The notes beneath the pieces were generated by a model, which worked only from the letters and a program-made list of their open reading frames with translations, had not been told where the DNA came from and did no database searches. Shown here one piece after another: positions 1 through 64,000 of a DNA stretch of 64,000 bases. A program made the translations under genes and the position numbers. Position 1 is the stretch's first letter. Each line of letters opens with the position of its first letter. The stretch is from the IMG/VR virus record IMGVR_UViG_3300045988_138358, one strand, 5' to 3'. This stretch comes from a virus (lineage: Duplodnaviria; Heunggongvirae; Uroviricota; Caudoviricetes).

Positions 1-617
1 TCACTTGCTGAGTTAATTTCGGAGAGTAAAACTTCGGCGGCTGTCACTGCTGCCCGTAAAGCATCAATTTCATCCTGAGTAATGACTGGAGCCTGAGCGC
101 CCCCAGCACCACCCTGTCCACCATTGCTTTCACCACCACCAGCACTTCCGGTAGCTTCAATTTTTGCGTTAATGGCGTTCATGGCGGTTTTCAGAGCATC
201 AAGTTTTAGCGCCGTCAATGCGTCCGTTAGAGATTGCGGAATGGAAACATTCCCCATTCCCTCAACAAGGGCGAAAGCAGGTATGGGGGTCAGCTCGTTA
301 CCTTTTGCGTAGCATTCCCAGCCAATCTTCATCTGTAACAGCTCTGATGGTTTGGTGTATGGGGAAAGAGAATCAGCCAGTAATGAAGACGCTTTGCTGG
401 CCTCATTGAGCTGTTCGGAAAATCCAAGCAATTGAGTCGTCCAGGCCGACACTGAATCAGGATAGGTTTTATCAGGGTGAACCATTTCCTGTATTGCGCT
501 CGCGAGTGACGAGGCTTTTGAAGAAGCCGCCCGGCTTATGGTTATTGATTCCGGTGTGGAGGCACCAGCACCAGACAGAATTTGGAAGGCTTTAACTTCA
601 CCTATTGAATCAAGCAT
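1..617 (-). CDS. hypothetical phage structural protein, Gly-rich; 3' end lies beyond window start
   Basis: Open frame on minus strand from ATG at 615-617 (MLDSIGEVKAFQ...) running off position 1 with no stop; start overlaps stop of upstream PAAR gene in a TAATG junction. Not in the ORF track because it is incomplete. Confidence 0.4.
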   Translation of the reverse strand, partial: MLDSIGEVKAFQILSGAGASTPESITISRAASSKASSLASAIQEMVHPDKTYPDSVSAWTTQLLGFSEQLNEASKASSLLADSLSPYTKPSELLQMKIGWECYAKGNELTPIPAFALVEGMGNVSIPQSLTDALTALKLDALKTAMNAINAKIEATGSAGGGESNGGQGGAGGAQAPVITQDEIDALRAAVTAAEVLLSEINSAS

Positions 618-901
618 TATGCGACCTGAAAAATATCCTCGCCGTTAGCGATAACAGAACCACAAGAAAGCGGATCGCCTACGCAGACTACTCCCTTTCC
701 ACCTATTGAATACCATGCCCGTGTCGATACAGCCGATCCGGGATGTGCACTGTTGCCATCTGTATGGCTGGGAAACATGGCACCATCCACAACAACTGGC
801 TTACCGTTGACGGTGAACCAGGGAACGGTTTCAGCTACCAGTCGCGGCGGAAATCCTCCGTGACCGGAACAAAGTGTGTCGCTGGTGGCTATTGCGCTCA
901 T
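617..901 (-). CDS. PAAR-repeat spike-tip protein
   Basis: 94 aa; repeated G-x-P / VNGKP...VGD...CG motifs typical of PAAR domain proteins that cap phage or T6SS spikes. Confidence 0.55.
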   Translation of the reverse strand: MSAIATSDTLCSGHGGFPPRLVAETVPWFTVNGKPVVVDGAMFPSHTDGNSAHPGSAVSTRAWYSIGGKGVVCVGDPLSCGSVIANGEDIFQVA

Positions 902-994
902 TCTTCATCTCCTGGTTATTCGCCTATTGTCATCACTTTGTTATTTCGTCACTCAAAGAGAGAGTGAAATCACGGAACATTTACAATTCCCGTT

Positions 995-1153
995 TTGTTC
1001 TCAAATTGTTCTCAAATTGTTCTCACTTCTATCCAAGTGCCCGGCAGGCGATTAAAGATATTCTCAAAACAACCTCAATTATGACTCTTATTTATCTCTA
1101 ATTATGTGGATTTTCGATGCCTCCTCTTTTAAAATCATGATTTGATTCTCAAA
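995..1153. repeat. parC-like centromere/promoter iterons upstream of parM
   Basis: Three tandem 11-bp repeats TTGTTCTCAAA at 995-1027 plus further TTCTCAAA copies at about 1051 and 1146, immediately upstream of parM. Confidence 0.55.
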
Positions 1154-1178
1154 TGTGTCTCAGAAGTGGAGCAAGAAG

Positions 1179-2135
1179 ATGCGCATTTTTATCGACGATG
1201 GTTCAACAAATATCAAAATGCTGTGGGAACACGACGGGGAAACTCGCACGCACATCAGCCCTAACAGCTTTAAGCGCGGATGGTCAGCAACATTTGGTGC
1301 TGGCAAGCCATTTAACTATGTCATTGACGACGAAAAGTATTCGTATGATTTGATCTCGCCAGATGTTCTGCCGACGAATAACGTGGAATGGCAATACAGC
1401 CCGCTTAACGTCCTGGCTGTTCACCACGCCCTGCTGACAAGTGGCATTGAGCCGCAGGAAGTAGAAATTGTGGTTACGCTGCCACTGGCGGAGTTTTACG
1501 ACGACGACGCGCAATACAATCTCGATAACATCGAGCGCAAGAAAGCCAGCCTTATGCGCCCCGTCACGCTGAATAAAGGCAATGTATTCACGATTAAGAA
1601 AGTTACGGTACGCCCGGAGTCTATTCCGGCAGGAATTGGCCTGTGCGACAATCTGACCCCTGCCCACTCTGTTCTTATCGTCGATTTGGGTGGAACTACC
1701 CTTGATGTTTCAATGGTCGCCGGGCAAATGACGGCAGTTTCCCGTGTTTTTGGCGATTCGAATCTTGGCGTCTCTCTGGTTACCAGGGAAGTAAGGCAAG
1801 CACTTGCCAGAGCCAATACCGAAACGTCAAATTACAATGTCGATCAGCTCATTATTAACCGCCACGATGAAGATTATCTGAACGACAATATCAATGACCC
1901 ATCAGCTATTGGTGATGTGAAAAAGGCCATTGCTGCAAGTATTGACCGTCTGCGTACCCGCGTTCTTGATGTGATTGGCGATTTTAAAGGATATACGCAT
2001 GTCATGGTGATCGGTGGCGGCGCACCGCTGGTGGCTGATGCAATTCGCGAGCAAGTTAATATTCGCGATGACCGTTTCTTCGTGGCGGATGACCCGCAAC
2101 TTGCTCTTGTTCATGGCCTGAAAGCAATCGGTTAA
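1179..2135 (+). CDS. parM: actin-like partition ATPase ParM (StbA)
   Basis: MRIFIDDGSTNIK...ISPNSF...WQYSPLNVLAVHHALLTSG closely matches plasmid R1 ParM; start moved to internal Met (ORF track 1155). Confidence 0.85.
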   Translation: MRIFIDDGSTNIKMLWEHDGETRTHISPNSFKRGWSATFGAGKPFNYVIDDEKYSYDLISPDVLPTNNVEWQYSPLNVLAVHHALLTSGIEPQEVEIVVTLPLAEFYDDDAQYNLDNIERKKASLMRPVTLNKGNVFTIKKVTVRPESIPAGIGLCDNLTPAHSVLIVDLGGTTLDVSMVAGQMTAVSRVFGDSNLGVSLVTREVRQALARANTETSNYNVDQLIINRHDEDYLNDNINDPSAIGDVKKAIAASIDRLRTRVLDVIGDFKGYTHVMVIGGGAPLVADAIREQVNIRDDRFFVADDPQLALVHGLKAIG

Positions 2136-2141
2136 CGAGGT

Positions 2142-2486
2142 ATGTCCATGTCTCAGGAACGTAAGAAAGTGATGATTTATCTTCGCCCAGGGGCTTATGC
2201 CAATGAAAAGGCGGCGAGCGAGAAGATAAAAAAACATAGCGATATGGCAAGAACTGCATTGTTGGCAGGGCTTGCGCTGGGAGAAGTCGATAGCAGGCTT
2301 CCTGGATTACTGGCTTCCCTGCTGACCGAAGACAATAACCCGGAGCAGATCCGAAAAATGCTGGCATCCTTCCTGGAATTACCTGCTGCTGTTGAGGAGC
2401 ACCCTGCCGCCATTGAGCCAGCGAAGGAGCAAGTTGTTGCCAAAAGCGTGTCGGCGCGTAATCTTGCTGATTCTCTACCTGATTGA
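2142..2486 (+). CDS. parR: partition adaptor ParR-like
   Basis: Small protein directly after parM with 7-nt gap; position and ALLAGLAL segment fit ParR/StbB. Confidence 0.6.
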   Translation: MSMSQERKKVMIYLRPGAYANEKAASEKIKKHSDMARTALLAGLALGEVDSRLPGLLASLLTEDNNPEQIRKMLASFLELPAAVEEHPAAIEPAKEQVVAKSVSARNLADSLPD

Positions 2487-2506
2487 TGGTCAAAACTCTA
2501 TTTTAA

Positions 2507-2529
2507 GGCTGCAAATTGCAGCCTTTTTT
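2507..2529 (+). terminator. rho-independent terminator after parR
   Basis: GGCTGCAA/TTGCAGCC stem followed by a T-run. Confidence 0.6.
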
Positions 2530-2585
2530 GTTCCTTTTTGGTGTTAAAATGGCATCAAAGCGACACCAAATGGGCGTCGTTAATG

Positions 2586-2730
2586 TACTGGTGCATACTT
2601 GGTGCTAATTTAGTGCTATTCAGGCGCAAAACGTGTACCAGTATCCATCGGATTTGATGTTATACTTCCGGCATTAAGAATGGTGCTATTGCTGTACCGT
2701 TGATGTGTAAAAGTGGTGCCGTTTTAGTGT
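2586..2730. repeat. GGTGC-type repeat array, candidate centromere for ParF/ParG module
   Basis: Several copies of (A/T)GTGGTGC(C/T)A and TGTACCAGT upstream of the Walker ATPase gene; similar copies recur downstream at 3713-3750. Confidence 0.4.
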
Positions 2731-2758
2731 AAAAATAGAGCCAAAATAAAGCCGAGGT

Positions 2759-3406
2759 ATGGACATGATTATCCTGGTAGCAAGTCAAAAGGGAGGCTGT
2801 GGCAAGTCAACCACCAGCGTCAATATTTGTGCCGAGCTGGCCCGAAAAAACAAAGATGTCGTCTTGATTGATGCTGATAAGCAGGGAACGGCAGCTCGAT
2901 GGGCGTCAGACCGTAATTCGTCCGAAGTGACACCAGTTATTCATTGCGTCCAGAAGTTTGGAAATATTCGAGAAACTCTGCTCGATCTTAACAATCGATA
3001 TGAATACGTGGTTGTTGATACCGCAGGTCGTGATAGTAAAGAGATGCGCACAGGTATAACGGCGGCGGATATTCTATTGGTTCCATTCAGGCCGTCTCAG
3101 CCAGATTTGGACACGCTGGCACACTTTGTTGAGGTGTTTGAAGAGGCTTTGGATCTGATGCCTAATCCCAATATTAAGGCGTGCGCAGTCTTAACTATGG
3201 CCCCGTCAAATCCGGTTGTGAATGAAGCAAATGAGGCCAAAGAGTATCTGGCAGAATATCCGCAACTGAAATTGCTGAAAACCATTATTCGCGATCGCAA
3301 GGTTTACCGCGACTGCATGGCTGAAGGAAAGGGTGTTGTTGAGATGGATAACGGTAAGGCGAAAGGTGAAATTCAGATGTTAGTTAAGGAGTTGCTAAGT
3401 GATTAA
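2759..3406 (+). CDS. ParA/ParF-type small Walker partition ATPase
   Basis: 215 aa; deviant Walker A VASQKGGCGKSTTS; size typical of type Ib ParA/ParF. Confidence 0.85.
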   Translation: MDMIILVASQKGGCGKSTTSVNICAELARKNKDVVLIDADKQGTAARWASDRNSSEVTPVIHCVQKFGNIRETLLDLNNRYEYVVVDTAGRDSKEMRTGITAADILLVPFRPSQPDLDTLAHFVEVFEEALDLMPNPNIKACAVLTMAPSNPVVNEANEAKEYLAEYPQLKLLKTIIRDRKVYRDCMAEGKGVVEMDNGKAKGEIQMLVKELLSD

Positions 3407-3683
3407 ACGTCGAGAACCAGCTAAAGCGCCTAAGGCTACTGATCCGGAACTTGAGCGAAGAATTGAAGAGTTCGCCAGCAAAGCGGATTTAATCCCGGAT
3501 GAAATTACAACGGGGAAGGTGCTTGATAAAGATGCGCCGCGCGACTTTAAATCCATACGCGTGAGCTTTAATGAATATGAGTACGGGGTGCTCGATGCGT
3601 TAAGCAAAAAGCTTAACCGCAGCAAATTGAACCTGATTCGACATGCCATCCTCATGCTTGCTGAGTCAGAGGATGCTAAATGA
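3399..3683 (+). CDS. ParG/ParB-like small centromere-binding protein (putative)
   Basis: 94 aa basic protein overlapping the end of the ParA-like gene, as in type Ib partition operons. Confidence 0.5.
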   Translation: MIKRREPAKAPKATDPELERRIEEFASKADLIPDEITTGKVLDKDAPRDFKSIRVSFNEYEYGVLDALSKKLNRSKLNLIRHAILMLAESEDAK

Positions 3684-3802
3684 TACCGATTTGATGCCTT
3701 ATTGGCGTCTATCGTGTACCAGTGCAATAATGTGTCAAAGTGGTGCCATAATGGTGTTAATATACAGCCATATTGATATCAAATTGACACTGTATCGGCA
3801 TC

Positions 3803-3830
3803 AAAAAGCCCCAGGCGGGGCTTTTTCTAT
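3803..3830. terminator. bidirectional hairpin terminator between parG-like and dam
   Basis: GCCCC-AGGC-GGGGC stem with A-run before and T-run after; sits where two converging genes meet. Confidence 0.55.
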
Positions 3831-4732
3831 TTGAGCGTTGCAATGATATCGTTAGCGACTATTCGCGTGGATGCTTTGCATGACACGGACCGTCTGGCTG
3901 GCATGTGGTACAGCTTAAAACCGTTTCTTTCGTACAATTCGCGAATTTTTGGCGCGCCACTGTTTGTTATTACTATCTTTGCACCGCGCTGGTGGGCCGC
4001 CACCAACAGTGATACAAGCCGTTTTTGTTCATCGAAAAGGAAGCTATTTCCTGAATAGCTGGTAAATCCCTCTGTATCTGGCAGCGGCTCATACGGCGGA
4101 TCACAAAAAATCACATCGTCTTCACCAGCCGCCTCGATGACACCAGCAAAGTCACCTGATACAAAGGAAGTGTTTTTGAGTACGTCATCAGCCAAAAATG
4201 CCTTCATCTCTGCATGTGGGAAGTAGGGCGCTTTGTATTTGCCATACCCCACGTTGAACTCGCCATTTTGGTTGTACCGCGTTACGCCATTAAAACAGTG
4301 ACGATTAAGGTACAAAAATGCGGCAGCATGATGTAGTTGGTCATACTTTCCTCTGTTAAATGCCTCACGCACTTCGAGGTAAGCGTCAGCGTTGTTGTAA
4401 TTTTTGAAAAAACTATATGACAGCGTGACGAGCGAATGTCCTTCTCGCTGCAATGTCTGATAGAAGTTAATCAGGTCACCGTTAATATCATTAAGCAGGT
4501 TGTGGCGAAATCCTGCATTCGTAAATACGGAACCGCCACCAACGAATGGTTCTATTAACCGCTTACCGTGTGGTAGATGCTCAAGCACTGTAGGCAATTC
4601 TGAGAATTTACCACCTACCCATTTGAATATCGGACGCTCATATTCATCCGGAGTCCGAATGGTGCGCATATAGCTAATTTCAGCCATCGTATCCTGTTTT
4701 TCTATGGCTATGCTTGCTATAGATTTACTCAT
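3827..4732 (-). CDS. dam: DNA adenine methyltransferase (Dam family)
   Basis: KWVGGK, NRHCFNG and DPPY motifs of Dam-type N6-adenine methyltransferases; start set at MSKS, 2 nt after the stop of the upstream gene (ORF track extends to 4828). Confidence 0.85.
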   Translation of the reverse strand: MSKSIASIAIEKQDTMAEISYMRTIRTPDEYERPIFKWVGGKFSELPTVLEHLPHGKRLIEPFVGGGSVFTNAGFRHNLLNDINGDLINFYQTLQREGHSLVTLSYSFFKNYNNADAYLEVREAFNRGKYDQLHHAAAFLYLNRHCFNGVTRYNQNGEFNVGYGKYKAPYFPHAEMKAFLADDVLKNTSFVSGDFAGVIEAAGEDDVIFCDPPYEPLPDTEGFTSYSGNSFLFDEQKRLVSLLVAAHQRGAKIVITNSGAPKIRELYERNGFKLYHMPARRSVSCKASTRIVANDIIATLK

Positions 4733-5477
4733 AGAGCACCCCCTTATTCGCTTCGAAAACTGCCTTTGCGAATCCATGTGGAGTAGCACTTCGAAAATTA
4801 GCCCTGTCAGGCCCTGGTGGCGCGGCATGGATTCTGTTATCTGGCTTGCCTAATGATTCGTCCATTAGGGCATCAGGCATGACAAAGCCCTGGCCGCTCC
4901 AGAGGCATGTTTTTTTTGTGTAGTTATCTTCCTGACAATATGCAGTGAAGAAGTAAGGGTGAAAGATGTGATCTGGCTTACGCCAGAATGTCGATATTTT
5001 GCTGACCGGATTTTCAATCATGTACGGACAACCGATCATCTTTGCAATGTCATAACACTGCCAGACAACCTGCATTGCTTTGAACTGGAAAACCGGATCT
5101 TTATTAGCCTTGTCCGAAAACCAGCGCGCGCCGGAAACAGCCAGGTCAGTACACGGTGGGAACCCGGCCAGAAACACGATGCGCTGCAAATTCTTACGGA
5201 GAAAAGCGTATACTTCATCGCTATCGATGATCGCACTAATACGCGTCAGAACGGCACCTGATTGCATCCGCTCGTCACTGGTCGATAAGTGCTGTGGATC
5301 GACGATAGCGGCATCGACACCGTATTCCAGCCAGGGGGCAACCATTGCCCCCGTAAAATCACAAAGACTCACAACAAGCTGTCGGTTATTATCGTTCTGC
5401 TTCACCGCCAATGGCCTCCACCAGCGCGTTAAACAGTGCAGATAATTCGCCCGTAAAGAGCACGAAATCAGCATCAA
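4725..5477 (-). CDS. C5-cytosine methyltransferase-like protein (short)
   Basis: FLAGFPPC (PC motif) and IENP (ENV-like) motifs; true start may be a GTG nearer the rdgC stop since the track start overlaps rdgC by about 90 nt. Confidence 0.55.
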
Positions 5478-6294
5478 ATCGTTGTGCTACATCCTCCCGG
5501 TCGATATCGTCGTTCTGGTCATAGAGATCATCACAGAATGTCAGGGCTTTGATACTCATATCATCGTTGACTCTGAACGACGCACGGTCCATCCAGTTAA
5601 TTGCAACGGTCGTAGCTACTTTCCCCGCCTCAATGTGAGACATAATCTCGTCGGACTGTAGATCAACTTTGTTGCAGCGAACGGCACCACCATTATCGAG
5701 CAGACCCTTTAATGTGGCGTCTTCACCTGCTGTAAATCCGGCAGGGAAGCCGCTTTTAAACCACTCGGTCATTGTAATTTCCAGCGGTTCGCGTGGTGTG
5801 AATGGAATGACAGGCAGGCTGCCGAGCGACTTTCGCAATAAAGCCAGCTGGTCCTCTGCCTTTTTGGCGCTGCTTGCCTCAACGAATACCAGATGGTTGC
5901 TGCGGTCGATCAGGATTTTGGCGAGTGATTTTCTCGTGAACGCGCGAGGCAAAAGTGAATGCAGGACTTCATCTTTAAGACTGTCTCTTTCCGTTTTCTT
6001 CAGCTTGCGGGCTTGCTCTTCTTCGAGTTTCAGGACTTTTTTCTGCAACTCTTCCTTGAGCACCTGCGAGGGGAGAATTTTTTCTTCTCGCTTATGCTGT
6101 ATTAGCAGAAAACCCTGGTATTCATGGGTGAGGTTGTCACCAAGAACAGGTGTCCAACCGACTTTAGCTGTGTCCTGAGAACCGCAAGGAGTAAACACGA
6201 ATTTGCTAAGAGCATCGGATACTTCTGCGGCACTCCAGTTAACTTCACGTGAAAGACGATAGATGAAGATGTTTTTGAAAGCGACTGATCTCAT
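5389..6294 (-). CDS. rdgC: recombination-associated protein RdgC
   Basis: Near full-length similarity to E. coli RdgC (YRLSRE..., [41 protein letters not shown] end). Confidence 0.85.
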
Positions 6295-6300
6295 GTTTCA

Positions 6301-6344
6301 CCAATTGTGTTAGAAAATTCTATTCAATTATCTAACACAATTGG
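6301..6344. promoter_or_regulatory. inverted pair of TGTTAGA operator-like half-sites upstream of rdgC
   Basis: CCAATTGTGTTAGA ... TCTAACACAATTGG, perfect 14-bp inverted repeat with 16-bp spacer, ending 7 bp from the rdgC start. Confidence 0.55.
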
Positions 6345-6353
6345 ATGTGTTTT

Positions 6354-7007
6354 CTATCCCTTCTTGAAATCAAAGTTGCTTGCGATGGCCTGGAAGGTGC
6401 CTCCAGCCTTGAAATCAATATTTTCGTCGGCTGTCACAGTAATGTTTTTGCCATTAACGCTGATGTTATCGGCTGATTTGACGTTAACACTCCCTCCCGC
6501 ATTCACTACTACATCAGCCGGACCAATGATGTATATCTGCCCTGATTCATTCATTCCAATCCTTGAGCCTGCTGCCGTATTCGCTATTTCATATCCACCG
6601 CCAGCCGTTCGCACTTCGAGCACATTGTTGCGGTGAATCACGAAATCTTTTGTCGCCGAAAATTGCGGGCGGGGAGGCGCTCCGTCTACTTCTGGTGGCG
6701 TCCAGCCGCTACCATTGCCTGACGCCTCCGGCGCGACGTTTGGTACTCCTCCAGGCGCATCCTGAGCTGCGCCAACTATCATTGGGCGTCTGGTATCAAT
6801 TCGACCATTAACATCCAGATAAGGAAACTCTACCCATACCAGGTCGCCTTTTACTGTAGGTACAAACGCGTTACCTATGGGTAACAGGTATTCTGCCCAG
6901 GGTAGATCGTCATCAGGAACGCCATTCCAGTCTGGTAAAACACGGACCTGAGCACGCATAAGCCCTGCCGGGTGCACAGTTCCAACAATTTGCGCTCTAC
7001 GCTTCAT
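6354..7007 (-). CDS. baseplate spike / gpV-like protein (putative)
   Basis: N-terminal region resembles the gpV OB-fold pattern (IVGTV...RVLP...GDLVWVEF); C-terminal short repeats (NVKSADNISVNGKNITV) typical of spike beta-structure. Confidence 0.45.
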   Translation of the reverse strand: MKRRAQIVGTVHPAGLMRAQVRVLPDWNGVPDDDLPWAEYLLPIGNAFVPTVKGDLVWVEFPYLDVNGRIDTRRPMIVGAAQDAPGGVPNVAPEASGNGSGWTPPEVDGAPPRPQFSATKDFVIHRNNVLEVRTAGGGYEIANTAAGSRIGMNESGQIYIIGPADVVVNAGGSVNVKSADNISVNGKNITVTADENIDFKAGGTFQAIASNFDFKKG

Positions 7008-7984
7008 TTGTTCGGCACTCCTAATATCATTCGTGTTGTGTAGCCTACGCGGTCTTCAAAGTGCGCAACATTTTTTACTATCAGCTTGCGGGGCATTGAT
7101 TCATCAATGCGGTTTTCCTGGTCATAGCGGTATACGATAATCTCTATTACCATTCCCGGTTTTATATCCGGATTGCCTGCGACTTCTATATCCATTTTGG
7201 GGACGAGAGACAGCTGCATATTGCGAAGAGTTTCCATATCAGAGTCGGATATATAACGCACTGGGAGTGAGCTATCGCCATATTCGACGTAGCCATCGGT
7301 CATGGAATACCCAACAAAACGATATTGATTCTTTGCTGTTGTCGCATGTTCCTGTTGGAGTAGGCGCATTTTGGACAAAGTGTATTCTGCTTTAGGGTTA
7401 TTCCCCTCGTAGGTAAATGATGGCGTTTGCTTCATCAGATCAGCCAGGGTGTAAAAGTTAAATTCCCCACGGCATACCCAACATAATGCACCTTTGTCTC
7501 GCGCTATCTGCGAGAGCATTTTTGACGGTTTGTCACCGGCATTCAGATGATATGTAACTGCGCGTTTTAGCACGCTGCTGGTAATTTTAAGCTTGCCGGA
7601 ATATGCCTTGAATATAGCGTCTGGTGTTTTGTTGGTATGTAAATTTGTGCGCGGGGAGGGGATCTTAAACCTGCGCACGTCTTCACTGACAGCAATAACG
7701 GTAACAACATCACCAGCCAGCATTGCAGACGTAACAAAGAAGTCTGTTTTAAAAGTGCCTGCATTACCGTTTGGATCGCCCATTTCAGCCACCAGCGATG
7801 CACCGTATTTGGCTTTCCAGTCATCAATTACAGTGCCGGTAGCGTCATGAATTTCCAGTTTTAGCAAAGGGGCTTTGAGGCTGGTTTTTTCTACATATAC
7901 TGCGGTAAAAATCCAGTCTCGTGGCACTTTGTTATCGTTAATGAGCACTGACTGTAGAAAATATTGTTGTAACTCCTGGGCCAC
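7004..7984 (-). CDS. hypothetical phage protein
   Basis: 326-aa ORF, stop overlaps next gene start; no recognised motif. Confidence 0.5.
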   Translation of the reverse strand: MAQELQQYFLQSVLINDNKVPRDWIFTAVYVEKTSLKAPLLKLEIHDATGTVIDDWKAKYGASLVAEMGDPNGNAGTFKTDFFVTSAMLAGDVVTVIAVSEDVRRFKIPSPRTNLHTNKTPDAIFKAYSGKLKITSSVLKRAVTYHLNAGDKPSKMLSQIARDKGALCWVCRGEFNFYTLADLMKQTPSFTYEGNNPKAEYTLSKMRLLQQEHATTAKNQYRFVGYSMTDGYVEYGDSSLPVRYISDSDMETLRNMQLSLVPKMDIEVAGNPDIKPGMVIEIIVYRYDQENRIDESMPRKLIVKNVAHFEDRVGYTTRMILGVPNK

Positions 7985-7987
7985 TTA

Positions 7988-8755
7988 TCACCCCATAGAT
8001 ATCGAGGTTTCGGTAATAATACGTTTTGCGTCCAACTCCCATGCTGTGATCACGTCTGCAATCACACTTATCGGCGCTTGTGTGGCATAAATACGCTCTT
8101 CTCCAATTGGTGCCGAAACATCCGTAAATCCGACTTCTTTGGCATCCTGTATCGAGCAAATCAGCGGGACCGGGACACGAACAAGGTGAGTGGTTGCTTC
8201 AAATTGTGTACCTGTCATCAGGCGAAGCCGTGCGCCCAGCGAATTACACATCAGACTCATGGTCGCTTTATCAGTTGCCATTAACGTAACGTCATACGTC
8301 AGAATGGCCTGGGTGTATTCCAGTTCTGCTAAAGGCATTCCGGTATCCGGTTCGCAAAAACTGGCTACTTTTTTGCGGTCAATCTGCTGATCATCGTTGA
8401 TATAATTGATATCCATAGTGCGTGAGATATTGACCAGGGGGAGAGCATCCCGGTTAATGTTCTGGTTTTCAGGTTTTCTCCCTTGCCCGGCATTTGCGCG
8501 ACGAACTGCTTTAAGAAACTCGATCGCATTGTCGAAACGGGCCACATAGACACGCTCTGCTGGTGGACGATTCAGGAATGACGCAAAGCGTTTTTCTTCC
8601 GGCGCGGGGGCCACCAGTAAGATATCAGAAAAGATATTGCTGATTAGCGTAGCAAACGCGTTATCCACGTTTTCAAAGCCCGTGGTCTGGAATTTTCCTG
8701 TGCGTGAGGTTTGCCATTCACCTGTTCGCGCCAGGAGGGTTTTATTTGAAGTCAT
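7988..8755 (-). CDS. hypothetical phage protein
   Basis: 255-aa ORF in the same tightly packed minus-strand operon. Confidence 0.5.
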   Translation of the reverse strand: MTSNKTLLARTGEWQTSRTGKFQTTGFENVDNAFATLISNIFSDILLVAPAPEEKRFASFLNRPPAERVYVARFDNAIEFLKAVRRANAGQGRKPENQNINRDALPLVNISRTMDINYINDDQQIDRKKVASFCEPDTGMPLAELEYTQAILTYDVTLMATDKATMSLMCNSLGARLRLMTGTQFEATTHLVRVPVPLICSIQDAKEVGFTDVSAPIGEERIYATQAPISVIADVITAWELDAKRIITETSISMG

Positions 8756-9549
8756 TCGATCACTCCGTTTTGAGTCGTATCAAAATTCCTGGCAGGTATG
8801 CAGTAGTAAAGCGAACCAACATGCTGTGTGCCGTAGCTAAAAATACGGTGCACGTACCACCAGCGGCGGGCTACGCCGTTTACCATCTCTTCATTCCATT
8901 CAAGAATTGATCCGACGGGGACGTTATTTGCTGCAATACGCAGAATCAGAACATCATCGGTTAAGCCATCCTGCTCACCGTCTGCGTCAATCGCATGGAA
9001 AGAGTCACGCCCGTCCGGGTTATCCAGCACATAAACGATTTCAGGTTCCTGGTAAGTCAGTTCGCGCTGGTTGTTATCCAGTTCAGTGAATGACTCTTCT
9101 CCTGTTTCGTCGCTGACTACCCCATATGTGCCAACATCTGGTCGATATAAGAGAGCCTGAAACGCGTCTGGGCTGGATTCAATAATCAGCATCCAGTCTG
9201 CGCGGATTTGGTCGTTAAAGGCTTTATGCCCGTTATAGCGTGCTTTTAGCTGTGGAGTTGGTTCTCTGCCAGCCAGGGAAGGTGGAAGTATGGCTATATC
9301 TGATTCGGCAGCATCCGGAGTAAGGCCAGCGTTGCTATCAGCAAAATTATCATGGCTATCAGCTTTGGCGGCGGGTTGCTCTTCCAGAATGCTGAATGAA
9401 TCCGAACCGGTATTGCCATGTTCCGGCGCACCTCCTGCATTCGCTTCAATCGGCGCTGGCGTTTCTCTCTGCGTGCTGTCATGTTCTGACTCCTTACTTG
9501 CCAGGTTTGCATCGTCAGCAAACCATTCGTCAAAACGGCCCATAAGCAT
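8752..9549 (-). CDS. hypothetical acidic protein
   Basis: ORF track 8752..9645; start moved to internal Met (MLMGRFDEWF) because the first 32 codons look non-coding. Confidence 0.4.
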   Translation of the reverse strand: MLMGRFDEWFADDANLASKESEHDSTQRETPAPIEANAGGAPEHGNTGSDSFSILEEQPAAKADSHDNFADSNAGLTPDAAESDIAILPPSLAGREPTPQLKARYNGHKAFNDQIRADWMLIIESSPDAFQALLYRPDVGTYGVVSDETGEESFTELDNNQRELTYQEPEIVYVLDNPDGRDSFHAIDADGEQDGLTDDVLILRIAANNVPVGSILEWNEEMVNGVARRWWYVHRIFSYGTQHVGSLYYCIPARNFDTTQNGVIE

Positions 9550-9705
9550 CCTCAAAGGTCGATCTGTCAGGTATCGAAAGGAAGATTTTCGGGAGATTGT
9601 GATTTTGGATGAAGGAGGGGGAATCCATAAAATGCACTTGCGCACAGTGCAACAGTGCGCTATAGTTATGGCATTCGGTAATCATCACGGAGGATCAAAT
9701 GACTA

Positions 9706-10008
9706 ATGACCAAAAAAATTAACATAAAGGATTTCAGGGATGCGTGGCTTGATGATTTTTTTGAATTTTCAACACCACATAGAAAGATACCTCCTGATAT
9801 TCATATGACATTGTCACGGAAGTTGGACATTATCAATGCCGCAACTACCTGTAAGGATTTAAGATCACCACCAGGTAATCGGTATGAGGAACTGTCAGGG
9901 AAGCTAAATGGCTATTCATCAGTAAGGGTGAATAAGCAATATAGGTTAATTTTTAAGTGGGTTAACGGAAAGGCCGAGGACTTGTATCTCGACCCTCACA
10001 AATACTAA
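9706..10008 (+). CDS. higB: type II toxin HigB (RelE/ParE superfamily killer protein)
   Basis: 100 aa; toxin-first gene order and C-terminal NGYSSVRVNKQYRLIF pattern typical of HigB-type killer proteins. Confidence 0.75.
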   Translation: MTKKINIKDFRDAWLDDFFEFSTPHRKIPPDIHMTLSRKLDIINAATTCKDLRSPPGNRYEELSGKLNGYSSVRVNKQYRLIFKWVNGKAEDLYLDPHKY

Positions 10009-10078
10009 AACAGATACCCGGTTACGGACCGGGTTCTGACCAGAGTCCACTTAATACGCACGCTAGTAAGGGCAAAAA

Positions 10079-10417
10079 ATGAAACAGGCAACCAGAAAAC
10101 CGACGACCGTAGGTGATATCCTTCTGTACGAATACCTGGAGCCGTTAGAGCTGAAGATCAACGAGTTAGCAGAAATACTTCATGTTCATCGTAACACCGT
10201 AAGTGCTCTTGTTAATAATAATCGTAAGCTAACGATGGATATGGCATATCGCCTGGCAAAAGCATTCGATACTTCTGTAGATTTTTGGATTAATCTTCAG
10301 ACCGCAGTAGATCTGTGGGAAGTCGAAAATGATATGCGCGTTCAGGAAGAGTTAAGTCGTATCAATACTGCTGAAAAATTTATTTCTCAGCGGAACCTGA
10401 ATAAAAAAGCAGCCTGA
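10079..10417 (+). CDS. higA: antitoxin HigA (XRE-family HTH)
   Basis: 112 aa with HTH segment (LAEILHVHRNTVSALVNN) directly downstream of higB. Confidence 0.75.
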   Translation: MKQATRKPTTVGDILLYEYLEPLELKINELAEILHVHRNTVSALVNNNRKLTMDMAYRLAKAFDTSVDFWINLQTAVDLWEVENDMRVQEELSRINTAEKFISQRNLNKKAA

Positions 10418-10435
10418 TATAGTAAAACACATACA

Positions 10436-10466
10436 AAAAGCCCACTTAGCAAGTGGGCTTTCCTTT
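10436..10466 (+). terminator. hairpin terminator after higA
   Basis: GCCCACT-TAGCA-AGTGGGC stem followed by a T-rich tract. Confidence 0.45.
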
Positions 10467-10473
10467 GTAATTA

Positions 10474-10674
10474 ATGAACATTAAACCTATCCGTACAGAA
10501 CAAGATTATGAGGCCGCACTGCGTGCGGTCGAACCGATGTTCGATAACGAACCGGAAATGAATACTCCGGAAGGTGATTTCTTTGAGGTTATGAGTCTTC
10601 TCATTGAGGAGTACGAGAAGAAACATTACCCAATTCAGCCACCATCACCTGTTGAATCTTTTAACTATCCATAA
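10474..10674 (+). CDS. antitoxin-like N-terminal domain protein, lacks HTH domain
   Basis: 66 aa (MNIKPIRTEQDYEAAL...PEGDFFEVMSLLIEEYEKKHYPI) resembles the N-terminal half of HigA-like antitoxins; the ORF ends before any HTH domain. Confidence 0.45.
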   Translation: MNIKPIRTEQDYEAALRAVEPMFDNEPEMNTPEGDFFEVMSLLIEEYEKKHYPIQPPSPVESFNYP

Positions 10675-10695
10675 TAAAAGTAATCAGGATAAGCT

Positions 10696-11424
10696 ATGAT
10701 GTCAGAAAAAGTTACAGATAATCCGTCTATAAATGAAACAGAACTAAAATCATTTTCTGAAATAATAAAAGATAAAATATTTAACAAGGTTTTTGCATAT
10801 GTTGTCATTTCTTTTCTAATTTTTAACTGGAAGGATATTTTAATTATATTAAAGTCAAAGGACGACATCCTATATACATTATCTATTGTTTTTGTTGGTG
10901 GTAATGTCCCGTTCTTTGATAATTGGATTGTATCCCCGTGGGTTTATCACGTTGTAATCCCATTTGTTTATGGAGTATTTGCATCTGTGTTAGCTCCTAT
11001 TCTCACACTGAAGATATCTAAGCTAACAAGTAAATTATACACTGAAATAAGATATTTAGATGAAGCTGCTGATTATGATAAAAGAATAGAATTGCAAAGA
11101 AAGAAAACAAAGTTAAATCAAGCAACCAATGACGCTAAATATTCAAAACAAATCTTAGATGAAAATGAAAATAAACTTAATGACCTAGCTAAGAAACAGC
11201 GAGAAATTTGCGGCGCGATAAAACTATTGCATACTGATGTTGGCAGTATTATTGAGCTATATAAAAATAAGGGGGTTAGCATTGAATCTCCGCAAGATTT
11301 ATGTGATTTTATAGTCGCTATAAAAAGCACATCATTCTATAATGATGACAAGCATTTTAATAAATTGGTGTCTGATATTTCCAGTTTGTTTGATAATACT
11401 GGAATTGATCTTTCAAAAAAATGA
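10696..11424 (+). CDS. low-GC membrane protein with C-terminal coiled coil, unknown function
   Basis: 242 aa; three hydrophobic helices in the N-terminal half, Lys/Glu-rich coiled coil after; GC content clearly lower than neighbours. Confidence 0.6.
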   Translation: MMSEKVTDNPSINETELKSFSEIIKDKIFNKVFAYVVISFLIFNWKDILIILKSKDDILYTLSIVFVGGNVPFFDNWIVSPWVYHVVIPFVYGVFASVLAPILTLKISKLTSKLYTEIRYLDEAADYDKRIELQRKKTKLNQATNDAKYSKQILDENENKLNDLAKKQREICGAIKLLHTDVGSIIELYKNKGVSIESPQDLCDFIVAIKSTSFYNDDKHFNKLVSDISSLFDNTGIDLSKK

Positions 11425-11457
11425 AAGCCCAGCATAAACTACTAGGCTATGTGTGGT

Positions 11458-12651
11458 TTATGCTTTTTTCACGTACTCTATAAACATCTTCTCAGCCTGT
11501 TCTTGTGGCGTTCCAGCCATGACAAGCGCATCAATGAACGCCTGCTTCTTCAGTGCGAACTGATCGGCAAGGCGTTGCTGAAGTTCCTTATTTTTCTGTT
11601 TCTCACGTTGCAAGGCCGCTTCTTTTGCAGCCGCCCGTTTTTTCTGTGCGTCTGACAACTTTCTGGCCCTGGTCAATTGGTCACGTAGCTTGTCGATCTT
11701 GCCGTTGTCCTTTGCCAGTTTTGTACTTAAAGCTGCCTGGCGTTTCTGATAGAGCCTCCATTCGCGTTTGGCGGCTTCAACGTTCGTTTTACTGCTACGA
11801 TTGCGATTAAACTCCTTCTCGTCTTCTTTTGAGAAGTGTTTAGTTGTACGGCGGCGATCGTCACCAAATGCAATTTGCGTTGCAGCCTTTTGTAGCGCAC
11901 GAGCAATACTCATTTGCCAACTGGCGGACTGTAACCGCGTCATTGAGTGGATCACGTGTTTACAGGCGACGCCTTGCAGCTTCGGGTTGCGAACTTTTGG
12001 ATAGGCGTATTCTTTTGGCGGTGCCAGGGCAAAGTTACCCGCAGTGGCGATGTAACGATACCAGTATTGATGACGACCACAGTCACAATCGAAAGACACT
12101 CGCCCGGCGCACAGTGATTTAGTGATTTTGAGAGCTGATTTATCGTCTTCTGCGATGTCATCAACCATCTGATCCCATTCTTCAAAGCGTATCCGGACGA
12201 TATGGTGCTGGTGGACGGATATATCCGATGCTTCTACGCGGATATTAATCACATTGTGGCGAAGAGATACGGGGGTAGCTCTTTTGATACCAGATCCGTC
12301 ATCCACGGCGTTATTTGCACGCTTAATATCGATTGCCTGGCTGGATGCCACCAGCTGGGCGTATGTGATGCCAGCCGTCTTGCTGTCATATTTTTCGCGC
12401 GTTTTACTCCGTAGCTTTTCGAAACCTTTCAGGTCGTCTCGCGTGAAGAACGTGCCGCCTTTTTTCTTCCCTAACTTGAGAATATCTTCGGCGGATTTGT
12501 TCCTCAGTCTACCTGGCGTCAGCGTCCGGTGAGCTTGTCGGCGCTTACGGGTTTGTTCTTTCCTGATAATCTCGAATAAACGCGTGAAGTCCTTAGAGGA
12601 CAGGCCGTCAGTGATATAGCGCCCGTCCTGGTTTTTCAGGAAATCAGGCAT
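11458..12651 (-). CDS. SWIM-type zinc-finger protein with basic coiled-coil tail
   Basis: 397 aa; CxC...CxH arrangement (FDCDCGRHQYW...GVACKHVIH) consistent with a SWIM finger. Confidence 0.5.
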   Translation of the reverse strand: MPDFLKNQDGRYITDGLSSKDFTRLFEIIRKEQTRKRRQAHRTLTPGRLRNKSAEDILKLGKKKGGTFFTRDDLKGFEKLRSKTREKYDSKTAGITYAQLVASSQAIDIKRANNAVDDGSGIKRATPVSLRHNVINIRVEASDISVHQHHIVRIRFEEWDQMVDDIAEDDKSALKITKSLCAGRVSFDCDCGRHQYWYRYIATAGNFALAPPKEYAYPKVRNPKLQGVACKHVIHSMTRLQSASWQMSIARALQKAATQIAFGDDRRRTTKHFSKEDEKEFNRNRSSKTNVEAAKREWRLYQKRQAALSTKLAKDNGKIDKLRDQLTRARKLSDAQKKRAAAKEAALQREKQKNKELQQRLADQFALKKQAFIDALVMAGTPQEQAEKMFIEYVKKA

Positions 12652-12973
12652 TTTCTATCTCCGGTTCCGCGCTTGCGTAATCACGGATCTTGTTCCTCAG
12701 CCATGCCACATCAGGAAGAGTTAACGTGGTCCCTGCGGGCATTTCTTCCATTTCTGACTCATGGCCCACCAGCACCCGGAATACCCAGCGCAAATCTGCA
12801 TTGCCATACGCCCTGTAGGCTGCAAGGTCTGAACGATATACTTCATCAATCTTTATCGTGTACTGGAAATTATCAGAGTGATACTCCGATACCCGCTTAA
12901 TCATTTCCTGGTGAAACAGCGCACGAAAAATATCGTCTTCAATGTACCTATCGTCGAGTCTGCTATAGCCCAT
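12644..12973 (-). CDS. hypothetical protein
   Basis: 109-aa ORF overlapping the start of the downstream gene. Confidence 0.45.
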   Translation of the reverse strand: MGYSRLDDRYIEDDIFRALFHQEMIKRVSEYHSDNFQYTIKIDEVYRSDLAAYRAYGNADLRWVFRVLVGHESEMEEMPAGTTLTLPDVAWLRNKIRDYASAEPEIENA

Positions 12974-13166
12974 AACAAAGCCTCTCAGTCATAACCTGGG
13001 GGAAACTGTATGCAGGGTGTGAAATGCGAGAAACAGACAGGCCACCAGTTCAGGGGGATGTGGTTCATAAATCCCCTCACTGGTGACAAGTGACTTTCAT
13101 TAATCTTTATGCGGGGGCCAGCTTCATTTGCTGGCATTAGATTAAAAATTAAACGGAGTGAATAAC

Positions 13167-13301
13167 ATGGATGTTATCTTCGAATTATTAATGCTAATTG
13201 ATCTGTTTATGAACGCTTCATTGACCACTCAAATACTGGCGTCAATATTTTTGTTACTCTTCTACCTGGTATTGAGGGAGTTAACAAAGCTACTAATGTG
13301 A
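13167..13301 (+). CDS. small hydrophobic peptide, 44 aa (candidate membrane toxin)
   Basis: ATG at 13167 preceded by GGAG; MDVIFELLMLIDLFMNASLTTQILASIFLLLFYLVLRELTKLLM; lies antisense between two minus-strand genes. Below the ORF track cutoff. Confidence 0.3.
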   Translation: MDVIFELLMLIDLFMNASLTTQILASIFLLLFYLVLRELTKLLM

Positions 13302-13955
13302 TCAAAGTATCACGGTATCTTCATCAACTTCTTTCCCAGTCAGTGTCTTTGACTGGGAGGTGCCTGCTTTAACTTTTTCATGCCCAATAATGGACAGGAA
13401 CGAAGCGAGTATGCCTGTTTTTTGCTCTTTCTCGACTGTACCGGTCATCTGCTCTACGTAATCCGCACTGGCTACATTGTGGTATACGGTCGCGTAGCAA
13501 CACAGGATCATCAAAATATGCTCCGGCCTGATATCCTGCCAGTTCACCCGGTAGACTTCTTCTCCGTTACCGTTGTATTCGGTGTCAACGATGGAGTCAG
13601 GGATTTCGAAAGCACCTTTGTTATTTTGCGGCAGGGATAATAGCTTCTGGAGTTTTAACTCTCTGTATCTTTCCATCCCGACGATGATTGCTGCTCTGCC
13701 ATCGGCATGACGGGTCTTGAGAGTCACCTGGCTTGCTCCGGTGCCAGCGGAGATCGTTGGCGTAATTTCGTCTACCAGTACCTTAAATTTGCTTTTCCGC
13801 AGGGCTGCTATAGCTGGAGGAATTTTTTGCTTTTGCTCCAATGCTGACGCGGGAAGGGGTTTTACTTCGTTAATAATGAGAGCACCGTCTTTCAGTATTG
13901 CAGTGAGCATTTGAGGCTTGCTGGTGGTCAGGCTGAATATTGCGATCTTTTCCAT
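13302..13955 (-). CDS. hypothetical protein
   Basis: Start set at MEKIAIFSL with a GGAGGAAGG ribosome-binding site (track start 13997). Confidence 0.5.
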   Translation of the reverse strand: MEKIAIFSLTTSKPQMLTAILKDGALIINEVKPLPASALEQKQKIPPAIAALRKSKFKVLVDEITPTISAGTGASQVTLKTRHADGRAAIIVGMERYRELKLQKLLSLPQNNKGAFEIPDSIVDTEYNGNGEEVYRVNWQDIRPEHILMILCCYATVYHNVASADYVEQMTGTVEKEQKTGILASFLSIIGHEKVKAGTSQSKTLTGKEVDEDTVIL

Positions 13956-14223
13956 TGTCCTTCCTCCACGGATGACGGATACAAAAAAAGGCCGCACATG
14001 GCGGCCTGCTTTGGCGTTATGACTCCCTACCGCGCTTCGGCTGAAAGTTAATCGTCAAAAGAACCTTCAACGGGAGCCGTTAGCGCGATGGATTATGTGC
14101 AGTTTGTGATTTCCAAAATAGTGTCAACCACTTTTGGTGGATTTTATTTTTTAACCGAAATTTGGCCTAAATCATGTTTATGTAGTTAATTGTTTTTATA
14201 ACATAAAACTTCATTTTGTTTGC

Positions 14224-14847
14224 ATGAAGGATGGTGTAGTGAAGTTAAGGGCTTTAGGGGCCGCGCTCGCGGCTATGTTGGGATGCGTATCTGCTAATAC
14301 TGCCAATGCAACTGCGTTACCTGCACAATTCAGGGCAGGGCAGCAGGTTATGAATAACGCTGGTGGAGATCATTCACAAGCGGCCATTATGGACTTTTGC
14401 AAGAGGGAGGGCATTCCATTACGGCCTGTTGGAACTCAGTTTATTGGTAAAACTGACTTTTGCGTTTTTGCATATACAGCATATCTGACGGACAAAGCTA
14501 TAACAAAAACAGGTTATTCAACCAAAGATACTCTTTCCAGATTAAGTCAGGGATGGCAGCAATTCGAAGTGTATCGCCAGCAAGGATTAGGTGAGTTATT
14601 GCAACCTCTTTTTATGCTTGCGTTGGTGCCAGAGGGGCAGCAATTTTTGGTTAAAAAGGGAATGCTTCGCCAAAGTGATATTGCCGGGTTCGATAGCATG
14701 ATGGCTTATGAGCGCAAACTAACCGAGCAGCGAAATAAAAAACCATCTGCTTCATGTGTGCAAAGTAAAACAGCAGAATACAGTGCAGTAGCCGGGCCTT
14801 TAGCCAAACAAATGGCAGAGCAATGGTGTAAAAAATACGGGCAATAA
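14224..14847 (+). CDS. secreted protein or lipoprotein, unknown function
   Basis: N-terminal signal-like segment ending AAMLGC. Confidence 0.5.
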   Translation: MKDGVVKLRALGAALAAMLGCVSANTANATALPAQFRAGQQVMNNAGGDHSQAAIMDFCKREGIPLRPVGTQFIGKTDFCVFAYTAYLTDKAITKTGYSTKDTLSRLSQGWQQFEVYRQQGLGELLQPLFMLALVPEGQQFLVKKGMLRQSDIAGFDSMMAYERKLTEQRNKKPSASCVQSKTAEYSAVAGPLAKQMAEQWCKKYGQ

Positions 14848-14867
14848 GTTACGCAGCGGAGGCAGAA

Positions 14868-15260
14868 TTGAAAAGATTGGCTATTGCTTTACTGGCGTCT
14901 TTCCCTTTGATCGCGAGCGCCGGAAATTTACAAGTTAAGTGCGGTCGGTTTGATATAAAAATCTATCCAGATGCCATATTTCTGAATGGGAATAAGGTTG
15001 ATAACGCACACCGAAAAACTGAATCTGACGTAATGAGCTATGTGTTCCAGGAGTATGCGGAGATGGGGGGAACTTACACGCTGTACTCGCTGGATGTTCC
15101 TTCTCGCGGTGATATGACATTATCCCATCAATGGCAGAACGCCGATGGCGAAGCTCTGCGCGAGGTTAAAACAGAAAAATGTGGCACTTTCCATTCTTTT
15201 AAAGGGAAAGCGCCAAATGTTAAATCTGTGCTTGAAAAACAGCGCGCAGGTGAGCTTTAA
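14868..15260 (+). CDS. secreted protein, unknown function
   Basis: Classic signal peptide MKRLAIALLASFPLIASA. Confidence 0.55.
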   Translation: MKRLAIALLASFPLIASAGNLQVKCGRFDIKIYPDAIFLNGNKVDNAHRKTESDVMSYVFQEYAEMGGTYTLYSLDVPSRGDMTLSHQWQNADGEALREVKTEKCGTFHSFKGKAPNVKSVLEKQRAGEL

Positions 15261-16146
15261 ACACCTTTAACCACGGAGATGCCGTTCCCTGCACGATAGC
15301 GGCGGGGAACGGAATTCTCCATCAGGTCACGAATTACTCCCGCCTCATGTAGTTCCACTGTTTCCCAGTATCTGTTTGTCACCAATTACGCCCCTTTCCG
15401 CCAGGGGAAGGTATGAACGAGCTTCTGCTTCGGTTGCAGCCATGACGCAGATATACAGGTGTTTTTGGCAGGAATAGAAACGCCAGATAAATTCAGAATG
15501 AGTTGGGGTGGGGATAGTAGCGATATTGGCAGCCTCCTTTGACTAAGTTAAGGAGCTACCGCGTGAGGTTCCAATCCCGGCACCCGTTTTTCTAAGGTGC
15601 CGTAGAAATATACCCCACGATAAGGCCAGGGCGCAAAAGTCAGTATTTTATGCTTTGGCGGATTTCTTCCGGGCTTGCTTGCAGGCGTAGGCCATTGCTT
15701 TAGCTTTCACTTCATCCAGCTTCCCGGTGATCACTTCTTTTCCGAGAGTGACAAACCAGTCATAGCAACCGCCAGTGATGTTCTGGATTTGAAAGTTGAG
15801 GTAGCGAACGGTCATTTTGACACCCCCAGCGCGAGTAAAGAATGCAGATTATCGCGTGAGTGGCGGACAACGAGTGATGGGAAAAGACAGTAGCTGTTCA
15901 TAGTGTAGTGACTCCTTGCTTTCGGAGCCGCCTTCGACTGTTCCACGGTCTGGTGGCGGCGCAATAAAGGCTGGAACACCGTGAGTCAACGGGGGCTTTT
16001 CAGCCACCTATATTGCACCGCCATAGGTATAGCGGCGGCAATAATACGAAAAACTAAACAGTTTGTCTCAAAAAGTTGACCGGTGTGCCAATCGGTAGTG
16101 AATGTACATCGGAGAAATTTACAATTCAACTTAAAATGTTAGAAAA

Positions 16147-16725
16147 CTAATTTATCAATTCAATCGCCATCTGATACAACGTCATTTCATCGGCATTGTG
16201 CCGCATGAAATCTGCTTTTCCGCCTATTTTTCCATCAGCATGAACAGGGACCAGCCAGGGATATTGTTCTCGGACCTCGGCTGGCGCTGCGTACTGGTGG
16301 TGCCATTTACACAAAGGGAGGACATATTTATGCGCGTTCTCTGCCGTTCTCCCGAAGATATGGTGCAGGGATACCACTGGGCTATGTTGCCCGTGAATAT
16401 GGCAGGCAATGCAGGGGAGAGTACCGATAGCGGTCTGTATCCGGCGTTCATCGGCTGTGAGTGATCTGCCCTTCAGGCCGCGTGACGTGCGTGTTTTTTT
16501 GGGCGGAGCGGATACCGCTTTATCTTTTCTCCGCTGTTCATATTGCTTTGCTTTTTCAATTTTCTTTTGCCGATATTCAGGCGATGCGGCTTTTTCTCTC
16601 GCTCGCTGCTGCTGGCGTTGAGCTTGTTGAAGGCGCTTTGCCCTTTGTTCCTCTCGCCAGGCTGGGTCAGCCAATTTTTGCATGGCTTTTTGTCTCTGTT
16701 TCTCCCAATAACTCTGTTTCTGCAT
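16147..16725 (-). CDS. ref: HNH-type endonuclease, Ref-like (recombination enhancement function)
   Basis: 192 aa; basic N-terminus then HNH-like core (LPCIACHIHG...SLHHI...LPLCKWHH); size and operator-linked promoter match P1 Ref. Confidence 0.5.
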   Translation of the reverse strand: MQKQSYWEKQRQKAMQKLADPAWREEQRAKRLQQAQRQQQRAREKAASPEYRQKKIEKAKQYEQRRKDKAVSAPPKKTRTSRGLKGRSLTADERRIQTAIGTLPCIACHIHGQHSPVVSLHHIFGRTAENAHKYVLPLCKWHHQYAAPAEVREQYPWLVPVHADGKIGGKADFMRHNADEMTLYQMAIELIN

Positions 16726-16770
16726 GATGGCAGTCTCTTACTTTTCAACGATTTTTCTATGATTGATCAA

Positions 16771-16806
16771 AATTGTTAGATATTCAAAATTGATTTTCTA
16801 ACACAA
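16771..16806. promoter_or_regulatory. inverted pair of TGTTAGA operator-like half-sites, divergent promoter region
   Basis: AATTGTTAGA ... TTTTCTAACAC with 16-17 bp spacer between the Ref-like gene and the plus-strand accessory operon. Confidence 0.55.
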
Positions 16807-16997
16807 AATATTAATATCATTCCTGATAACTGTTTGGAGGACATGATGCTTATAGCTTTAAGTGCGATCCACCAGCCATCTGTGAATGAAATTGGCCTGT
16901 TCTATGTGTTGTTTTTCGGGGCGTTGGCGCTACTTGAGCTTGGTATTGAGCTTTTCGCAGTGCTTATGTTTTGCGTCACGATTTTGGGGAAATTTTG

Positions 16998-17621
16998 ATG
17001 GTGAAACGTGTTTTGAAAATTTACATCGCGGGGCCGATGACTGGTTATCCAGATTACAACCGTGCGGCGTTTAATGCGAAAGCGAGCGAGCTGATGGCTG
17101 AAGGGCATATCGTTCTGAATCCAGCTGTGTTACCTGGTGGCCTTTGTCAGAGTGAATACATGGATATTTGCCTGGCAATGGTGCGTTCTGCTGATGCGAT
17201 CTATCTGCTTAAGGGATGGGATGTGTCCGCAGGAGCACGTGCAGAACACGCTCTGGCTGAAAAACTGGGGTTGACGGTAATTTATGAAGCACCATCTGAC
17301 ACAGATTGCAGAATGGCAGCGCATCTTTACCGTGAACTGGTCGATGCGTTACGTGATGTTGCTATTGAATGTCACGGCACGGATCAGCTTCGCGCTCGCT
17401 TAAGCCAAACCCTTTCCAGTTACCTGTCTTTAGCTGAAGGATACAACCTCCGGCAGCGGAGAATGGTCAAATTAATCACGCGTTTATCTCAATCCCTGGC
17501 AAATGCCGAACCAACTAATCCGCTACCTAATGACGCAATGAATTATCTGAAGTCATGCGGCGTTGTTTCTGAAGATGCAGTTCGTTTTGTGGAGTTTATG
17601 TCTCAGAGGATGTCGGCGTGA
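16998..17621 (+). CDS. DUF4406-like (nucleoside 2-deoxyribosyltransferase-like) protein with C-terminal extension
   Basis: KIYIAGPMTG...N...F segment typical of DUF4406; start at internal Met. Confidence 0.45.
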   Translation: MVKRVLKIYIAGPMTGYPDYNRAAFNAKASELMAEGHIVLNPAVLPGGLCQSEYMDICLAMVRSADAIYLLKGWDVSAGARAEHALAEKLGLTVIYEAPSDTDCRMAAHLYRELVDALRDVAIECHGTDQLRARLSQTLSSYLSLAEGYNLRQRRMVKLITRLSQSLANAEPTNPLPNDAMNYLKSCGVVSEDAVRFVEFMSQRMSA

Positions 17622-17935
17622 GCTGGCGGGGATGGGGAAGGGCAGAAATCATGATACTCCGCCAGTGCGCCGGAACTATGACGGTAGAGAGTATTGGGAA
17701 GCTGATCGGTCGTACCGGTGATGCCGTCAGGACTAAAGCGCGAGAGCTGGGGATCAGAATGATTCTGAAAGGTGACTTTCACCAGTCAGCCAAATATCGG
17801 CAGAGCGATATAGAGCTGGCGCGGCAGCTTCATCAGTGCGGTGTTCCCCGCCGTGAGATCGCAGAAAAACTCGAAATGCCCCTGGGCATGATTAATCAGT
17901 ACGTTTATTTCGAAAGGAGAGTGCATGAAGTCTGA
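17618..17935 (+). CDS. hypothetical HTH-like protein
   Basis: 105-aa ORF overlapping neighbours by 4 nt. Confidence 0.4.
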   Translation: MSWRGWGRAEIMILRQCAGTMTVESIGKLIGRTGDAVRTKARELGIRMILKGDFHQSAKYRQSDIELARQLHQCGVPRREIAEKLEMPLGMINQYVYFERRVHEV

Positions 17936-18626
17936 AGGTTTAACGCCAGAGCAACTGGCGGAGATCGAGCTTTACTATCCGTTACGTGAACGTTATTCAC
18001 CGAAACCAGCGCCTAAATGCCCTGTTTGTGGCGAGGAAATGTCAATGCAGCGCATATCTGGATCACATGTTGTTTATGCCTGTTCCGGCATGGAGGATGA
18101 CGGATGCTTCAAAACTGGACGAACTTATGCTGACGAGCATTACAAAAATTCGCGCATATCAGTAGTTGATGGTAGCGATCCTGATGTGATTGAACTGCTT
18201 GACGAGAAAGTGGAGATGGCCCTAACGCTTGAGAAGCTGCGTGTTGAGCTGGAGGCCGCTAAAAAGTGTATTGCAGAGCTGGAAAGCAATAGCGGGGCGC
18301 TGGTGGCGGAATGCCAAAACAAAAAAGCAGCACTTGAGGCAATTCTTAGCCATCTCCCAATTAATCATCCAGATATAGACATCGCATGCGTAGCGAACAT
18401 AGCTCATAACGAGTTAGGTGAAGCGAAAAGCACTATATCTGAGGCTTATCTTGTAGAAATACAGGCTCAGGGATTGGAGGCATTCGCTTTGACGATGCGC
18501 GATACCGGAGATGATCCATTTTTTGATTCCGTTGCTTCTGCTTGCGCGGATGCGGCCGACAGGTTCGCAGCCCTGCTTCGTAAAGGACAATCCTGCCTGC
18601 GCCCGAACTTTGAAGGGGAAAGATGA
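17925..18626 (+). CDS. Ea22-like protein with N-terminal zinc ribbon
   Basis: C-terminal [27 protein letters not shown] matches the shared tail of the other paralogs here; CPVCGEE...YACSG cysteines at N-terminus. Confidence 0.55.
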
Positions 18627-18949
18627 TGACCACATCTCATTCTGCAATTACCCAGGAAAAAGCCTTCCACATACTCGAACGATTAGAAACGCTCGCTACG
18701 GAGGAGAAGATATCCCCGGAGATGCTGGTCGAGTGCAGCCGTGTGATATTGCGTCGCAAGAACGACATCGCGCGGCTGACATCTGGCGCACCATCCGTAT
18801 CAGCCAGTCCAACGCTTTATTGCAGCTTCTGCAACAAATCCCAGCACACCGTTAAAAAGTTAATTGCCGGGGACAACGCTTTCATCTGCAACGAGTGCGT
18901 GAAAGATTGCAACAACATTATCCAGGAAGAGCAAAGGGAATCAGCATGA
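18623..18949 (+). CDS. ClpX-type zinc-binding domain protein
   Basis: C-terminal [39 protein letters not shown] is near-identical in pattern to the ClpX N-terminal C4 zinc-binding domain. Confidence 0.7.
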
Positions 18950-19662
18950 AATTTTCCAAATTTTCTGAGTTGGTGAATCGTATTTTGTCCGACAACCACA
19001 GCCATCGTCGCGATATGGATGTAACGATCGTTGTTCATTCGCCTGGTCGCATCGGTTCAACACCATCAGTTGAGGTTCAGTCAATTCAGGTGGGTTTTGA
19101 TTGGGATGCCGGGAAAGTGCTGATTTTCCCAGCACAGCCACTGACCACGCTAACACCAGAACAGATTACTGATATCACGGATAGTGTGCGCAAAGGTCAG
19201 TCTTGGCACGCATATCAGGAATACAAGAAGCATAAAGAGCAGTTGGAAAAATTGTCGATTGAACTGGATGCTGCAAGACGGCGCATTACAGAACTGGAGA
19301 GCGAACGCGCGGTGCTGGCGGCGGAGAATGCGGAGCTGAAGTCTGTGCACCCTCAACCATTCGGAGCTGAGATGATGAAGGCTCTTGATGCGTATGAGAA
19401 GCATCAGGATGAAGTGCCAGAGACTGGAATGCTCAATGCATTTTTCATCTTGCGCGACAGTATCTGTGTTGACACCCCAGCCACCGATGCTTTCCTGGCT
19501 GAAGTACGGGCGCAGGGGGTAGAGATGTACGCAGATAACCTCGACAACGGAGCAGACGACGCAGAACGAGGTGGTTTTGATTATGCCGTTAAGTTTCTAC
19601 GCAGTGAAGCGTCTAGTGTACGTTTGTTCGCCGACCAGCTTCGCAAAGGAGGCAGCCAGTGA
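18946..19662 (+). CDS. Ea22-like protein
   Basis: Coiled-coil segment ([22 protein letters not shown]) and conserved [17 protein letters not shown] tail; start at internal Met with AAGGGAA site. Confidence 0.6.
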
Positions 19663-19952
19663 ATATCGACACGACAATAACGATCGATACGCTCCTAAAT
19701 ACCGGTCTGGCACTTCTCGGTTGGCTTTACATCATGTCCCGTACATGGCGATGGCTGGGTTCCATTTTCCTGAAACAGTGGAAAAAACGGCGCAAACAGG
19801 AACTACGCCAGAAGGCATTAGAAGCGTTCTATGACGCATTTGAACTTGGCAGCATTGAACCAGGCACAACAGCGAGGATAGCGACAAAAGGTGACCTGAT
19901 GATCGTGATGTTCCGACAGGAGAAAGCAAATGGCAGCAAAGCGAATGACTAA
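19659..19952 (+). CDS. small membrane protein, unknown
   Basis: 97 aa with one hydrophobic helix. Confidence 0.4.
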   Translation: MNIDTTITIDTLLNTGLALLGWLYIMSRTWRWLGSIFLKQWKKRRKQELRQKALEAFYDAFELGSIEPGTTARIATKGDLMIVMFRQEKANGSKAND

Positions 19953-20157
19953 TCGCGAACTTGTTGATGCCGCGATTGAACTTGCTGGCGATTTTTATTC
20001 CATGATGGGTTACGAGCATCGACCTGGTTTTAAGTATTGGGAGTCACCGCATCCGCAAGAACAACAGGTGTTTGAAATGGCCTGCCGCGCTTTTGAAGTT
20101 ATTCGCGGTTCTGATGTGATGGACGCGGTTGCTGATTTGGAGGATGTTGCAGAATGA
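19930..20157 (+). CDS. hypothetical protein
   Basis: 75-aa ORF coupled to neighbours. Confidence 0.4.
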
Positions 20158-20837
20158 TCACCGTTAACGACCAGGCGTTATATAGCCGTATTGATGGTTC
20201 AGGATACAGAAACATATGGGTTGTTGGTGATTTGCACGGTTGCTACACCCTGCTTATGAATGAACTCCATCGTGTGGATTTTGACCCGGCGCAGGATTTA
20301 CTGATATCAGTCGGCGACCTTATCGATCGCGGCACTGAAAATGTCGAATGCCTGGAGTTATTGCAAATGCCCTGGTTCCGGGCTGTCATGGGTAACCATG
20401 AGCGGTTGATGATCGATGCGTTAAGCCCAGCTGGAAACGTGAATAACTGGCTAATGAATGGCGGTCAGTGGTTCTTTATGCTGGATAGTGATAAGGAAGT
20501 TTTAGCCAGGGCGCTGGTGGAGCTGGTAAGGCAATTGCCTCATATCATTGAGCTGAACACCGGGCAGGAGACTATTGTCATTGCTCATGCTGACTATCCG
20601 GATAGAGAGTATCAGTTCGGTAAGGCTGTGCCGCTTTTCAATGTCATCTGGTCGCGCGACCGTGTTAGTGATTCGATAGATGGCATCGGTGAAGAAATTA
20701 CAGGTGCAGATCGATTTATCTTCGGACACACCCCGGCTAAAAGCCCAAAAGCATTCTGGAACCAGCATTATATCGATACTGGTGCTGTATTTTGCGGAAA
20801 CCTGACGCTAATGCAGGTGAAGGGAGGGCAATCGTAA
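20154..20837 (+). CDS. serine/threonine protein phosphatase (lambda PPase family)
   Basis: GDLHG, GDLIDRG and GNHE metallophosphatase motifs. Confidence 0.85.
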
Positions 20838-20867
20838 GCCGGGTTACATCGTTTACGCGCTCAAAAG

Positions 20868-20900
20868 TGTGTTAGATTGTTGATTTTAATTTTCTAACAT
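20868..20900. promoter_or_regulatory. inverted pair of TGTTAGA operator-like half-sites
   Basis: GTGTGTTAGA ... TTTTCTAACAT followed by TATTAT, upstream of the 20942 gene. Confidence 0.55.
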
Positions 20901-20941
20901 ATTATTTTACCGCTCGGAACAAAACAGAGTCGGTATGCATT

Positions 20942-21937
20942 ATGAGTGCAATAATCACCCCATATGTCGTAAATGAAACTGGTGTGGCTGTCTTTCCTGT
21001 AGATAAGCCCACCAGCAATTACATCGGCGCAGGCCGCCGTTTTCTTATCTCCCCATTGCCGCGCGAACAGGCTGAAAACACCCCTGATGGCGTCGTGGAC
21101 CTGAATTATTCCCTGGTTGCCAACCAGTCACTGACACCCTTTTTTCAAAGTGAGCGCGTATTTAATGCGTTAGGTGGCGAGGATTCTATCGTTCACTGGG
21201 TTAGCACCAACATTCACGATTGCCAGGCGCATGATAAGCGCGATTGTAGCCACCAGCTAACCACTCACTTCTATAACGGTTCTGCCGTTCGCCTGTGCTG
21301 GAAGCATGATGCGGAATACATGATGAAGGGGTACAGCAAGCTGGACGACCAGTTATCCCTGAATCGCGCCAACTGGGTTATGAACTGGGCTGCGAGCGAG
21401 TTAAAACTACCGCCAGAACGCGATCTGAGCATGGTTGAACTCACTTTTTGGGCCATTCGCCGGAATCTGAAAGATGAGCTGCCAGATGAAGCCGGGCGCA
21501 TTGCATTTTGTCAGCCAAAAACTGAAATCCCTACCGGTACGCTGAAAGAATCAGATATCACCTGGGAGCGCAGTACGCGCGAGCTGGTGGACATAACCGC
21601 AGAGCAGATCGTCAACCTGTCTGTAGATGAGGATTCTGGCCTCCTATATATGCGCCGTCCAAAAACCTTACTCGGAAAAAGCCCGGCTTATCTCCGCTTT
21701 GTGGTTTCTCGTCCGTGCATCGGATGCGGTGGCAAAGTTAACCACCCGTTCATGTACCGCGCCCGCTCGTTAAACGAACACGACCGCTGGGCTGTTCCTC
21801 TTTGCGATGACTGCGCCAGAAGCGCAGAAAACGATGTCCGGGCATGGGAAAAAGCACATGGCATACGCCTTTACGTAGCCGCTAACCAGCTTTTTGACTT
21901 CGCCATCGAGCGCGGAGTGATCACGTTCAATAACTGA
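20942..21937 (+). CDS. phage protein with C-terminal HNH-like Cys/His module
   Basis: C-terminal CIGCGGKVNHP...PLCDDCAR resembles the Cys/His core of the Ref-like protein at 16147-16725. Confidence 0.45.
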   Translation: MSAIITPYVVNETGVAVFPVDKPTSNYIGAGRRFLISPLPREQAENTPDGVVDLNYSLVANQSLTPFFQSERVFNALGGEDSIVHWVSTNIHDCQAHDKRDCSHQLTTHFYNGSAVRLCWKHDAEYMMKGYSKLDDQLSLNRANWVMNWAASELKLPPERDLSMVELTFWAIRRNLKDELPDEAGRIAFCQPKTEIPTGTLKESDITWERSTRELVDITAEQIVNLSVDEDSGLLYMRRPKTLLGKSPAYLRFVVSRPCIGCGGKVNHPFMYRARSLNEHDRWAVPLCDDCARSAENDVRAWEKAHGIRLYVAANQLFDFAIERGVITFNN

Positions 21938-21950
21938 TGGGAACAATGCA

Positions 21951-22250
21951 ATGAGTCAAGGTAATGGTGACGGAGCTGCAAAGTGCAGAATCTCCACTTG
22001 TTTGATTAATGACAAAAAAATAGAACCGTGCGCGGCGTTGGCACAATCTCTGGAGCAGGATGCTGAATACACGACGCGGAAAGGTCTGCTGAAATACAAA
22101 ATCTATAACCATGAATTAATTCATTCACAAGACCTGATCATGCTGCGATCAGGCGAGTTTTCTAAATCGCCGATTCGAATTTCATTTTGCCCGTTCTGTG
22201 GTGAAAGTCTGAAAACGCGGGAAGCGGAGGCAACCAGTGAGCAAAATTAA
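21951..22250 (+). CDS. hypothetical protein with possible zinc ribbon
   Basis: 99 aa; CxxxC...CPFCGE cysteines. Confidence 0.4.
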   Translation: MSQGNGDGAAKCRISTCLINDKKIEPCAALAQSLEQDAEYTTRKGLLKYKIYNHELIHSQDLIMLRSGEFSKSPIRISFCPFCGESLKTREAEATSEQN

Positions 22251-22854
22251 CTATCAAGAACTGCGCGAGGCGGCGGAACAGGCAACGCAAGATGAATGGG
22301 TAGCATATATTTTGCCGGGTCATAACGGCATTTATCCTGCGCGCACATCTGAGGGTAGGCATTGCGGATACTTTATTGACTGGCCTGGCATTGATGGACA
22401 AAGGAATGCTGGTGCTAATGCCCGTTATATCGCTGCTATCCCACCAAAAGTTGCGTTGTCACTACTGGATGAAATTAAACGTCAGGAGGACTCAAATATT
22501 GATGCTATGTGCCGTATTGCAGAGCTTGAAACTAATATCGCGGCGCTGGTGGCAGAGAACGCCGGACTGAAACACGCAATGGCCGTAACTCTTGAGCATG
22601 TGTCGGTAACGGATGCAGGGCAGGCCGGAGTTGCTGCGATGATTATTAATGATGCCCTGCACCACAGCGAAACGCCAGCTACCGACGCTTTCATGGCGGA
22701 AGTGCGGGCGCAGGGGGTGGATATGGCTCGTAACGCGATGATTGATTTTGTTGATGGTGAAGTTGGGCCAAACAAGAACGTTCCGGGTCTGATTAGAGGC
22801 GCAGAGATATGCGTAAGTATTGCTGAACAGCTTCGCAAAGGAGGCAACCAGTGA
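22237..22854 (+). CDS. Ea22-like protein
   Basis: INYQELREAAEQAT N-terminus and [16 protein letters not shown] tail shared with paralogs. Confidence 0.6.
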   Translation: MSKINYQELREAAEQATQDEWVAYILPGHNGIYPARTSEGRHCGYFIDWPGIDGQRNAGANARYIAAIPPKVALSLLDEIKRQEDSNIDAMCRIAELETNIAALVAENAGLKHAMAVTLEHVSVTDAGQAGVAAMIINDALHHSETPATDAFMAEVRAQGVDMARNAMIDFVDGEVGPNKNVPGLIRGAEICVSIAEQLRKGGNQ

Positions 22855-23336
22855 GCGAAATTAATTACCAGGCACTGCGTGAGGCGGCGGAACGTGCAAC
22901 TCCAGCAATGGAACGCCTGTTAATGTTGCCAGCTGATGATGATTTGTTAAGTGAACAGGAACTTAAAGATTACGGTGTGGATATTGATGCGCTCAACGCC
23001 TTCAAATTTCTGATCGGACCAGAAACCGTGCTGGCGCTGCTGGATGAACGGGAAAGAAACCAGCAATACATAAAACGCCGCGATCAGGAGAACGAGGATA
23101 TTGCGCTAACGGTAGGGAAGCTGCGCGTTGAGCTTGAGGCAGAAAAACAGCGGGCAAAGGATCTGTTTATGGAAAATGCTCGGCTTAAGTCAGGTATAGC
23201 CGGTCTGATACACCTCGGTATTCGATATGCGGATGTTGAGGTCATGAAAATTGCTGGAGATGCCCAGCTTTCTACCCCATGCACTGACAGCATCATAAAC
23301 AGCATTGCAACAGGCATTCGCATCGAAGGAGAGTGA
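22851..23336 (+). CDS. Ea22-like protein
   Basis: INYQALREAAERAT N-terminus, same paralog family. Confidence 0.55.
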   Translation: MSEINYQALREAAERATPAMERLLMLPADDDLLSEQELKDYGVDIDALNAFKFLIGPETVLALLDERERNQQYIKRRDQENEDIALTVGKLRVELEAEKQRAKDLFMENARLKSGIAGLIHLGIRYADVEVMKIAGDAQLSTPCTDSIINSIATGIRIEGE

Positions 23337-23337
23337 C

Positions 23338-24111
23338 ATGACCACTTTAACCGACAAAGAACTGATTAAAGAAATCAAAGAGCGCATAGGCAGCTTGGAC
23401 GTTCGAGACAATATTGAGCGCCGTGCTTATGAAATTGCACTGGCATCGATGGAAGCAGATCCAGTTGCTTATATTTTCAAACATCCGGCCGGGAAATTAT
23501 TCTGGGCTTTAACGGATGAAAGCAATAAAGAGCAAGCGGACGTTATTCCTGTTTATGCCGCCCCTCCAGTACCAGTAGTACCTGCTGCATTACCTGAGAA
23601 CGACGATGATGACGGGCATGACATTGATTATCTTGAGCCATCTGAAGTTTACTCGCTTGGGCGAACAGCTGGCTGGAACGCCTGCCGTGCTGCCATGCTT
23701 CATGGTGCCGAACCTGTAAGCCAAACTTACAAGTTGCCTCCCCTGTCATCCAACGAAGTAAACGACGCGGCATGGAAATTACGCAACATGCTTACTGAAC
23801 ACGGTCCTCTTAATGGGCGTCAGTTCAACAATCTGAAAGGTTGCTTCTATGAGGCATTAAAGGTCGCAATGCGCAACTATCCGGTAACTCCGGATGGTTG
23901 GATAAGCTGTAGTGAGCGAATGCCGGATACCAAAACAGCCGTTCTTGTTGCCAAGGAGTTTGATAGGAAAGGTGACTGGCGAATGAAATGGGCGACTTAC
24001 ATCCCGGGGCATCCTGACGCTAATGATGGGTGGATCATTCCTGGGGCGTCGTGGAAACCGTCACACTGGATGCCGCTACCAGAACCGCCGCAGGAGGTTA
24101 ACCGTGGCTAA
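23338..24111 (+). CDS. DUF551-like protein
   Basis: C-terminal WISCSERMPD...WMPLPEPP typical of DUF551; start at internal Met with GAAGGAGAG site. Confidence 0.55.
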   Translation: MTTLTDKELIKEIKERIGSLDVRDNIERRAYEIALASMEADPVAYIFKHPAGKLFWALTDESNKEQADVIPVYAAPPVPVVPAALPENDDDDGHDIDYLEPSEVYSLGRTAGWNACRAAMLHGAEPVSQTYKLPPLSSNEVNDAAWKLRNMLTEHGPLNGRQFNNLKGCFYEALKVAMRNYPVTPDGWISCSERMPDTKTAVLVAKEFDRKGDWRMKWATYIPGHPDANDGWIIPGASWKPSHWMPLPEPPQEVNRG

Positions 24112-24385
24112 CCTTCAACTGGCAGTTAACGGTGAATATTTCGACCAGATGAAGTCTGGAGAGAAAACGGAAGAGTATCGCTTGTGTAATGACTACTGGA
24201 ATAAGCGAATTCTGTTCCGCGAGTATGACCGCCTGATTATCACAAAGGGATATCCGAAGCGCGATGATTCCAGCCGCAGAATAGACGTCCCGTATGACGG
24301 ATATGAAATCAAGACAATCACGCATCCCCACTTCGGCGATAAACCGGTAAAGGTTTACGCGATAAAGGTAAATATCAATGGCTAA
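24104..24385 (+). CDS. small ASCH/PUA-like protein (tentative)
   Basis: Probable GTG start after CAGGAGG; the ORF track extends upstream into the previous gene. Confidence 0.35.
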   Translation: MANLQLAVNGEYFDQMKSGEKTEEYRLCNDYWNKRILFREYDRLIITKGYPKRDDSSRRIDVPYDGYEIKTITHPHFGDKPVKVYAIKVNING

Positions 24386-24782
24386 ATTTCAAAGAAATAT
24401 TATTTTTCTGGCAATGTTATCTGCCTGTCATTTATCTCATGCATCGGTTATTGCTGCGGGAGCTGCGGCAACCGCTGTAATTAGCGCCTCATCCGCCAGC
24501 GAGCATGAGCAACGTACTGCAATCAATGCATCTGCCAATACCACCACGGTATCAGTAACACAAGAAAAGCCGAATATCGGCTTTGTTACTTGTGGCAAGC
24601 GATATGGTGAAATGGTTGGCTCTCTTGGTTGCGTAATGTGGCAAGACGACGACCGAACAGAAATTCCGTGGAACTCATGGCCTGGCTACATTCTTGGTAA
24701 GAAGCTGCCCACCAGCTATGAAGTAAATGCTATTTCGTTCGACCAATATAACAGTGTTGCAACGGTCTATTTCTCTTATTAA
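24378..24782 (+). CDS. secreted protein, unknown
   Basis: Signal-like N-terminus NIIFLAMLSACHLSHA. Confidence 0.45.
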   Translation: MAKFQRNIIFLAMLSACHLSHASVIAAGAAATAVISASSASEHEQRTAINASANTTTVSVTQEKPNIGFVTCGKRYGEMVGSLGCVMWQDDDRTEIPWNSWPGYILGKKLPTSYEVNAISFDQYNSVATVYFSY

Positions 24783-24794
24783 CACGGAGTAATT

Positions 24795-25088
24795 ATGTGG
24801 CGCGGTAATAATCATGGTGGAAGCCAGATGATACTTACCGAATATCAGCTCGACCACAAAACCAATAAATCACGCTCAGTATATTTGCTTCGGCACAATA
24901 GCCGCGTAAGGAATACCGTGCTGGAGCAAAATCTGACCGTTGAAATGGATAATTCGGGGAACTTCAAGCCAACAATTTCGCTTGATGATTTTCCGCGTGG
25001 TTTAAGCGAAAGAGAAGCCATGCTGAAATTAGCAGAATGGCTTCAGAGGTTAAGTATTGTTATTGAAGATAACTGGAGTCAACCATAA
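24795..25088 (+). CDS. hypothetical protein
   Basis: 97-aa ORF. Confidence 0.4.
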   Translation: MWRGNNHGGSQMILTEYQLDHKTNKSRSVYLLRHNSRVRNTVLEQNLTVEMDNSGNFKPTISLDDFPRGLSEREAMLKLAEWLQRLSIVIEDNWSQP

Positions 25089-25343
25089 TGAAAAACAGAA
25101 AGAAATTTTGGATTACTTTTTTGTTTGTATGCCTTTGCGGTTTATTTATTTTATTAGCTGGTGGTGTTAAATGGGGTACGGTGGGGTGTGGTTTTTGGAG
25201 CGGGGTTACTCTTTTCGCAGCCTGGCTTATCGCCAACTTTGAGTCAGGCGGAGGGTATTGGTAAGTGGTCTTATTCCCCACTTCATAACGGATATCACGC
25301 TCGTGATAACGGATATTCCAATTTTGATAACGGATAAGGCCAA

Positions 25344-25553
25344 ATGAAGCATTTTTTAAGGTTGGCATTTGTTCTGGCGCTATTTGATCCTCCGGCTGCA
25401 ATGGCTGGAGAACAGCAACATTGCACAAAAGAGAATGAACCCCCTTTCATCGTTATTCAATGCGATGACGGAACGGTGACTGTGGTTAATGTAAGAAATG
25501 ACCGTGTAGCTGTTTGCCGTAAAGGCGAACCATGCAAGGAAATAAAACTATGA
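25344..25553 (+). CDS. small secreted protein
   Basis: Signal peptide MKHFLRLAFVLALFDPPAAMA. Confidence 0.4.
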   Translation: MKHFLRLAFVLALFDPPAAMAGEQQHCTKENEPPFIVIQCDDGTVTVVNVRNDRVAVCRKGEPCKEIKL

Positions 25554-26308
25554 CAAGAATCACTAAAGAGCGTATTTCAGATATTATTTCCCGTATCGAA
25601 ATGTATGGTCACGGTGCTGGATATACGGCAGATGAAGTATTGGCACTTGCCCAAATGGCTTTGGCGGCTTGCAAAGATGATAAAAAAATGAAGCTTATCG
25701 ACTTGTTAGTGAAGGAGCTGCCTAAGTGCGGCGGGTGGCCTGATGGTATGATCGATTGTCGCCTGCTCAGTGCCAATTTAATGGCGCCATGCGCGACTTT
25801 TGCTTTTGGCTCAGACCACAAAAAAGACACGTTCTTTGGGCGCAATTTTTGTTGTGAGATTGAGCTTCCAATTGGTGACCTTGATAGCGATGAATACCTG
25901 TCAGTTGTCACTCGCGAACAATACGAATCAGCTCTCATAGCGTCGCAGAAAGTCGAGTTCAATGGTGATGAACTTGAAAGTAAGACTTACAGGTTGGATT
26001 TTGGGCAATGGCTGGAACAGCAACGCGGGAAAATCGATGTGGACTGTGGTTGTGTGTCCACTGAAACATTCATGCACTGGCTGCGGGTAGCTTACGAGGC
26101 TGGCAACCATCCGGATTTTCCGGATAGTTCCCAACAATCGCCCAAGAAAAGCGTAAAAACCACTCTGGAAAGAGGCTATCTTGAGGCCGCATTAAAGATT
26201 AAGCCTGGCCATACGCTAGGCGTCATTGATGCCATGTTGGTTCATGAAATGGCGAAGGCTTTATTGCCGCTGGTGGCTGATAAAATTCCGAATAAAGCCG
26301 ATATCTGA
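25550..26308 (+). CDS. hypothetical protein
   Basis: Start at internal Met (MTRITKER), 4-nt overlap with upstream stop. Confidence 0.45.
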   Translation: MTRITKERISDIISRIEMYGHGAGYTADEVLALAQMALAACKDDKKMKLIDLLVKELPKCGGWPDGMIDCRLLSANLMAPCATFAFGSDHKKDTFFGRNFCCEIELPIGDLDSDEYLSVVTREQYESALIASQKVEFNGDELESKTYRLDFGQWLEQQRGKIDVDCGCVSTETFMHWLRVAYEAGNHPDFPDSSQQSPKKSVKTTLERGYLEAALKIKPGHTLGVIDAMLVHEMAKALLPLVADKIPNKADI

Positions 26309-26347
26309 TCACCATGCTAAAATCCCCTCAATTCACAGAGGGGATTT

Positions 26348-26620
26348 TTGTATATGTTGCATAGAGTTTTATGGAAAAGCGTTATTGTCGGCGCGATACT
26401 GGCTATATCTGGGTGTGCAATGGTGCAATACAACGACGGTGAAAAGGTAAGCATACAGTCAGATGGTTGGTATGGCCTGGATAGCCTGCAAAAAACCGCA
26501 GATAAAGCCTGTCAGCAATATGGGAAGTCTAAAGCAGTATATCAGCATAGCGCGAACGCTAACCCTCATCTAGCGCCCGGTTCTGGTGTTCAGAATACCA
26601 TCTGGAAATGTGAGCCTTAA
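26348..26620 (+). CDS. small lipoprotein (putative)
   Basis: Signal peptide ending in lipobox-like LAISGC. Confidence 0.45.
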
Positions 26621-26622
26621 AT

Positions 26623-26874
26623 ATGAGCGACTGGAATATTGCAGCTAAAAGTCAGGAAGAACGGGATAAGGTTAACGTTGATCTGGCTGCCAGCGGTGTG
26701 GCGTACAAAGAGCGATTGAACATACCTGTCATAGCTGAACAGGTAGCCCGCGAGCAACCAGAGAATCTGCGCACCTATTTCATGGAACGGCTACGGCACT
26801 ACCGGCAGTTAAGCCTCCAGTTGCCAAAAGGGAGCGATCCGGTGTATCAGAACGAGGATGCACCAAAAAAATAG
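26623..26874 (+). CDS. hypothetical protein
   Basis: 83-aa ORF 3 nt after previous stop. Confidence 0.4.
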
Positions 26875-26959
26875 CGGCAAGATGGGGGAGAAATGTGATT
26901 AGCCCCCAGCGTGGCGCGCCTACAAACCCAGCTTTCACAAACTATGCCTTTTCAATGTA

Positions 26960-26979
26960 TACTGTATGAATAAACAGTA
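26960..26979. promoter_or_regulatory. LexA (SOS) box upstream of humD
   Basis: TACTGTATGAATAAACAGTA fits CTGT-N8-ACAG, centred about 30 bp before the humD start. Confidence 0.75.
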
Positions 26980-26997
26980 TCATTAAGGTAAAACGCT

Positions 26998-27387
26998 ATG
27001 GGCTTCCCTTCTCCTGCGGCGGATTATGCAGAGAGCCGCATTTCTCTTGATCAGCAACTAATCAGACATCCTTCCGCGACCTACTTCATGCGGGCGGCAG
27101 ACAGCCATCACCGTGAGGGAATATTGCAAGGTGCTTTGCTGGTGGTTGATTCCTCACTTACTCCGGTTGATGGTTCACTGCTTATATGCGCTATGGAGGG
27201 TGAATATCGCATAAAGAGATACAGGAAGTATCCGCGCCAGCACCTGGAGGATTTAAGCACCGGGAAGAAAGAGGCGTTACCAGTAGATGACGATGGATAC
27301 ACGGGCAGTAATGCTGTTTTTGGTGTGATCACTCATGTCATCAATGATGCCCGAAGTGGGGAGTTTGATTATAGACCTGTGATTTAA
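26998..27387 (+). CDS. humD: UmuD'-like protein (pre-processed form), HumD-like
   Basis: MGFPSPAADYAE... aligns with UmuD starting just after its autocleavage site; Ser and Lys of the S24 dyad appear retained; no umuC follows. Confidence 0.75.
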   Translation: MGFPSPAADYAESRISLDQQLIRHPSATYFMRAADSHHREGILQGALLVVDSSLTPVDGSLLICAMEGEYRIKRYRKYPRQHLEDLSTGKKEALPVDDDGYTGSNAVFGVITHVINDARSGEFDYRPVI

Positions 27388-27432
27388 GGCGCATAAAGAA
27401 GCCCGCCAGACCAGGCGGGCTTTTTGTTGATA

Positions 27433-28527
27433 TCATTCAATGATTTTTTCGGCTGTCAGCCAGCTAATTTCGTGCCTGTCTTTCGGCGGTTTTAGCATGT
27501 GAGCATATTCAGCGACATGCTCCCACGGAATTGTTTTTGCCCACTCAACGATAGCATTGTGATCTGCAGTGAAGAGTGGAATAGTGTGCGATTTCAACCA
27601 TTCTAATGTCGTGACGCCATGTTTTTTGGCGTGGTGCTGCGCATGATGCCGGGCTATCACTCGTAATGGCATTGTCCATTCACTACCATCAGGCATCGAA
27701 AAGCGCATTGTCTTCGGCATATCTGATTCAAGAACAGCCTCCCTAATACCAGGGAACTCACCAAGAATCATACGACGATAGTCATCACTATTTCGCCCGC
27801 CATACCTTTCGGCAAAATGATCAAGATATTCTTGGGTAATAAATGGTGAATCCTCCGCACTCAGCTTAATGGCTTTATATACACCACTCGGATTATCTTC
27901 AGCTAAAGCACGTCCATGATGTGAATCATAAAAAAAGCCTATTTCCTCTGGTGACGGAATTGAAGTGAGCAATATGCGTGAATCACCACTAGTCATGCTT
28001 GCCCACACAATGCTGTATGCCCGATCGCTGATATGTGCGGAATCCACAATAATGAATAAAAGATGGTCGGCGTAGTGACCTGCAATGCTATCTTCATAGT
28101 TAAGGCGGTAGTTACAAAAGCACATTCCCCAAAATTCATTGAACATCAGACCGCTATCACCGACCTTAAAATACTCAATGATAAAAGGTTGTTTTTTCAG
28201 CAATGCCTCCCAACATTGCCACACATATGCAACAATTCCTCTTTTGCAAACATTTGATTTTGGATAAACAATTACTGTCCGGGAATCAGGATACATAATC
28301 GTATAAAGGGTACTAATAACAGCAAGCACTTGCGGTCGTCCGATCCCATACGGAGTGGTGACAGTAGCTTTTGCATTATTGGGCTGTATAGCTTCAACAA
28401 TTTGTTGTTGCTGGTGGCTTAAATCAATATCAAACAATTCTTTTGCTGCCAGTACCCAATTGTCTTTATATTTCTCCACCAGCGACAGCCAGCGCGGATC
28501 TTTATAAATATTGCTCTTAGTCGCCAT
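27433..28527 (-). CDS. terminase large-subunit paralog with degenerate ATPase motifs and divergent C-terminus
   Basis: Aligns with PacB-like protein at 33675-35183 (HQQQQIVEAIQ, FYDSHHG...NP.G...I.L..E.SPF), but Walker A GTGKS is replaced by GIGRPQ and Walker B DE by DS; start at internal Met. Confidence 0.55.
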   Translation of the reverse strand: MATKSNIYKDPRWLSLVEKYKDNWVLAAKELFDIDLSHQQQQIVEAIQPNNAKATVTTPYGIGRPQVLAVISTLYTIMYPDSRTVIVYPKSNVCKRGIVAYVWQCWEALLKKQPFIIEYFKVGDSGLMFNEFWGMCFCNYRLNYEDSIAGHYADHLLFIIVDSAHISDRAYSIVWASMTSGDSRILLTSIPSPEEIGFFYDSHHGRALAEDNPSGVYKAIKLSAEDSPFITQEYLDHFAERYGGRNSDDYRRMILGEFPGIREAVLESDMPKTMRFSMPDGSEWTMPLRVIARHHAQHHAKKHGVTTLEWLKSHTIPLFTADHNAIVEWAKTIPWEHVAEYAHMLKPPKDRHEISWLTAEKIIE

Positions 28528-29284
28528 CTGCCACTTCCTTAACTTCTTCTTTGGCCTGTTCTGCAATCGCCGCACGGCATTTCGCCCTGGCCGTAGCGAT
28601 TGCTTCAGCACGCACATCATCAGGAATCGTTGACGTGATATACATATCCAGTTCTTCGGCGCGGAACACTGTTTGGTCCAGATATTCGCGTAGCATCCAG
28701 GTAAATTCGAAATCACACGCGATAATCTCTGCGCTACCTTCTGCACCATTTGGGAAATGAATAAAAGCCTGTTTAGCCAAACCGATAACACGACATGCGG
28801 TTGCCAAAACAGCGGCAACCAGGTTTACATTTTCACACGCTACGGGCTGATTAACGCCGGAGATTACTCCATTTAACTGTCGGTTATATGGAAGGTAGTT
28901 TGAGATGCGTTCTACGCGCCATGTGCCAGTCAGGCTGCCATTCTTAAAGATAATTGGTGTAACGGATAGCCCAAGCTCGCGTATAAGTCGTTGCGCTATA
29001 GCAGGATCATTAAACATGTCTAATGCTACACATTCGAAAGACTGTGCAAGGGTAAACAGTTCTTCCAGAGAGTAGTCTTTGCCCCTGGCGGTGATGTAAC
29101 GATGAACGCCGCTTTCTGCATCACTCCATATAGCTACGCCATGCTCTTCATTCAGCTCTTCATTAAAGCCGAGATACGTCATGATAGTACGTTCAATCGT
29201 GTCAAACGGCAGTGACATGTCGGCGTTAACAGCCACCAGCAGGCCATTACGCAAGCGGTATTGAATTGCTTTAGTATTTTCCAC
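28517..29284 (-). CDS. hypothetical protein
   Basis: 255-aa ORF in the dUTPase operon. Confidence 0.5.
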   Translation of the reverse strand: MENTKAIQYRLRNGLLVAVNADMSLPFDTIERTIMTYLGFNEELNEEHGVAIWSDAESGVHRYITARGKDYSLEELFTLAQSFECVALDMFNDPAIAQRLIRELGLSVTPIIFKNGSLTGTWRVERISNYLPYNRQLNGVISGVNQPVACENVNLVAAVLATACRVIGLAKQAFIHFPNGAEGSAEIIACDFEFTWMLREYLDQTVFRAEELDMYITSTIPDDVRAEAIATARAKCRAAIAEQAKEEVKEVADGD

Positions 29285-29290
29285 GTTAAA

Positions 29291-29755
29291 TCACTCCACT
29301 ACAAACCAGTCACATGCCAGTAAGTCGCCTACAGAAGGCGCCCACGGAACAACTACACCTTGTGCATTTTTTAAGGCGAAATAAGCACCATACGGAACGA
29401 GATCGCCGGGGAAATATCCCTTAATGGCTTCCATTCGTGCCGGGTACTGTCCTTCAGGAACCAGCCAGCAGAATTGGTTTTCGCCGTTCCACCCGCGCCG
29501 GGCAACTTTCTTGCCATCCTTCAGCCACATCAGCGCGTCAGAAAAGTCGGCTGCTTCAAGGTCGATTTCTTCTTGCTGGGTGGTGATGCCACCAGCAGAA
29601 ATAGTTACGCTCCCGGTAAGATTAATCATCACGCCGTTGTCATCCGTAATGATGACCGTGGTTCCATTTTTGGAGGCGTCGTTAACCAGGCCATAGCGTT
29701 CCTCAGATGATTTGGGAAGGAACTTAAAAAGCTCTTTCGTTGCCATGTTATTCAT
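29291..29755 (-). CDS. hypothetical protein
   Basis: 154 aa; ALMWLKDGKKVARRGW motif is shared with the protein at 37437-38012. Confidence 0.45.
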   Translation of the reverse strand: MNNMATKELFKFLPKSSEERYGLVNDASKNGTTVIITDDNGVMINLTGSVTISAGGITTQQEEIDLEAADFSDALMWLKDGKKVARRGWNGENQFCWLVPEGQYPARMEAIKGYFPGDLVPYGAYFALKNAQGVVVPWAPSVGDLLACDWFVVE

Positions 29756-29769
29756 AGTCTTTTCTCTGC

Positions 29770-30264
29770 TTATAACTTTTCGTACTGAAGCGGTGAACGC
29801 TTAATTTCAAAGTGGCCTTCCGATGTGCTACCAAAGCCACCAGCGCCTCGCTCTGTTTCATCGAGTTCATCAACTTCTACCAGCGATACCGGTTCAACAC
29901 GCTCAAAAATGCCTTGCATGACCGCCATTCCTGGCTTGAGGCAAACGCCTTCACCACCGGGATCTGTAATCAGTTTTGCCATGATTTCACCGCGATAATC
30001 GGAGTCGATAATTCCTACGCAGTTAGCCAGGCGAGTATGTTTTTTGCAGCCCAATCCGGAACGCGGATAGAGTTTCAGACACCAGCCGGGCGGGATCTCC
30101 ATAGCCAGTCCGGTGTACACCCACCAGCTTGAGGAAATTGCACCATTGCTATCGACACATGGTTTTATTTCAACAGCCTCAAAATCCATCGCCGCCGATC
30201 CGGAGGTGGCATAAGCTGGAAGTTTTGCTGCCGGATGTAGGCGTTTCACTTTTACGTAAATCAT
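29770..30264 (-). CDS. dut: dUTP diphosphatase (trimeric dUTPase)
   Basis: PRSGL, GIIDSDYRGEI and GGFGSTS motifs. Confidence 0.85.
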   Translation of the reverse strand: MIYVKVKRLHPAAKLPAYATSGSAAMDFEAVEIKPCVDSNGAISSSWWVYTGLAMEIPPGWCLKLYPRSGLGCKKHTRLANCVGIIDSDYRGEIMAKLITDPGGEGVCLKPGMAVMQGIFERVEPVSLVEVDELDETERGAGGFGSTSEGHFEIKRSPLQYEKL

Positions 30265-30737
30265 TGTTTTTTAGCTCTCTGCGTGAATGTGTAAACCCGA
30301 CGTTTGATATGTGGAACGGTAGGAACAGGAAGACAGGAACTTTCAATAACTCCTTGCTCCTCCAGCGATCGCACCGCCCGCAAGAACTGCGACGTGTCGC
30401 CGCCAAACTGGCGGGCATAGGTGCTGCCGTTATGAAGTATTTGAGCTATTACCCGAGCTTTTGTCTGGCTGTCACGATATGCGAATAGCCGCACGGCCTC
30501 TTCTGGCGCAATCGCTAACTGATAGCCTTTCCCGGCACGGTGTCGAATGAATCCATGCGCCAGTAGGTTTTTGAGTTCGTTACGAGTGCGAACAGATCCG
30601 TAACCCAGGAAGTGTGGATTGATAACGACTGGCTTAAACCATTCCGTAGGTGCTTTAGCTAATAGAGCTAACAGCTTCCCGGATAATTCTGGATAGGAAG
30701 ACGGGTAACAATTCAGAGATGGGTAATAAGTTTTCAC
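30261..30737 (-). CDS. hypothetical protein
   Basis: 158-aa ORF, 4-nt overlap with dut. Confidence 0.45.
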   Translation of the reverse strand: MKTYYPSLNCYPSSYPELSGKLLALLAKAPTEWFKPVVINPHFLGYGSVRTRNELKNLLAHGFIRHRAGKGYQLAIAPEEAVRLFAYRDSQTKARVIAQILHNGSTYARQFGGDTSQFLRAVRSLEEQGVIESSCLPVPTVPHIKRRVYTFTQRAKKQ

Positions 30738-31078
30738 CGACGCCCCCTTGCAGGATATCGACCGGCATTAGTATCCGGTGCAATAAAGCCGGTAGTGGGG
30801 CGAGTGAAAGCGAGATTAATCTTCTCGACCATAGTGCGATAATTTTCCTGATAGTGGGCCAGGAGTTTTTCGGCGGCAATGATGGTTACTTTCCGGACGT
30901 AGCTTTCTGCTTCCTCCAGATTTCGCCAGTTTTTTTCGAGGGTAAACACAGGGACGGCCTCAAGCCCGGTCATGATGCCGAACACAACGACAGCATGACT
31001 GTTCTTAACACCAGCGGCGAAGGTTACGGTGTAACCATCCACCTTGAAGCGTCTTGATTCCGTGATTTGACTCTGCAA
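30734..31078 (-). CDS. hypothetical protein
   Basis: 114-aa ORF; first gene after an operator-like motif at about 31137. Confidence 0.45.
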   Translation of the reverse strand: MQSQITESRRFKVDGYTVTFAAGVKNSHAVVVFGIMTGLEAVPVFTLEKNWRNLEEAESYVRKVTIIAAEKLLAHYQENYRTMVEKINLAFTRPTTGFIAPDTNAGRYPARGRR

Positions 31079-31151
31079 AGCACCCTCCTAAATAGGCGAG
31101 GGTACTTTACAGCAAAGACGTTAATCTAAAAAGATGTGTTAGAAATTTAAT

Positions 31152-32180
31152 TTACGAATCCATCAGGCGGCTATTAGCCCCCACAGACACGCCGCCACGG
31201 CGAAGATACCGCATAAGTGTTTCCGGTTTCTTCCAGGTTCCTTCCTGCATGATCTCCACCATAGACACCTGCTTTTCAGCCATATCAATAGCGGCCCCGA
31301 CGCGTGCACTATGCCCGGTCCACGTCCGGTATCTTCCTTTGTTTGGCGTAGCATCTCTTTTATTCAGCAACACCCAGGCGTCGCTGAATATTTTCTCCAT
31401 TGCAGGTGCAGTAAGGGGCGTTGTCGTGATCCTGGCCTTATTGCTACGGTGTATCGGCGGGAACAGCACTGCGTCAGGATGTTCGCGAAGCCCGGAAACA
31501 TCCAGCCAGTCATTCAGCACAGCGGTAGTGCGACGGGAAAGCACCTTATCAAGCCCGGCGGCGGTCGTTATTGTCTTCGTGTGTGAAATATGTAGCGTGA
31601 CAGTGTCACCTGTTTGGTCCAGATCTCCTACACGAATACGCGAGATTTCCGACATACGCATCAGCGTATTGTATGCAACAAAGAGAAAAGCCCGGTTGCG
31701 CAGGTCCACCAGCCGTTCTGACCTGGACAACAGGACGTCGAGCAGTTTCAGATCGTCCCACCGCAGCGGTATAGCCTGGCCTGTTCGTTCGCCTTTTTCA
31801 GTTGCCGCTTCGCGCCGGATGCGCCGCATAGCCAGAGAAACACTTTTATCATCCGAAAGTGGCGGAAGGCCACAATGCGAAAGCAGCATGTTCAGCATGG
31901 CGTAGTGCTTATCAATGGTGGTCGAAGCCAGATCGGCATCATGCAGCTGAAGAAAATACTCGCGGGCCATTTCTGGTGAGATCGGAAACCAGGCAAGCTG
32001 GCGAGCGTGACACCAGCGCGCCCAGGAATGAAACACCAAACGGAGGTCGCGCAGAGTATTCGGCGCATAAGCTCCCTGGTCATTCATGAACCGCATAAAG
32101 TTTTCTGCGGCTTCCTGGTACTCTTTGCCAATGTTGCGCAGAAAACCACCGGAACTGCCAGAGATAATTAATTCACTCAT
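31152..32180 (-). CDS. dre: Cre-family tyrosine recombinase, Dre-like
   Basis: Roughly 45% identity to P1 Cre by eye across the catalytic domain (SLAMRRIRRE, AYNTLMRMSEISRIRV, WTGHSARVGAA, LMRYLR); paired with a rox-like site. Confidence 0.9.
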   Translation of the reverse strand: MSELIISGSSGGFLRNIGKEYQEAAENFMRFMNDQGAYAPNTLRDLRLVFHSWARWCHARQLAWFPISPEMAREYFLQLHDADLASTTIDKHYAMLNMLLSHCGLPPLSDDKSVSLAMRRIRREAATEKGERTGQAIPLRWDDLKLLDVLLSRSERLVDLRNRAFLFVAYNTLMRMSEISRIRVGDLDQTGDTVTLHISHTKTITTAAGLDKVLSRRTTAVLNDWLDVSGLREHPDAVLFPPIHRSNKARITTTPLTAPAMEKIFSDAWVLLNKRDATPNKGRYRTWTGHSARVGAAIDMAEKQVSMVEIMQEGTWKKPETLMRYLRRGGVSVGANSRLMDS

Positions 32181-32332
32181 GAAACTATTTAACCTCTATA
32201 TACAGATGACGCTACGCGAAAAATATAAAAATGACAGGGTAGCTATAAGTTAATTTTCAAGATTCAAGCCTTTGATTCGATGCACGTATTTTCAGTGATG
32301 TCAATACTGATCATCTACCCATGATTATAGCC

Positions 32333-32364
32333 TAACTTTAAATAATGCCAATTATCTAAAGTTA
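32333..32364. other. rox-like recombination site (14-bp inverted arms, 4-bp spacer)
   Basis: TAACTTTAAATAAT-GCCA-ATTATCTAAAGTTA; differs at one right-arm position from the D6 rox site as recalled; 152 bp upstream of the recombinase start. Confidence 0.8.
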
Positions 32365-32565
32365 GAAATTTAGGAATTTTTTTCCTTTCCGCGCAGATGG
32401 GCAATGCATTGCTGGTGTGGGCTTTAAGTTATGCCTGGCAGTTTTTAAGCAGAATTTTCTAAATTGGATGATAAAAAAATGCATCTTGATCCTTTACTCA
32501 CCCTGTTATTCGGCATAGATTTGTCATAGTAATTTTATGTTAGAAAACTAAATCGAGTAGGAATA

Positions 32566-33603
32566 ATGAGTAAGAAGTCGATCGAGAAAGAGTACAAACG
32601 GTTCCTGCAAACCGCTGAACGGTGGAAAGAGCTGGTGGTCGCAAACTCTGTTTTCCATGATACCAGTTATTCCGGCGAGGAATTCCGCCATGTTGCACTA
32701 ACACATGATCAGAATGTGCTAGAAGAAGCTGAAAAGTGCCTCACAGAATGGAAAGCCTTTGTTGACTTGTGCCGTAACGCTGACGGCAAAGCGTCTAACA
32801 TTGTTGAGTCTGTATATTCTCCGATCCCATTCATTATCGAGGACACAAATCAAAGCACGCATATTGTTGTGCAAAGCGCGACCACCACCCGCTCATTTAC
32901 GCGCGAAAATCTGCTCAAAAAATATGATGCAATTATAAAGAAAAGCCTGAAAAACAAGATATTTTCGCAGATTGTTGGTGCACTTGAAGAAGAGCGCCGT
33001 TTTTTCGCATCAGAACCTGAAGGGGAAGTTTACCGGGCGCGCAAAGATGGATACACAGATGTAGTGCTTACAACAAACATTGAAGGCAGCAATGCTCTGT
33101 CACGATTCAGGGTAGGCGCACACGGAGCCTTAGTGTTCGCAAAACTTCCGAACACCACAGTGCCCGTTGTTAATAATGTCGGCGAACGTCGCAGCATTAC
33201 TATTTATTCTGGGGTTGAGTCGATACCTTGCGGCCTGCTTGGTGACTTTAGTCTCTATCGCGTTCGCGATCTGGAGAAACACCAACCAAGCTATGTTGCG
33301 AAGTCATACATCTTGCGAAACATCGACATCCGCAATGAGAGCTTAAAGAACAAATCAGCCAAAATGCTTGAGGAAGCCGATCCGGCTATTCGCCATATCA
33401 TTGAGCGTAAAATACAGACAGCACGCGAAGCGATGGCGAGACTGAATAAAATGGATCTGGAGTTGTTAGACGTAATGATGACATCCGGAGATGACCTGAC
33501 AGGCATAAAACTGACAGACGCGCGGAAAAGATACGGTAAAACCATAGAAGAACGTTACGGGTTCACTTTCTCCCAAACACAGCACGCCGCTAAACTCTGG
33601 TAA
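32566..33603 (+). CDS. hypothetical protein, candidate regulator
   Basis: 345 aa; an operator-like motif (TATGTTAGAAAACTAAAT) sits about 15 bp upstream of its ribosome-binding site. Confidence 0.45.
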   Translation: MSKKSIEKEYKRFLQTAERWKELVVANSVFHDTSYSGEEFRHVALTHDQNVLEEAEKCLTEWKAFVDLCRNADGKASNIVESVYSPIPFIIEDTNQSTHIVVQSATTTRSFTRENLLKKYDAIIKKSLKNKIFSQIVGALEEERRFFASEPEGEVYRARKDGYTDVVLTTNIEGSNALSRFRVGAHGALVFAKLPNTTVPVVNNVGERRSITIYSGVESIPCGLLGDFSLYRVRDLEKHQPSYVAKSYILRNIDIRNESLKNKSAKMLEEADPAIRHIIERKIQTAREAMARLNKMDLELLDVMMTSGDDLTGIKLTDARKRYGKTIEERYGFTFSQTQHAAKLW

Positions 33604-33674
33604 TCACAAGCCCCGCATTGCCGGGGCTTTATCCGGTGCGCCGTAAAACCCCGTCCTTCAGGGCGTGGAGGATG

Positions 33675-35183
33675 TCAAATATCCAGATCTGGCATTTCTA
33701 CATCTGCAAGAACCTGATCGCGGAAGGTAGCCATTTCAGCGCCGATATCTTCATTAGCAGGAACATAGTCCACCAGCATTGTAAAGCAGTAGGTATCCCA
33801 TCGGTCAGGTGATTTGATGTTCAGCTTTTGCCGCATGTGCTCCTTGCGCATCATCGCCATCTTCCCTTCTTCATTAAGTAAAAAGGGGATTTTTGACGCT
33901 TGCTCTGCCGTTTTAGGGTCGCTGTCTATTCGCATACGACCTGACTTTATGGCATCACGAGCCATAATATTTGCGTAGGCACGCTGGTTAACAAAACGCT
34001 CCTTGTCTTTGTTCGAAAACATGGGTTTCCCCCACCGAATCCGTACCGGATTAGCCCCACGGCGCACCAGCTGCGCACAGGTATCTGAACCAAAACCGTC
34101 TGCGTCAACCGCGATTGTAATATTCGGGTATTTATCCGGCGTGCATTCGTTGTATATAAAGTCAGCAAAAGCCAGCGGGTCCATAGTCCCTGGCATTTCC
34201 ATTACCTTAAAGTTAACAACACGCCGCTTTTCCCGGTGACCAGACACTTTACAGATATTAAGAACTGACTTGTCTCGCCCGTTACCAACGTCAGCAGTAG
34301 CCACCCATCCCCAGTTTTTCTCCAACAACACCTTGCGCCGCGCAGCGCGATCGCATTCATCACGACCAAGCAAATAGCCGTTAATCTCCCGAGGAAACTG
34401 ACCAAGAACCTTGACCATGTACTCAATAGAATCGCGCCCGCCATATTCTAGGAGTTTCTGCCTGATGAATTGTGGTGTGACGAACGGTGATTCTTCTGAG
34501 TTAAGAACAATTGCTGTCCAGATCCCTTTCGGGTTGTCTGGGGTTTTAGCTTGAGAATGGTGCGAATCGTAGAAATAACCACTTGGCCTTGTTGGCTGGG
34601 ATAGCATCAACATTCGGTTATCTTCTTCAGTCAGAGCGCCAGTCATTACGCCGATCGCTTTATCAGATATACCTGATGCTTCATCCAGAATTAGAAGCAA
34701 ATGTGCCGCGTGCTCCCCCGCCAGAGCTTCTTCGTTACCGAGTCGATAGCCTTTGCAGAGAACTTCCCAGATCCCCTTTCGAGAGCGTTCATAAAACATG
34801 GTGTCAGACAGGACAAAATAGGTCTGTAACCACCCATGACGCTTAACGGCATTCGCCCAATACTGTTTAACGTATTTGAATACACCTGTCTTAACCTGAC
34901 CTATTTTGTTAGCAACAATGATGACACGGGCATCGGGGAACAGAATCAAATAAATCAGCAACAACATAGCCGTTAGCGACGATTTCCCTGTACCGTGACC
35001 AGAGGTAACAGTGGTTCTGCTCCCTTTTTGCTGTACGGACTGGATAATCTCCTGCTGCTGGTGGGAGGGAAACATCCCGAATATATCAACAACAGCCTGG
35101 GTAAAGTTGTAGCGGTATTTGATTACCATATCGCGCCAGCGTGGATCGCTGGTGACGCATTTAATCTTGCGCCCACCAGCCAT
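33675..35183 (-). CDS. pacB: terminase large subunit (PacB-like)
   Basis: Walker A TSGHGTGKS, Walker B LLILDEASG, C-terminal Asp-rich nuclease-like domain. Confidence 0.85.
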   Translation of the reverse strand: MAGGRKIKCVTSDPRWRDMVIKYRYNFTQAVVDIFGMFPSHQQQEIIQSVQQKGSRTTVTSGHGTGKSSLTAMLLLIYLILFPDARVIIVANKIGQVKTGVFKYVKQYWANAVKRHGWLQTYFVLSDTMFYERSRKGIWEVLCKGYRLGNEEALAGEHAAHLLLILDEASGISDKAIGVMTGALTEEDNRMLMLSQPTRPSGYFYDSHHSQAKTPDNPKGIWTAIVLNSEESPFVTPQFIRQKLLEYGGRDSIEYMVKVLGQFPREINGYLLGRDECDRAARRKVLLEKNWGWVATADVGNGRDKSVLNICKVSGHREKRRVVNFKVMEMPGTMDPLAFADFIYNECTPDKYPNITIAVDADGFGSDTCAQLVRRGANPVRIRWGKPMFSNKDKERFVNQRAYANIMARDAIKSGRMRIDSDPKTAEQASKIPFLLNEEGKMAMMRKEHMRQKLNIKSPDRWDTYCFTMLVDYVPANEDIGAEMATFRDQVLADVEMPDLDI

Positions 35184-36547
35184 TAGTCATCCTCCGGCGG
35201 TTCTATCGCAATATCATCATCTCCGGCGTCATACCCTGCATCTGATGCATCATAATCACCGTAAATTTCAGCCGTTGCCGAAGGGTCAATGTCCAACTCT
35301 TCATCGTTGGCCTCGAATTCCCCAGCCTTACGCTCGCCATTGTGGTCGTAATCTCCGCACCCCAGATCTTCAACAATGGTTGCCACATCCGCCCGGCGCT
35401 CTGCCAGCCATTGCGGATGGTTAGCCTGAAGCGATGCAAACTCCTTCGCTTCTTTGTCCAGCTGTTCATCATCAACATCATTGATGTCAGAAACTGGAGG
35501 TTCGAGAAGAGTGATAGCTTTCGCCGCGCGCGCCGCGAGGATAGCCGGGACACTGACACCCTGACGCTCGATGTATTCAGCAACACCGATATCGTCCAGC
35601 TCCTCGCGCTCACGCATACGTATAGCGGCGGCGATAACTCTGGCTGCGCGTGCGTCAGCGCCAATGCGATATTCAATCTCTTTGCCACGCTGTTCGGCCT
35701 GTAGGCGTGCTAATTCGAGTTTTTCTCTGGCCTCGGCCTCTCTGAATGCTTGCTGGCGAGCACCCTGACGAAGTTTTTCATCACCCTGTCGCAGCTTTTG
35801 TTCGGACTGATATATCGCTGCCAACCTACTGATAAAATCGTTCATGTAGTAGGCCGCGTCACTGATTAGACCGAGAAGTCGCTGCCCAGGGTGCATTCCT
35901 TCTGGCTGTTCATCACCCAGGGCGTCTATCTCCGCCTGTAGGCGTTCGGCCTCCTGATCAACAATGCTTTGGTACTGAAGTGCGCGTTCTTGCGCCATTT
36001 GAATTGCTAACCGCAGGTGCTCTTCTGCGCCGTTCTTCATCATGTCGCGAGCCACACTCGTAGTGGGCAACGTGGCACGCTGCACAGCACCGCCAGGGAT
36101 CATTGCTGAAGATCCCTCGATTTTTGAGGCGCATTTATCTTCGGTGGGGATCATTTTCGCCATTTTTTCGCGCAATGATCTCCTGACAGATTCTTTTATC
36201 TCATTGTTATTATTTGCATTATTTTCATGATCCGAAGTTTTCTTTCTCGGCATACTTCGGAAAGAACCTGTGCCCTGCGAATTGTCAATTTCTGTAAATT
36301 TTGTTGTTTCTGTACCCTCTTCTGGTCTTTTTTTTGCTCTTCCTGCCCGTTTTTTTTGAGGTGATTTGGTGCTTTTTTTTGTAGTCTTCACCTGCGACCG
36401 CACCTCATTTTTTTTCATATTGAGATGCTTTCTGGCGGTATTGAAGCTAAGGTCGTGTTGCTCGCAGTATTCCTTTACGGTGATCCCTTTTTCTTCACGC
36501 AACGCTATAAATTTGGCGCGGTGCTCTTCCCAATTAACCAGACTCAT
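35183..36547 (-). CDS. pacA: terminase small-subunit / pac-recognition protein (PacA-like)
   Basis: N-terminal HTH (EYCEQHDLSFNTARKHL), long basic and acidic coiled regions; stop overlaps pacB start. Confidence 0.65.
   Translation of the reverse strand: MSLVNWEEHRAKFIALREEKGITVKEYCEQHDLSFNTARKHLNMKKNEVRSQVKTTKKSTKSPQKKRAGRAKKRPEEGTETTKFTEIDNSQGTGSFRSMPRKKTSDHENNANNNNEIKESVRRSLREKMAKMIPTEDKCASKIEGSSAMIPGGAVQRATLPTTSVARDMMKNGAEEHLRLAIQMAQERALQYQSIVDQEAERLQAEIDALGDEQPEGMHPGQRLLGLISDAAYYMNDFISRLAAIYQSEQKLRQGDEKLRQGARQQAFREAEAREKLELARLQAEQRGKEIEYRIGADARAARVIAAAIRMREREELDDIGVAEYIERQGVSVPAILAARAAKAITLLEPPVSDINDVDDEQLDKEAKEFASLQANHPQWLAERRADVATIVEDLGCGDYDHNGERKAGEFEANDEELDIDPSATAEIYGDYDASDAGYDAGDDDIAIEPPEDD
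36095..36235. other. candidate pac site: GATC-hexamer cluster inside pacA
   Basis: Five GATC within about 135 bp (near 36098, 36111, 36149, 36177, 36229), each in a TGATC-like hexamer; P1 pac is a cluster of TGATCA hexamers in the 5' part of pacA. Confidence 0.4.
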
Positions 36548-36936
36548 AAAGCAACACCACGCTTTTTAACGGCGGCATTCCACAGCTTATTCGCCATGTC
36601 CACCAGCTCTCGTTGCTCTTTTCGCGCCTGTTCGACTGATTTCCTGCTACAGTTTTTAACCAGTAAGCTACCGTATTCAGGGGTGCGCCCGCGCACCTTG
36701 AACTGATATCCGTTCAGGCCATGCAACCAGTATTTCCGTGGGTAAACACGATCATCAAGCTCACAAATAGCTCGGCTTGACCGCACAAAATGCCGAATGA
36801 TGTTGGTTACACTTACTCGTGAAACATGAAGGTGAGGATATTTTTCTTTAGCTAGAGTGGTGATTTCGGTGACTGTCAGATAGCAGTCAGCCCTAATCAT
36901 GATATCCGCAATTTCTGCGCTGCTGATATGCTCCAT
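36544..36936 (-). CDS. small HTH protein upstream of pacA, possible late-promoter activator (Lpa-like)
   Basis: 130 aa; first gene after an operator pair; assignment is by position only. Confidence 0.3.
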   Translation of the reverse strand: MEHISSAEIADIMIRADCYLTVTEITTLAKEKYPHLHVSRVSVTNIIRHFVRSSRAICELDDRVYPRKYWLHGLNGYQFKVRGRTPEYGSLLVKNCSRKSVEQARKEQRELVDMANKLWNAAVKKRGVAL

Positions 36937-37011
36937 TAATCCCCCAGGCAGGAAATGACCGAGGGGATGATAATGAGAATGTTATTTCTGTATAGACTGG
37001 CAAAAAGTTGG

Positions 37012-37046
37012 TTATATTAGAAAATTAATTCCATTCATCTAACACT
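37012..37046. promoter_or_regulatory. inverted pair of TGTTAGA operator-like half-sites upstream of the pac operon
   Basis: TATTAGAAAATT ... TCTAACAC; on the gene strand the distal half-site is followed by TATAAC. Confidence 0.55.
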
Positions 37047-37437
37047 ACCAGCGAGATAAGCGAACGACGTGTTTTACCTTAGCGATCCACTTACCACGTG
37101 AGTTATTAATTACGGCCTGCGCCACCTTTAAGCTGACTTCAAAATCAGCCTTACGACCATCAGAATCCACCAGCGTTGCACCGTCTATTTCCGGCAGGCT
37201 TAAATAATCCTGTTCTACCTCTAATGGCATTGACGGCTCTCTGAATGGTGTCAATTGCCGAGCTTTCCAGATAAAGCGAACTCTCAATCCCCTATAAGCC
37301 ATTACCATGTAGCCTGTTATCGTGCTCTTATGGCCTGCATCAGTACGCGCAGCATTACACGATACAATCTTACAGGTGACGATATTCCACTCCACGTTGG
37401 AGACTTCGTGAATGCTTAATTTTGTTGTCTCGTACAT
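37045..37437 (-). CDS. hypothetical protein
   Basis: 130-aa ORF. Confidence 0.4.
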   Translation of the reverse strand: MYETTKLSIHEVSNVEWNIVTCKIVSCNAARTDAGHKSTITGYMVMAYRGLRVRFIWKARQLTPFREPSMPLEVEQDYLSLPEIDGATLVDSDGRKADFEVSLKVAQAVINNSRGKWIAKVKHVVRLSRW

Positions 37438-38012
37438 CAGAATGCCTCCCAGTCAGTTGCGATAATATCCACGCCAGTTGCGAACCAGTCTGTCTGCGCC
37501 TGTAAATCCCCATTCATCATTACCAGGCGAGGCATAACCATCACATCGCACCCTTCCACAATATCGAATGCCTCTTCCGGCAAGAATTCGAAGAGCTTTT
37601 CTTTGCTGCCAATGCTGCCACGGAACATCGATAAATAGCTCCCTTTAGGCCATGATGCCCGGCGGGCATCCAGCCCCTTCATCATCCAGAACATGGCGGC
37701 AGAAAAATTGATGTTCTTTTTGGCGATGAAAACATTATTGGCTTCTGTTTGCTTCAGAAACTTAATTAGCCTTGCCATCGACTCGGATAACGCTACGTAT
37801 GGCTCATGATTGGCTGCGGACACGCTCACACCATGTAATCCAACACTGACTACCGTCATATCGCCGCTTTGAGCGGTTTCAATGTTGACACCTTTGCGAA
37901 CTAACGAGGCATAAAGTTCCTCTCGCTTTTGTGTCCAGCGTTCCCGCTGACCGATGAAGTCACTCAATATGAGGTCTGCTTCTGCATACGCGTTATCGTT
38001 CGCCGTTAACAT
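37437..38012 (-). CDS. hypothetical protein
   Basis: 191 aa; AMFWMMKGLDARRASW motif similar to the protein at 29291-29755. Confidence 0.45.
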   Translation of the reverse strand: MLTANDNAYAEADLILSDFIGQRERWTQKREELYASLVRKGVNIETAQSGDMTVVSVGLHGVSVSAANHEPYVALSESMARLIKFLKQTEANNVFIAKKNINFSAAMFWMMKGLDARRASWPKGSYLSMFRGSIGSKEKLFEFLPEEAFDIVEGCDVMVMPRLVMMNGDLQAQTDWFATGVDIIATDWEAF

Positions 38013-38465
38013 AACGTCTCCTTTTTACACGCGCGACCATCCCTCGGTTAAACCGATAGAGATGTCGAAACTTCGTATTAATTAAGGGTTACAGCCTGAG
38101 CGGCTATATGATGAATTGAAAGGAGTTGTGGCGGTGGTGCCTCCACCTGCCAGGTTAGCCACTCCTGGCGACGTCACTTATCAGAACGTAGTGAATGAAA
38201 ATGGCTTCGTCACGAGCGCATAGCCGCAATTACCACAACGGAAACGGCGCTCACGCTAATTAAACGCCTTTTCCTGTTGTGCGCCGTACTCTTCCGGCTG
38301 TCACACCGAATCGCCAGGGTGGTGAGTCCTCGGTCCGACGATATGAACGGGGCTTGCACATTCCGGCTACCTGGTTTGTTGCCTGAGCTAGGGGAAAAGG
38401 TAACCCCTTTAACGTCACCAGACCGCTAACGACGCATGTGCCATACGCCGTGTTACAACCAAATA

Positions 38466-38541
38466 TGGTGGCCCCTACCGGACTTGAACCGGTGACCGTG
38501 CGATTATGAGTCGCCAGCTCTAACCACTGAGCTAAAGGGCC
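38466..38541 (-). tRNA. tRNA-Ile (anticodon CAT, ileX-like; Met not excluded)
   Basis: Reverse complement folds as a canonical cloverleaf with anticodon loop CTCATAA and encoded CCA; very close to E. coli ileX as recalled. Confidence 0.8.
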
Positions 38542-38953
38542 AGATTACTGTTAATTCCGCTTACGCTTTTTGCCAGAACCGCGTAAGGCTTTTGCCGCTT
38601 GCTCGATCCCATATGCAACCACCAGCAGAAATAAAAATGTCCAACCAGGGTTCTTATCGGCAAAGGCCCAAAAATCCATCACTTGCAGCTACCTTTTAAG
38701 ACAAAACGCCATTGCTGTTAGATTGCGGTGCCTGGTGCCTCCAGGTGACGTTAACCAGTTAACAATTAACGCCGGGATGTTTGATTTAACCACTAAGGAG
38801 GATTGTTTTAACTGTTCCGCGTGCGCTTAGCCGCATTCACCGCAATGGTAAGAGCACTTGGCTGGCTGGGCGGCGATGACGCCTGTACGCATTTGGTGAT
38901 CCGGTTCTGCTTCCGGCATTCGCTTAATTAGCCAAATACTCTTAACGTTGCGC

Positions 38954-39040
38954 TGGCGGAGAGTAATGGAATCGAACCATCATCGCTTGCGCAATGGGAC
39001 GGTTTTCAAGACCGCTTGAGCACCATGCTCCCTACTCTCC
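38954..39040 (-). tRNA. class II tRNA, probably Ser (anticodon TGA), atypical D-arm
   Basis: 87 nt; 7-bp acceptor stem, anticodon loop CTTGAAA, long variable arm, T-arm GATGG-TTCGATT-CCATT, G73, CCA; D-arm does not fold canonically. Confidence 0.45.
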
Positions 39041-39185
39041 GGCCGTTGTGGTGGCCGGTACTGAATCTCCGGCATACGGTGCAGCCAATTAGGACTACGG
39101 ACGATCACCGCTCGCGAAAGGGAAGATTTGCGGCCGCATTTCCCTAACATCCAAGAAAGCTATCGCATCAGTCTGCGAATCCACC

Positions 39186-39277
39186 ACAACGTTGAGAACA
39201 CTGGTTGTCACGCTGCAACGCAACATTTATTCGTAGATTGGGATATGACCCCGTTACGTCAGTGTTCTCAACGTTGT
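39186..39277. repeat. perfect 18-bp inverted repeat with 56-nt loop
   Basis: ACAACGTTGAGAACACTG at 39186-39203 and its exact reverse complement at 39260-39277, in the non-coding tRNA region. Confidence 0.6.
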
Positions 39278-39420
39278 AGTACCGGTTACGGTTCCGGCCA
39301 GGCCTCTTCCTCAACGGGGTATTCTCCATACGGACTACCGTTTATTGGTCGTTCCTGCGGTTTATGTTGTGAAGCCAGATGCTTATCTTCTGGTTGCTTC
39401 AAAGAGCTGCACTTCATCAC

Positions 39421-39500
39421 AACGGTAAGGGTACTTCGTAGGGATTCGAACCCTCTGCCAAGCACGGCGATCTCCGACGTCGCAAAATACCCTTACCTGT
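39421..39500 (-). pseudogene. tRNA-like remnant
   Basis: GGGTTCGAATCCC T-arm-like element enclosed by a 10-bp helix (GGTAAGGGTA/TACCCTTACC); no canonical cloverleaf can be drawn. Confidence 0.25.
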
Positions 39501-39505
39501 TGTGT

Positions 39506-39581
39506 TGGTGCCGATTAACGGACTCGAACCGCTGACATCCTGCTTACAAGGCAGGCGCTCTACCAACTGAGCTAAACCGGC
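39506..39581 (-). tRNA. tRNA-Thr (anticodon TGT)
   Basis: Canonical cloverleaf, anticodon loop CTTGTAA, T-loop TTCGAGT, CCA encoded. Confidence 0.85.
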
Positions 39582-39583
39582 AT

Positions 39584-39660
39584 TGGCGATGGTGGGTGGA
39601 TTCGAACCACCGACCGACAGCTTAGAAGGCTGCTGCTCTATCCTACTGAGCTACACCATC
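39584..39660 (-). tRNA. tRNA-Arg (anticodon TCT)
   Basis: Canonical cloverleaf, anticodon loop CTTCTAA, T-loop TTCGAAT, CCA encoded; 2 nt from tRNA-Thr. Confidence 0.8.
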
Positions 39661-40163
39661 ACTTGCCGGTTACGTCTCCGGCGAGGGCTTCCACCTCCGT
39701 ATGCTTTTCGGCGCACCGCGCCCTGGCTGCAATTCGGTAACAGGGGATGCACAACCCTGGCTTCCAGCGTGATTAGCGCCTTCAGCATGACGGGATATAC
39801 CCGTAACCAACAAACTTTCCCATATACCATCAAACAATGGCTGTTACGCGGGAGGGACGTAACAGGTAAGGGCGCTGACCAGAAAGACCTGACCCTTCTC
39901 ATTCATCTGGTTAATCACACCAGCGCCCTTGCCTGTTATGCCTCCCCGTTCCCTAATACACAGACGGGGACACTCTGCGGTCGATTTTTTGACGGGGGAC
40001 GACTCATACCCCGTGGCGTCTGGCTTCTTAGGCCGCTACCATCATCAGATCATCGTTTGCATTTACTTTAATGGTCGGTTTCTAAACCGCCGCAAAGCCG
40101 CTAACCATGACGAAAACCCTAAAAAAGCCCACCCGAAGATGGGCAAATACGCTACATCTCACA

Positions 40164-40242
40164 CAAGAAAGAAGCCGACTGCCTGAGCTGGATTCACTTT
40201 CAAATGCCCGCAGAAAGGGAACACAAGTCGGCTTCTTTCTTG
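40164..40242. repeat. perfect 17-bp inverted repeat with 45-nt loop
   Basis: CAAGAAAGAAGCCGACT at 40164-40180 and its exact reverse complement at 40226-40242. Confidence 0.6.
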
Positions 40243-40899
40243 ATGCGGCACTCTCTCCGCCCGTCACCGCTCTGTCTCGGTTGTCGCGTTTGCCACGCCA
40301 GCCATAACGAGGTTTAAAGTCTTTGCACGTTTCCATCACTCGACTGCCGTCTGTGGCTGTTCGTTGCAGCGGGGGTGCCTCCCCCTGGGGATATCCCCGG
40401 CCTTACCCCATTCTTTCAAGACACAATGCAAGGCCGCATCCGCATAGGTGCATTACCGCAACATTAAGGAGACTTAGGGCAAAAGGTAATCGCCACAAAA
40501 AAATCCCTATGCCTCCTTAATGTTGAGGATGTGCATTGATGATGATTCGATGCGGCGAGTCCCGTTACTCTCTGCCGGACCATCATCAATGAACATCTTA
40601 AAAAGACCTTCCGTGGCTCAACATGTCTTGTCGTTTACTCCGTAAAGTGCTCTCTCTGAAACCACTTTACGCACTAAACCTGCTGAACTTTGGCTTGCTC
40701 GGTGCCAAAGCGAATCCCTGTATGCATGTAATTTTCTAACACTTTAATTTGTTATTTGCTGGTGGGCGAACAACAACCAATAAGTGACTATCAAGCCCAG
40801 CAAGCGAAATGTGGCAACGCTCCACCAGCAAGGAAAATTCTAAGTTAAGTTACTCTCACAATCAATATGTTCGTTTGGTGAAATTAGATTTCTAACACA

Positions 40900-42106
40900 T
40901 TATTTCCCATAAAGATCTTCTACGCCCCCATTCTTCTTGTCCCATTCGTTAGCCCACACCCGGCAGGCATCAATAATTTCTTGACGACGGTCGCCCTGCA
41001 TAAAGGGGATGCTTTCATGAAAACTACTTGGGATACAGGCCACGCTGAATACGGTATCAAACGCAGTCTGTTTGATAGCTTCCAACGTCTCTGGGCGCAT
41101 TTTCAATTCATCGATCGGCGCATCCTTAGAGTCCATAATCCGGCGATGCAGGCGCGGGAAATCAGTCTCCAGGTACGCCATAATTTTATCTGCCAGGCAT
41201 TCGTCTATATCGGTATTCCAGTCCGTTTCGAAGCCGGGCAGGCGATAGTAAAGCGGCGTTCCCCATACTGATGGGATCACATCCATCGTCAGCAGGCGGT
41301 TGGTTCTAATTTGTTGATGGTAATTAGCCGTCAACAGAGCTTCACCACGCTGACCAGTCTCCGCAACCAGACCATGCGGGTACTCATGGATATAGGCAAT
41401 AGCATCCACCCCGTCATACATGAGCGGGAATGTCTCTGGCCTTTGTCCCATACCACAAGCGCGGTTCAGATCATGACCAAGCTGTGAGCACTCTCGTTTC
41501 AGCGTTTCAATAATGTTCTGCGCTGCTGCTAACTTTTTACGCAGTGTGACGCCTTCGCCTTGATACTTAATGCATTGCTGATTCAGCTCTGTTAAACGCT
41601 CTTTTAGTTCCCGACGCTCTCTTTTCAGCGCACGGTTATCCTTCTCCGCAACATCCAGTCGTTTTGACAGACTGGCTGGATAGTCTTTTTTGTAACGACT
41701 CAAATCGGCTTCTGCGGATTTGCGCAGTGTGTTTGCCTGTTCAAGACGCGCTTCCAGATTGCCGATCTCACTACGCATATTCGCGGCAAATTGATTAACA
41801 GCATTGCCAAGACTTTCAACTGTCGCTGATACGCCTGTGACTTGTGAAAAACGGATCAAGCCATCATTAACGGCTTGTTGATATTCCTCAAACTGATCCA
41901 CCAGCTTGTTGTAATCAACCGTCCCTTCCTCAAGTAGCTGGTTGATCTCCGCGACCAGGTTATCAGTAGTGGCAATGACGCTCTCATGTAGCCGTCTAGA
42001 CAGGTCATCCCCCGGATTCCGCTTTTGAATAAGGGCGATCTGTGTCCGCAGCGTTTCAATCGCGGCTGAGATGATTTCCAGATTAGAAGTATCAGTTTGT
42101 TGACTC
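40900..42106 (-). CDS. coiled-coil protein, unknown function
   Basis: About 400 aa; long N-terminal heptad-rich region; start at MSQQTD; operator-like motif just upstream. Confidence 0.5.
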
Positions 42107-42189
42107 ATTGCAGTTCCCATTGTTTTTGCAAAATTAGTTTTCTAACATATTTTATTAGTATGAGAACAAGATCGAAAGATGTGATAAAC

Positions 42190-42216
42190 AAAAAACCCGC
42201 TAATCGGCGGGTTTTT
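42190..42216. terminator. bidirectional hairpin terminator
   Basis: A-run, CCCGC-TAATCG-GCGGG stem, T-run. Confidence 0.6.
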
Positions 42217-42222
42217 GAGCGG

Positions 42223-42537
42223 TTATTGTGTCATTGCCTGGTAGATAAAATACACGATGCATACCGGTACGATAGCCCATTGCAGCAATGAAAGCAGCCT
42301 CATGGCTGTCATTGGAGTAACTCCGTCTACGTATTCCTTCTCTGACATTTTCCCTAACCAACTAACCGACAAAAGGGTCGAGTTCTCCCCCATTTCCAGC
42401 TCCCTGAGGGCTTCCCGGATTAAAGGCGCTGTTACCACCTTGCGGGCAGTGTTGAGCGTAATGCTCCGCGTCCTCCCGGCGTCATCGGCAAACGCCAGGT
42501 TCACATGATATTTTTTGCTCAATGTACAAACTCCCAA
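42223..42537 (-). CDS. hypothetical protein with C-terminal hydrophobic helix
   Basis: 104-aa ORF. Confidence 0.4.
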   Translation of the reverse strand: MGVCTLSKKYHVNLAFADDAGRTRSITLNTARKVVTAPLIREALRELEMGENSTLLSVSWLGKMSEKEYVDGVTPMTAMRLLSLLQWAIVPVCIVYFIYQAMTQ

Positions 42538-42719
42538 TCATCAGCGCCTGTACTTTCCGGGGTAATGTGAACCTTATCACCAGTGACAATATTCCGAGCC
42601 TCTATTGTTCCATTGCTGTGTTTCAACAACTCAACACACAATGGTTGCTGCCAGGAACGACGGCGAGCAACAACGTTAGCACCAGCAGGGATAAGTTCAG
42701 CCACGTTAAGTAAACGCAA
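42519..42719 (-). CDS. hypothetical small protein
   Basis: 66-aa ORF. Confidence 0.35.
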   Translation of the reverse strand: MRLLNVAELIPAGANVVARRRSWQQPLCVELLKHSNGTIEARNIVTGDKVHITPESTGADDWEFVH

Positions 42720-42733
42720 AACGATTTCTCCGT

Positions 42734-43225
42734 TTAATCAAGACAAACATATTCCGTGATAGCTTTTATGGCTTCAGCGGCACTGCGCGCCTCAAAGCAG
42801 TAGTAACCTGCTTCGGTGAGGCGAGTCATCCAGACGAGTTGTTCGGGAGTCAGGCGATTTCTCCCATGTTTCATCTCAATGCGCATTCCGTGGTATCCCC
42901 CACAAGCAAGGTCTATAGAAAGATCGGGATATCCCTTCTTTTGGCCCTCTGCCACCATTTTTATTGCCGTCCTTATGCCTCGCAGACCGCCGTTTGGAGT
43001 GGCGTGTGTATGCTCATACACATAGCGCATATTGCGATACAACCAATCCAGGACGCGTACCTGCTCGTAATGCTCATGGTTCCTTTTGATTAGATCTGGG
43101 TTTTTCTCCAGTTCTCTGAGAGCTGCGGCATGTGGTGATGTTTCAGAATATTCACTGCGACGCCTTCTTTTTCTCGCTATTTTTCTAACACACCCATTGA
43201 TAGTAAATAAGCGAAATAATAACAA
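42734..43225 (-). CDS. VRR-NUC domain nuclease
   Basis: KGYPDLSIDLACGGYHGMRIEMKHGRNRLTPEQLVWMTRLTEAGYY fits the VRR-NUC core; the 5' end is uncertain because the frame opens on TTG. Confidence 0.55.
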   Translation of the reverse strand: MLLFRLFTINGCVRKIARKRRRRSEYSETSPHAAALRELEKNPDLIKRNHEHYEQVRVLDWLYRNMRYVYEHTHATPNGGLRGIRTAIKMVAEGQKKGYPDLSIDLACGGYHGMRIEMKHGRNRLTPEQLVWMTRLTEAGYYCFEARSAAEAIKAITEYVCLD

Positions 43226-43364
43226 CTGCGTTAGATTTGTAAAACAAGAGAGATACTACTCAAGGCTGGGCTATATGCAACAGGTCGGATTTGCTTTTAG
43301 AGTAAAAAGTGACCTTAATCAACAAGGAGGGTAAATCGCATGGCATTTACCCAACTTGTTATTT

Positions 43365-43625
43365 TTAAAGGTTTATTTTATCCGGTTCGGATATTTCTGT
43401 GATTGTCTTGTCGATTGCGATCAACCACCCTTCATAGGTTAAATCATCAACAAGCTCTACCAGTTTGTCTTCTGTATGAGGGAAGTATACCCAGCTCCAG
43501 CTCGCTGGGTTTTCTGCTTTTCGCAGCGTAAAAACCTTCTTGTAACGGTGAAACTCAAGGACATACCCCTTCGATATGGAATATTCCTTTAGGTCTTCGA
43601 CCGTAAACCTACGATTCTTTCGCAT
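43365..43625 (-). CDS. hypothetical protein
   Basis: 86-aa ORF. Confidence 0.4.
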   Translation of the reverse strand: MRKNRRFTVEDLKEYSISKGYVLEFHRYKKVFTLRKAENPASWSWVYFPHTEDKLVELVDDLTYEGWLIAIDKTITEISEPDKINL

Positions 43626-43627
43626 GG

Positions 43628-44062
43628 CTACCCCATGATTCGATATTTCTCTATTGACTCGTCGTAACTTGTGTACACGTATGGCTCTGTATCATCAGCA
43701 TAAGGTGCGACTTCCAGAGCATGAACGGGATTGTATACCGCGTCATTTTCCAGGCGATCGCTCGAATACAGATGCCCAGCCAAAACCGTAAGCGCCGGGC
43801 GACTCATTTTGTAGATCTCTGCCACATCACTATCTACAACTTGTCCAAATGATATGTCGCCGCGCTCCAGCAATATCGTTTTGAGCGCGGGCCACCACGG
43901 ACCATAAAGGTGATAAAGCTGTGGATTTTTCTTCAGTCTTTCTACCATGCCATCAAGATAAACTGTCAGGTATTCTTCTTCACTCCTGCCATTGAGTGCC
44001 TGCGGCAAGATTTCCTCAAGGTAGGATTCCGTCGGTTTTACAGTGTCAATTAGTGTCGTCAT
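43628..44062 (-). CDS. hypothetical protein
   Basis: 144-aa ORF directly downstream of the giant gene. Confidence 0.45.
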   Translation of the reverse strand: MTTLIDTVKPTESYLEEILPQALNGRSEEEYLTVYLDGMVERLKKNPQLYHLYGPWWPALKTILLERGDISFGQVVDSDVAEIYKMSRPALTVLAGHLYSSDRLENDAVYNPVHALEVAPYADDTEPYVYTSYDESIEKYRIMG

Positions 44063-44098
44063 TCAAATTCGGCCCCGGTTGGGGCCGCTCCTTATCTG

Positions 44099-47000
44099 TT
44101 AGGCCGCATCGGCGATTATTTTACGCAGTTCATCTACCGAGTAACGCGTAGATACCATCCACGCCGGACGGTCAAAGTTCACATCAGCAACCGGGTTTGC
44201 TTCAAAATTCCAGAAACGCCCGCCAATCTTCTTAATCGCGTCTTTGGCGTTCCGTATTGTCGAGGAACCTGGCTGGTCGGCAATGAGATAAACCGCGCCA
44301 ACGTCTTCGCTGACGCTCCACCAGCGCCCGCGAACACGCGCCTTAGCGCGAATCGGCTTATCATTAACCACAATGATATAGTCATCATTCGCCGCTTCAT
44401 CAGCTCTGGCTTCAGCCACTGCCGCCTGCTCTTCTCTTTTGCTTTCAGCCTGCTCAAGCCTTTCCGCGATCTCTGATTCAGTGGCCCCGCCGTTTTTCAG
44501 CGATACATAGTCCTGCCACGTTGCCGATTTGAGCGCATCCGGCAACTCATTCACATAGTCGCCGTCTTTCAACTCACGGGCGCGACGGGTAGCCATTTCT
44601 ACCAGGCGATTAACAGAAACAGCATCAGCAAAATCGTCCTTACTAATGTGTTTTTCATCAAATGCATTGATGACAGCCCCCACCTTAATCCACTGTGCTG
44701 CTGGCGAATCCAGAGGATTATCGGCCTGAACAATGGCTAATTTCGCTCCATCGACACCATTATTAGCCAGCTGCTCCAATGCCGACCAGCCATCGGCATC
44801 GCTGAGTGATTTATATTGCTCAAACAATGCATCGCGCCAGGCCACCAGCGCAGCTCGTGTTTTCTCAATTTTCGCCGTAATTTTCGCGGCCTTCACCTGA
44901 TTAAACATCCGTTCAATGTCATCAGTGTTGCTAAAGGCTTTCATCCTGCCCTGGAATAAACGGTATGCCACCACGGTCTTCCAGAAAGATTCCAGCCCTT
45001 CTCCGGACGGTTTACGGAACAGGCTAAGAATATCTTCAGAAGTAACTTTATTAAGTGAGCGACCGGACAAACCACGCCCTGCCATCCAGTTTTCAAACTC
45101 CTGGGAAACATCATCCATCGTGGCCTGTGACCCCCATGCCTGCATTCCCTGGATGTAATCATATCCATACAATGCCTGGAGGAATCCCTCTCCGTCCACG
45201 ATATTCAGCGGGTTATCACTGGCTTGTATTTTTGCCACTTCACGCTTCAGCGCCTCATCGTTGCCATCAGGGTAAATCCACCGCTCAGGCGCTATATCCG
45301 ATGCTCGCCCGATTTTTTGACCTATTACGCCATCATAAGCCGATGACAGTGCAATCTGACCATCATCGGTGCGATAAGCCCAGTATTTAATAGCTGAACC
45401 ACCGCCCCATACTCTACCAGGCTTCCCGGCAGTGACATTCATTACCCCATTGCGAATAGCATCATAGAACTGATCGCGCGTAAGTGTTGTTGATAGCTGG
45501 TGGCATTGAACACCACGTGCAGCTGTTTCACGCGATTCTGCAACTCCCTCTTCAAAGGTTACCGATTCAATTATCAGGTTAAAGGGCAAAAATAATGCCG
45601 TCCCCGGAGAACGAGAGTAACGACTAGCCACATCCAGCCAGGATATGCGGCACGTACACCCGCCCCTTTCCGCATCAATGGCGGTAACACGAACAATTGC
45701 TGTCGTATTGTGATTCTCATCGATGATCGCGCGATAATGGCTGCCCTTGTGCAACAAGATATTTTTCTCAGTGCGTACATACTCCTGTGGGTTCTGCAAT
45801 ACATCGGCATCAAGCTCCAGAACCCCGGCTTTAATCGCACGTTCCAGATCACCACGAGAACGTTTCATAACGGTGTCAGCGTCTTTAGCTCTGGTGATCG
45901 CAAAGCGTAGCTCCCGCACACGTTTTCTGTAGTCTCGCAACTGTTCCAGAACATATTTCTGCCCGTTCCTGTTCGTCCCCGCTTTAATCAGGTCGTCAAC
46001 ATTGCGCTGGTAATGCTCTACCTGCTCCATCGCGCTTTTCAGTTCAGTCTCCATCATGCCGATATCTTTCCCGGCAGCATTCGCCGCTTTCAGGTAGTTA
46101 TCGAGAGCATTATTGGCTTCGCGTAGGGCTTTCAGTTTCAGACGTTCTTCACGCTCTTGCGCCTGACGACTCATGATTGCACGGCGTTCTTCCGGATTTG
46201 CCGCCAGCATAATGGCGCGTTCATCTGCGTCATCCGCATCACCATTGGCGATCTCTGACATGTCGGAGGTCATCACCATATTGATCCAGTCCTTCTTACG
46301 TTTCAGCGTATCCAGACGGAAGTCATCAAATGTGCCTTTGCCACAATAGTAGTGAACATTGACCTTTTCTTGTGGTGAGCCTACCCGAGCGCCGCGTCCA
46401 TTACGTTGGTCGATACTGGCAGGAGTCCAGGGTAGTGTCAGATGGTGGATATCGGTTGTCCCGATGTGCAAGTTAATACCTACTTCAGCCTTCTTGTTAC
46501 AGATTATGATGCGCGTGCGACCTTCGTTATAGTCGGCGGCAATACCTTCCATGCCCTCAAGGCCAGCATCATTTTTAGCTGAGAGATAATCCTCATATTG
46601 GGCAAGTTTGCTGTAGTAGGTTTCCCATGCACCTTCTTTGTATTCACCGTTTTTATTTGGCGTAGGTTCAGTCGGCTTATTCACCTTCTTCAGCTTGACG
46701 CCGCCAGCCTGGCTAACTGTCGTCGCATTGATAATGCCTATCTCCTGCTCCGGCATTTGCAGTGCACTGGCAATAATACGGCGCAGCTTCTGGTGCTGGG
46801 CTTTTTCATCAATGAAGACGATTTGTTTACCGTTCTTCAGACCTTCACGAAGGTTTTCGATCAGCGCGGCATACTTCGGCGGGATGGGGTGTGATACCTG
46901 CTGCATATCAATACCGGCAGCCGCAATGGCCTTCAGTATTTCAGCTTCCAGTTCAATGCCAGCACGTATTTCAACATGCGACGGATGTTCGCTAAAGGTG

Positions 47001-50000
47001 GTCTTCACTACCTTGCTGGTACGCGTACTGACCAGCCCACCAGCGCCATCTTCTTCGGCATCGTCTACATCATCTGCCACTTTACCGCCAGCTACTTTTG
47101 GCAGGGCATCAGCAATAGCTTTTACCTTGTCTGCAAGCTCAACGGGGAACTGGAATGTAATCGCACTGGCATACAGATCAGGATCTATAGCAACCTTATC
47201 CATGTCGCGGATGATGGAGAAGATGAAATCATCCGGTTTTTCGTTTGTGATATGCCCGTTTTCATCGACCGTCAGCGCATCTTTACTGCTTAACTCCTGT
47301 GCACGCTTACGAAGTTCTTCGTAAATGGCCTCTTGCTCTCCTGTCATCGGGATCTGCAAGGTATTCTCGACAATATCAGGGATTTTTACCGTCGCCCCGA
47401 CGTCAGCAGCAGTCTTCAGAGTAGTCCAGCGATGGAAAATACCACGCAGACCATCCAGGTTCTGGAAGCCCACCAGTCCCTGCTTCTCTTCCACCTCACC
47501 GGAAATTTTCTGAACCTGAACTGTGGCTGTTTTACCGAACACGCGAACGAAATCATCCGGCGTAACAATACCCATGCGCATCCACTCTTCCTGCGGAATG
47601 ACAGTAGACAGCATGTTGAAAGCATCAATCGGGCTGTTCACCAGCGGTGTTGCCGTCAGCATAACCACACCACGCCCGTTGTTGCGTTTCATCATGTACG
47701 CAGCTTTTACAGCCATGTCGCGGGCCATTTTGGATACTGCCGGGTTAGGCAAATATGCCAGTTGCCCCGCTTCGCGCCCGGCGCTAAAGGAGTTGCGGTA
47801 GTTATGCCCTTCGTCGGCAATTACGCTATCGAAGTTCATATCCTCAAAGTACGGGATATTCTGCTTCTTCGTTGTACCGGTATTTGCGGCCTGGTCCTTA
47901 ATCTTGTTCTTCTTCTGCGCGTCACGGTGTTTGCCAGATGCCAGGTCAAGACGCCCCATTTCCACAGCATTAAAGACCGCTTGCTGTGAGTTTTCCTCAA
48001 TGGTTTCTTCTCGTAGCGGGATAGACGCGAATTGCTCTTTTGTCATGATGACCGTTCGCCAATTTGACGACGGGATCATGTTCATGCGCTGAACGATAAC
48101 GGCGCTGGCGGACTCTTTCACAACATTTCTGGTAAGAGCCTGCCCGTTACTGTCGAGGCGTGGTTCGCCATTTTCATCAAGCACCGGCGCGGTCAGAATA
48201 TTTCCGCTGTCATCACGAACTTCATCCAAACCGATAAACATCATATTGGCGAAGGCATCAGCACTGTAGAAACTCTGTGCCTCGTGATACCAGTTCTGAT
48301 AAACCGCCTTCGGAACAACAATACACGTGCGTTTAGTGCGACCTGTTTCGAAGTTATACGCCTCAAGCGCAAGCGCGGTCGTGGTTTTACCCAGCCCGGT
48401 GCCAAATCCCATGATGCCGCGCCCATCTTCTGATAAGCGACGAACTTCTTCATTCTGATAAGTCAGAGGAATGCGCTTCCCACTAATCCCCTCCAGGCCA
48501 AGCGGTGCGTCAGAATGCGTAAACGGGATGAAGCCATTAAATGCGTCGTTATAGTCGCGGGCTATCTGATCAGCCTGCGGGTGAGTGCGTAACCAGTCGT
48601 TGAAGCTAATTTCCAGTTGAGCAATCTTATCCAGGTACTCGTTAGCGTTCTGCCCACGCGGTTTAATGCCGTTCAGGTAGTTTTCTAACTGGTTCAGGAA
48701 GCCGTCTTTATTGTTGGCCTTCTTGAACTCATTCCCGTTTTTGCCGTTTACGGTTCGTAGTTGATAGCCAGTAAATACCCCGTCCTTACCTTCGTAATCG
48801 TCCGGAGATACCAGAATGCCGTCCTCAACCTTAAGGTCGGGTTCTGTATACTTAAACTCGTCATAGCCTTGCTCTGCCAGGAACTCTTTTATCAAGCGGC
48901 GATCCAGCCAGCGGGCGTTCAGATTAACGGTGACTTTATTTAGTGGCGTGAAAATGCGTTTCTCTTCGATTTTCGCCAACTGACGCTCAAAGTTCGCTTT
49001 CTGCTCACCTGTTGACGCATCACGCCAGCCCACCAGCAATGCTGTTTTGGTTGCAATATCGCCGCTGGTGGCGCGGTCCATAGGCAGCAGGCAGCCATAC
49101 CCATCAATAGCGATATCATCAAATTTCGCCAGGTATTCCAGAGCAGCATCGTCGTCTCCTGGCAGTTCGCCAGCAAACGCCTCACGAAAATAGTCCAGTG
49201 TGATTGGATTAAGTGCCACGTCACTGAAAAGGTGGGTTACAACTTGTTCCGGGCGTGTAAAGTCAATACCGGCAGCACCATCCGTTACATCAAGTCGTCC
49301 AGCAAGGAGGTCAGAAGCAGAGCCGTCCTGTTTCACGTTGCCAGTGAAAGTCATCCAGTTTTTAGCGCCAGCTTCAGCAATCCCATTCAGCTTAATCGCG
49401 TGCGGCGGACCATACTTCGCAATTTCGGCTTCCGCCAGGCGCGCGGCATCAGCAAGTTCATCATCAACATTTTCCCCCAGATTACGCTTATCAAGCGCCT
49501 TGTTGATCAACTGCCCTATCAGTGCGCCGCGCATAACGCGTTCTCTGTCTTTTTCTCTCTGCTTGCCAGCAAAGCGAATCATTGCCGCTACTTCATCACT
49601 GATAACCGACGGATAGTCGGACGCGATCGCCGATATCTGGTCCCATGACAACGCCAGAATGCCATTTGTTGACTGAAACGCGATCTGCAGATCACCAAAC
49701 GTCGTAACACCATATCGATTTACATCAAGCGCGGAGGATTTGGTTGTCGCGTCCTTGACCCATTTCAGACCATCAAACTCATGCCAGATGCCGCCTACAA
49801 GGCGTTTATCGCCCACTTTCGCGCCCTGCCATGCCTGAGTAGTTACGCCAAGCAAATCCCAATTAATGCGGCTTTCAAAGCGGCGCGATAGAGCGGTTTT
49901 CATCGACTCATTGGATACACGACCGTCCTTTTTCACCACCAGGGTATTGCGGAAGCTGGTACGCTCCATATCGCCGTAAACAAATCGCTTCCCTTCGGTT

Positions 50001-50938
50001 GTAAACCATTTCCCTTTGAGGAAGGTATCCCAAAGGACGTTTGCCGACTTGAGCGTTGCATCATCCGTGTCGGGGATCATCTCCAGGAAGGTTTCCGGGT
50101 GTTTACGCAATACCCATACGTCCACCACTGTATCTGTACCGGATTCGCTGAACGTACCAGAAGGCATACGATGTGCGCCCAAAAATTCCGCTTTACGGCT
50201 GACTTTATCGCGCAATTTTTTGTATTTCGTACCATCGGTCATGCCATTCGGCACCACCAATACAATTAGTCCACCAGGCTTAACCTTGTCGATCGTGCGC
50301 AGCACAAAATAATTGCCAACGTTCTTCTCGTTTGCATATGCCGGATCAAGCCCGGCGACACCGGAACGCCCTTCGCCAAACGGTACGTTACCAACAGCAT
50401 GGTCATACATTGCGTCTTTCGCCGCCAGAGCTTCAAACGCCCCGATATTCACATCGTCTTCCGGGTGCAAAAGCTGGTTTATTCGACCGGAAATCGGAGA
50501 CAGTTCGGCGCTGGTCATTATCATGCCCTGCCGTTTTGTCTCCTGGAAAATACCTGTGCCCGCTGATGGTTCCAGTACGTGCCCACCATCAATACCGTAG
50601 TCAGCAAACAGATCCCATATACCTTCAGCCATAAACTGTGGCGTGTAGTATTCGTATTGGCTGCCCTCACCATCTGTCAGGCCACCTTCACCGGTATACC
50701 CGGCAAGAATCTGACGTTGTTCGTCAGTTAATTTCGCCCCATCGAAGCCGGGCGGAAGGGAATTAAGAAGATTTACTGCGGCATTGTTTGCTGCCCGGCG
50801 TGTTTTCTGAATACTGACGCCATCGGCTTTCCTGACGCCAAAGGTCGCAACAGCACGTAATTTATGCAACCGACTAACAATTTCAATCAGTTCGCCTAAG
50901 CTGGAGGCTTCACTGATTGAATGAAGTAGTTTGTCCAA
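44099..50938 (-). CDS. darB: giant methyltransferase-helicase, DarB-like anti-restriction protein
   Basis: 2279 aa; N-terminal methyltransferase-like region (GNVPFG), central helicase motifs (GFGTGLGKTTTA, VIADEGHNYRNS); size and domain order match P1 DarB. Confidence 0.75.
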   Translation of the reverse strand: MDKLLHSISEASSLGELIEIVSRLHKLRAVATFGVRKADGVSIQKTRRAANNAAVNLLNSLPPGFDGAKLTDEQRQILAGYTGEGGLTDGEGSQYEYYTPQFMAEGIWDLFADYGIDGGHVLEPSAGTGIFQETKRQGMIMTSAELSPISGRINQLLHPEDDVNIGAFEALAAKDAMYDHAVGNVPFGEGRSGVAGLDPAYANEKNVGNYFVLRTIDKVKPGGLIVLVVPNGMTDGTKYKKLRDKVSRKAEFLGAHRMPSGTFSESGTDTVVDVWVLRKHPETFLEMIPDTDDATLKSANVLWDTFLKGKWFTTEGKRFVYGDMERTSFRNTLVVKKDGRVSNESMKTALSRRFESRINWDLLGVTTQAWQGAKVGDKRLVGGIWHEFDGLKWVKDATTKSSALDVNRYGVTTFGDLQIAFQSTNGILALSWDQISAIASDYPSVISDEVAAMIRFAGKQREKDRERVMRGALIGQLINKALDKRNLGENVDDELADAARLAEAEIAKYGPPHAIKLNGIAEAGAKNWMTFTGNVKQDGSASDLLAGRLDVTDGAAGIDFTRPEQVVTHLFSDVALNPITLDYFREAFAGELPGDDDAALEYLAKFDDIAIDGYGCLLPMDRATSGDIATKTALLVGWRDASTGEQKANFERQLAKIEEKRIFTPLNKVTVNLNARWLDRRLIKEFLAEQGYDEFKYTEPDLKVEDGILVSPDDYEGKDGVFTGYQLRTVNGKNGNEFKKANNKDGFLNQLENYLNGIKPRGQNANEYLDKIAQLEISFNDWLRTHPQADQIARDYNDAFNGFIPFTHSDAPLGLEGISGKRIPLTYQNEEVRRLSEDGRGIMGFGTGLGKTTTALALEAYNFETGRTKRTCIVVPKAVYQNWYHEAQSFYSADAFANMMFIGLDEVRDDSGNILTAPVLDENGEPRLDSNGQALTRNVVKESASAVIVQRMNMIPSSNWRTVIMTKEQFASIPLREETIEENSQQAVFNAVEMGRLDLASGKHRDAQKKNKIKDQAANTGTTKKQNIPYFEDMNFDSVIADEGHNYRNSFSAGREAGQLAYLPNPAVSKMARDMAVKAAYMMKRNNGRGVVMLTATPLVNSPIDAFNMLSTVIPQEEWMRMGIVTPDDFVRVFGKTATVQVQKISGEVEEKQGLVGFQNLDGLRGIFHRWTTLKTAADVGATVKIPDIVENTLQIPMTGEQEAIYEELRKRAQELSSKDALTVDENGHITNEKPDDFIFSIIRDMDKVAIDPDLYASAITFQFPVELADKVKAIADALPKVAGGKVADDVDDAEEDGAGGLVSTRTSKVVKTTFSEHPSHVEIRAGIELEAEILKAIAAAGIDMQQVSHPIPPKYAALIENLREGLKNGKQIVFIDEKAQHQKLRRIIASALQMPEQEIGIINATTVSQAGGVKLKKVNKPTEPTPNKNGEYKEGAWETYYSKLAQYEDYLSAKNDAGLEGMEGIAADYNEGRTRIIICNKKAEVGINLHIGTTDIHHLTLPWTPASIDQRNGRGARVGSPQEKVNVHYYCGKGTFDDFRLDTLKRKKDWINMVMTSDMSEIANGDADDADERAIMLAANPEERRAIMSRQAQEREERLKLKALREANNALDNYLKAANAAGKDIGMMETELKSAMEQVEHYQRNVDDLIKAGTNRNGQKYVLEQLRDYRKRVRELRFAITRAKDADTVMKRSRGDLERAIKAGVLELDADVLQNPQEYVRTEKNILLHKGSHYRAIIDENHNTTAIVRVTAIDAERGGCTCRISWLDVASRYSRSPGTALFLPFNLIIESVTFEEGVAESRETAARGVQCHQLSTTLTRDQFYDAIRNGVMNVTAGKPGRVWGGGSAIKYWAYRTDDGQIALSSAYDGVIGQKIGRASDIAPERWIYPDGNDEALKREVAKIQASDNPLNIVDGEGFLQALYGYDYIQGMQAWGSQATMDDVSQEFENWMAGRGLSGRSLNKVTSEDILSLFRKPSGEGLESFWKTVVAYRLFQGRMKAFSNTDDIERMFNQVKAAKITAKIEKTRAALVAWRDALFEQYKSLSDADGWSALEQLANNGVDGAKLAIVQADNPLDSPAAQWIKVGAVINAFDEKHISKDDFADAVSVNRLVEMATRRARELKDGDYVNELPDALKSATWQDYVSLKNGGATESEIAERLEQAESKREEQAAVAEARADEAANDDYIIVVNDKPIRAKARVRGRWWSVSEDVGAVYLIADQPGSSTIRNAKDAIKKIGGRFWNFEANPVADVNFDRPAWMVSTRYSVDELRKIIADAA

Positions 50939-51089
50939 AGGATTTCCCCCTCTAAACCGTAAAAAATTCCGCTATGCGGTACGGTTGAGAGGGTATGGAG
51001 AATGTTATTTTCATGGGGACGATACTACCGTCAAAATCACATACTCCCCATAGTTTGCCTACTTATTAACCCATGACCGGGAGAAAAAT

Positions 51090-51575
51090 ATGGCAAATAT
51101 TGAACCTCGCTGGCTAATTGAAGCCCGTAAGCACATTGGCCTGACTGAAATAAAAGGCGCTAAACACAACCCTGAAATCGTTCAGTTCTGGCGCGACATC
51201 AAGCGCGGCGGAATTAAAGACGATGAAACGCCGTGGTGCGCAGCATTTGTCGGTGCAATGCTGGAACGTGTAGGCATCCACTCAACAAGATTTGAGTCGG
51301 CAAAATCCTATCTGGATTGGGGCGAGAAATTAGATACACCGGCATACGGATGTATCGTTGTATTTACCCGCGTAGGCGGTGGGCACGTAGGCTTCGTTGT
51401 CGGACGCCGTGCCAATGGCGATCTGCTTGTCCTGGGTGGGAACCAGGGGGATGCGGTTAATATTCGCGCATTCCCAACATCAAGAGTGTCTGGCTATCGC
51501 TGGCCTGCTGGCGAACCACGCAATACCGCTCTGTTACCAGTCGGAGACGCAGCAACCTCAACTAATGAGGCATGA
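51090..51575 (+). CDS. NlpC/P60-CHAP-like peptidoglycan hydrolase (putative)
   Basis: Candidate Cys (ETPWCAAFVGA) and His (GGGHVGFVVG) catalytic segments. Confidence 0.55.
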   Translation: MANIEPRWLIEARKHIGLTEIKGAKHNPEIVQFWRDIKRGGIKDDETPWCAAFVGAMLERVGIHSTRFESAKSYLDWGEKLDTPAYGCIVVFTRVGGGHVGFVVGRRANGDLLVLGGNQGDAVNIRAFPTSRVSGYRWPAGEPRNTALLPVGDAATSTNEA

Positions 51576-51804
51576 AAAAAGCCCCGGCCTGGCCGGGGCA
51601 TCACGCTTCAAGTCACGATCCAATCATTACCGACTATATCAGCCGTCGATAAATCAACTTCCCGGATCTGGAGTCCATTAATACAAAACCATCCGGTAGT
51701 AGAGTAATTATCAGGCCAGGCCCATACACCAACACTCCATGCTTTACGGCGGCACACTTCAGCCTGTTCTTCCCTGATTTTTTTTACCGCCTGCATGATG
51801 TCCA

Positions 51805-52512
51805 TCACTCACCTCCCCAACCGATCACCTGGAATTGCCCCATTTTTGGGTGATACCAGCGTTTTCCTCGGTGTTCAGCCTCCGACATCATCCGGTTAAA
51901 AGCATTCATGAAGGGAGATAAGGCCACGATGGATCGACGCGACAATACCCCCTCTGGAGTTAAAAACTCATGTGTATCGGTGGGAATCCGGTAAGCGTTG
52001 ACCAGGTTGCGACATTTGGCTTTGGTCAGGCCGCATTTTGCCGCCAGCTGGCGGTAGCCAATGTAGCCTTCCGGCATATTGCCTTTCTTGATTTGCTCAA
52101 CGGTTTCAGCGACCTGGCTAACCTTTGACTCAACAGCATGAAGCCGCTTTTGCTGCTGAACTGCATTTGCAGCCATTGCGGCGATCATCTCTATTTCGGT
52201 CAACGGCTGGCGTACTTGTTCTTCCAGTTCGCGCCAGCGGTCCACCAGCCGGGCGGTGAATTCCGGAGAGAGCTGCGCAACGACAATAATGCTGTCTCGT
52301 TTGCCTTGCTCGCCTTCGAAGACGTAAGCCTCGACACTACGGCGTAGTCCTAAGTTATTGATTTTTTCGAAAACCTGCAATGCAGGAAGTTGAATAACTC
52401 CAGATTTAGCCAGGCGCTCTATTGATATTTTTACGTTATCTGGACGACTTCCCACCAGCTCCGCGATCTCAATGCTGGTCATTGATGGCTTTTCAAGAAT
52501 GCAGATATCCAT
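51805..52512 (-). CDS. Rha/antirepressor-like regulatory protein
   Basis: N-terminal TSIEIAELVGSRPDNVKISIERL resembles Rha-family N-termini; start at internal Met. Confidence 0.55.
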   Translation of the reverse strand: MDICILEKPSMTSIEIAELVGSRPDNVKISIERLAKSGVIQLPALQVFEKINNLGLRRSVEAYVFEGEQGKRDSIIVVAQLSPEFTARLVDRWRELEEQVRQPLTEIEMIAAMAANAVQQQKRLHAVESKVSQVAETVEQIKKGNMPEGYIGYRQLAAKCGLTKAKCRNLVNAYRIPTDTHEFLTPEGVLSRRSIVALSPFMNAFNRMMSEAEHRGKRWYHPKMGQFQVIGWGGE

Positions 52513-52934
52513 CAGTGTGCCTCCGCAATTCCGGGATTGGTAATATTGCGATACCAAGGATTAGTGTTTGGTTGTGATGAAGTAGAGAAACGGCCAGTCA
52601 GGACGCCATGTTGATCAGGGATCAGAGAACGGGCTTCTTTTTCAGTTGCGGCAATTGCGAAGTGATCACAGTGTTTTTGCAGGGAGTGGAAACGCCAGAT
52701 AAATTCCGGGCGCGAGCAAGGATTGGCATTAACCATAGTTACGGCCTCATTCGTAGGTTTAACAACCTGCGCCCCGCTGCTAAACGGGTGGCAGGACGTG
52801 ACGGGGTTAGCAGACTGGCACGAATGAAACCAGCAGGCCGAAGCCTCCCCATCACGCCCCACCATAATTCGGGCGTAACGTGGTTTTACGGACACAAAAA
52901 TACCGCAATATCGGATATCTGCGGTTGTCCGCAT
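52512..52934 (-). CDS. Icd/Ash-like small protein (tentative)
   Basis: Overlaps the start of the Rha/Ant-like gene as icd does in P1; the 5' part may be structured leader RNA rather than coding. Confidence 0.3.
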   Translation of the reverse strand: MRTTADIRYCGIFVSVKPRYARIMVGRDGEASACWFHSCQSANPVTSCHPFSSGAQVVKPTNEAVTMVNANPCSRPEFIWRFHSLQKHCDHFAIAATEKEARSLIPDQHGVLTGRFSTSSQPNTNPWYRNITNPGIAEAH

Positions 52935-53066
52935 TCGTATTCAGGCTGCTAAACCCGGTCGCAGAATTTGCTACGACGACATGAATATAAGCCTGAAAAC
53001 ATGGAAGATCAACTAAAAATTTCAGCAATGGATGACTTCAGTCGATGATGCAGATCATACATTCCG

Positions 53067-53097
53067 ATTTAGAAACAGCAAATTAATTTTCTAACAC
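53067..53097. promoter_or_regulatory. operator pair and promoter for the icd/ant-like operon
   Basis: On the minus strand: TGTGTTAGAAAAT, 16 bp, TTCTAAAT, then TGTATGAT (extended -10-like). Confidence 0.5.
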
Positions 53098-53150
53098 AAA
53101 TTATCGGGCGAGCATTTTCCGATCATTGGGATGCTTTGTAGACACACAGG

Positions 53151-54113
53151 TCATCCCCTAAATCCCGCAGGGATTGACCAATCCTCACGGTCAAATTCAG
53201 ACCGATAGCCACGCTGTTTCATCAGGTCAAAGGCTTCACCAATGGTTGCACACCCCTGGGAGCCAGAATAATCCATTGAGAAATCCAGGGCACTGGATTG
53301 TTTAGGCTTATTCACTGCGGTAGCGGCACTACGTATCCATGCAAATTTTTTTGCCAGCTTTTCAGCGGTACGATACAGAGCCTGCCGTTTTGTGTGCCCC
53401 TCGTCTGAACGACGCTTTGCAGCTCTCGCTTTTGCCGCCGCCAGGCAGTGGTTGGTATGTTCTTCCCTGATTGCTGTTTTTTTATCCAGTACCCCGTGAT
53501 CCGTTTGAGAACTATCTGCTGGTGAAGCCTTTGGCTGAACCGCGCATGATCTTTCTCTTCTTTTGGCTATAGAGTGACTCTTATTTTCTATTGGCTGTTC
53601 ATTTTGAACATGGGGGGACTTGTTCAATTTGAACAGGGGGTTCCCAGTTTCAAAAAAATAACGAACCTTTGAAATCAACTGCTTAACCAGTTTTGTGGCG
53701 TTGGCAAATTTGATGCCCTGCTTACCCCCTATCTCCATTGCTACATGAATGAAGTGGAGAAATTGTGTCGTAAACCGATATACGTTACACACCTGGGCAT
53801 TGTTATTCGCTACCTGATGTTGCTTAACAAGCATTCCGCACTTCGTCGCTTCAGCAAATGCCCGGCGTACAGTAGAAATACTGCGTCCTGTAATCTCGGA
53901 CATATCAGCATATGAGCGACGGATCATGTATTCATCGGTAGACCCTGCCAGGTTGGCGAACTCGGCAATAATGGCGCTATGTGAAGGAGAAAGAAGACCA
54001 CTATGACGAGCAAAAAAACTCAACTGATGACCTTTGATTTTTTTGTGGTATTCAGTGTTGTTTTTATACTCAGAAGTGTTGAAAGTTACTGAAACTGAAT
54101 TTAAAATATTCAT
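53151..54113 (-). CDS. repL: RepL-like replication protein (putative)
   Basis: HTH segment DMSEITGRSISTVRRAFAEATKCGMLV; internal repeats and an operator-linked promoter parallel the P1 lytic replicon. Confidence 0.4.
   Translation of the reverse strand: MNILNSVSVTFNTSEYKNNTEYHKKIKGHQLSFFARHSGLLSPSHSAIIAEFANLAGSTDEYMIRRSYADMSEITGRSISTVRRAFAEATKCGMLVKQHQVANNNAQVCNVYRFTTQFLHFIHVAMEIGGKQGIKFANATKLVKQLISKVRYFFETGNPLFKLNKSPHVQNEQPIENKSHSIAKRRERSCAVQPKASPADSSQTDHGVLDKKTAIREEHTNHCLAAAKARAAKRRSDEGHTKRQALYRTAEKLAKKFAWIRSAATAVNKPKQSSALDFSMDYSGSQGCATIGEAFDLMKQRGYRSEFDREDWSIPAGFRG
53604..53640. repeat. TTGAACA / TGTTCAA repeats with G-runs inside the repL-like gene (candidate origin)
   Basis: TTGAACATGGGGGGAC-TTGTTCAA-TTTGAACAGGGGG. 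Confidence 0.35.
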
Positions 54114-54173
54114 CAGATAGTTCCGTGCAAAAATCTATCTACCGTATAAATCTATGCCAGTGGATTTATACAC

Positions 54174-54207
54174 CAAAAAGCCGCTTCTCAGCGGCTTTTG
54201 CTTTTTT
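54174..54207. terminator. bidirectional hairpin terminator
   Basis: A-run, GCCGC-TTCTCA-GCGGC stem, T-run. Confidence 0.55.
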
Positions 54208-54313
54208 TGGCAGTCGCTACCGGAGCAGTGACCGCGATCCTACTCGATCACATCGGACAGGATCAACAGTGTATATAAATACACTATGTTAGAAATTTAA
54301 TTTCATGCAGCGG

Positions 54314-55312
54314 TTATCCCCGTCGCGAAACGAAGAGTAATGGGGTAGTATTTTTGCTCTCCTTCGGCGATAACTCCGGCTCTTTCTTGCCTGATATCGG
54401 CAAGCCATAAGTCGCATTTGCCCCCAGAGATTCAAGCATCGCAGCCACTATGCGAGCATCATCTTCAGACTGCATACGGCAGAGCGCCCGACGCTGTTCT
54501 GCGCTGATAAAAACAGGCAGCTCCTGGATAGCATCACGCAAAATCCTACGGCATTTCTTCGCATCTTCGCCCTGGCTTTCCATCATTGCGGCCTGGTTGC
54601 GTAATTTGTCGCGAAGTTGCATATTTTCCACTTCAAGGAGCATCAATTCTGACTCAAGGGCTTCACGCTGTGCTGACTCGAAAATAGCCTGCTGATTCTT
54701 CATTGCTGAAAAGTGGTGAACAAGATCCGTAGCCGCGTTATCGGTAAAACCTTGTTCGATAAGTGCCGCATGAATAGCCGCGTCGCGCTCTTCTGCTGAT
54801 TCAAGCATCAGGCTTTTCTTGTCGAGGCTGATATAGTTAGGAACAGTTACGTAATCAAAGCCGTGGAAAGACTTTACCAGGGATACCGATGAATCTGGAC
54901 CAGATGTAGCCCACGACCAACCACCAGCACCAGAGTTAATCATGCCCTGAACAATACGCCCGGTGTCTGTATCCAGTATTTCCTGCGTATGAGTAACAAT
55001 GCCGTTGTCGTCAATCGAAATGTCGATAGTCCTGTTTGACGGCACGTTCTCCAATACAACAGGCTTCCCATCTACCATCACAACAGAGACTTCCGGCAAG
55101 TTCAGGCTTTTCGTTTTGTTATAGTGCATCGCCCGGCGACCATGACCGTAATAACCATACATCTCACCCAGCGCGATACGCTCTTTTGTTTCTGGCGAGT
55201 TGAATGTGTCTCGTACCGACTGAATGACGTAATTTCGGTTGTTCTGCGGTGTGTGTTTGCGGATTTTCTCTACCAGGGAGAAGCGATCCGTAACAGTATT
55301 CAGTGATTGCAT
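54314..55312 (-). CDS. head morphogenesis protein (protease or scaffold, tentative)
   Basis: 332 aa with C-terminal coiled coil, immediately after the putative portal gene. Confidence 0.3.
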   Translation of the reverse strand: MQSLNTVTDRFSLVEKIRKHTPQNNRNYVIQSVRDTFNSPETKERIALGEMYGYYGHGRRAMHYNKTKSLNLPEVSVVMVDGKPVVLENVPSNRTIDISIDDNGIVTHTQEILDTDTGRIVQGMINSGAGGWSWATSGPDSSVSLVKSFHGFDYVTVPNYISLDKKSLMLESAEERDAAIHAALIEQGFTDNAATDLVHHFSAMKNQQAIFESAQREALESELMLLEVENMQLRDKLRNQAAMMESQGEDAKKCRRILRDAIQELPVFISAEQRRALCRMQSEDDARIVAAMLESLGANATYGLPISGKKEPELSPKESKNTTPLLFVSRRG

Positions 55313-55325
55313 TATTTCCCTCCGG

Positions 55326-57008
55326 TTAATTGCTCATCACAAATTTTGCAAAGTTTATTAACTGTTCTGGCGTCCAGTTTTCCGGATCGTCACCGGACGA
55401 CAACGGCGCGGATTCGTACATACCATGCTCGTTGTTTTGCTCTGATTCATTCGCCTTAAACTCTTTGATCATGGTGTTGAGAGTGTCATCGTCGATGTGC
55501 AACTGCTCAGTGAACAGATAACGCATAAACGCGTCGCTACCAGCCAGTTTCGGGTTGTTCTGGATCTGGTCCATAATTTGGGAGATGACAGCAACAAAGT
55601 TGGCGCGTGCATCCAGTTCTCGGTTTTCCTCTTCCTGGATAGCAGTGTTCATTGAGTTGAATTGCACGTCATAAGGGCGGTTTGTTTCGGTGTAAACCTT
55701 GCCGTATTTATAAGCGAGGTGAATGTCCAGAAGCCGATAAATAGTTCGCTGGGCGGCCTGTCTGATCCAGTTCGCACGCAATGCAGCCTGGATAGCAGTT
55801 TGCTGCCAGCCGCCTTCTCCAAGCCCTCCGCTCATCTGATCAGCCCAGCCAAGCATTGTTGCGTCAATGCCGAGGCTTGCAGCAAGCTGCCGGAGGTGAA
55901 ACATAACGTCTTCGATACCACTGATATCTGCGGGTATGGATTGCGTATCAATGGTGATGCCGTTCTTCCCGTCTCCCATAACAGGTATCAGATGGTTAAG
56001 CACAGTCGGAATAGCGTTGGCATTAATCGACCTTTGCGCCACCAGGTCACTATGACGCTTCAATGCCTGGCTGACGCCACGCGTATAGTTCGCCGCATTA
56101 ACCGGGTCCAGTGTGTTCGTCGTAAGAGCAATCAGGCGGTCAATTTTGGCTGCATTATTTCGCGTTGATTTCAGCGCGGCGAGCGAAGCACATAAATTAA
56201 GGTAAGGTTCATAGCTGTATTCCAGGAATGAAGTTCCGTAATTCTGCGTCTCCATTAACGGCTTATCAGCCTGATCACTTAACAGTGAATACCCTTTTGT
56301 ACCGTAGCTAACCGGAATAACCTTATGCTGCGGCGTCCAATACGGGTTTTTCATGGAAACAAGATTCCACGGTTCGGTTATTACCCTGCGCAAACTATGC
56401 GTATCCAGAATGTAATCACCACTGAAACCGACCAGCTGGCTACCGCGATAAAATTCCTGGACGAAGTGTGGAAGAGTGTAATAACTGGATTCAATGCCAG
56501 TTATCCCTCTGCCCTGTTCAGCATAAGGTCGGACATAAGACACCCCAAAGATCGCCATAATCATGGCCCATGAAGGAAGTCCGTCATTAATCATTGCCCC
56601 CAAATCAGCTGTTAACTCTTCACACCTACTTACCGCCTCGGCATCGGAACCATCTTTTGGCGAAAGCATGAATGCCAGCCCGGTTTTCTTTGAAGGCGCA
56701 AGCGCATGTGCAATATGAATGTTTAAAGCCGTTGAGATAGTCGGGCTTTTAGCCATCGTTTCCAGGATGTTGTACTTTTGCAGGCGCTCGCCGGGCAGTT
56801 CAGCGGATAAAGAAATTGAATCTGCTGCACTCGTCATGCCATCGCTGTTGCCACCCAGGATGCCTGGACGTAAAGCGGACAGGCCGGAACGAGCAACGAC
56901 ACTATGCCCGCTCGTAAAAACGACCGGATCGGCGGGCGTAACATCACCACCGTTGAAGGCTTTCTTCAATGCCGACAGAAAGCCTTTGTTTTTGTCTTTC
57001 GTTGCCAT
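55326..57008 (-). CDS. portal-like protein (putative)
   Basis: 560-aa protein preceding the head gene; assigned by size and position only. Confidence 0.35.
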   Translation of the reverse strand: MATKDKNKGFLSALKKAFNGGDVTPADPVVFTSGHSVVARSGLSALRPGILGGNSDGMTSAADSISLSAELPGERLQKYNILETMAKSPTISTALNIHIAHALAPSKKTGLAFMLSPKDGSDAEAVSRCEELTADLGAMINDGLPSWAMIMAIFGVSYVRPYAEQGRGITGIESSYYTLPHFVQEFYRGSQLVGFSGDYILDTHSLRRVITEPWNLVSMKNPYWTPQHKVIPVSYGTKGYSLLSDQADKPLMETQNYGTSFLEYSYEPYLNLCASLAALKSTRNNAAKIDRLIALTTNTLDPVNAANYTRGVSQALKRHSDLVAQRSINANAIPTVLNHLIPVMGDGKNGITIDTQSIPADISGIEDVMFHLRQLAASLGIDATMLGWADQMSGGLGEGGWQQTAIQAALRANWIRQAAQRTIYRLLDIHLAYKYGKVYTETNRPYDVQFNSMNTAIQEEENRELDARANFVAVISQIMDQIQNNPKLAGSDAFMRYLFTEQLHIDDDTLNTMIKEFKANESEQNNEHGMYESAPLSSGDDPENWTPEQLINFAKFVMSN

Positions 57009-57092
57009 GAATCACCGCGAATTGTTTCCAGTTTCGCGGCAGCATAATCAGTATGTGATTTGATAGGAGAGTTTTATTGGTGCTGTTAATGA

Positions 57093-57425
57093 TTACTTAC
57101 ACGCTTCCCTGCCCACATAGTCAGCGATGGAACCACTTACAATCCCCACCATTTTGGGATCAGGTTTTGAATTTTTCATCTGTTCAAGCGTCTCCCCAGA
57201 ACCAAGATACTTCACTTCATTTGTCATGCAATTATATATTCTCTTCGAATATGCTGTCCCAGATGGGCCTTCCCTTTTTGTAATGATAGTTTTATATTCA
57301 CCTTCACGACCAATATCCAGCACTGTATAAGTAGCTTTTGGATCAGAAGGGATTTTTATCTTATAGGGCGCAGCACAAACTGATGCAGAAGCTAATAAAG
57401 CACAAACCAGGATTATATTTCTCAT
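57093..57425 (-). CDS. small secreted protein, low GC
   Basis: Signal peptide MRNIILVCALLASASVCA. Confidence 0.45.
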   Translation of the reverse strand: MRNIILVCALLASASVCAAPYKIKIPSDPKATYTVLDIGREGEYKTIITKREGPSGTAYSKRIYNCMTNEVKYLGSGETLEQMKNSKPDPKMVGIVSGSIADYVGREACK

Positions 57426-57469
57426 AACTATACTCCATGTTATAAATTATCAAAGCTAAGTAAGTAAAA

Positions 57470-58027
57470 CTAATCTGGATCAACAATAAGTTGTGAAACC
57501 TTCGCTGCAAGTCTTATATAGCGTTCAGCTTCATTTCTGGTGATTTCAAAATCCAGAAAGTGCGCGGCTTCATTTCTTAGCGAGCGAAGCCGTTTTAACA
57601 GCAAAGCAGCGGAATCTTCAAGTTTTCCTTCTTGAATCAACCAGTCAATGAATAGTTCTGGATTCCGTTTCGGCTTTAACCCTCCCTGTATAAAACCAGA
57701 GCGCCCGGCAGCCTCCTCTACCATCAACCATGACTCCATAATAGCAGCTCTAGGTGAAAAATCAGCAATTCTCTCTAATTGTGCGATTTTATTTATATAT
57801 TCAGAGTTATTATTACCATTGTTAATATTTTTATTCCCAACTGATGCATCTGTTGCTAATACTTCTGCTGCGGTTAGTCCCGCATTAAACTCAGCTTCAG
57901 CTGCTCCAATCTTGAATCTACTCAGACGTACTATTAACTCCTTAATATCAACCCCATACTTATTAACAAACCACACAAACACCAATGGCCATGCAAGAGC
58001 TGAAACCAAATCTGTAAATGATGACAT
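57470..58027 (-). CDS. HEPN-motif protein with N-terminal transmembrane helix, low GC
   Basis: 185 aa; hydrophobic helix LVSALAWPLVFVWFV then R-x4-H motif (LRSLRNEAAHF) near the C-terminus. Confidence 0.55.
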   Translation of the reverse strand: MSSFTDLVSALAWPLVFVWFVNKYGVDIKELIVRLSRFKIGAAEAEFNAGLTAAEVLATDASVGNKNINNGNNNSEYINKIAQLERIADFSPRAAIMESWLMVEEAAGRSGFIQGGLKPKRNPELFIDWLIQEGKLEDSAALLLKRLRSLRNEAAHFLDFEITRNEAERYIRLAAKVSQLIVDPD

Positions 58028-58152
58028 CGGTTATCCTCATTCATTATATTCTCAGCTAGTTTACATATTATTAAACAGGAACAAAAATGAATTATGCGCC
58101 CATCTTCAGATATGTTATGAACGCACAGAAAGAGCATTAAGTTACATTGATG

Positions 58153-59517
58153 TTACCCAACAGAGGTTGACTCAAACATAGAAAAAATTAACCCTTTACC
58201 TTCGCCAAACTCAGTCTCAATTTCATCAGAAACGGCAGATAAAATGCTACGCAGATCGACATCTCCGCCGCCGAACATATCGCCTAACGCTTGTTGCTGG
58301 TGAATAAGCTCATCGTTAATTTTTTGCGCCAGTTTCTTGAAAGCAGCCCCCATACGCTTAGCGCTTCTGTTGTTGGCAACAATAAACAGAGCAAGCGCTT
58401 CCGCTTCCGGAGTGCTATCTCCAAACAATCCGCGCTGTGCGATCACCTCTTCTACTGCCTGACCGTTATCTTTTGCTTCACGAACAAGGTTAATTGCTTC
58501 CTGTAGCGCGGCAATAGCCTGTTTATCCAGCCCATTCAATTGCTCTATGCCGTCTACTAGTCCGGTTACCGTGTCATGGTGAACATCGCCTGAAAGTGAC
58601 TGCATTTGCGCAAAATCGCTGGCTGCCGTATTTAATGCGGTAAGGATGTTACGCATTTCCGGATCTGGCTCTTCCGCCACCAGCCGGACAAGCCTTTCAT
58701 CCTTGTACGCTTTGGCAAAAATTGCATTCTGGATGCGGTCGATAAGTTGTTTCGTTGGACGCCCATCGGCAGTAAGCAAACCTGCCGTCGCCGTATCACC
58801 TATTTCGCGCAGAAACGCACGAATAAACGCATCATTGGACCGCGCCAGTAGATTCCCATCATCTGAAGGATTAAATAGCGCCATGACGCTCTCAGTGAGA
58901 AATTGCGCATCCGCATACGCTTTTTCACTTGCAGCCATCTCTTGCAGATCGCTGATGTTTGAATCGCGGGCAAATTGTGCGCGGTCTACATCTGTGAGTC
59001 TTTCGCGCACCAATACGGGCATAGACATTTGTGAAATGTCGTCAGGATTCAGACCAAACTCTTTTGCATGATCGATCAGGTACTGGCGATATTCATCCGC
59101 CTGCCCTTGCTCATAGGCACGCCAGATACCCATGCTCCTTCCGTTGCCGGATTCAACAACGTTGTCCGGACCAACTATCGGCGCTCCGTGGCTGCTCATG
59201 CCGGAATCCGTTAATTGTGCCGGGCGTAAATTGGAGGCAATACGGTTAACCTGGAGTTTGCTGGATAGCCGTGTACGGTCACGTGGCTGGAGTTCTTCCG
59301 GGAAGGCCGGATTAATCGTACCGTCAAGGTTGTTCGAAATGATCAGGCTGCTGGCATCAACGACCTTAAAAGCCGTCTTTACCTCTGCCCCTTTACTGGT
59401 GACTACGTAACTACTGCGCCCCTGGCGTGTTTCTCGCCTCTCTAATGAAGAAACCAGCGCAATAACACTGTTAATGTCTGCTGCTTCGGATATCGCGGAA
59501 GTAACTGACTTGTTCAA
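58153..59517 (-). CDS. hypothetical protein, possibly virion-associated
   Basis: 454-aa ORF in the darA-like operon. Confidence 0.45.
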   Translation of the reverse strand: MNKSVTSAISEAADINSVIALVSSLERRETRQGRSSYVVTSKGAEVKTAFKVVDASSLIISNNLDGTINPAFPEELQPRDRTRLSSKLQVNRIASNLRPAQLTDSGMSSHGAPIVGPDNVVESGNGRSMGIWRAYEQGQADEYRQYLIDHAKEFGLNPDDISQMSMPVLVRERLTDVDRAQFARDSNISDLQEMAASEKAYADAQFLTESVMALFNPSDDGNLLARSNDAFIRAFLREIGDTATAGLLTADGRPTKQLIDRIQNAIFAKAYKDERLVRLVAEEPDPEMRNILTALNTAASDFAQMQSLSGDVHHDTVTGLVDGIEQLNGLDKQAIAALQEAINLVREAKDNGQAVEEVIAQRGLFGDSTPEAEALALFIVANNRSAKRMGAAFKKLAQKINDELIHQQQALGDMFGGGDVDLRSILSAVSDEIETEFGEGKGLIFSMFESTSVG

Positions 59518-59610
59518 AATACACTCCCCTTACATAGAAAGCAGGAAGTGTAAAAAGTGTGTGATTTATGGACTTACAGGAAAGTGAAAGGGGCATTTCA
59601 GCCCCTTTGA

Positions 59611-59979
59611 TTACCCTGCATAACCGTTGGCTTTCACCCAGCTTATGGTCTGCTCTTTAGCCTGTTCCAACGTAAGGAACTCGCCTACATAGTTTGAGAT
59701 CCCACGTAGCGCATCAATAAATTCCATTTGCGTGGACTTTGTGAATGCACCTCCAAGGAAGTCTGTCACTATCTTAGGAATGTCACCTGCAACAGTATCT
59801 GGCTGCGCCTGCGGGTCCGATACTGATTGGGCCGCAGCCCCAAGCCCCAGTTTAAGCATCACATCAACAATCTGCTTACCAATTGAGACGCGTTGCAATA
59901 CTGGCGCGGTTTTCTGCGCCTGCATTAGATCTGATAGCTCTTTACCTAATTTCAGGCGTTCTAAAACAGAGATAGCCAT
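59611..59979 (-). CDS. hypothetical protein
   Basis: 122-aa ORF. Confidence 0.4.
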   Translation of the reverse strand: MAISVLERLKLGKELSDLMQAQKTAPVLQRVSIGKQIVDVMLKLGLGAAAQSVSDPQAQPDTVAGDIPKIVTDFLGGAFTKSTQMEFIDALRGISNYVGEFLTLEQAKEQTISWVKANGYAG

Positions 59980-61910
59980 TAAGCACCTCCCTGCTGAATT
60001 TCAGCCAGAATATTGATCAGGTAGTCAACGGCTGCACCTACAGTTGCTTCGTTCTCGTCATATCGACCAGCACTGATTAGAGCGTTTGCTGCTTCCTGCA
60101 CATGATCAAGTTCAGCACTGATGACCGTCAGATCGCGGGATGTAAACTGCTTCGGCACGGATTTCAGGTACTCCAGCGCTTTATCTGCCTCCTGATCAGC
60201 TTCACTTGCTGATTCACCAGCTTCTTCTGGCTCCGGCTCCTGTTCTGGTGCTGGTTGTGGTTGTGATTCCGGCTCAACCACATGCTCTGTTTTTACTTCG
60301 CTTGAATGATTTTGAAGGGCGTTATACACGTCCATAATGAAAAGGTTCTCCCCATCACCAAGTGGATACGCCACGTTTGGAAACGCTTTGCGGAAAAGAA
60401 TTTTCACTTGCGCCTTGAATGTTTTCAGGTCACTGCCAAACAGGTCTACATAGCCATCAATATGTTTCGACATGCTGGACACAACCAATTGGCCTGCAAA
60501 ATCTTTCAGCTCATCTTCATCAGGAAGATAGAGCAACTCGTACTGGCTGACTTCTTCATCTGTCAGTTTACGGTCATACGTAATGATACCGTGACGAGCA
60601 TATTCGTAATACTGATCAGCCTGGTCAGGACGATCAAGCACGGCTTTATTTCCATCCGGCACAGCACCAACACCAGCCGGGCGAGATTGAAGTGCATAGT
60701 GGTATTTACCTACATCTTGGCTCTCTGGTTGTGATACTGGGTTCGTCTCGGGGTCTGTCTGTGGTGGTTCGGAGTCTTCCTGCTGGCCTGGTAACACATC
60801 AACTTTATATTTATCTGCGTTATGCTCTCGGTAGGCTTTAAGTAATTTGGTTGCAGCATCTGCCAAACTGCCTCCTTTGACAGCACTGGCATCAATACTG
60901 AATTTACCTTCAGGTGCTACTATCGTAACGAAATTGTCACTGCCGGACGTGACATAATTAACTTCAGCGCCATTATCCAGCACTGTTTTTCCGTCAATGG
61001 CAAGATTATGTTTTACATGTCGCAGCTGGTCACTAAACGCTCGTTCTTTCGTTTTTTCACCTTTAGCAGACAACAATTTATCGCGTTTTGCTTGTAATTC
61101 CTCGTTGATGGCTTTCTGGGCATCAAGTTTTTTTTGCATCTCCGTAAGAGCAGCACGCTTTTCAGTCAGCCCACGTTGTGCAACGTCCACCTGATCAATC
61201 ATTATTGACCGTTCTTCTGCCAGTTTATCTGCCTCATTGAGATAACTCTCAATATCTGCCTTCATTTTGTCCTGGCGCTCTTTTGCTTTCTTAAATTTTT
61301 CGCTGTTACGCTCAATCAAATTAGATAGCGCCTGGCATACCTGGCTTAAAGAAACATCTCTCCCACCAATCGGGGCGACAACGTGAGTTACGTTACGCTT
61401 ATTAAGTAAAAACTGAAATGCAACAAGCTCGTCGTTACTCTTTATTTTTGCCCCGTCAGCTGTTGGAGAGTGGAAAATTATGCTTGTACTCTGCCCGTCA
61501 GTAAGCGGTATCTGCGCGGTCAAAACAGGGATATTAGCTACCCGACGCACACGACCGATAATCGCACCACCAATACAATTACGTCCATTTTCATCGGTCC
61601 CGGCTTCATCAGTCCCTGCCATAATATTCGTACCATTCAGGCCACGATTCAGCGCACGGACGAAAGCTCGCATTGTTTGAGCTAACCGAATTCTGGTTGT
61701 AGTTATGGACTCAAACATAGCTTCGTCAGACACAACCAGTATTTCATTGCCCATATAGGCAAGCTCAATATCTTCTAAGGTCGCCGCCTCAAAAATCAGG
61801 TCATCTTCGCTTAATTCTTCTGAAGACCAGCGACTTGGCACATAGCCGGGGATCGTATCAGCAAAAGTAGACTGAATATTAATTCGTAAAGGATTGTTAA
61901 TCATGCTCAT
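59979..61910 (-). CDS. DarA-like virion protein (tentative)
   Basis: About 640 aa with central coiled coil and acidic tail, placed after lydA/lydB-like genes as darA is in P1; start at internal Met. Confidence 0.35.
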   Translation of the reverse strand: MSMINNPLRINIQSTFADTIPGYVPSRWSSEELSEDDLIFEAATLEDIELAYMGNEILVVSDEAMFESITTTRIRLAQTMRAFVRALNRGLNGTNIMAGTDEAGTDENGRNCIGGAIIGRVRRVANIPVLTAQIPLTDGQSTSIIFHSPTADGAKIKSNDELVAFQFLLNKRNVTHVVAPIGGRDVSLSQVCQALSNLIERNSEKFKKAKERQDKMKADIESYLNEADKLAEERSIMIDQVDVAQRGLTEKRAALTEMQKKLDAQKAINEELQAKRDKLLSAKGEKTKERAFSDQLRHVKHNLAIDGKTVLDNGAEVNYVTSGSDNFVTIVAPEGKFSIDASAVKGGSLADAATKLLKAYREHNADKYKVDVLPGQQEDSEPPQTDPETNPVSQPESQDVGKYHYALQSRPAGVGAVPDGNKAVLDRPDQADQYYEYARHGIITYDRKLTDEEVSQYELLYLPDEDELKDFAGQLVVSSMSKHIDGYVDLFGSDLKTFKAQVKILFRKAFPNVAYPLGDGENLFIMDVYNALQNHSSEVKTEHVVEPESQPQPAPEQEPEPEEAGESASEADQEADKALEYLKSVPKQFTSRDLTVISAELDHVQEAANALISAGRYDENEATVGAAVDYLINILAEIQQGGA

Positions 61911-62532
61911 CCTCCAGGCGCGCGATTTCTTCTTTAAGAGCACGTGTCTTAGCTACTTCCTGAGACAAGGCAGCTTTAACGTTACCCGTATCTTGCATTA
62001 CTTTGTCTGACTTGCTCTGGAGTTTAGACAGTTTGTCGTTAGCATTAGCGATATCTTCACGGAGTGCATCACGTGATTCTTTCGCTTCAGCTAATTTCTG
62101 AGCGTTAGATTTAACTCCCTGCCGCTTCTTATTTCCGTCATCAATATTTTTTGCTGCACGAGCAAGTTTTCGAGCTAATGACTTCTGGAAAGAAGTTGCT
62201 CCGCGATTAAATAAAGCCGCAAGAGATTGCCCCAAAGCCGACATTGTTTTTACTGGCTTGAACGGTACTGTTTTACCATTCAGTTTGATCCCAGATATAT
62301 CACCGGTATCGTTAACCTGAACTTCCATTGTCTGTTCATCAATACCAATAAGGGTAAACGTGCGCGTCATGATCCCATCTTTCTTCCTGCCATTACTTGC
62401 AGGGATCACCCTCGCTATCTTGTAACCACCTTTGCTGATTTCTTTGACGAGTTTTGCCAGCCCCTTTTCGTTTAACTCATCATAATTAAGAAGAACATAA
62501 TTATTCTTATTTGACATCCCAGTCTCCTTCAC
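61897..62532 (-). CDS. hypothetical basic coiled-coil protein
   Basis: 211-aa ORF between the lydB-like and darA-like genes. Confidence 0.4.
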   Translation of the reverse strand: MKETGMSNKNNYVLLNYDELNEKGLAKLVKEISKGGYKIARVIPASNGRKKDGIMTRTFTLIGIDEQTMEVQVNDTGDISGIKLNGKTVPFKPVKTMSALGQSLAALFNRGATSFQKSLARKLARAAKNIDDGNKKRQGVKSNAQKLAEAKESRDALREDIANANDKLSKLQSKSDKVMQDTGNVKAALSQEVAKTRALKEEIARLEDEHD

Positions 62533-62953
62533 GCTTTTCGATCGTAAACTGGCGCTCTATGCAGTCATTGATAGGGAAAATGCGATAAAGCGGATTCAGT
62601 CGACAGTTACCGTTAGTCAATGTGACTTTCAGATCCCACTTCGTTGGCTCAAGATATTTCGTATCGATGAGCAAATACTCTTCTCTCTCACCGCGTTTTG
62701 AGGCGTCAACTGGTCGCGTTTTCCCTGAAATAACCACAGATGGATTTTTCAGGTCTTGCAACCAATATTCGATTTGAGCATTGCTGACCCAGCTTCGCTT
62801 AACACGTAGCGAAACAGGAAATGCTATAGCGGATTCTTTCACTACAGCGTCACCAATACTCAAAATCTCAACACTCTTGCGACGAAAAATGAAACGGTCA
62901 ATGATGGCAACAAATGCCATGATAAAAATGAAATAATTTCCAAAGTTACCCAT
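62507..62953 (-). CDS. LydB-like protein (tentative)
   Basis: 148 aa with N-terminal hydrophobic helix, directly after the holin-like gene; P1 LydB is of similar size. Confidence 0.35.
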   Translation of the reverse strand: MGNFGNYFIFIMAFVAIIDRFIFRRKSVEILSIGDAVVKESAIAFPVSLRVKRSWVSNAQIEYWLQDLKNPSVVISGKTRPVDASKRGEREEYLLIDTKYLEPTKWDLKVTLTNGNCRLNPLYRIFPINDCIERQFTIEKREGDWDVK

Positions 62954-63279
62954 TATTTCTCTCCACCTTTTCCCCCATTCGCTATTACGCTTAAGAGATT
63001 CAAGACGTTACTAGCTCTGGACTTCAAGCCCTGTAAAATTTCACTACCGTTGTTACTGGCAATCAGAACAACGCAGAAAATGATACCTTCAGGCCATTCT
63101 TGGCTAACCGCCACCCCATACCCCGCAAGCCCGGCTGTTACCGCAGTAAACAATTCACTCGCAAGATTGAGCAGGGACGCAGAAATGCGCCCGTCTCTAA
63201 CTCCGAGAAGGAATACGCCGGTTCCACTTAGTAGGGATGTTATGACTACTACAGCCAGATTTTCATAATCTGCAAACAT
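62953..63279 (-). CDS. holin-like membrane protein (LydA-like)
   Basis: 108 aa with three predicted transmembrane helices; first gene of the operon. Confidence 0.45.
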   Translation of the reverse strand: MFADYENLAVVVITSLLSGTGVFLLGVRDGRISASLLNLASELFTAVTAGLAGYGVAVSQEWPEGIIFCVVLIASNNGSEILQGLKSRASNVLNLLSVIANGGKGGEK

Positions 63280-63357
63280 ACCCCTCCAGAAATAACATCT
63301 AATGCGCCACTAACTTAGTCAGTTTGTTATTTCCTTACAGGACATCTTCTAGAATCT

Positions 63358-63380
63358 CCCCCCTTAACATACAAGGGGGG
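63358..63380 (+). promoter_or_regulatory. hairpin that sequesters the cin ribosome-binding site
   Basis: CCCCCCTT-AACATAC-AAGGGGGG; the 3' arm is the only Shine-Dalgarno-like sequence, 4 nt before the cin ATG. Confidence 0.4.
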
Positions 63381-63384
63381 ACAT

Positions 63385-63945
63385 ATGCTTATTGGATACA
63401 TTCGCGTATCAACTAATGACCAAAACACCGCTTTACAACGAAACGCCCTTGAAAGCGCAGGATGTGAGCTAATTTTTGAGGATAAGGCGAGCGGCAAAAA
63501 GGCTGAACGCCCAGGGTTAAAAAAGGTTCTGCGTATTCTTTCCAGAGGTGACACCCTGGTCGTATGGAAGTTAGATCGTCTTGGGCGCAGCATGCGTCAC
63601 TTGGTTGTGCTGGTGGAAGAGCTGCGTGACAGAGGCATTAACTTCCGGAGTCTCACTGACTCCATCGACACCAGTACACCAATGGGGCGCTTTTTCTTTC
63701 ACGTAATGGGGGCGCTGGCAGAAATGGAACGTGAGCTTATCATTGAACGTACACGCGCTGGACTTGATGCAGCTCGCGCAGAAGGTCGTATAGGTGGGCG
63801 TCGGCCTAAATACCAAGAAGAAACATGGCAGCAAATGCGGCGATTGCTGGAGAAGGGCATCCCTCGTAAGCAAGTTGCAATCATCTATGATGTGGCTGTT
63901 TCCACGCTTTATAAGAAGTTTCCGGCATCATCATTTCAATCCTAA
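63385..63945 (+). CDS. cin: serine DNA invertase Cin
   Basis: MLIGYIRVSTNDQNT...TLVVWKLDRLGRSM...GRFFFHVMGALAEMERELIIERT...GIPRKQVAIIYDVAVSTLYKK, near-identical in pattern to P1 Cin and the Hin/Gin family. Confidence 0.9.
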   Translation: MLIGYIRVSTNDQNTALQRNALESAGCELIFEDKASGKKAERPGLKKVLRILSRGDTLVVWKLDRLGRSMRHLVVLVEELRDRGINFRSLTDSIDTSTPMGRFFFHVMGALAEMERELIIERTRAGLDAARAEGRIGGRRPKYQEETWQQMRRLLEKGIPRKQVAIIYDVAVSTLYKKFPASSFQS

Positions 63946-63962
63946 ACCTTGGTTTAAGAGAA
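63937..63962. other. cix-like inversion crossover site
   Basis: CAATCCTAAACC-TT-GGTTTAAGAGAA: 12-bp imperfect inverted half-sites around a 2-bp core, overlapping the cin stop codon. Confidence 0.65.
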
Positions 63963-64000
63963 CTCGGTACCAGCGGTGAAAAGATCCCCCTGTTGAGTAC

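Follow-up and report, generated by a model that had tools for sequence, protein, structure and literature searches.

Results

Organisation of the two loci and their relationship to phage D6

The window, that is, the whole 64,000-nucleotide stretch of viral DNA analysed, contains a giant darB homologue followed by a ulx homologue and, at a separate locus, a run of lydA, lydB, hdf, darA, ddrA and ddrB homologues (Table 1). The 2279-aa methyltransferase-helicase previously proposed at 44099–50938 is indeed present there as an open reading frame of 2279 codons on the minus strand. The whole Dar gene set lies on this strand throughout; the first-pass annotation was silent on strand and had overlooked hdf, ddrA, ddrB and ulx, all four of which are present.

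The window and the P1-like plasmid prophage Escherichia phage D6 (GenBank MF356679/NC_050154; Gilcrease & Casjens 2018 is cited for this phage in a passage of PMC9024508) are colinear, with an identical gene order throughout. At the nucleotide level, darB is 92.9% and the darA operon 97% identical to D6, and the protein identities (orf14–orf15 and orf23–orf30) range from 87 to 100%. The GenBank annotation of D6 names homologues of darB, ulx, ddrB, ddrA, darA, hdf, lydB and lydA, with orf15 labelled “similar to P1 gene darB”. Other E. coli plasmids carry darB alleles closer than that of D6 (99.3–99.8%), and a search of 5426 complete E. coli genomes found full-length darB, at a coverage of at least 80%, in 93. 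Sites for EcoKI (five) and EcoBI (15) are present in the window without any sign of avoidance; therefore, the genome would need protection.

Table 1 Features of the darB–ulx and lydA–ddrB loci and their surroundings (positions in the window)
Feature	Position	Strand	Characteristics
ulx homologue	43628..44062	minus	144 aa; 36 nt downstream of darB
darB homologue	44099..50938	minus	2279 aa; 95.2% identity to D6 orf15, 39.8% to P1 DarB; PHROG 1685 full length
DarB C-terminal third	44102..46258	minus	aa 1561–2279; no known domain
DarB SNF2-type helicase/translocase module	46259..48472	minus	aa 823–1560; SNF2-rel_dom E 1e-13, ResIII, Helicase_C
DarB methyltransferase domain	50090..50668	minus	aa 91–283; three motifs
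DarB residues 1–90	50669..50938	minus	counterpart of P1 capsid-targeting sequence (first 30 aa) and LPD36-like region
portal prt (55326–57008) and prohead protease pro (54314–55312)	54314..57008	minus	50% and 43% identity to P1 Prt and Pro
accessory low-GC cassette	57062..58171	minus	~1.1-kb insertion at the ddrB–portal junction; GC 0.385
short ddrB	58153..59517	minus	454 aa; N-terminal ParB-like half only
ddrA homologue	59611..59979	minus	122 aa; 33.9% identity to P1 DdrA
darA homologue	59979..61904	minus	Pfam DarA_N and DarA_C; 39.4% identity to P1 DarA over 620 aa, E 4e-141
hdf homologue	61897..62517	minus	39.6% identity to P1 Hdf; Pfam DarA_N E 8e-18
lydB (holin antagonist) homologue	62507..62953	minus	Pfam LydB E 1e-24; 34% identity to P1 LydB
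lydA holin homologue, first gene of the operon	62953..63279	minus	100% identity to D6 orf30; 43% to P1 LydA

The darB homologue

The darB gene starts with a TTG codon preceded, 7 nt upstream, by a GAGGGGG ribosome-binding site, and the same start is annotated in D6. An open reading frame of 2279 codons is too long for 64 kb of DNA to have arisen by chance. The DarB-like identity assigned earlier holds, since the alignment to P1 DarB runs from end to end (residues 1–2279 against 1–2255; BLASTP, E = 0). Comparison with both P1 DarB and P1 DarA had been suggested as a check, and both alignments are clear (39.8% over the full length and 39.4% over 620 aa, respectively). The gene is under strong purifying selection, with a dN/dS of 0.09 against D6 over all 2279 codons.

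From its LPD36-like N-terminus, the protein continues into an N6-adenine methyltransferase domain and an SNF2-type helicase and ends in a C-terminal third that is lineage-specific; the Pfam matches are N6_Mtase, SNF2-rel_dom, Helicase_C and ResIII. The GxGU motif described in PMC5512222 takes the form GEGG (residues 83–86). In the first 30 residues, only 8/30 positions are identical to P1, the critical P1 residues 6–10 (MGVFR) being replaced here by HSISE; this targeting signal and its partners may have evolved together. The methyltransferase domain gives an N6_Mtase score of 20.2–21.7 bits against a cutoff of 20.4 and a weak PDB match to a type I methyltransferase subunit (7eew_A). Its three motifs, namely the TP motif YYTP (97–100), motif I LEPSAGTG (122–129) and the motif IV variant GNVPFG (183–188), are identical or near-identical in P1 DarB. 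In the helicase, the Walker A sequence GTGLGKTT (846–853), DEGH (1042–1045) and motif VI QRNGRGAR (1511–1518) are identical in P1. The methyltransferase and helicase (I, II, VI) motifs of DarB are intact.

No Pfam match was obtained with the C-terminal third, even at E ≤ 1, and its identity to P1 is only 15–26%; it contains two conserved motifs, YPDGNDEALK (1889–1898) and PAWMVS (2258–2263). Only 35 representative clusters among 1.84 billion match this region; the longest matches are DarB-sized (about 2190–2316 aa) and the others are shorter proteins or fragments. An AF2 model (pLDDT 73) combines a coiled coil with a small beta-barrel, a helical part and an alpha/beta end, and a PDB fold search with it returned no match at E ≤ 0.001. 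The region also contains a divergent recombinant patch (aa 1651–1800, window 45539–45988; dS 1.35 and omega 0.14 against D6), in keeping with a mosaic in which nucleotide identity to D6 is only 81–84% at 45218–46217 and protein identity drops to 73–80% around aa 1653–1840.

The ulx gene and the lydA–ddrB operon

The Ulx homologue matches PHROG 1629 (“Ulx-like anti-restriction”, E 5e-59), with identities of 47.8% to P1 Ulx and 93.8% to D6 orf14. At the second locus, hdf–darA–ddrA–ddrB stand behind lydA–lydB as in P1, with reading frames that overlap or abut. The operon resembling lydA–lydB–darA that was proposed at 58153–63279 is therefore confirmed, with six homologues in P1 order; its designation as “late” is unproven because a P1-type late promoter was not detectable upstream of lydA or darB. 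The promoter search was for an Lpa-dependent box of the AAGTGACTT type with a -10 element, and the scan recovered P1 LPpro and LPlyz as positive controls and missed LPdar (box AAGTTACTT), which lies upstream of P1 lydA. In the window, one 9-mer, AACTGACTA, occurs at 63316–63324 without a -10 element.

The individual assignments are as follows. LydA matches the PHROG 1527 holin family (E 8e-39). The hdf open reading frame extends over 61897–62532, with the likely ATG start at 62517 (residue 6 of the frame), and its product matches the P1 chain 9ukm_H, solved in situ (E 2e-25), and an Hdf-like PHROG. The darA frame covers 59979–61943, with the likely ATG at 61904, giving an 8-nt overlap with the hdf stop. 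DarA scores 1154 bits with the NCBIfam equivalog NF052326 (anti_RE_DarA, “antirestriction phage head protein DarA”; cutoff 350) and matches the P1 chain 9ukm_I in the PDB, likewise solved in situ (E 7e-124); relative to P1, the counterpart of the hexon-binding domain is 59% identical, the propeptide 23%. DdrA matches PHROG 1855 (“DdrA-like anti-restriction protein”, E 2e-47). The short DdrB corresponds to residues 2–446 of the 995 in P1 DdrB (64% identity, the best conserved Dar protein relative to P1; Pfam ddrB-ParB, E 2e-42), and no remnant of the C-terminal zincin-like metallopeptidase half was found anywhere in the window. A ddrB of ~461 aa is also present in cassette-less D6-like plasmids, the short form being the norm there whether or not the cassette is carried. 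With prt and pro directly downstream, the darA operon has a genomic context for incorporation into heads and for processing of DarA.

The low-GC cassette

The low-GC HEPN cargo placed by the first-pass annotation between the darA-like and portal-like genes was found at 57093–58140, its GC content of 0.385 comparing with about 0.48–0.50 in the flanks; the outer boundaries (Table 1) come from a comparison with NZ_CP047013.1, a plasmid that lacks the cassette. The cassette encodes a TM(WP)-DUF4145/HEPN-like protein (57470–58027) and a small protein with a signal peptide, predicted to be secreted (57093–57425). Only 14 of 120 matching D6-like plasmids hold the cassette (at least 80% of the query covered); D6 shares it as orf23/orf24, at least some of the plasmids with closer darB alleles lack it (e.g., NZ_CP069884.1 and CP058777.1), and one D6-like plasmid carries a gene for a HicA-family toxin at this position.

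The product of 57470–58027 is predicted to be a membrane-anchored, DUF4145/HEPN-like protein. It has a single N-terminal TM helix, LVSALAWPLVFVWFV, with AWP from residue 12 (WP at 13–14), and an Rx4-6H motif, RNEAAH, at residues 151–156. Its DUF4145 match is below the cutoff (20.0 bits against a gathering score of 23.1; E 7e-4, 82/88 profile positions), and its D6 orthologue bears the RefSeq name “DUF4145 domain-containing protein”. No PADLOC or NCBIfam model matched the protein, and its AF2 single-sequence model is all-helical with a pLDDT of 49.7, too low for a fold search.

Discussion

Because of the homology, the gene order, the intact catalytic motifs and the purifying selection, the two loci are best read as the P1-type Dar (defence against restriction) system of a D6-like E. 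coli plasmid prophage, to which we assign a probability of roughly 85%, with the function taken from homology. On sequence grounds, the giant gene and the operon are previously annotated counterparts of the P1 Dar kit, and they constitute an ordinary, known feature.

In P1, Dar comprises six virion proteins that are loaded stepwise, with a capsid-targeting sequence on DarB (PMC9024508); 55 DarA-Hdf pairs are present and are lost when the DNA is ejected, and DarA is cleaved by Pro (PMC12810830). The system acts in cis only and covers type I systems and BREX (PMC12707154), and a methylase-translocase model has been described (PMC5512222). From homology to P1 only, we infer that the D6-type Dar proteins would likewise be packaged into the virion, ejected and active against restriction. 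During head assembly, Hdf and DarA would bind the inner capsid surface, and the Pro protease would remove the N-terminal propeptide of DarA; the procapsid would then recruit DdrA, the short DdrB, Ulx and lastly the 2279-aa DarB. Upon infection, the Dar proteins would exit the head along with the DNA, and their action would be confined, in cis, to that molecule. DarB, as an N6-adenine methyltransferase and SNF2 translocase, would most likely load on the incoming DNA and use ATP to modify or shield it such that type I complexes of the EcoK/EcoB family could not cut, and the DarA branch would cover other systems (EcoA and StySA/BREX in P1).

The methyltransferase-helicase could alternatively be not a virion protein but a prophage-encoded defence or modification enzyme serving the lysogen, akin to DISARM DrmD/MTase, BREX-like or type ISP-like enzymes. 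There are weak matches of the helicase C-lobe to models of DrmD, ZorD, DpdE and BrxH and of the N-terminal part to type II methyltransferase models, PGAP calls the DarB homologue only “SNF2-related protein”, and no late promoter was detected; however, all of the defence-model scores are far under their thresholds (e.g., 43.5 bits for DrmD against a cutoff of 610), a nuclease domain and the partner genes of those systems are absent, the colinearity of DarB with its P1 counterpart extends along the entire protein, ulx comes next in both phages, and the genes for all packaging partners are nearby. We consider this explanation very improbable. There is equally little reason to favour decaying relics, a system rendered non-functional in this lineage by the truncated DdrB (454 aa; 995 aa in P1) and by the diverged packaging signal of DarB (only 8 of its first 30 residues conserved): the low dN/dS over the whole of darB, the intact catalytic motifs and the occurrence of full-length darB among the E. 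coli genomes argue against decay, D6-like plasmids normally have the short ddrB, which encodes the Dar protein best conserved relative to P1, and the packaging signal and the partners probably co-evolved.

Part of the plasmid-based evidence for DarB has been identified as an artefact, since P1 darB on a plasmid relieved EcoKI restriction despite a premature stop codon, via Chi and EcoKI sites (PMC11109961), and six Chi sites lie in the darB gene of the window; nevertheless, DNA-level restriction alleviation by Chi and type I sites, rather than by a protein, is a most implausible basis for the darB-linked effect, as the artefact pertains to multicopy plasmids, the DarB protein sequence is under purifying selection, and Chi is not a darB feature, since its density in darB (0.88 per kb) matches that of the window at large (53 sites, about 0.83 per kb).

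Within the P1-type Dar reading, the C-terminal third of DarB might act as a specificity module that chooses the restriction or BREX-type systems to be countered and is exchanged by recombination among D6-like phage-plasmids, and, together with the short, peptidase-less DdrB, might give the D6 lineage an anti-defence spectrum unlike that of P1. This rather unlikely proposal is suggested by the absence of a known domain, the confinement of the region to DarB-like proteins or fragments and the swapped patch at aa 1651–1800.

Comparison with known systems

The cassette protein resembles the membrane-associated HEPN subgroup with an N-terminal TM helix and WP described by Anantharaman et al. 2013 (PMC3710099), sharing with these DUF4145-type proteins the TM helix with WP and a C-terminal helical domain with Rx4H (RNEAAH), although its Pfam score is below the gathering threshold; RAZR (PMC13017515) differs in having a zinc-finger domain.

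The P1 Dar system differs from that of the window in several respects. P1 DdrB has the C-terminal metallopeptidase half, prt-pro are divergent from darB in P1 and follow the darA operon in the window, the capsid-targeting residues of DarB are different, and neither homologues of P1 lydC, hxr and lxc nor a P1-type late promoter box were found in the window. Protein identities between the components are 34–64%. At the same time, the window has all six components in P1 order, and in both phages darB-ulx forms a locus of its own; the architecture and catalytic motifs of DarB are the same, the DarA_N domain occurs in both DarA and Hdf, and cin is divergent and upstream of lydA in P1 as in the window.

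Additionally, DarB is similar to the methylase-SNF2 helicase “polyvalent proteins” of phages and conjugative elements (Iyer et al. 2017, PMC5512222) in its LPD36-like N-terminus with GxGU, its EcoKI/TaqI-like adenine methyltransferase with TP and an NPP(Y/F)-type motif, and its SNF2 ATPase, to which it adds the C-terminal extension of ~720 aa that is limited to DarB-like proteins and fragments.

Results

The giant open reading frame, darB, and the lydA-lydB-darA-like operon proposed in the first-pass annotation both exist in the ORF listing, the former with 2279 codons and the latter as an unbroken run of ORFs, and all features named in that annotation lie on the minus strand (Table). Alignment to P1 DarB and DarA, suggested there as a check, formed part of a BLASTP comparison of every window ORF with the P1 region as the reference. 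The homology to P1 extended across the proteins of both loci and across profile libraries. In Pfam, DarA matched DarA_N and DarA_C, Hdf matched DarA_N, DdrB matched ddrB-ParB, LydB matched LydB, and N6_Mtase, SNF2-rel_dom and Helicase_C were found in DarB; the Ulx-, DdrA- and Hdf-like anti-restriction families were matched in PHROGs. DarA scored 1154 bits against the NCBIfam equivalog for antirestriction head protein DarA (cutoff 350). DarA and Hdf resembled 9ukm_I and 9ukm_H, respectively, P1 chains whose in situ structures date from 2026; the search for a solved relative of DarB gave nothing beyond a marginal match to a type I methyltransferase. The observation holds, and reading both loci as a P1-type Dar system, i.e., the set of anti-restriction proteins packed into the P1 virion, is supported. 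It is very improbable that the darB product is a lysogen-side defence enzyme rather than a virion protein, since the matches to DISARM, Zorya and Dpd were far under threshold, and colinearity with P1 and the partner genes argue otherwise.

Table. Features of the window and identity of their products to P1 proteins
Feature	Position	Strand	Identity to P1 (%)	Remarks
darB	44099-50938	-	39.8	full length, residues 1-2279 against 1-2255
ulx	43628-44062	-	47.8
darA operon	63279-58153	-		lydA-lydB-hdf-darA-ddrA-ddrB
lydA		-	43
lydB		-	34
hdf		-	39.6
darA		-	39.4
ddrA		-	33.9
ddrB		-	64	454 aa
prt	55326-57008	-	50	portal gene
pro	54314-55312	-	43
cin			98
Cargo cassette	57062-58171			38.5% GC
TM-HEPN gene	57470-58027	-		185 aa
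Signal-peptide protein gene	57093-57425			second in cassette
ORF following ulx	43365-43625	-		86 aa
Lysozyme-like gene	51090-51575	+
Terminator-like hairpin	51581-51599			strong, bidirectional
darB-ulx spacer	44063-44098
ddrA-ddrB spacer	59518-59610			93 nt
tRNA genes	38466-39660	-		Met-CAT, Ser-TGA, Thr-TGT, Arg-TCT
Site of D6 glnS	3681-3819			D6 59654-61627
Blocks without D6 counterpart	~14281-15405, 22268-28544
ORF in these blocks	27433-28818	-		461 aa
EcoAI site	6479-6492

Megablast against Escherichia phage D6 gave 92.9% identity over the whole of darB and 97% over 57000-64000, and in a whole-window comparison D6 was colinear with the window from 55973 to 32199 by way of the circular junction. 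This places the window in a P1-related plasmid prophage of the D6 type. In GenBank and RefSeq, the D6 records name these genes as similar to P1 darB, ulx, ddrB, ddrA, darA, hdf, lydB and lydA. Alleles of darB up to 99.8% identical occur on ~90-kb non-mobilizable E. coli plasmids, and a full-length gene, counted as a match with at least 80% gene coverage, is carried by 93 of 5426 complete E. coli genomes (~1.7%). The window lacks glnS, the glutaminyl-tRNA synthetase gene of the D6 annotation, and its parts without a D6 counterpart include the two blocks listed in the table. Four tRNA genes were predicted by ARAGORN where the D6 record has three on the plus strand, the last called Asn; the mismatch in strand and identity may lie in the annotation.

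Translation of darB starts at a TTG preceded by GAGGGGG; the same start is annotated in D6, and in the alignment with P1 DarB it coincides with residue 1. A three-way alignment of the window, D6 and P1 proteins revealed a conserved LPD36-type GxGU motif (GEGG, 83-86), methyltransferase motifs (TP YYTP, 97-100; motif I LEPSAGTG, 122-129; the motif IV variant GNVPFG, 183-188) and helicase motifs (GTGLGKTT, 846-853; DEGH, 1042-1045; QRNGRGAR, 1511-1518). This combination is the definition of the DarB-type methylase-SNF2 dyad given by Iyer et al. (PMC5512222). Identity to P1 was 50-75% in the motif cores and dropped to 15-26% over the final 700 residues. In P1, residues 1-30 of DarB suffice for capsid targeting (PMC9024508); the window protein shares only eight identities with them and differs from P1 at residues 6-10.

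The C-terminal third of DarB matched nothing in Pfam, even at E ≤ 1, and a word-indexed homologue search returned near-identical fragments alone. Exhaustive HMMER comparison with 1.84 billion representatives yielded 35 clusters, all DarB-like, the longest being DarB-sized (~2190-2316 aa) and the others shorter proteins or fragments. AF2 modelling from nine sequences (pLDDT 73) predicted a long coiled coil, a small beta-barrel, a helical region and an alpha/beta C-terminal domain. Foldseek found no match to this model in the PDB at E ≤ 0.001; below significance, a Tudor/BAH/KOW-like similarity was seen for the ~60-90-residue beta-barrel alone and was not interpreted.

Compared with D6, darB had a dN/dS of 0.09. 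Positive selection was ruled out, since omega was 0.03-0.14 throughout and dS was saturated in the most divergent patch (aa 1651-1800; dS 1.35, omega 0.14). This saturation indicates that the patch is a recombination mosaic and not the product of diversifying selection. The capsid-targeting signal and the C-terminal third of DarB evolve fast and mosaically. Antisense ORFs of up to 228 aa in darB, darA and ddrB had no family matches. That the Dar genes are a decaying relic is hardly to be expected, given the purifying selection on darB and its prevalence in E. coli genomes.

DdrB is the counterpart of P1 residues 2-446 only, the ParB-like half. It lacks the C-terminal half of P1 DdrB, where Iyer et al. 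locate a zincin-like metallopeptidase with a suggested role in DdrB processing (PMC5512222), and tblastn with P1 DdrB found no remnant of that half in the window (the alignment ran 27 codons past the stop, with almost no identities). In D6-like plasmids without the cargo cassette, ddrB likewise encodes a short protein (~461 aa) and the portal gene follows 64 nt later, which makes the short form normal for the lineage. The conserved part of DdrB is the N-terminal ParB-like half, which is probably sufficient. The ddrA-ddrB spacer, 12 nt long in P1, contains here a strong hairpin, AAAGGGGC-TGAAAT-GCCCCTTT, which could act as an attenuator or an internal terminator between ddrB and the genes before it.

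The insertion of low-GC HEPN cargo between the darA operon and the portal gene, likewise proposed in the first pass, was borne out: the cassette was found in ~14 of 120 D6-like plasmids matching 56400-59000 (at least 80% coverage of this query) and replaces the last few ddrB codons. In most sampled plasmids ddrB abuts prt and the junction is empty, for example at 2330-2380 in plasmid L006 (NZ_CP047013.1); one other plasmid, L007 (NZ_CP069647.1), carries a HicA-family toxin gene and an adjacent ORF there (1979-2623). The junction looks like an insertion hotspot for cargo that would benefit the lysogen. The larger cassette product carries AWP in an N-terminal hydrophobic helix and the Rx4H motif RNEAAH in a C-terminal helical region; its similarity to DUF4145 was sub-threshold (E 7e-4), and its single-sequence AF2 model (pLDDT 49.7) was unusable for the fold. 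The other product has a signal peptide, and neither matched a PADLOC or NCBIfam model. This DUF4145/HEPN-like gene adjoins the phage's own portal gene. Phage portal rings have been reported to activate the DUF4145 RNase RAZR (PMC13017515). The cassette protein has a TM helix in place of the RAZR zinc finger, and the proximity to the portal gene is probably a coincidence.

Late promoters were sought with LPdar, LPpro and LPlyz extracted from the P1 record, the box being tried with and without the -10 element. In P1 itself the scan recovered LPpro and LPlyz and missed LPdar, the promoter upstream of lydA. Upstream of the window's lydA and darB, the box scan found no convincing P1-type late promoter and none above chance, so that "late operon" is here a statement of synteny only. 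Further copies of the palindrome ACTAAGTTAGT, present upstream of lydA, were not above chance, and sigma-70 and terminator scans also gave chance-level results.

Discussion

By homology with P1, the Dar mechanism in the D6 lineage would begin with Hdf and DarA lining the inner capsid surface; in P1, 55 DarA-Hdf pairs are present and are lost as the DNA leaves (PMC12810830). Pro would trim DarA. DdrA, DdrB and Ulx would be loaded, and DarB would come last. On ejection the proteins would accompany the DNA and shield from type I systems and BREX only the molecule packaged alongside them, as the P1 Dar proteins do (PMC12707154). For DarB, whose mode of action is described as undefined (PMC11109961), the likeliest model couples ATP-driven translocation to adenine methylation or shielding of the DNA as it enters (PMC5512222).

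Sites for EcoKI (5 against 8.8 expected) and EcoBI (15 against 11.5) are near expectation in the window, and the genome would therefore need such protection. EcoAI (GAGN7GTCA) has one site in 64 kb against 5.8 expected, and EcoA-family sites may be mildly avoided. The Chi sequence (GCTGGTGG) is massively over-represented (53 copies against 1.5 expected). Chi richness is a known trait of P1 and is shared by the D6 lineage. A purely DNA-level Chi effect makes a poor candidate for the anti-restriction linked to darB: the sites inside the gene (44318, 44842, 45496, 47037, 49030 and 49064) have the same density as in the rest of the window, so the effect would not be darB-specific.

The P1-type arrangement is not retained in every detail. 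In P1, prt and pro are divergent and lie beside darB, whereas here both are directly 3' of the darA operon; homologues of hxr, lydC and lxc were not found. Where P1 has prt-pro, the window has a lysozyme-like gene divergent from darB, its product resembling the C-terminal part of the PHROG "baseplate hub subunit and tail lysozyme" (E 1e-46), with the terminator-like hairpin after it. Two nucleotides after ulx, in the position of P1 lxc (a C1 co-repressor modulator), lies the 86-aa ORF, without detectable Lxc similarity and with uncharacterised PHROG 6844 as its sole match. In the darB-ulx spacer, a GC hairpin, GGCCCC-AACC-GGGGCC, is flanked by AAGGAG on one side and by the ATG of ulx on the other; the distance from this Shine-Dalgarno sequence to the start would be ~27 nt unless the hairpin folds and draws both together.

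The discovery value is small, virion-delivered anti-restriction by Dar being textbook knowledge. As comparative points, the short form of DdrB, the rapid evolution of the DarB termini and the cargo hotspot are minor but usable, and could guide work on how DarB acts. The Dar system described here is already known, being of the P1 type, in a known phage lineage whose D6 genes are already annotated.

What the first reader, a model, noticed from the sequence alone, without database searches (positions are those of the whole stretch)
52870..53100. Immunity-I-like module: operator-controlled promoter, structured leader, icd-like ORF overlapping an antirepressor-like gene
Behind the operator pair at about 53067-53097 the minus-strand leader contains hairpins (for example CCGCAGATATC / GATATTGCGG near 52905-52930) and two copies of GTTTAGCAGC. 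It leads into a small ORF overlapping the start of an Rha/Ant-like gene, which mirrors the P1 c4 antisense RNA - icd - ant arrangement.
Basis: inference. Interest (0 to 1): 0.45.

Follow-up and report, generated by a model that had tools for sequence, protein, structure and literature searches.

The report
P1-type c4 antisense immunity operon

Summary
The window is a D6-like E. coli plasmid prophage: 95.4% identical to phage D6 across this locus and 100% identical to three E. coli plasmids.

On the minus strand the order is:
- an operator-like palindrome (53069-53094)
- a P1 P51b-type promoter (52984-53012)
- an IsrK/seqA-type leader carrying targets a1 (52946-52952) and b1 (52932-52938)
- a 77-nt c4 RNA (52787-52863; Rfam C4, 71.9 bits)
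- targets a2 and b2, with b2 abutting the icd ribosome-binding site
- icd (52512-52736), whose stop overlaps the ant start
- a Roi/Rha-type antirepressor (51805-52512)

It corresponds to the IsrK Rho-independent terminator, and it covaries across Enterobacteria and Betaproteobacteria. The 140-aa ORF is spurious.

The c4 specificity here (a as in P7, b = ACGAAUG) differs from P1, P7 and D6. It is common in databases, for example in phage vB_EcoM-813R1.

The one mildly new idea is that c4 pairing at b1 switches a near-isoenergetic antiterminator/terminator pair. That would be autoregulation like the P4 t1 terminator. It is untested.

The parts
53069..53094 (.). Operator-like perfect inverted repeat TTAGAAA-N12-TTTCTAA. 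It is probably the binding site of the D6-type C1 repressor, analogous to P1 Op51.
   Evidence: One search found the inverted repeat. The motif recurs 5 times against 0.31 expected, and its half-site 14 times against 2.7 expected. The other copies map upstream of the lpa, ref and repL homologues, where P1 has C1 operators. The binding protein is inferred.
53054..53081 (-). Weak candidate upstream promoter (TTGCTG, 16-nt spacer, TATGAT). Its -35 lies inside the operator, a position analogous to P1 P51a.
   Evidence: Read from the sequence. The consensus scan did not report it, so it is only a candidate.
52984..53012 (-). Sigma-70 promoter TTGATC-17-TATATT, homologous to P1 P51b (P1c4).
   Evidence: The scan matches 9 of 12 positions. 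It aligns with the annotated P1 P1c4 -35 and -10.
52896..52977 (-). IsrK/seqA-type leader RNA: hairpin P1 (52958-52977), hairpin P2 with a1 in its loop (52942-52958), single-stranded b1, then the terminator hairpin and U-run.
   Evidence: Rfam isrK matches model positions 1-77 of 77 at 46.5 bits against a gathering score of 50, E 5.9e-9. Rfam c4-a1b1 matches 52938-52990 at 52.2 bits against 46.7.
52946..52952 (-). Target a1 (UUAGCAG), complementary to a' of c4.
52932..52938 (-). Target b1 (ACGAAUG), complementary to the b' loop of c4. Its last two bases are also the first two of the antiterminator hairpin.
52920..52933 (-). Candidate antiterminator hairpin A (UGCGG-ACAA-CCGCA). It shares the CCGCA strand with the terminator.
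   Evidence: Its energy is -7.0 kcal/mol, equal to the terminator. It is 93% paired across 27 relatives, but the covariation is weak and it breaks where helix O covaries.
52893..52924 (-).
   Evidence: It aligns to the IsrK terminator. A hairpin followed by a T-run is present in 48 of 50 unique leaders. The stem has compensatory changes (AU 11, CG 9, UA 2, GC 1 at the closing pair).
52889..52931 (-). Outer helix O: CGGACA (52926-52931) pairs with UGUCCG (52889-52894) and encloses the terminator hairpin and U-run. It can form only in read-through RNA.
   Evidence: Four of its 5 pairs change on both sides and 99.3% of cells are paired. For O and T together, 0 of 500 shuffles reach the observed values.
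52787..52863 (-). c4 antisense RNA, 77 nt, with b' loop UCAUUCGU (52820-52827) and single-stranded a' CUGCUAA (52807-52813).
   Evidence: Rfam C4 scores 71.9 bits against a gathering score of 45. It is colinear with the annotated 77-nt P1 c4 and folds at -45.7 kcal/mol into a tRNA-like shape with a 3' ACC tail.
52777..52783 (-).
52745..52754 (-). Target b2 (ACGAAUGA, 52747-52754) overlapping the icd Shine-Dalgarno GAGG (52745-52748).
   Evidence: The cognate b'/b2 duplex is -11.7 kcal/mol.
52512..52736 (-). icd, 74 codons plus stop.
   Evidence: It is 97% identical to D6 Icd, 59% to P1 Icd and 57% to P7 Icd. NCBIfam NF033153 scores 40.4 bits against a cut-off of 25. phrog_1426 gives E 3e-39.
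51805..52512 (-). ant: a Roi/Rha-type antirepressor of 235 aa. Its ATG shares one base with the icd stop (UGAUG).
   Evidence: phrog_63 'anti-repressor Ant' gives E 2e-47. D6 orf18 is annotated 'similar to HK97 Roi'. There is no significant similarity to P1 Ant1 (E 0.13).
51608..51808 (-). A 66-aa ORF whose start overlaps the ant stop. It is the last gene of the operon, the homologue of D6 orf17, and has no known function.
   Evidence: phrog_7385 gives E 6e-49.

Best explanation
This is the immI (secondary immunity) operon of a D6-like, P1-family plasmid prophage.

A sigma-70 promoter at 52984-53012 starts a minus-strand transcript near 52977. Its first ~82 nt form an IsrK/seqA-type leader. 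The leader has two hairpins, the second of which shows target a1 in its loop.

Transcripts that read through carry the 77-nt c4 RNA (52863-52787). By homology with P1, c4 is excised like a tRNA by RNase P. After c4 come targets a2 and b2, then icd, ant and a 66-aa ORF. These three genes are linked by overlapping stop and start codons.

Mature c4 pairs through its loop b' and its single-stranded a' with b2 and a2. Target b2 abuts and overlaps the icd Shine-Dalgarno, so icd is not translated. As shown for P1, Rho then ends transcription inside icd and no antirepressor is made. The C1-type repressor therefore stays active, which maintains lysogeny and gives superinfection immunity. The specificity of that immunity is set by the a and b sequences. 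Here a is the P7 type and b is ACGAAUG.

The upstream a1/b1 copy acts as a decoy for c4, as shown for the homologous IsrK RNA of Gifsy-1. I think it also probably acts as a c4 sensor. Pairing at b1 removes two base pairs from a small antiterminator hairpin, which would favour the terminator and limit further c4, icd and ant transcription. This is the behaviour reported for terminator t1 of phage P4.

What is shown here: the sequence elements, their homology, their complementarity and their covariation. What is inferred from P1, P4 and Gifsy-1: processing, Rho termination, protein functions and the c4 dependence of the terminator.
For: - Rfam C4 (71.9 bits) and c4-a1b1 (52.2 bits) both exceed their gathering scores.
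- Rfam isrK matches full length immediately upstream of C4. The same tandem occurs in P1, P7, D6 and distant loci.
- The locus is 95.4% identical to phage D6, where icd and ant are annotated. It is 86-88% identical to the c4-icd region of P1-family phages (86.1% to reference P1, 87.2% to P7), where a1, b1, c4, a2 and b2 are annotated.
- Three-way complementarity holds in this window: b1 = rc(b') = b2 and a1 = rc(a') = a2. It also holds in 77 of 78 complete related loci, across 6 b-types and 2 a-types.
- Cognate duplexes are -11.7 kcal/mol (b) and -9.3 (a). Non-cognate b duplexes are -6.6 or weaker.
- Icd and Ant are assigned to their families.
- Terminator helix T and outer helix O are 98.9% paired, with 6 pairs changed on both sides; 0 of 500 shuffles reach this.
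- Helices A and T are isoenergetic at -7.0 kcal/mol. Blocking b1 flips the minimum-energy fold from A to T in the window and in all 16 relatives where A was the minimum.
- The operator motif recurs at the positions where P1 has C1 operators.
- Literature: the IsrK terminator gives a short sRNA plus read-through mRNA, and IsrK in trans activates the antirepressor (PMC4825925). IsrK and C4 are recognised as the equivalents of P4 seqA and CI (PMC3632133; PMC10111431). A D6-like ImmI region with c4, icd and an antirepressor is described in PMC6799933.
Against: - Nothing here shows transcription, processing or regulation. All functional steps rest on homology.
- The antirepressor is not a P1 Ant1/2 homologue, so its target, presumably the D6-type C1, is assumed.
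- The isrK match (46.5 bits) is just under the family gathering score of 50.
- The antiterminator hairpin A has weak covariation and breaks in 4 of 27 sequences where helix O covaries. In 11 of 27 relatives, P1 among them, the terminator is already the minimum-energy fold without c4. The c4-sensing step is therefore a hypothesis.
- The simple terminator scan did not flag the hairpin on the minus strand, because the stem is bulged and the loop long.
Confidence: 0.9

Rival explanations
1. The reader's hairpin plus U-run is a constitutive, partial Rho-independent terminator. It sets a fixed ratio of short leader RNA (an IsrK-like decoy for c4) to read-through c4-icd-ant RNA, and c4 has no effect on termination.
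For: The homologous IsrK terminator is described as giving partial read-through (PMC4825925). In 11 of 27 relatives the terminator is the minimum-energy fold without any help. Hairpin A is only weakly supported.
Against: A and T are isoenergetic and mutually exclusive, and b1 overlaps A by two bases in all 27 aligned sequences. From memory, P4 t1 in the equivalent position needs CI RNA and seqA (Briani et al. 2000, not re-read here).
Confidence: 0.4
2. The hairpin with its enclosing helix O is mainly a processing or stability element of the c4 precursor, for example an RNase E or Hfq site in the U-rich internal loop that sets up RNase P cleavage. It terminates little transcription.
For: Helix O, which can form only after read-through, covaries more strongly than any other helix in the leader (4 of 5 pairs). 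P1 c4 is known to be made by processing of a longer transcript (my knowledge of Citron & Schuster 1992 and Hartmann et al. 1995).
Against: A GC-rich stem directly followed by 6-8 U is kept from E. coli phages to Betaproteobacteria, and it aligns to an experimentally defined terminator.
Confidence: 0.15
3. The 140-aa ORF at 52512-52934 is a real protein gene and the RNA features are incidental.
For: The ORF is open in this window.
Against: The frame is closed by stop codons in D6, P1 and P7. P1 has a 1-nt deletion inside it. Variation in the region is RNA-type, compensatory in three places at once. Rfam C4 scores 71.9 bits.
Confidence: 0.02

Closest known systems
immI operon of phages P1 and P7 (P51a/b, Op51, a1 b1, c4, a2 b2, icd, ant1/ant2)
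   Same: The element order is the same. The P51b-type promoter is homologous, as are the a1/b1 leader, the 77-nt c4, the a2/b2 targets with b2 at the icd ribosome-binding site, and icd. The stop of icd overlaps the start of the antirepressor gene.
   Different: The b specificity (ACGAAUG) is neither P1 (GUUAGUG) nor P7 (GAUUGUG), while a is the P7 type. The antirepressor is Roi/Rha-like, not Ant1/Ant2. The operator is a different palindromic motif, and the P1 C1 consensus has no hit in 64 kb. repL lies upstream of the operon rather than downstream, and there is no kilA or sim.
immI-like region of phage D6 and D6-like plasmid prophages (orf17-orf20; pYU39_89)
   Same: The region is 95.4% identical over 2.4 kb with the same gene order: repL, leader, c4, icd, Roi-like ant, orf17. 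The presence of c4, icd and an antirepressor in D6-like elements is already published (PMC6799933).
   Different: D6 carries a = P1 type and b = ACUUACG, so this element is predicted to be heteroimmune to D6 at immI. The c4 cassette here is 99.6% identical to that of the P1-like phage vB_EcoM-813R1, which indicates modular exchange.
isrK-orf45-anrP locus of Salmonella prophage Gifsy-1
   Same: The leader matches the Rfam isrK model end to end, terminator included. In both, a short upstream ORF is translationally coupled to an antirepressor through an overlapping stop and start. In Gifsy-1, a stable ~80-nt RNA is processed from the read-through transcript downstream of the leader (PMC4825925).
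   Different: In Gifsy-1 the emphasis is on the short leader RNA as an activator in trans, and the c4-like part is treated as coding (orf45). Here the c4 part is a clear P1-type c4 and icd is a separate gene. The match is 3.5 bits below the isrK gathering score.
Immunity system of satellite phage P4 (seqA, CI RNA, seqC; terminators t1, t4, timm)
   Same: An immunity RNA processed from the transcript it controls, with one target upstream (seqA, equivalent to a1/b1 and IsrK) and one downstream (seqC, equivalent to a2/b2). The equivalence is stated in PMC3632133 and PMC10111431. A Rho-independent terminator lies between the promoter and the RNA gene.
   Different: P4 CI acts mainly by causing premature termination, whereas P1-type c4 acts by blocking icd translation with Rho termination as the consequence. 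The c4 dependence of the leader terminator is documented for P4 (from my memory of Briani et al. 2000) but not for P1 or D6.
sar antisense RNA and ant of phage P22
   Same: A small antisense RNA holds antirepressor synthesis down (PMC12197685).
   Different: sar is a true cis-antisense RNA transcribed from the opposite strand. c4 is made from the same strand and the same promoter as its target and pairs through two short, separate sites.

Membership tests
P1-type immI operon (c4-icd-ant) | A c4 RNA with the conserved tRNA-like fold | tested here: met
   Rfam RF01695 scores 71.9 bits against a gathering score of 45 at 52784-52869. The RNA is colinear with the annotated 77-nt P1 c4 and folds at -45.7 kcal/mol with a free 3' ACC.
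P1-type immI operon (c4-icd-ant) | a' and b' of c4 are complementary to a2 and b2 downstream on the same strand, with b2 at the icd ribosome-binding site | tested here: met
   a' CUGCUAA pairs with a2 UUAGCAG, and b' UCAUUCGU pairs with b2 ACGAAUGA, which overlaps the SD GAGG. The duplexes are -9.3 and -11.7 kcal/mol.
P1-type immI operon (c4-icd-ant) | A second target pair a1/b1 upstream of c4 in a two-hairpin leader | tested here: met
   Rfam RF03163 scores 52.2 bits against a gathering score of 46.7 at 52938-52990. a1 and b1 are identical to a2 and b2.
P1-type immI operon (c4-icd-ant) | c4 and its target are transcribed from one promoter (P51b) | tested here: inconclusive
   The promoter TTGATC-17-TATATT aligns with the annotated P1 P1c4/P51b. 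No transcript data are available.
P1-type immI operon (c4-icd-ant) | An icd homologue directly followed by, and translationally coupled to, the antirepressor gene | tested here: met
   NF033153 scores 40.4 bits against a cut-off of 25. Icd is 59% identical to P1 Icd. The stop and start overlap as UGAUG at 52510-52514.
P1-type immI operon (c4-icd-ant) | An antirepressor homologous to P1 Ant1/Ant2 | tested here: not met
   BLASTP against P1 Ant1 gives E 0.13. The protein belongs to phrog_63, the Roi/Rha type. Its role as an antirepressor is inferred from the family name and its position.
P1-type immI operon (c4-icd-ant) | A C1 operator (Op51) upstream of the operon | tested here: inconclusive
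   The P1 consensus ATTGCTCTAATAAATTT is absent from the window at up to 3 mismatches. A different, significantly recurrent palindrome occupies the equivalent place and also sits upstream of lpa, ref and repL. The binding protein is untested.
P1-type immI operon (c4-icd-ant) | c4 matured by RNase P, and Rho-dependent termination in icd when c4 blocks translation | not testable with these tools
   Known for P1 from the literature (my knowledge of Citron & Schuster 1992, Biere et al. 1992 and Hartmann et al. 1995; these papers are not held in the library).
IsrK / seqA-type leader sRNA | A match to the Rfam isrK covariance model, including its terminator | tested here: inconclusive
   The match at 52896-52977 covers model positions 1-77 of 77 with E 5.9e-9, but scores 46.5 bits against a gathering score of 50. 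Relatives range from 35.1 bits (P1) to 51.3 bits (L106).
IsrK / seqA-type leader sRNA | A short RNA ending at the terminator that coexists with the read-through transcript | not testable with these tools
   Shown for Gifsy-1 IsrK (PMC4825925). No expression data exist for this element.
P4-type antisense-dependent leader terminator (t1) | A Rho-independent terminator lies between the promoter and the immunity-RNA gene, next to the upstream target site | tested here: met
   The hairpin 52903-52924 plus U-run 52893-52902 begins 7 nt after b1 ends (b1 52932-52938), and the antiterminator hairpin A (52920-52933) bridges that gap, sharing 2 nt with b1. It is conserved and covaries in 27 diverse leaders.
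P4-type antisense-dependent leader terminator (t1) | Termination is enhanced by the antisense RNA pairing with the upstream target | not testable with these tools
   The only support is thermodynamic. A and T are isoenergetic, and blocking b1 switches the minimum-energy fold to T.

The most novel reading that the evidence does not exclude
In P1/D6-type immI operons, the conserved hairpin and U-run between b1 and c4 may be a c4-sensing attenuator. Nascent leader RNA would first fold the small antiterminator (UGCGG/CCGCA). Pairing of mature c4 with b1, which shares two bases with that stem, would release CCGCA to form the terminator. The c4 level would then feed back on synthesis of c4, icd and ant, and would set how much short IsrK-like decoy RNA is made. 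The a and b sites would also form a combinatorial immunity code: 5 b-types by 2 a-types, with all ten combinations seen among 124 loci.
Probability: 0.35. Interest if true: 0.35.

Novelty: already known. Interest (0 to 1): 0.2.

Why it matters
The locus decides whether this plasmid prophage stays quiescent, and which related phages it excludes. The a/b sequences predict that it is heteroimmune at immI to P1, P7 and D6, and that it shares immunity with phages such as vB_EcoM-813R1. For annotation, it shows that the c4 RNA and its IsrK-like leader are missed in the public records of these plasmids; only icd is named there. It also shows that a 140-aa ORF call across c4 would be an artefact. If the attenuator reading is confirmed, the RNA-dependent terminator known from satellite P4 would extend to the P1 family. 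That would give the long-unexplained a1/b1 sites a concrete role.

Tried and rejected
- The P1 C1 operator consensus gave 0 hits at up to 3 mismatches in 64 kb. The operator here is therefore not P1-type, and I used the recurrent palindrome instead.
- The consensus terminator scan reported only plus-strand artefacts at 52912-52933 and missed the minus-strand hairpin, because its stem is bulged and its loop exceeds 8 nt. I judged the hairpin by homology and covariation instead.
- The same scan did not report the upstream TTGCTG/TATGAT promoter, so I keep it only as a weak candidate.
- Pfam gave nothing for Icd and only sub-threshold Rha for Ant. PHROGs and NCBIfam resolved both.
- The primary papers are not held: Gilcrease & Casjens 2018, Lobocka 2004, Citron & Schuster 1992 and Heinrich 1994. 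Statements about RNase P processing, Rho termination and P4 t1 therefore rest on my memory and on secondary sources.
- I rejected the 140-aa ORF as coding.
- I rejected the idea that the hairpin belongs to c4, because c4 starts 40 nt downstream of it.
- I tested antiterminator A for covariation. The result is inconclusive: its variable pair is also constrained by the b specificity, and the helix breaks where O covaries.
- I looked for a second immI like that of D6 (orf82/83). The window has only a divergent c4-like cassette without icd or ant.
Full report
**What the window is.** The 2.4 kb around the finding is 95.4% identical to phage D6, the E. coli plasmid prophage related to P1. D6 annotates there, on the minus strand, repL, an Icd-like protein, an "anti-repressor Ant, similar to HK97 Roi" and orf17. 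The 471-bp regulatory stretch 52690-53160 is 100% identical to three E. coli plasmids of 92-94 kb and more than 98% identical to about fifteen more. BLAST of the whole window against D6 shows colinearity over most of the 64 kb. The element is therefore a D6-like phage-plasmid that is already in public databases.

**Checking the observation.**
- The arms CCGCAGATATC and GATATTGCGG are at 52924-52914 and 52912-52903 on the minus strand, followed by TATTTTTGTG.
- GTTTAGCAGC occurs exactly twice in the window, at 52945-52954 and 52776-52785, against 0.13 expected.
- The "operator pair" is a perfect inverted repeat TTAGAAA-N12-TTTCTAA at 53069-53094.
- The small ORF is icd (ATG 52736). Its stop (52514-52512) shares one base with the ATG of the next gene.

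**What the parts are.** A gathering-threshold Rfam scan of the whole window found C4 antisense RNA at 52784-52869 (71.9 bits against a gathering score of 45) and the c4-a1b1 target motif at 52938-52990 (52.2 bits against 46.7), both on the minus strand.

Alignment with D6, P1 and P7, using the detailed P1 annotation, places every P1 immI element:
- The P51b-type promoter is TTGATC-17-TATATT at 53012-52984, which the promoter scan also reported.
- Target a1 is at 52952-52946 and b1 at 52938-52932.
- The 77-nt c4 is at 52863-52787 and is colinear with annotated P1 c4.
- Target a2 is at 52783-52777.
- Target b2 is at 52754-52747 and overlaps the icd Shine-Dalgarno GAGG.

Icd is 97% identical to D6 Icd, 59% to P1 Icd and 57% to P7 Icd, and passes NCBIfam phage_ICD_like. 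The next gene falls in PHROG 63, "anti-repressor Ant" (E 2e-47), but has no significant similarity to P1 Ant1 (E 0.13). Part of it is about 90% identical to roi genes of lambdoid phages.

The 140-aa ORF that runs across c4 (52512-52934) is not conserved. In D6, P1 and P7 the same frame has stop codons 11-14 codons before the icd ATG.

**Specificity.** Positions that differ among the four phages fall in three places at once and stay complementary.

| Phage | b site | a site |
|---|---|---|
| This window | ACGAAUG | UUAGCAG |
| D6 | ACUUACG | UUGACAG |
| P1 | GUUAGUG | UUGACAG |
| P7 | GAUUGUG | UUAGCAG |

I fetched 120 IMG/VR loci sharing the c4 core and parsed them.
- In 77 of 78 complete loci, b1 = rc(b') = b2 and a1 = rc(a') = a2.
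- There are seven b-types and two a-types. The five commoner b-types occur with both a-types.
- The window's combination accounts for about 12 of 124 loci.
- Cognate b duplexes are about -11 to -12 kcal/mol and non-cognate ones are -6.6 or weaker. The window shares only its a site with P7.
- The same cassette, from the transcription start to the icd start, is 99.6% identical in the P1-like phage vB_EcoM-813R1.

This immunity allele is thus a mobile module shared between P1-like and D6-like backbones. The segment shared with P1-like phages is 52625-52997.

It is not part of c4. A permissive Rfam scan of 52650-53160 gave a full-length match (model positions 1-77 of 77) to isrK at 52896-52977 (46.5 bits against a gathering score of 50, E 5.9e-9). 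The same isrK-then-C4 tandem is found in D6, P1, P7 and distant loci, with one locus above the gathering score.

IsrK of Salmonella prophage Gifsy-1 is a sRNA that ends at exactly this Rho-independent terminator.
- Part of the transcripts read through into a short ORF coupled to an antirepressor.
- An ~80-nt stable RNA is processed from the read-through.
- IsrK supplied in trans activates antirepressor translation (PMC4825925).

That IsrK and C4 correspond to seqA and CI RNA of satellite P4, and that P1 and P7 use a structurally similar system, is already stated in the literature (PMC3632133; PMC10111431). Weinberg et al. described the a1/b1 two-hairpin motif and cited the older proposal that a1/b1 compete with a2/b2 for c4.

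**Conservation of the hairpin.** A degenerate c4 pattern retrieved 18 further loci from one-genome-per-species contigs, mostly Betaproteobacteria. All have the same layout: promoter, two hairpins, b1, GCGGAC-AA-[CCGCx loop xGCGG]-U-run-GUCCG, then c4.

I aligned 27 diverse leaders and counted pairs.
- The terminator stem T and an outer helix O (CGGAC with GUCCG, enclosing the hairpin and U-run) are 98.9% paired.
- Six pairs change on both sides. No shuffle out of 500, and no slid register, comes close.
- A third pairing, A (UGCGG/CCGCA, 52933-52920), shares its 3' strand with T and its first two bases with b1. It is 93% paired, but its covariation is weak and it breaks in the sequences where O covaries.

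Energetically, A and T are both -7.0 kcal/mol in the window. Up to the U-run, the minimum-energy fold contains A rather than T in the window and in 16 of 27 leaders. Forbidding pairing of b1, as c4 binding would, switches every one of these to T. Once the 3' strand of O is transcribed, the minimum-energy fold is T plus O.

**Operator.** The P1 C1 operator consensus has no match in the window. The palindrome at 53069-53094 recurs 5 times against 0.31 expected, and its half-site 14 times against 2.7 expected. Mapped onto the D6 annotation, the copies lie upstream of the lpa, ref and repL homologues and of immI. P1 has C1 operators at those positions (repL and c4; lpa and ref from my knowledge). 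The repressor is inferred, however, and the promoter that the operator overlaps (TTGCTG-16-TATGAT) is weak. The strong, conserved promoter lies 57 bp downstream of the operator.

**Mechanism.** The best-supported mechanism is the P1 immI mechanism.
- c4 is excised from the leader of its own operon and pairs with a2/b2.
- This blocks the icd ribosome-binding site.
- It thereby, through Rho in P1, prevents synthesis of the antirepressor.

The leader produces an IsrK-like short RNA that can titrate c4. I consider it plausible (about 0.35-0.4) that c4 pairing at b1 also raises termination at the leader terminator. This is reported for P4 terminator t1, which requires CI RNA and seqA and autoregulates CI (Briani et al. 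2000, from memory, not re-read). None of these functional steps can be tested with sequence tools.

**Verdict.** The system is a known kind, and this particular locus is essentially the published D6 immI with a different but common c4 allele. Interest is low. The residual novelty lies in the untested attenuator idea and in the combinatorial a by b specificity.

Noticed in passing
window 15648-16151 (- strand): A second, divergent c4-like RNA lies at 15949-16028 (Rfam C4 40.2 bits, below the gathering score of 45; E 2.4e-5). It has its own matching a2 (UGGAACA) and b2 (GAGUCA, on the SD AAGGAG). After it come a 29-aa ORF and a 55-aa ORF coupled through ATGA. Upstream are a promoter-like site and an operator-like TTAGTTTTCTAA. 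There is no a1/b1 or isrK leader and no icd or ant, whereas D6 has a second icd-ant pair at the equivalent place.
   Followed up: partly
window 6310, 16776, 20872, 37017, 53069 (palindromes); 14 half-sites including 54289-54301: The motif TTAGAAAAyTAAT, often as the palindrome TTAGAAA-N12-TTTCTAA, is strongly over-represented. It sits upstream of the homologues of hrdC/dmt, ref, pdcB, lpa, immI and repL. It is probably the operator set of the D6-type C1 repressor. The P1 operator consensus is absent.
   Followed up: partly
L044 (IMGVR_UViG_2565956613_000015), about 120-370 nt from the contig end: This is the only discordant locus of 78. Its c4, a1, b1 and a2 are of the window's type (b = ACGAAT), but b2 is the P1 type (GTTAGT). 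It appears to be a recombinant whose own c4 should not be able to cover the icd ribosome-binding site.
   Followed up: no
L004-L123 (IMG/VR loci with the c4 core): Five b-types occur with both a-types, so all ten combinations are seen, even though the sites are interleaved (a1 b1 b' a' a2 b2). Reassortment would need several crossovers or repeated parallel 2-nt changes at three sites.
   Followed up: partly
window 52625-52997 versus flanks: Only this 373-bp cassette, from the -10 region to mid-icd, is shared with P1-like phages at 86-93%. The ant part (about 52220-52485) is instead about 90% identical to roi genes of lambdoid and Stx phages. The operon is therefore a three-way mosaic.
   Followed up: partly
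window 32455-33632: The C1 repressor homologue region is only 84% identical to D6, while most of the rest of the backbone matches at about 90-97%. This may mean a diverged primary immunity as well.
   Followed up: no
window 1-2039, 14275-15572, 22257-26902, 27379-28544: These stretches have no BLAST match to the fetched D6 segments (D6 1-33000 and 58000-91159), so they may be cargo that differs from D6; window 1-2039 would fall in the unfetched part of D6, so its lack of a match is uninformative. Two secreted or lipoprotein-like ORFs at 14224-15260 replace the second icd-ant pair of D6.
   Followed up: no
window 38469-39660 (- strand): Three tRNA genes (Rfam 64.7-72.9 bits), as in D6.
   Followed up: no

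Follow-up and report, generated by a model that had tools for sequence, protein, structure and literature searches.

A D6-like phage-plasmid module for lytic replication with a probable origin inside repL

The window, a stretch of DNA of 64,000 nucleotides, shares 98.4% nucleotide identity with phage D6 and, as judged from the sequence, belongs to a D6-like phage-plasmid related to P1, whose lytic-replication module lies in the interval described here. Phage-plasmids of the D6 type are frequent in E. coli and Salmonella, with 111 plasmid records. The central gene of the module, repL (Table 1), had been called RepL-like in a first-pass annotation and proved to encode a true RepL homologue. The ORF (54113..53151, minus strand) corresponds to D6 orf20, which is annotated as 'lytic replication protein' and is 97.5% identical, and BLASTP aligned residues 28-320 of the product with P1 RepL as a full-length homologue (29% identity, 293 aligned columns, E 4e-30). 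A tblastn search with RepL matched P1, P7 and relatives, phrog_2418 is common to the RepL proteins of the window and of P1, and PF26868 (Phage_P1_RepL) is carried by relatives and by the 97%-identical cluster representative. The window RepL itself matched no RepL model in local Pfam and NCBIfam searches; the Pfam scan of the repL product returned a weak match to HTH_36 alone and no PF01051 (Rep_3) initiator domain, and the Firmicute plasmid RepL family PF05732 gave no match at E ≤ 0.01. A scan of genome contigs found two P1-like loci only.

In contrast to the P1 arrangement Op53/P53, kilA, repL, the D6-type module is without kilA, the first gene of the P1 operon, and its repL comes after the head genes prt-pro, with no ORF separating it from pro. 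Since kilA is not needed for P1 replication (PMC9948254), its absence is compatible with membership in the P1-type replicons, and the element is a variant of this already known type. Its wiring differs further in that the c4-icd-ant immunity operon lies downstream of repL and not upstream as in P1, and in that the terminator is found inside the leader, whereas that of P1 is located upstream of the promoter.

Table 1. Features of the repL region and its surroundings (window coordinates).
Feature	Coordinates	Strand	Remarks
repL, lytic replication initiator	53151..54113	-	ORF, 320 aa; ends WxIPAGFRG
Second operator-like site (53080-53096) overlapping TTGCTG-16-TATGAT, candidate c4-icd-ant promoter	53054..53096	-	Just after repL
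G+C-rich flank with small palindrome AGCC-AAA-GGCT	53524..53546	-	18-nt run identical in the 65%-identity lineage
A-rich tract, 49 bp, GATC at end	53547..53595	-	66% A+T; sense strand 70% purine
Origin-like unit 2: CCCCCC-A and dyad TGTTCA-AAA-TGAACA	53596..53617	-	Begins 25 nt after unit 1
Origin-like unit 1: CCCCC and dyad TGTTCA-AAT-TGAACA; proposed RepL binding site	53621..53640	-	Based on the repeat and its conservation
T-tract TTATTTTTTTG beside the dyads	53651..53661	-	From sequence; P1 counterpart TTTAATTTTTTA at the same place
IHF-consensus match AATCAACTGCTTA	53673..53685	+	Pattern WATCAANNNNTTR; just upstream of the dyads in gene direction
Antisense promoter-like TTGAAA-17-TAAAAT	54079..54107	+	repL codons 2-11, directed away from the gene; 10/12 matches
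Candidate countertranscript, ~95 nt	54114..54209	+	Antisense to the leader of repL and its ribosome-binding region
Inverted repeat GTATAAATC-N10-GATTTATAC	54144..54171	.	Hairpin of leader/countertranscript, or operator
Hairpin terminator and T-run	54176..54209	+	Strong for + strand (antisense) transcripts
Promoter-like TTGATC (-35) - 18 nt - TAGGAT (-10)	54237..54266	-	Predicted start about 54230
Palindrome AGTGTAT-N4-ATACACT (CAGTGTAT-N4-ATACACTG)	54268..54285	.	Adjoins the -35 hexamer
Operator-like site TGTTAGAAATTTAATTT, monovalent	54287..54303	+	Member of a 12-copy family

The AF2 model of RepL comprises a winged-helix domain at residues ~20-157, followed by a disordered linker at residues 159-219. 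A Foldseek search with this model returned MarR-like matches, the winged helix resembling dimeric MarR proteins, and a sequence search of the PDB gave winged-helix matches at a marginal level only. The peptide encoded by the origin-like DNA described below belongs to the part of the model that is disordered.

The TTGAACA/TGTTCAA repeats with G-runs, noticed earlier at about 53604-53640, are present and extend over 53596-53640. They form a direct repeat of 20 nt, TGTTCATTTTGAACATGGGG (53596-53615) and TGTTCAATTTGAACAGGGGG (53621-53640), with 90% identity at a distance of 25 nt, each copy containing a perfect 6-3-6 inverted repeat TGTTCA-N3-TGAACA together with a C-run. The window has exactly two copies of the motif TGTTCANNNTGAACA, both of which fall in the dyad block of repL, and three matches if up to one mismatch is allowed, as compared with 0.22 expected from shuffled sequences. 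The number of dyads in the origin-like block is two only. A G-quadruplex was rejected, the G-runs being too few.

Conservation of the repeats in relatives, which had been named as a point to check, was found to be confined to particular bases. In a lineage of 65% identity the gene differs at 30% of its bases, and none of these changes affects the 24 arm bases or the 11 C-run bases, all five changes of the dyad block falling in the spacers or the linker. In the D6 clade the arms are likewise invariant, with one sequence carrying a change in the C-run of unit 1. Among these relatives the spacer of unit 1 occurs as AAT, AAA or TTT with accompanying amino-acid changes; the change from AAT to TTT, seen within the D6 clade, replaces Lys by Ile while the arms stay intact. 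Sequence diversity dips at the dyad block in the P1 clade and in the D6 clade. Since the arms are fixed while the spacers vary, only selection at the level of DNA explains the conservation, and the comparison of the D6 type with P1 and other lineages thus allows the constraint on DNA to be told apart from that on protein. The units of P1 and of Enterobacter-type lineages are spaced by 24 nt and encode peptide repeats (PCQND/PCQDD and RSDQ/RSDH), which would suit the view that a repeated peptide, or mere chance, accounts for the repeats and that the DNA itself has no role. For the D6 type this is hardly credible: being 25 nt apart, the units are read in different frames and specify different peptides (PLFKLNK vs PHVQNEQ), the arms are retained even where spacer changes alter the protein, the encoded peptide is predicted to be disordered, and the expectation from shuffles stands against chance.

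The resemblance to the P1 lytic origin in repL, proposed by the first-pass annotation, was borne out in sequence comparison. When the two genes are aligned locally at the DNA level, the best match joins nt 472-567 of the window gene to nt 449-540 of P1 repL with a score of 38, about 7.7 standard deviations above shuffled sequences (21.6 ± 2.1, largest 34), and the aligned P1 stretch consists of the C-run/dyads and AT2. Unit 2 aligns to the P1 unit within the minimal oriL fragment T5, and this 88-bp fragment, composed of one dyad unit, AT2 and flank, suffices in trans as RepL target (PMC9948254). Both systems pair homologous initiators with origin-like DNA in corresponding positions of the gene, and in both the C-run/dyad units precede an A-rich tract with GATC at its end, after which comes a G+C-rich flank. 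CCGG palindromes occupy the place of this flank after the A-rich tract in other lineages; P1, L094-L096 and L004 are palindromic there. The P1 counterpart of the IHF-consensus match is an IHF site at the equivalent place that is dispensable (PMC9948254). The two types differ in the dyads, which are perfect in the D6 type (TGTTCA-N3-TGAACA, 25 nt apart) and imperfect in P1 (TGTCA-N3-TGAYR, 24 nt apart), and in the DnaA box of P1, none being found in 53101-54320. GC skew tracks gene orientation and shows no switch at repL; this, the lack of a DnaA box and the presence of just two dyads speak against an origin.

Taken together, repL very probably carries its own replication origin within the coding sequence, the replication function being suggested by homology and by the layout of the repeats. 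As proposed here, oriL would consist of the two C-run/dyad units, the A-rich tract and the G+C-rich flank, all within the segment of repL that encodes the linker. By analogy with P1 and lambda, RepL dimers would bind the dyads, the adjacent A-rich tract, a proposed homologue of P1 AT2 and DNA-unwinding element, would then melt, and replisome proteins of the host or the phage may be loaded at the melted tract. Alternatively, RepL might recognize the A-rich tract only, the dyads being bound by a different factor (for instance a roadblock, or a regulator from the host or the phage) or acting as RNA or DNA hairpins. The P1 evidence of importance leaves room for this, as it covers AT2 only, whose mutations abolish RepL-driven amplification, and the P1 authors considered that the RepL target could be AT2 or the sequence preceding it (PMC9948254). 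We regard such a division of roles as rather unlikely, however, given that one unit is retained in the minimal P1 fragment and that the winged-helix fold suits a dyad. Moreover, other RepL lineages, the Enterobacter type included, keep the same layout with lineage-specific dyads (TGTCA-N3-TGACA, TGATCA-N3-TGATCA), and a dyad that changes with the RepL lineage is expected of an initiator and its own site, not of a shared host factor. The comparison therefore points to the small dyad beside the functional A-rich tract as the place where RepL probably binds, and suggests simple swap and mutation experiments.

The layout of lambda gene O is alike in many respects. There, too, the origin lies within the gene of the initiator, in the region between two domains, and dyad repeats with C/G runs are followed by an A-rich tract of ~40-50 bp, purine-rich on the sense strand, and by a palindrome; in repL the dyad units, the A-rich tract and the palindrome are located in the linker-coding part. 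A DNA-binding N-terminal domain is known for lambda O and predicted for RepL. On the other hand, lambda has four 18-bp iterons and the D6-type element two units, no counterpart of the helicase loader P was identified beside repL, and RepL has a Pfam family of its own. Comparison of the RepL and lambda O profiles with hhalign gave a probability of 1%, which is not significant. RepL proteins of three lineages showed weak matches to PHROG families named 'replication initiation O-like', namely to phrog_391 (window RepL E 4e-7, P1 1e-5, L004 3e-7) and, for L004, to phrog_678 (1e-6, weak, vs 2e-35 for lambda O itself). Iteron plasmids (Rep_3/RepA; P1 oriR, D6 orf42 replicon) resemble this layout in that repeats bound by the initiator adjoin an A+T-rich unwinding element, but differ in having several direct iterons of 17-22 bp outside the gene, DnaA boxes and PF01051, none of which were found here. 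With an evenly balanced degree of belief, we suggest that RepL recognizes TGNTCA-N3-TGANCA (in the P1 branch the shorter TGTCA-N3-TGACA), a dyad that always has a C/G-rich block before it and an A-rich tract after it, that the central bases of this dyad set lineage specificity (TGTTCA in D6, TGATCA in Enterobacter, TGTCA in the P1 type), and that RepL/oriL is a remote relative of lambda O/ori-lambda with the origin in the coding region of a disordered linker. If this is true, P1 oriL would be precisely defined, and orthogonal initiator-origin pairs would become available for copy-number control.

Repressor operators flank the P1 gene on both sides, and operator-like sites are similarly placed around D6-type repL. 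The operator-like motif pointed out at about 54288 belongs to a repeated family: TGTTAGAAAAYTAATTT with at most three mismatches has 12 matches in the window vs 0.31 by shuffles, and no shuffle reached 12. Other copies precede the homologues of c1, lpa, ref and c4, and the family as a whole probably represents the C1 repressor operators of the D6 type, a reading drawn from copy number and placing. The sequence differs from that of P1; the P1 C1 operator consensus ATTGCTCTAATAAATTT, with at most three mismatches, has no match in the window or in D6. Relative to the best-conserved core promoter, the copy upstream of repL spans about -57 to -73 and leaves the core uncovered, whereas the P1 operator covers the -10; the D6-type copy overlaps only a weaker promoter candidate, TTTCTA-16-TACACT. 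C4 RNA and C4 targets are located after the second operator and promoter.

The palindrome between the upstream operator and the promoter-like element is kept in L003, L004 and L005, and its right arm alone in L091. As a LexA box it matches 16/20 consensus positions, but GTG..CAC replaces the critical CTG..CAG; a true LexA-type box precedes humD. As a late promoter it does not fit the pattern of D6 late operons, AAATCACA and a -10. The AAATCACA of these operons is the reverse complement of the P1 -22 box. Autoregulation by RepL at the palindrome is unlikely as well, because the palindrome is largely conserved across lineages with different origin dyads. The adjoining promoter-like element matches 8/12 promoter positions with its 18-nt spacer, and three GATC sites (54261-64, 54246-49 and 54236-39) occur in this region. 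P1 likewise has three Dam sites at the promoter, one of which sits in the -35 of P53. Further weak promoter candidates exist upstream of repL.

The strong terminator reported at 54174-54207 before the gene was upheld as a structure, though not as a strong terminator of repL transcripts. The hairpin, with a stem of 10 pairs and a loop of 4 nt (54176-54199), is real, since compensatory stem changes are seen in a relative (GTCGCC...GGCGAC in L004), and the order of promoter-like element, hairpin and gene is kept in five lineages. The T-run extends to 54209 on the plus strand, whereas in the direction of repL only 4-6 T follow, and the terminator scan scored the hairpin on the plus strand only, antisense to repL; a strong T-tail opposite to the repL strand was found in the three lineages scanned. 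Facing this terminator, strong antisense promoter-like sites were detected in 4/4 D6-family lineages examined, those in L004 and L091 being analogous. In the 65%-identity lineage both antisense hexamers are kept and the spacer has 5 changes, a conservation that is ambiguous because the hexamers lie in conserved codons (ILN, TFN). For the candidate countertranscript a fold with three hairpins was predicted (-31 kcal/mol, z = -5.3), and neither this RNA nor the leader matched an Rfam family. In P1, too, the first gene carries at its 5' end an antisense promoter that faces a terminator; P53as, which opposes the replicon promoter, is constitutive, and PaskilA/P53as are listed in the GenBank annotation of P1. 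The antisense promoter P53as was reportedly described by Heinrich et al. in 1995; our literature search on P53as yielded nothing useful.

Classical attenuation, as proposed earlier for this arrangement, would make the leader hairpin a regulated terminator, with read-through depending on an antiterminator protein or on another fold of the RNA. It would agree with the retention of element order in five lineages, yet it appears improbable: the leader is predicted to fold into independent hairpins with no competing anti-terminator pairing, the T-tail is strong solely on the opposite strand, and no antiterminator candidate was identified. A countertranscript combined with a leaky terminator, in the manner of P1 P53as, fits better, because the terminator belongs to the antisense strand and faces an antisense promoter and no anti-terminator pairing is predicted.

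It is doubtful, although a serious alternative, that repL is in fact transcribed from TTGGTG-16-TAGATT (about 54148-54175), a promoter beyond the hairpin, with ATAAATC-N10-GATTTAT as its operator, the hairpin only ending the late prt-pro operon and the countertranscript, and the TTGATC/TAGGAT blocks serving otherwise, e.g., in Dam/SeqA or protein binding. Its 7/12 match recurs with 16-18 nt spacing in the D6, L005 and L003 lineages, and the arms of the inverted repeat are kept while the loop varies in the D6 clade, with one compensatory arm change in L003. Nevertheless, the match is weak and is missing in the Enterobacter-type lineages, whose leaders measure at least 250 nt, and the poor sense T-tail in three lineages would be odd for a dedicated operon terminator. 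By contrast, TTGAT(C/T)-N18-TAGGAT is the sole candidate kept in five lineages, which preserve both hexamers and the 18-nt spacing while the spacer sequence has been completely replaced.

A further suggestion was that the operator-controlled promoter yields a short transcript that serves to prime or activate the origin. The lambda origin requires transcription nearby, which would favour this view. Transcription of repL is also essential for P1 lytic replication (PMC9948254). We consider such a role very unlikely for the short transcript, as one ending at 54176-54199 stops ~540 bp before the origin-like DNA and cannot prime there; that DNA would be crossed only by read-through, i.e., by the repL mRNA itself.

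In the preferred model repL would be silent in the prophage state, the C1-type operator and the palindrome abutting a weak sigma-70 promoter, TTGATC-N18-TAGGAT, that carries three Dam sites. The repL transcript would have to cross a hairpin that acts as a weak terminator for sense RNA, and the same hairpin would strongly terminate a convergent countertranscript starting in the first repL codons, which probably damps RepL synthesis, as P53as in P1. Overall, we find it likely that a D6-like phage-plasmid has its lytic replicon in this interval, with oriL inside repL and with expression silenced and damped in this way. Antisense RNA of the pT181 type acts upstream of a terminator and induces termination, in a leader whose preemptor and terminator folds exclude each other, whereas the D6-type RNA is predicted to start downstream of the hairpin, to cover the region downstream of it and to end at the hairpin, in a leader of separate hairpins. 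In common with R1 CopA and pT181/pIP501, the D6 type is predicted to direct a short structured antisense RNA against the leader of its initiator mRNA.

The region at 53000-54400 was 98.4% identical to phage D6 and matched about 100 plasmids of E. coli, Salmonella and Shigella, each of about 90 kb, at 97-99.6% identity, which places the window, by sequence similarity, within a P1-related phage-plasmid of the D6 type. The presence of a RepL-like gene was borne out, as its product, from residue 28 through to the C-terminal WxIPAGFRG, aligned with P1 RepL at 29% identity (E 4e-30), phrog_2418 is common to both proteins, and Pfam PF26868 (Phage_P1_RepL) is present in relatives of the window RepL. 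In the local Pfam and NCBIfam copies the window protein itself gave no family match and only a weak helix-turn-helix match. Overall, the element is the known P1-type lytic replicon in a variant form. The genes run in the order prt, pro, repL, C4 antisense RNA and its targets, icd, anti-repressor; the C4 RNA/a1/b1 element lies directly downstream of repL, and next come icd and an anti-repressor of the Rha type. In P1, by contrast, the immunity operon leads and repL is preceded by kilA, which is absent here, so that the position of C4/icd/anti-repressor relative to repL is reversed. Two icd-antirepressor modules occur in phage D6 (orf19-18 and orf83-82). In the window, the c4 target region overlaps a hit (52896-52977, minus strand) for isrK, a Salmonella sRNA family, which at 46.5 bits falls just short of the gathering score, 50.

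Features of the repL region and related motifs in window coordinates
Feature	Position	Strand	Description
repL	54113..53151	-	320 aa ORF; D6 orf20, annotated 'lytic replication protein, similar to P1 repL'
Two putative origin units	53640 down to 53596	- (coding)	CCCCC-TGTTCAAATTGAACA-AG-TCCCCCC-A-TGTTCAAAATGAACA
Operator-like motif	54287-54303	+	TGTTAGAAATTTAATTT, complement of GAAATTAAATTTCTAACAT
TGTTAGAAAAYTAATTT copies	6308, 16137, 16787, 20883, 31137, 32538, 37015, 40725, 40881, 42131, 53080, 54287		
Palindrome	54268-54285		AGTGTAT-N4-ATACACT; adjoins repL promoter; extended form (C/T)AGTGTAT-N4-ATACACTG
Promoter-like	54266-54237	-	TTGATC-N18-TAGGAT; consensus match
Antisense promoter-like	repL codons 2-11	+	TTGAAA-17-TAAAAT; 10/12 consensus matches; faces hairpin
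C4 antisense RNA + a1/b1 target element	52784-52990	-	Rfam RF01695, 71.9 bits; RF03163, 52.2 bits

The internal repeats of repL reported in the first-pass annotation proved to be two units, each combining a C-run with a perfect 6-3-6 dyad. The dyad pattern is absent from the rest of the 64-kb window, and with at most one mismatch it has 3 matches in the window against 0.22 expected. The units start 25 nt apart and so are translated in different frames (PLFKLNK vs PHVQNEQ), which rules out that they arose from a repeated peptide.

According to a 2023 study (PMC9948254), the exact site of P1 oriL is undefined; synonymous changes in AT2, a 43-bp A/T-rich stretch at about nt 495-540 of P1 repL, abolished plasmid amplification driven by RepL, neither the IHF nor the DnaA sites were needed, and the 88-bp region T5, composed of ccccctccccctgtcaggatgacg, AT2 and cagtttccggcggtgccgg in that order, sufficed in trans. 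The authors also remarked on the C/G-rich sequence preceding AT2. The best local DNA alignment of the window repL with P1 repL (score 38 vs 21.6 +/- 2.1 for shuffles) paired gene nt 472-567 (window 53642-53547) with P1 nt 449-540, coincided exactly with the C/G-rich and AT2 stretches of P1, and fell where the two encoded proteins are least alike. The P1 counterparts of the units are CCCCC-A-TGTCAAAATGATA and CCCCCTCCCCC-TGTCAGGATGACG, and the A-rich tract that follows reads GCCAATAGAAAATAAGAGTCAC...AAAGATCA in the window and GGCAATAAAGAATAAGAAGTCAC...AAAGATCA in P1. The proposal of a putative origin inside repL, as in P1, is well supported and sharpened to this stretch, and the main value of the element is that it points to a testable putative RepL binding site.

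Conservation of the repeats in relatives, earlier named as a test, was found. In a lineage with 65%-identical RepL (L003/L033), 30% of repL bases differ from the window gene, and all 24 dyad-arm and 11 C-run bases are identical; the five differences in the 47-nt block all lie in spacers or linker, and the longest mismatch-free runs cluster at 53524-53693. In one member of the D6 clade a spacer reads TTT instead of AAT, replacing Lys by Ile, and the arms are intact. Nucleotide diversity dips at the corresponding place in the P1 clade (47 distinct genes; 1-2 variable sites per 45 nt vs typically 5-10) and is likewise low at the origin-like site in the D6 clade. In the disordered-linker region of repL, 60 nt (53454-53513) are hypervariable among D6-clade genes (pi 0.12-0.13 vs a mean of 0.036).

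The layout recurs across the approximately seven lineages compared. Enterobacter-type relatives (L004, L091-L093, L097; RepL 32-36% identical) carry at the same place two copies of CGGTC-TGATCA-NNN-TGATCA, 24 nt apart and with varying spacers, followed by GGACAAAAGAAAAGAAGAC..., and P1-branch members (L094-L096) carry a C-run with TGTCA-N3-TGACA twice, an A-rich tract, GATC and a TTCCGG...CCGGAA palindrome. These arrangements point to a family-wide putative origin layout of two G/C block-dyad units, about 50 bp of A-rich DNA and a G+C-rich palindrome. The dyad sequence differs from one lineage to another, as it should if each initiator recognises a site of its own. In Enterobacter-type repL (L004 2895-2935 and homologues in L091-L093 and L097) both units jointly form a 17-bp perfect inverted repeat, CCGATCAGCATGATCAG...CTGATCATGCTGATCGG, whose four GATC sites suggest possible Dam/SeqA control.

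The AlphaFold model of the window RepL (mean pLDDT 61.6) contains a confident domain at residues about 20-157 with winged-helix topology; its closest structures, at modest scores, are winged-helix proteins, including regulators of the MarR type, which bind dyads as dimers. Disorder is predicted for residues 159-219, and gene nt 472-567 encode residues 158-189; thus the origin-like DNA occupies the coding region with the least protein constraint. Element order is the same as in lambda, where the origin within gene O comprises four dyad iterons with C/G runs, an A-rich tract and a palindrome. The RepL proteins of the window (E 4e-7), P1 (1e-5) and L004 (3e-7) all matched phrog_391 ('replication initiation O-like') in its N-terminal part, and phrog_678 matched L004 RepL (1e-6) and the lambda O N-terminus (2e-35); direct profile comparison of RepL with lambda O was not significant. 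On these grounds the RepL/oriL module is likened to lambda O/ori-lambda in its presumed working and is not placed in the lambda O family.

After the pro stop (54314), in the direction of repL, comes GAAATTAAATTTCTAACAT, and the operator-like motif noted here earlier belongs to a TGTTAGAAAAYTAATTT family of 12 matches in the window (0.31 expected). Other copies precede homologues of c1, lpa, ref and c4, some paired with TCTAACA, which follows four of them (6308, 16787, 20883, 37015) by 5-6 nt to give large imperfect palindromes resembling P1 bivalent C1 operators. The P1 C1 operator consensus itself is absent; the distribution of copies parallels that of P1 C1 operators, so that the family probably represents the D6 C1 operators. 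The palindrome beside the repL promoter has a single copy in the window, as in D6, and is kept in most lineages (L091 retains the right arm only); it matches a LexA box at 16/20 positions, with GTG..CAC instead of CTG..CAG. A LexA-box-like palindrome, ACTGTATGAATAAACAGT, lies at 26961-26978, about 20 nt before a humD (umuD-like) homologue.

Promoters were assigned by consensus matches. The TTGATC and TAGGAT hexamers and their 18-nt distance are conserved in five lineages with wholly different spacer sequences, and three GATC sites overlap the -35 hexamer, spacer and -10 hexamer; in P1, P53 also carries three Dam sites, with one inside its -35. A candidate after the hairpin, TTGGTG-16-TAGATT, is a live rival as the repL promoter, occurring in the D6 and L003 lineages, but it is weaker and confined to these two. 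In phage D6 (L006/L007), late operons share AAATCACA upstream of orf22, 25, 36, 41, 51, 69 and 78, with a -10-like hexamer about 8 nt on; in the P1 late promoter LPlyz, the -22 box (AAGTGATTT) is the reverse complement of this shared motif.

Of the hairpin terminator proposed before the gene, the hairpin stood (54176-54199, about 30 nt past the predicted repL transcript start), its stem being confirmed by compensatory changes in L004, but the terminator scan of the window, L003 and L004 called it only on the strand opposite to repL, where the T-run is TTTTGCTTTTTTT vs TTTTTGG in the sense direction. L003 retains both antisense hexamers that face it, although the spacer differs at five positions, and in L004 and L091 that strand carries, within their longer leaders, TTGCGC/TTGCGT-16-TATAAT preceded by a TG. 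The candidate countertranscript (about 54114-54209, about 95 nt) has a predicted fold of three hairpins (-31 kcal/mol, z -5.3). In P1 an antisense promoter, PaskilA (formerly P53as), is annotated in the 5' end of kilA; reportedly, in work of Heinrich et al. from 1995, it lowers repL expression.

Judged from sequence, comparison and P1 experiments, on which our functional readings rest, the most economical reading is that the repL promoter would be weak and guarded by repressor, the hairpin would be leaky for repL transcripts and would stop a convergent countertranscript, and this RNA, or the act of transcribing it, may damp RepL synthesis. Such damping would fit a section heading of the 2023 study (PMC9948254), according to which high RepL activity is toxic in P1. 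With moderate confidence, we prefer this countertranscript model to the attenuation or origin-priming transcript suggested previously: predicted leader folding gave no alternative fold for classical attenuation, and an RNA ending at the hairpin stops about 540 bp from the origin and so cannot reach it. Just upstream of the antisense promoter, a 75-nt part of repL rich in A/T tracts (54009-54083) is invariant across 21 distinct genes. The repL start codon (54111-54113) is ATG in the window and GTG in phage D6 and most relatives.

Follow-up and report, generated by a model that had tools for sequence, protein, structure and literature searches.

A HEPN-superfamily protein with a conserved N-terminal hydrophobic anchor belongs to the variable cargo of a D6-like plasmid-prophage

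A group of HEPN proteins termed TM(WP)-HEPN, which overlaps DUF4145, was described in silico in 2013 by Anantharaman et al. (PMC3710099, section 15). Members of this group combine a single transmembrane helix that carries a strictly conserved WP with a HEPN domain predicted to face the cytoplasm. It has been proposed that these proteins couple surface stimuli to RNA degradation, and the same WP helix is also found fused to receiver domains (PMC3710099). A full-text search of the literature yielded no later paper on the TM(WP)-HEPN architecture and no experimental work on any of its members. A sequence-only reading of the locus analyzed here had invoked membrane-anchored HEPN proteins as known RNase toxins and abortive-infection effectors, which was an overstatement, given that only predictions were found for this architecture.

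Recent work on solo HEPN proteins, RAZR and HepS among them, has revealed single proteins that both sense a phage and execute the response on their own. RAZR (PD-T7-4) is a single-protein abortive-infection RNase that consists of a zinc-finger and a DUF4145 domain; it is soluble, becomes active by assembling as a 24-mer on rings of phage portal protein or Gp77, and requires a conserved Arg and a conserved His for defense (PMC13017515). [quoted passage not shown] Among the DUF4145/solo-HEPN proteins, BxaP is a proven defense effector (PMC10799925), and Ishtar is a defense that acts against plasmids (bioRxiv 10.64898/2026.07.06.735840). The membrane-anchored branch with the WP helix, known from the 2013 prediction, is very widespread, and the protein described here, ORF185, offers a practical entry point to its study.

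ORF185 (57470..58027, minus strand; 185 aa, no cysteine) and its neighbor ORF110 (57093..57425, minus strand; 110 aa) are encoded near one end of the window, that is, the whole 64-kb stretch of DNA that we analyzed. The last 12 kb of the window are 97.8% identical to Escherichia phage D6, and on sequence grounds we assign the source element to the D6-like plasmid-prophages of the P1 family. The D6 annotation and a Pfam scan agree on the order of the minus-strand genes, which is lydA, lydB, hdf, darA, ddrA, ddrB, orf24, orf23, prt, pro, repL, with ORF185 corresponding to orf24 and ORF110 to orf23 of D6. The upstream flank is a short form of ddrB (58153..59517, minus strand; 454 aa; Pfam ddrB-ParB, 1.8e-42; D6 annotation), with darA and hdf, recognized by matches to Pfam DarA_N and DarA_C, on the same side. 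The downstream flank is the portal gene prt (55326..57008, minus strand; a weak Portal_T4 match and the D6 annotation), which is co-oriented with the two genes.

The two genes make up most of a variable low-GC module of 1110 bp (57062..58171, no strand assigned) that also includes the last codons of ddrB and was delimited by blastn against three other alleles, with breakpoints at 57061 and 58169-58172. The GC content of the module is 0.385, a z-score of -2.9, and just 2% of the 1110-bp windows across the 64 kb are equally low. Overall GC is 0.400 in ORF185 and 0.399 in ORF110 compared to 0.493 in prt and 0.497 in ddrB, and the disparity extends to GC3 (0.31 and 0.32 versus 0.53 and 0.48, respectively). 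When 5 kb spanning the site served as a query, matches came from 120 plasmids of E. coli, Salmonella and Shigella, of which only 14 reached a query coverage of at least 80%; most of the others cover 78% and lack the module. Records of the pSa1423 type (H14, H16), with fragmented open reading frames that are probably assembly errors, were left out. The ORF185 gene is present in about 12% of D6-like plasmids. Four allelic states occupy this single ddrB|prt site: the module itself; an "empty" allele, where 51 bp occupy the position of the module, as in most related plasmids; an allele with tnpA and tnpB of the IS200/IS605 type; and an allele in which a DdrB of 1013 aa is followed by three small genes, one of them annotated as XRE-type. 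Among 5426 complete E. coli genomes, the module was found in 9, in every case on a plasmid of about 90 kb and never on a chromosome, with at least 99.4% identity. Direct and inverted repeats, target-site duplications and terminal repeats were looked for at the borders of the module, and none was found.

The region is a horizontally acquired cargo within the dar/head late-gene block. The sequence-only reading had described two genes of lower GC than their neighbors, located between darA-like and portal-like genes and representing cargo inside a virion-protein operon. Each element of this description holds: the flanks are ddrB, darA and hdf on one side and prt on the other, and cargo status is evident from the foreign composition together with the presence/absence polymorphism at one site, a comparison across related elements that had been suggested as a check. 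D6-like phage-plasmids have a cargo hotspot at the ddrB|prt junction, a useful place to mine for additional accessory genes.

Several further features of the element were observed in the course of this comparison. Among D6-like plasmids, ddrB exists in a long form of 1013 aa (locus L011, 3589-6630) and a short form of 454-461 aa; the C-terminus of DdrB varies by allele, and the variable site begins within the 3' end of ddrB. Upstream of prt, at 57015-57039 (minus strand), a 7-bp inverted repeat, CCGCGAA...TTCGCGG, overlies the likely ribosome-binding site of this gene, the start codon of which is at 57008. In an empty allele (L010), the repeat reads CCGCAAA...TTTGCGG, with both substitutions at pairing positions and hence compensatory, a pattern suggestive of a conserved RNA hairpin with control over translation of the portal gene. 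GC is lowest elsewhere in the window, in an island at 9706-11424, where it falls to about 0.33 around 10.0-11.5 kb. The island encodes a HigB-like toxin of the RelE family (9706-10008; Pfam 4.4e-35), an HTH_3 protein that is probably HigA (10079-10417), and a 242-aa open reading frame without a Pfam match (10696-11424), and is likely to be another cargo block. A second low-GC patch, at about 32 kb, adjoins a tyrosine recombinase gene (31152-32180; Phage_integrase, 5.3e-17), which probably encodes the plasmid-prophage's Cre-like recombinase.

ORF185 is a HEPN-superfamily protein. Its sequence matches Pfam DUF4145 (PF13643) with 20.0 bits and E 7.3e-4, below the gathering cut-off of 23.1, and weakly matches HEPN_RiboL-PSP as well; the D6 orthologue carries the DUF4145 label in RefSeq, and ORF185 matches phrog_18019. 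At the level of the family, DUF4145 is matched at E<=0.01 by 31 of 38 members (best 3.3e-7), HEPN_Swt1 by 14 of the 38 aligned members, and other HEPN families by a few. A search of PDB sequences with ORF185 alone gave no significant match. We identified 95 homologues, mostly enterobacterial, chromosomal, 185-194 aa in length and about 58% identical, the remoter ones being metagenomic. In the AlphaFold2 model built from the alignment (pLDDT 80), residues 2-60 form one long helix, residues 61-73 are a disordered linker of low complexity, and residues 74-182 fold into five helices, an all-alpha bundle of the HEPN type. Within the HEPN domain (residues 74-185; 57473..57808, minus strand), the helices span residues 74-90, 92-113, 123-132, 138-156 and 164-182, and the fourth ends in RNEAAH (R151-H156; 57560..57577, minus strand), the putative catalytic R-x4-H.

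Invariant positions in the 38-sequence alignment are S91, P92, R93, A94, A95, E98, W100, E104, L130, R151, A154 and Y170, and W13, P14 and H156 are each at least 90% conserved. A lone R-x4-H might arise by chance, but R151 is invariant and H156 nearly so across these 38 homologues. A profile search of the whole library retrieved 4027 cluster representatives at E<=1e-10; among the best 150 of these, with pairwise identity below 50%, nearly all are 180-210 aa long and match end to end, a few being longer, up to 285 aa, and R-x4-H is present in 149. The sequence-only reading had proposed a C-terminal HEPN-type motif, RNEAAH, and had named profile search and structure prediction as ways to check it; the conserved motif, the profile matches across the family and the predicted fold support the HEPN assignment.

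The same reading had assigned ORF185 an N-terminal transmembrane helix. The conserved hydrophobic anchor stands, the segment being present in 145 of the best 150 of the 4027 representatives and the WP pair in all 150, whereas its transmembrane status is probable, the stretch of about 15 residues being short for a membrane span. In ORF185, the hydrophobic helix consists of residues 7-21 (57965..58009, minus strand), LVSALAWPLVFVWFV, with a mean Kyte-Doolittle value of 2.21 over the 15 residues. The conserved W13-P14 falls within this segment, which places ORF185 in the TM(WP)-DUF4145 HEPN group. Neutral to acidic residues (MSSFTD) precede the segment, and a stretch rich in Lys and Arg follows it (K23, K29, R34, R37, K39); from these charges, a probable N-out/C-in orientation is predicted, with the HEPN domain in the cytoplasm.

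Genomic neighborhoods of ORF185 homologues were surveyed in eight contexts, a qualitative comparison and not a statistical enrichment test, and within that scope members of the family occur next to known defense genes or in mobile-element hotspots. In Cronobacter, the homologue belongs to an island with a CAP12-type TIR, AbiTii, ApeA-HEPN and resolvases, and in one metagenomic lineage it adjoins a second DUF4145 gene, Ymh-HEPN, a RES-domain protein, an integrase fragment and a transposase. In Raoultella and Klebsiella, the gene is located 3' of a D5-type primase in a satellite-like element with integrase and AlpA; in Salmonella, it follows an integrase fragment beside a P22-like prophage; in Serratia, it is flanked by nrdDG and phn; and in a different metagenome, it is found among transporters, beside a dCTP-deaminase-like gene. 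The homologues stand alone, with neighbors that differ in every surveyed context and no constant partner.

Some of these loci have features of their own. In locus L027 (6203-7552), DUF4145 genes are arranged in tandem, with a 227-aa paralogue directly 5' of a 183-aa WP-helix/HEPN gene, and the pair adjoins genes for Ymh-HEPN, DUF5677 and RES-domain proteins. One copy of the integrase/AlpA/D5-primase element includes genes for a ClpP-like protease and a major capsid protein (L008, 8919-10371), which others (cf. L006) lack; the element resembles a phage satellite that forms capsids and has deletion variants. In Salmonella (L002, 8660-10066), the convergent neighbor of 468 aa has no Pfam match and contains IRDMRNWASAAHP, an R-x6-H reminiscent of HEPN; judging from this motif, it may be another unannotated nuclease-type defense gene.

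The ORF185 gene is preceded by an AT-rich leader of 125 bp (58028..58152, minus strand), with a Shine-Dalgarno sequence, GAGGA, about 8 nt 5' of the ATG and a weak promoter-like site at 58118-58091, possibly a promoter of its own. Around a TATAAT-like element, the leader is partly conserved with those of the Salmonella (L002, 7845-8000) and Serratia (L017, 6845-7000) homologues; the retention of such blocks at about 58% protein identity suggests that the regulatory region moves along with the gene. Consensus scans gave only weak sites, none convincing, for a separate ORF185 promoter, and found no promoter at the Salmonella and Serratia loci. Because the module is co-oriented with the essential prt gene downstream, and no terminator-like site was found in 56900-58300, it is probably transcribed with the D6 late genes, and a separate promoter for expression in lysogens is plausible. 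If transcribed late, ORF185 must tolerate the lytic cycle of D6 itself, as HepS tolerates Gifsy-1.

The second gene of the module, ORF110, specifies a small exported protein that begins with a typical signal peptide (residues 1-18; 57372-57425; cleavage VCA|A), in line with the secreted protein that the sequence-only reading had recognized there, and has the Shine-Dalgarno sequence GGAG about 8 nt 5' of its ATG. The mature part, of about 90 residues, is highly conserved, with two invariant cysteines, C66 and C109, and some homologues have lipoboxes. The 108 homologues come from Enterobacterales, Pseudomonas, Xanthomonas and others. One of them, in a Pseudomonas prophage, is encoded directly 3' of a cI-like repressor, and another, in a siphophage, just 5' of the tape-measure gene. 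A structural model (pLDDT 91.5) shows a four- to five-stranded sheet with helices, and a weak match in BFVD is a phage "Surface-adhesin protein E". The resemblance to Haemophilus influenzae Protein E (surface-adhesin E) is one of fold, with identity of about 10% and no sequence-profile match, and ORF110 is the shorter protein, with about 92 mature residues. A relationship to DUF2511/YebY, suggested by one UniRef name, was rejected given that a Pfam scan of 32 family members gave no match. We also rejected a two-gene or toxin-antitoxin system, as tblastn of both proteins over the loci compared revealed no co-occurrence outside D6-like elements; since homologues of ORF185 and ORF110 occur independently, the two are not a functional pair. 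ORF110 would then be a passenger in its own right, a Protein E-like protein that is exported, carries a disulfide bond and acts in the envelope, and a role in superinfection exclusion or surface modification is our guess.

Given the genomic context of the homologues and the analogy with other DUF4145/HEPN defense proteins, we somewhat favor the interpretation of ORF185 as a solo, membrane-tethered latent RNase that would function in exclusion or abortive infection. Under this interpretation, ORF185 would be a single-gene accessory ("moron") cargo of the D6-type plasmid-prophage. The short WP helix would anchor the protein in the inner membrane and would be followed by a conserved juxtamembrane helix, a variable linker and the C-terminal DUF4145-type HEPN domain facing the cytoplasm. 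A membrane-proximal or infection-linked cue would induce RNA cleavage via R151 and H156, presumably across a HEPN dimer, and the resulting halt of translation would exclude competing phages or other mobile elements, to the benefit of both the lysogen and the plasmid-prophage; ORF185 would stay silent towards its D6 carrier in the late lytic phase. Several observations weigh against a defense role: some homologues reside in ordinary chromosomal neighborhoods (Serratia and one metagenome), PADLOC gives no match, the DUF4145 score is below the cut-off, the hydrophobic stretch spans no more than about 15 residues, there is no convincing promoter, and among 50,697 phage records D6 alone carries a homologue.

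The same housekeeping surroundings of some homologues would suit a membrane-associated regulator of RNA stability that answers envelope or cell-surface signals, a physiological RNase and not an immune effector. This is the original 2013 proposal for the family, namely stimulus-dependent RNA degradation, with the fusion of the WP helix to receiver domains as an additional argument (PMC3710099), and it accords with a family that is very large and uniform in length. However, the gene is patchy in distribution and mobile, being found in phage-plasmid cargo, satellite-like elements and defense islands, often adjacent to integrases or transposases, and its occurrence in about 12% of D6-like plasmids and in 9 of 5426 E. 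coli genomes is atypical of a core regulator, so that we consider this explanation unlikely. Maintenance of the plasmid-prophage by an addiction or stabilization module, with ORF185 as the toxin and ORF110 or an unseen element as the antidote, is improbable: neither MNT nor any other cytoplasmic partner is adjacent to ORF185, ORF110 is exported and has homologues that occur without ORF185, the neighbor of ORF185 homologues is different in every context, and most D6-like plasmids lack the module altogether.

Both genes share the orientation of the flanking ddrB and prt, no terminator intervenes, and late co-transcription is therefore likely; this position could alternatively mean that they serve the lytic cycle or Dar anti-restriction and head assembly, the one as an RNase associated with the virion or with host takeover, the other as an envelope factor. 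The site is without a gene in most D6-like and P1-like relatives, which makes the cargo dispensable for virion production; its composition is foreign, homologues occur outside any phage structural context, and proteins with a membrane anchor or a signal peptide are not compatible with capsid packaging, all of which renders such a role quite improbable. The subthreshold Pfam score might indicate a catalytically inert or decaying remnant that is functionless in this element. Yet the ORF185 frame is intact over its full length, with 98% identity to its D6 counterpart, nine E. coli plasmids share the module with at least 99.4% identity, and the family-invariant S91, P92, R93, A94, A95, E98, W100, E104, R151 and Y170 are all retained, making decay very improbable.

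Beyond the interpretation of ORF185 itself as a tethered latent RNase, a bolder proposal, which we advance tentatively and with some doubt, is that the WP-helix/HEPN family as a whole, the D6 version included, is an uncharacterized single-protein immune system, which senses an event at the membrane and responds with RNA cleavage at the inner membrane face. The family encompasses at least 4000 distinct clusters at 50% identity, all of about 190 aa. Candidate events would be the entry of phage DNA, the insertion of a holin or pinholin, or a membrane protein of another element, and the D6-type plasmid-prophage would deploy its copy from the late-operon hotspot, defending the lysogen and the lytic cycle from competitors while ignoring D6. 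ORF185 is a convenient test case for these ideas, being part of a tractable E. coli plasmid-prophage for which natural, isogenic-like empty alleles exist, with R151A, H156A and W13/P14 as the obvious point-mutant controls. Should ORF185 confer no phenotype, it would simply be an annotated DUF4145 moron.

Compared with the characterized HEPN systems, ORF185 shares the DUF4145-type HEPN domain with RAZR/PD-T7-4, but RAZR has an N-terminal Cys4 zinc-finger, whereas ORF185 lacks cysteine altogether and is equipped with a membrane anchor. PADLOC models gave no match to ORF185 at E<=1 and none that was consistent across the family, and with the lack of cysteines this led us to reject its identification as RAZR/PD-T7-4 or another cataloged defense system; the adjacency of ORF185 to the portal gene is probably coincidental. 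In a profile search against PDB sequences, the family motif RNeAAH aligned to IRNKYAH of HepS with a non-significant E of 0.17, and the word "transmembrane" is absent from the HepS paper. With HepT/MNT and other HEPN toxin-antitoxins, ORF185 has in common the HEPN fold and R-x4-H, but HepT/MNT pairs include an antitoxin gene, whereas ORF185 has a membrane anchor and no adjacent MNT or antitoxin; its neighbors are ddrB and the exported ORF110, and those of its homologues vary, so a HepT-MNT pair was rejected as well. From the TM(WP)-HEPN group (PMC3710099), in contrast, ORF185 does not differ: the architecture is the same, and we file the protein there. This architecture has been known since 2013 and the D6 gene was already labeled DUF4145, so that ORF185 is a new member of a described group, to which the present analysis adds carriage in a hotspot of a P1-family plasmid-prophage and in defense islands.
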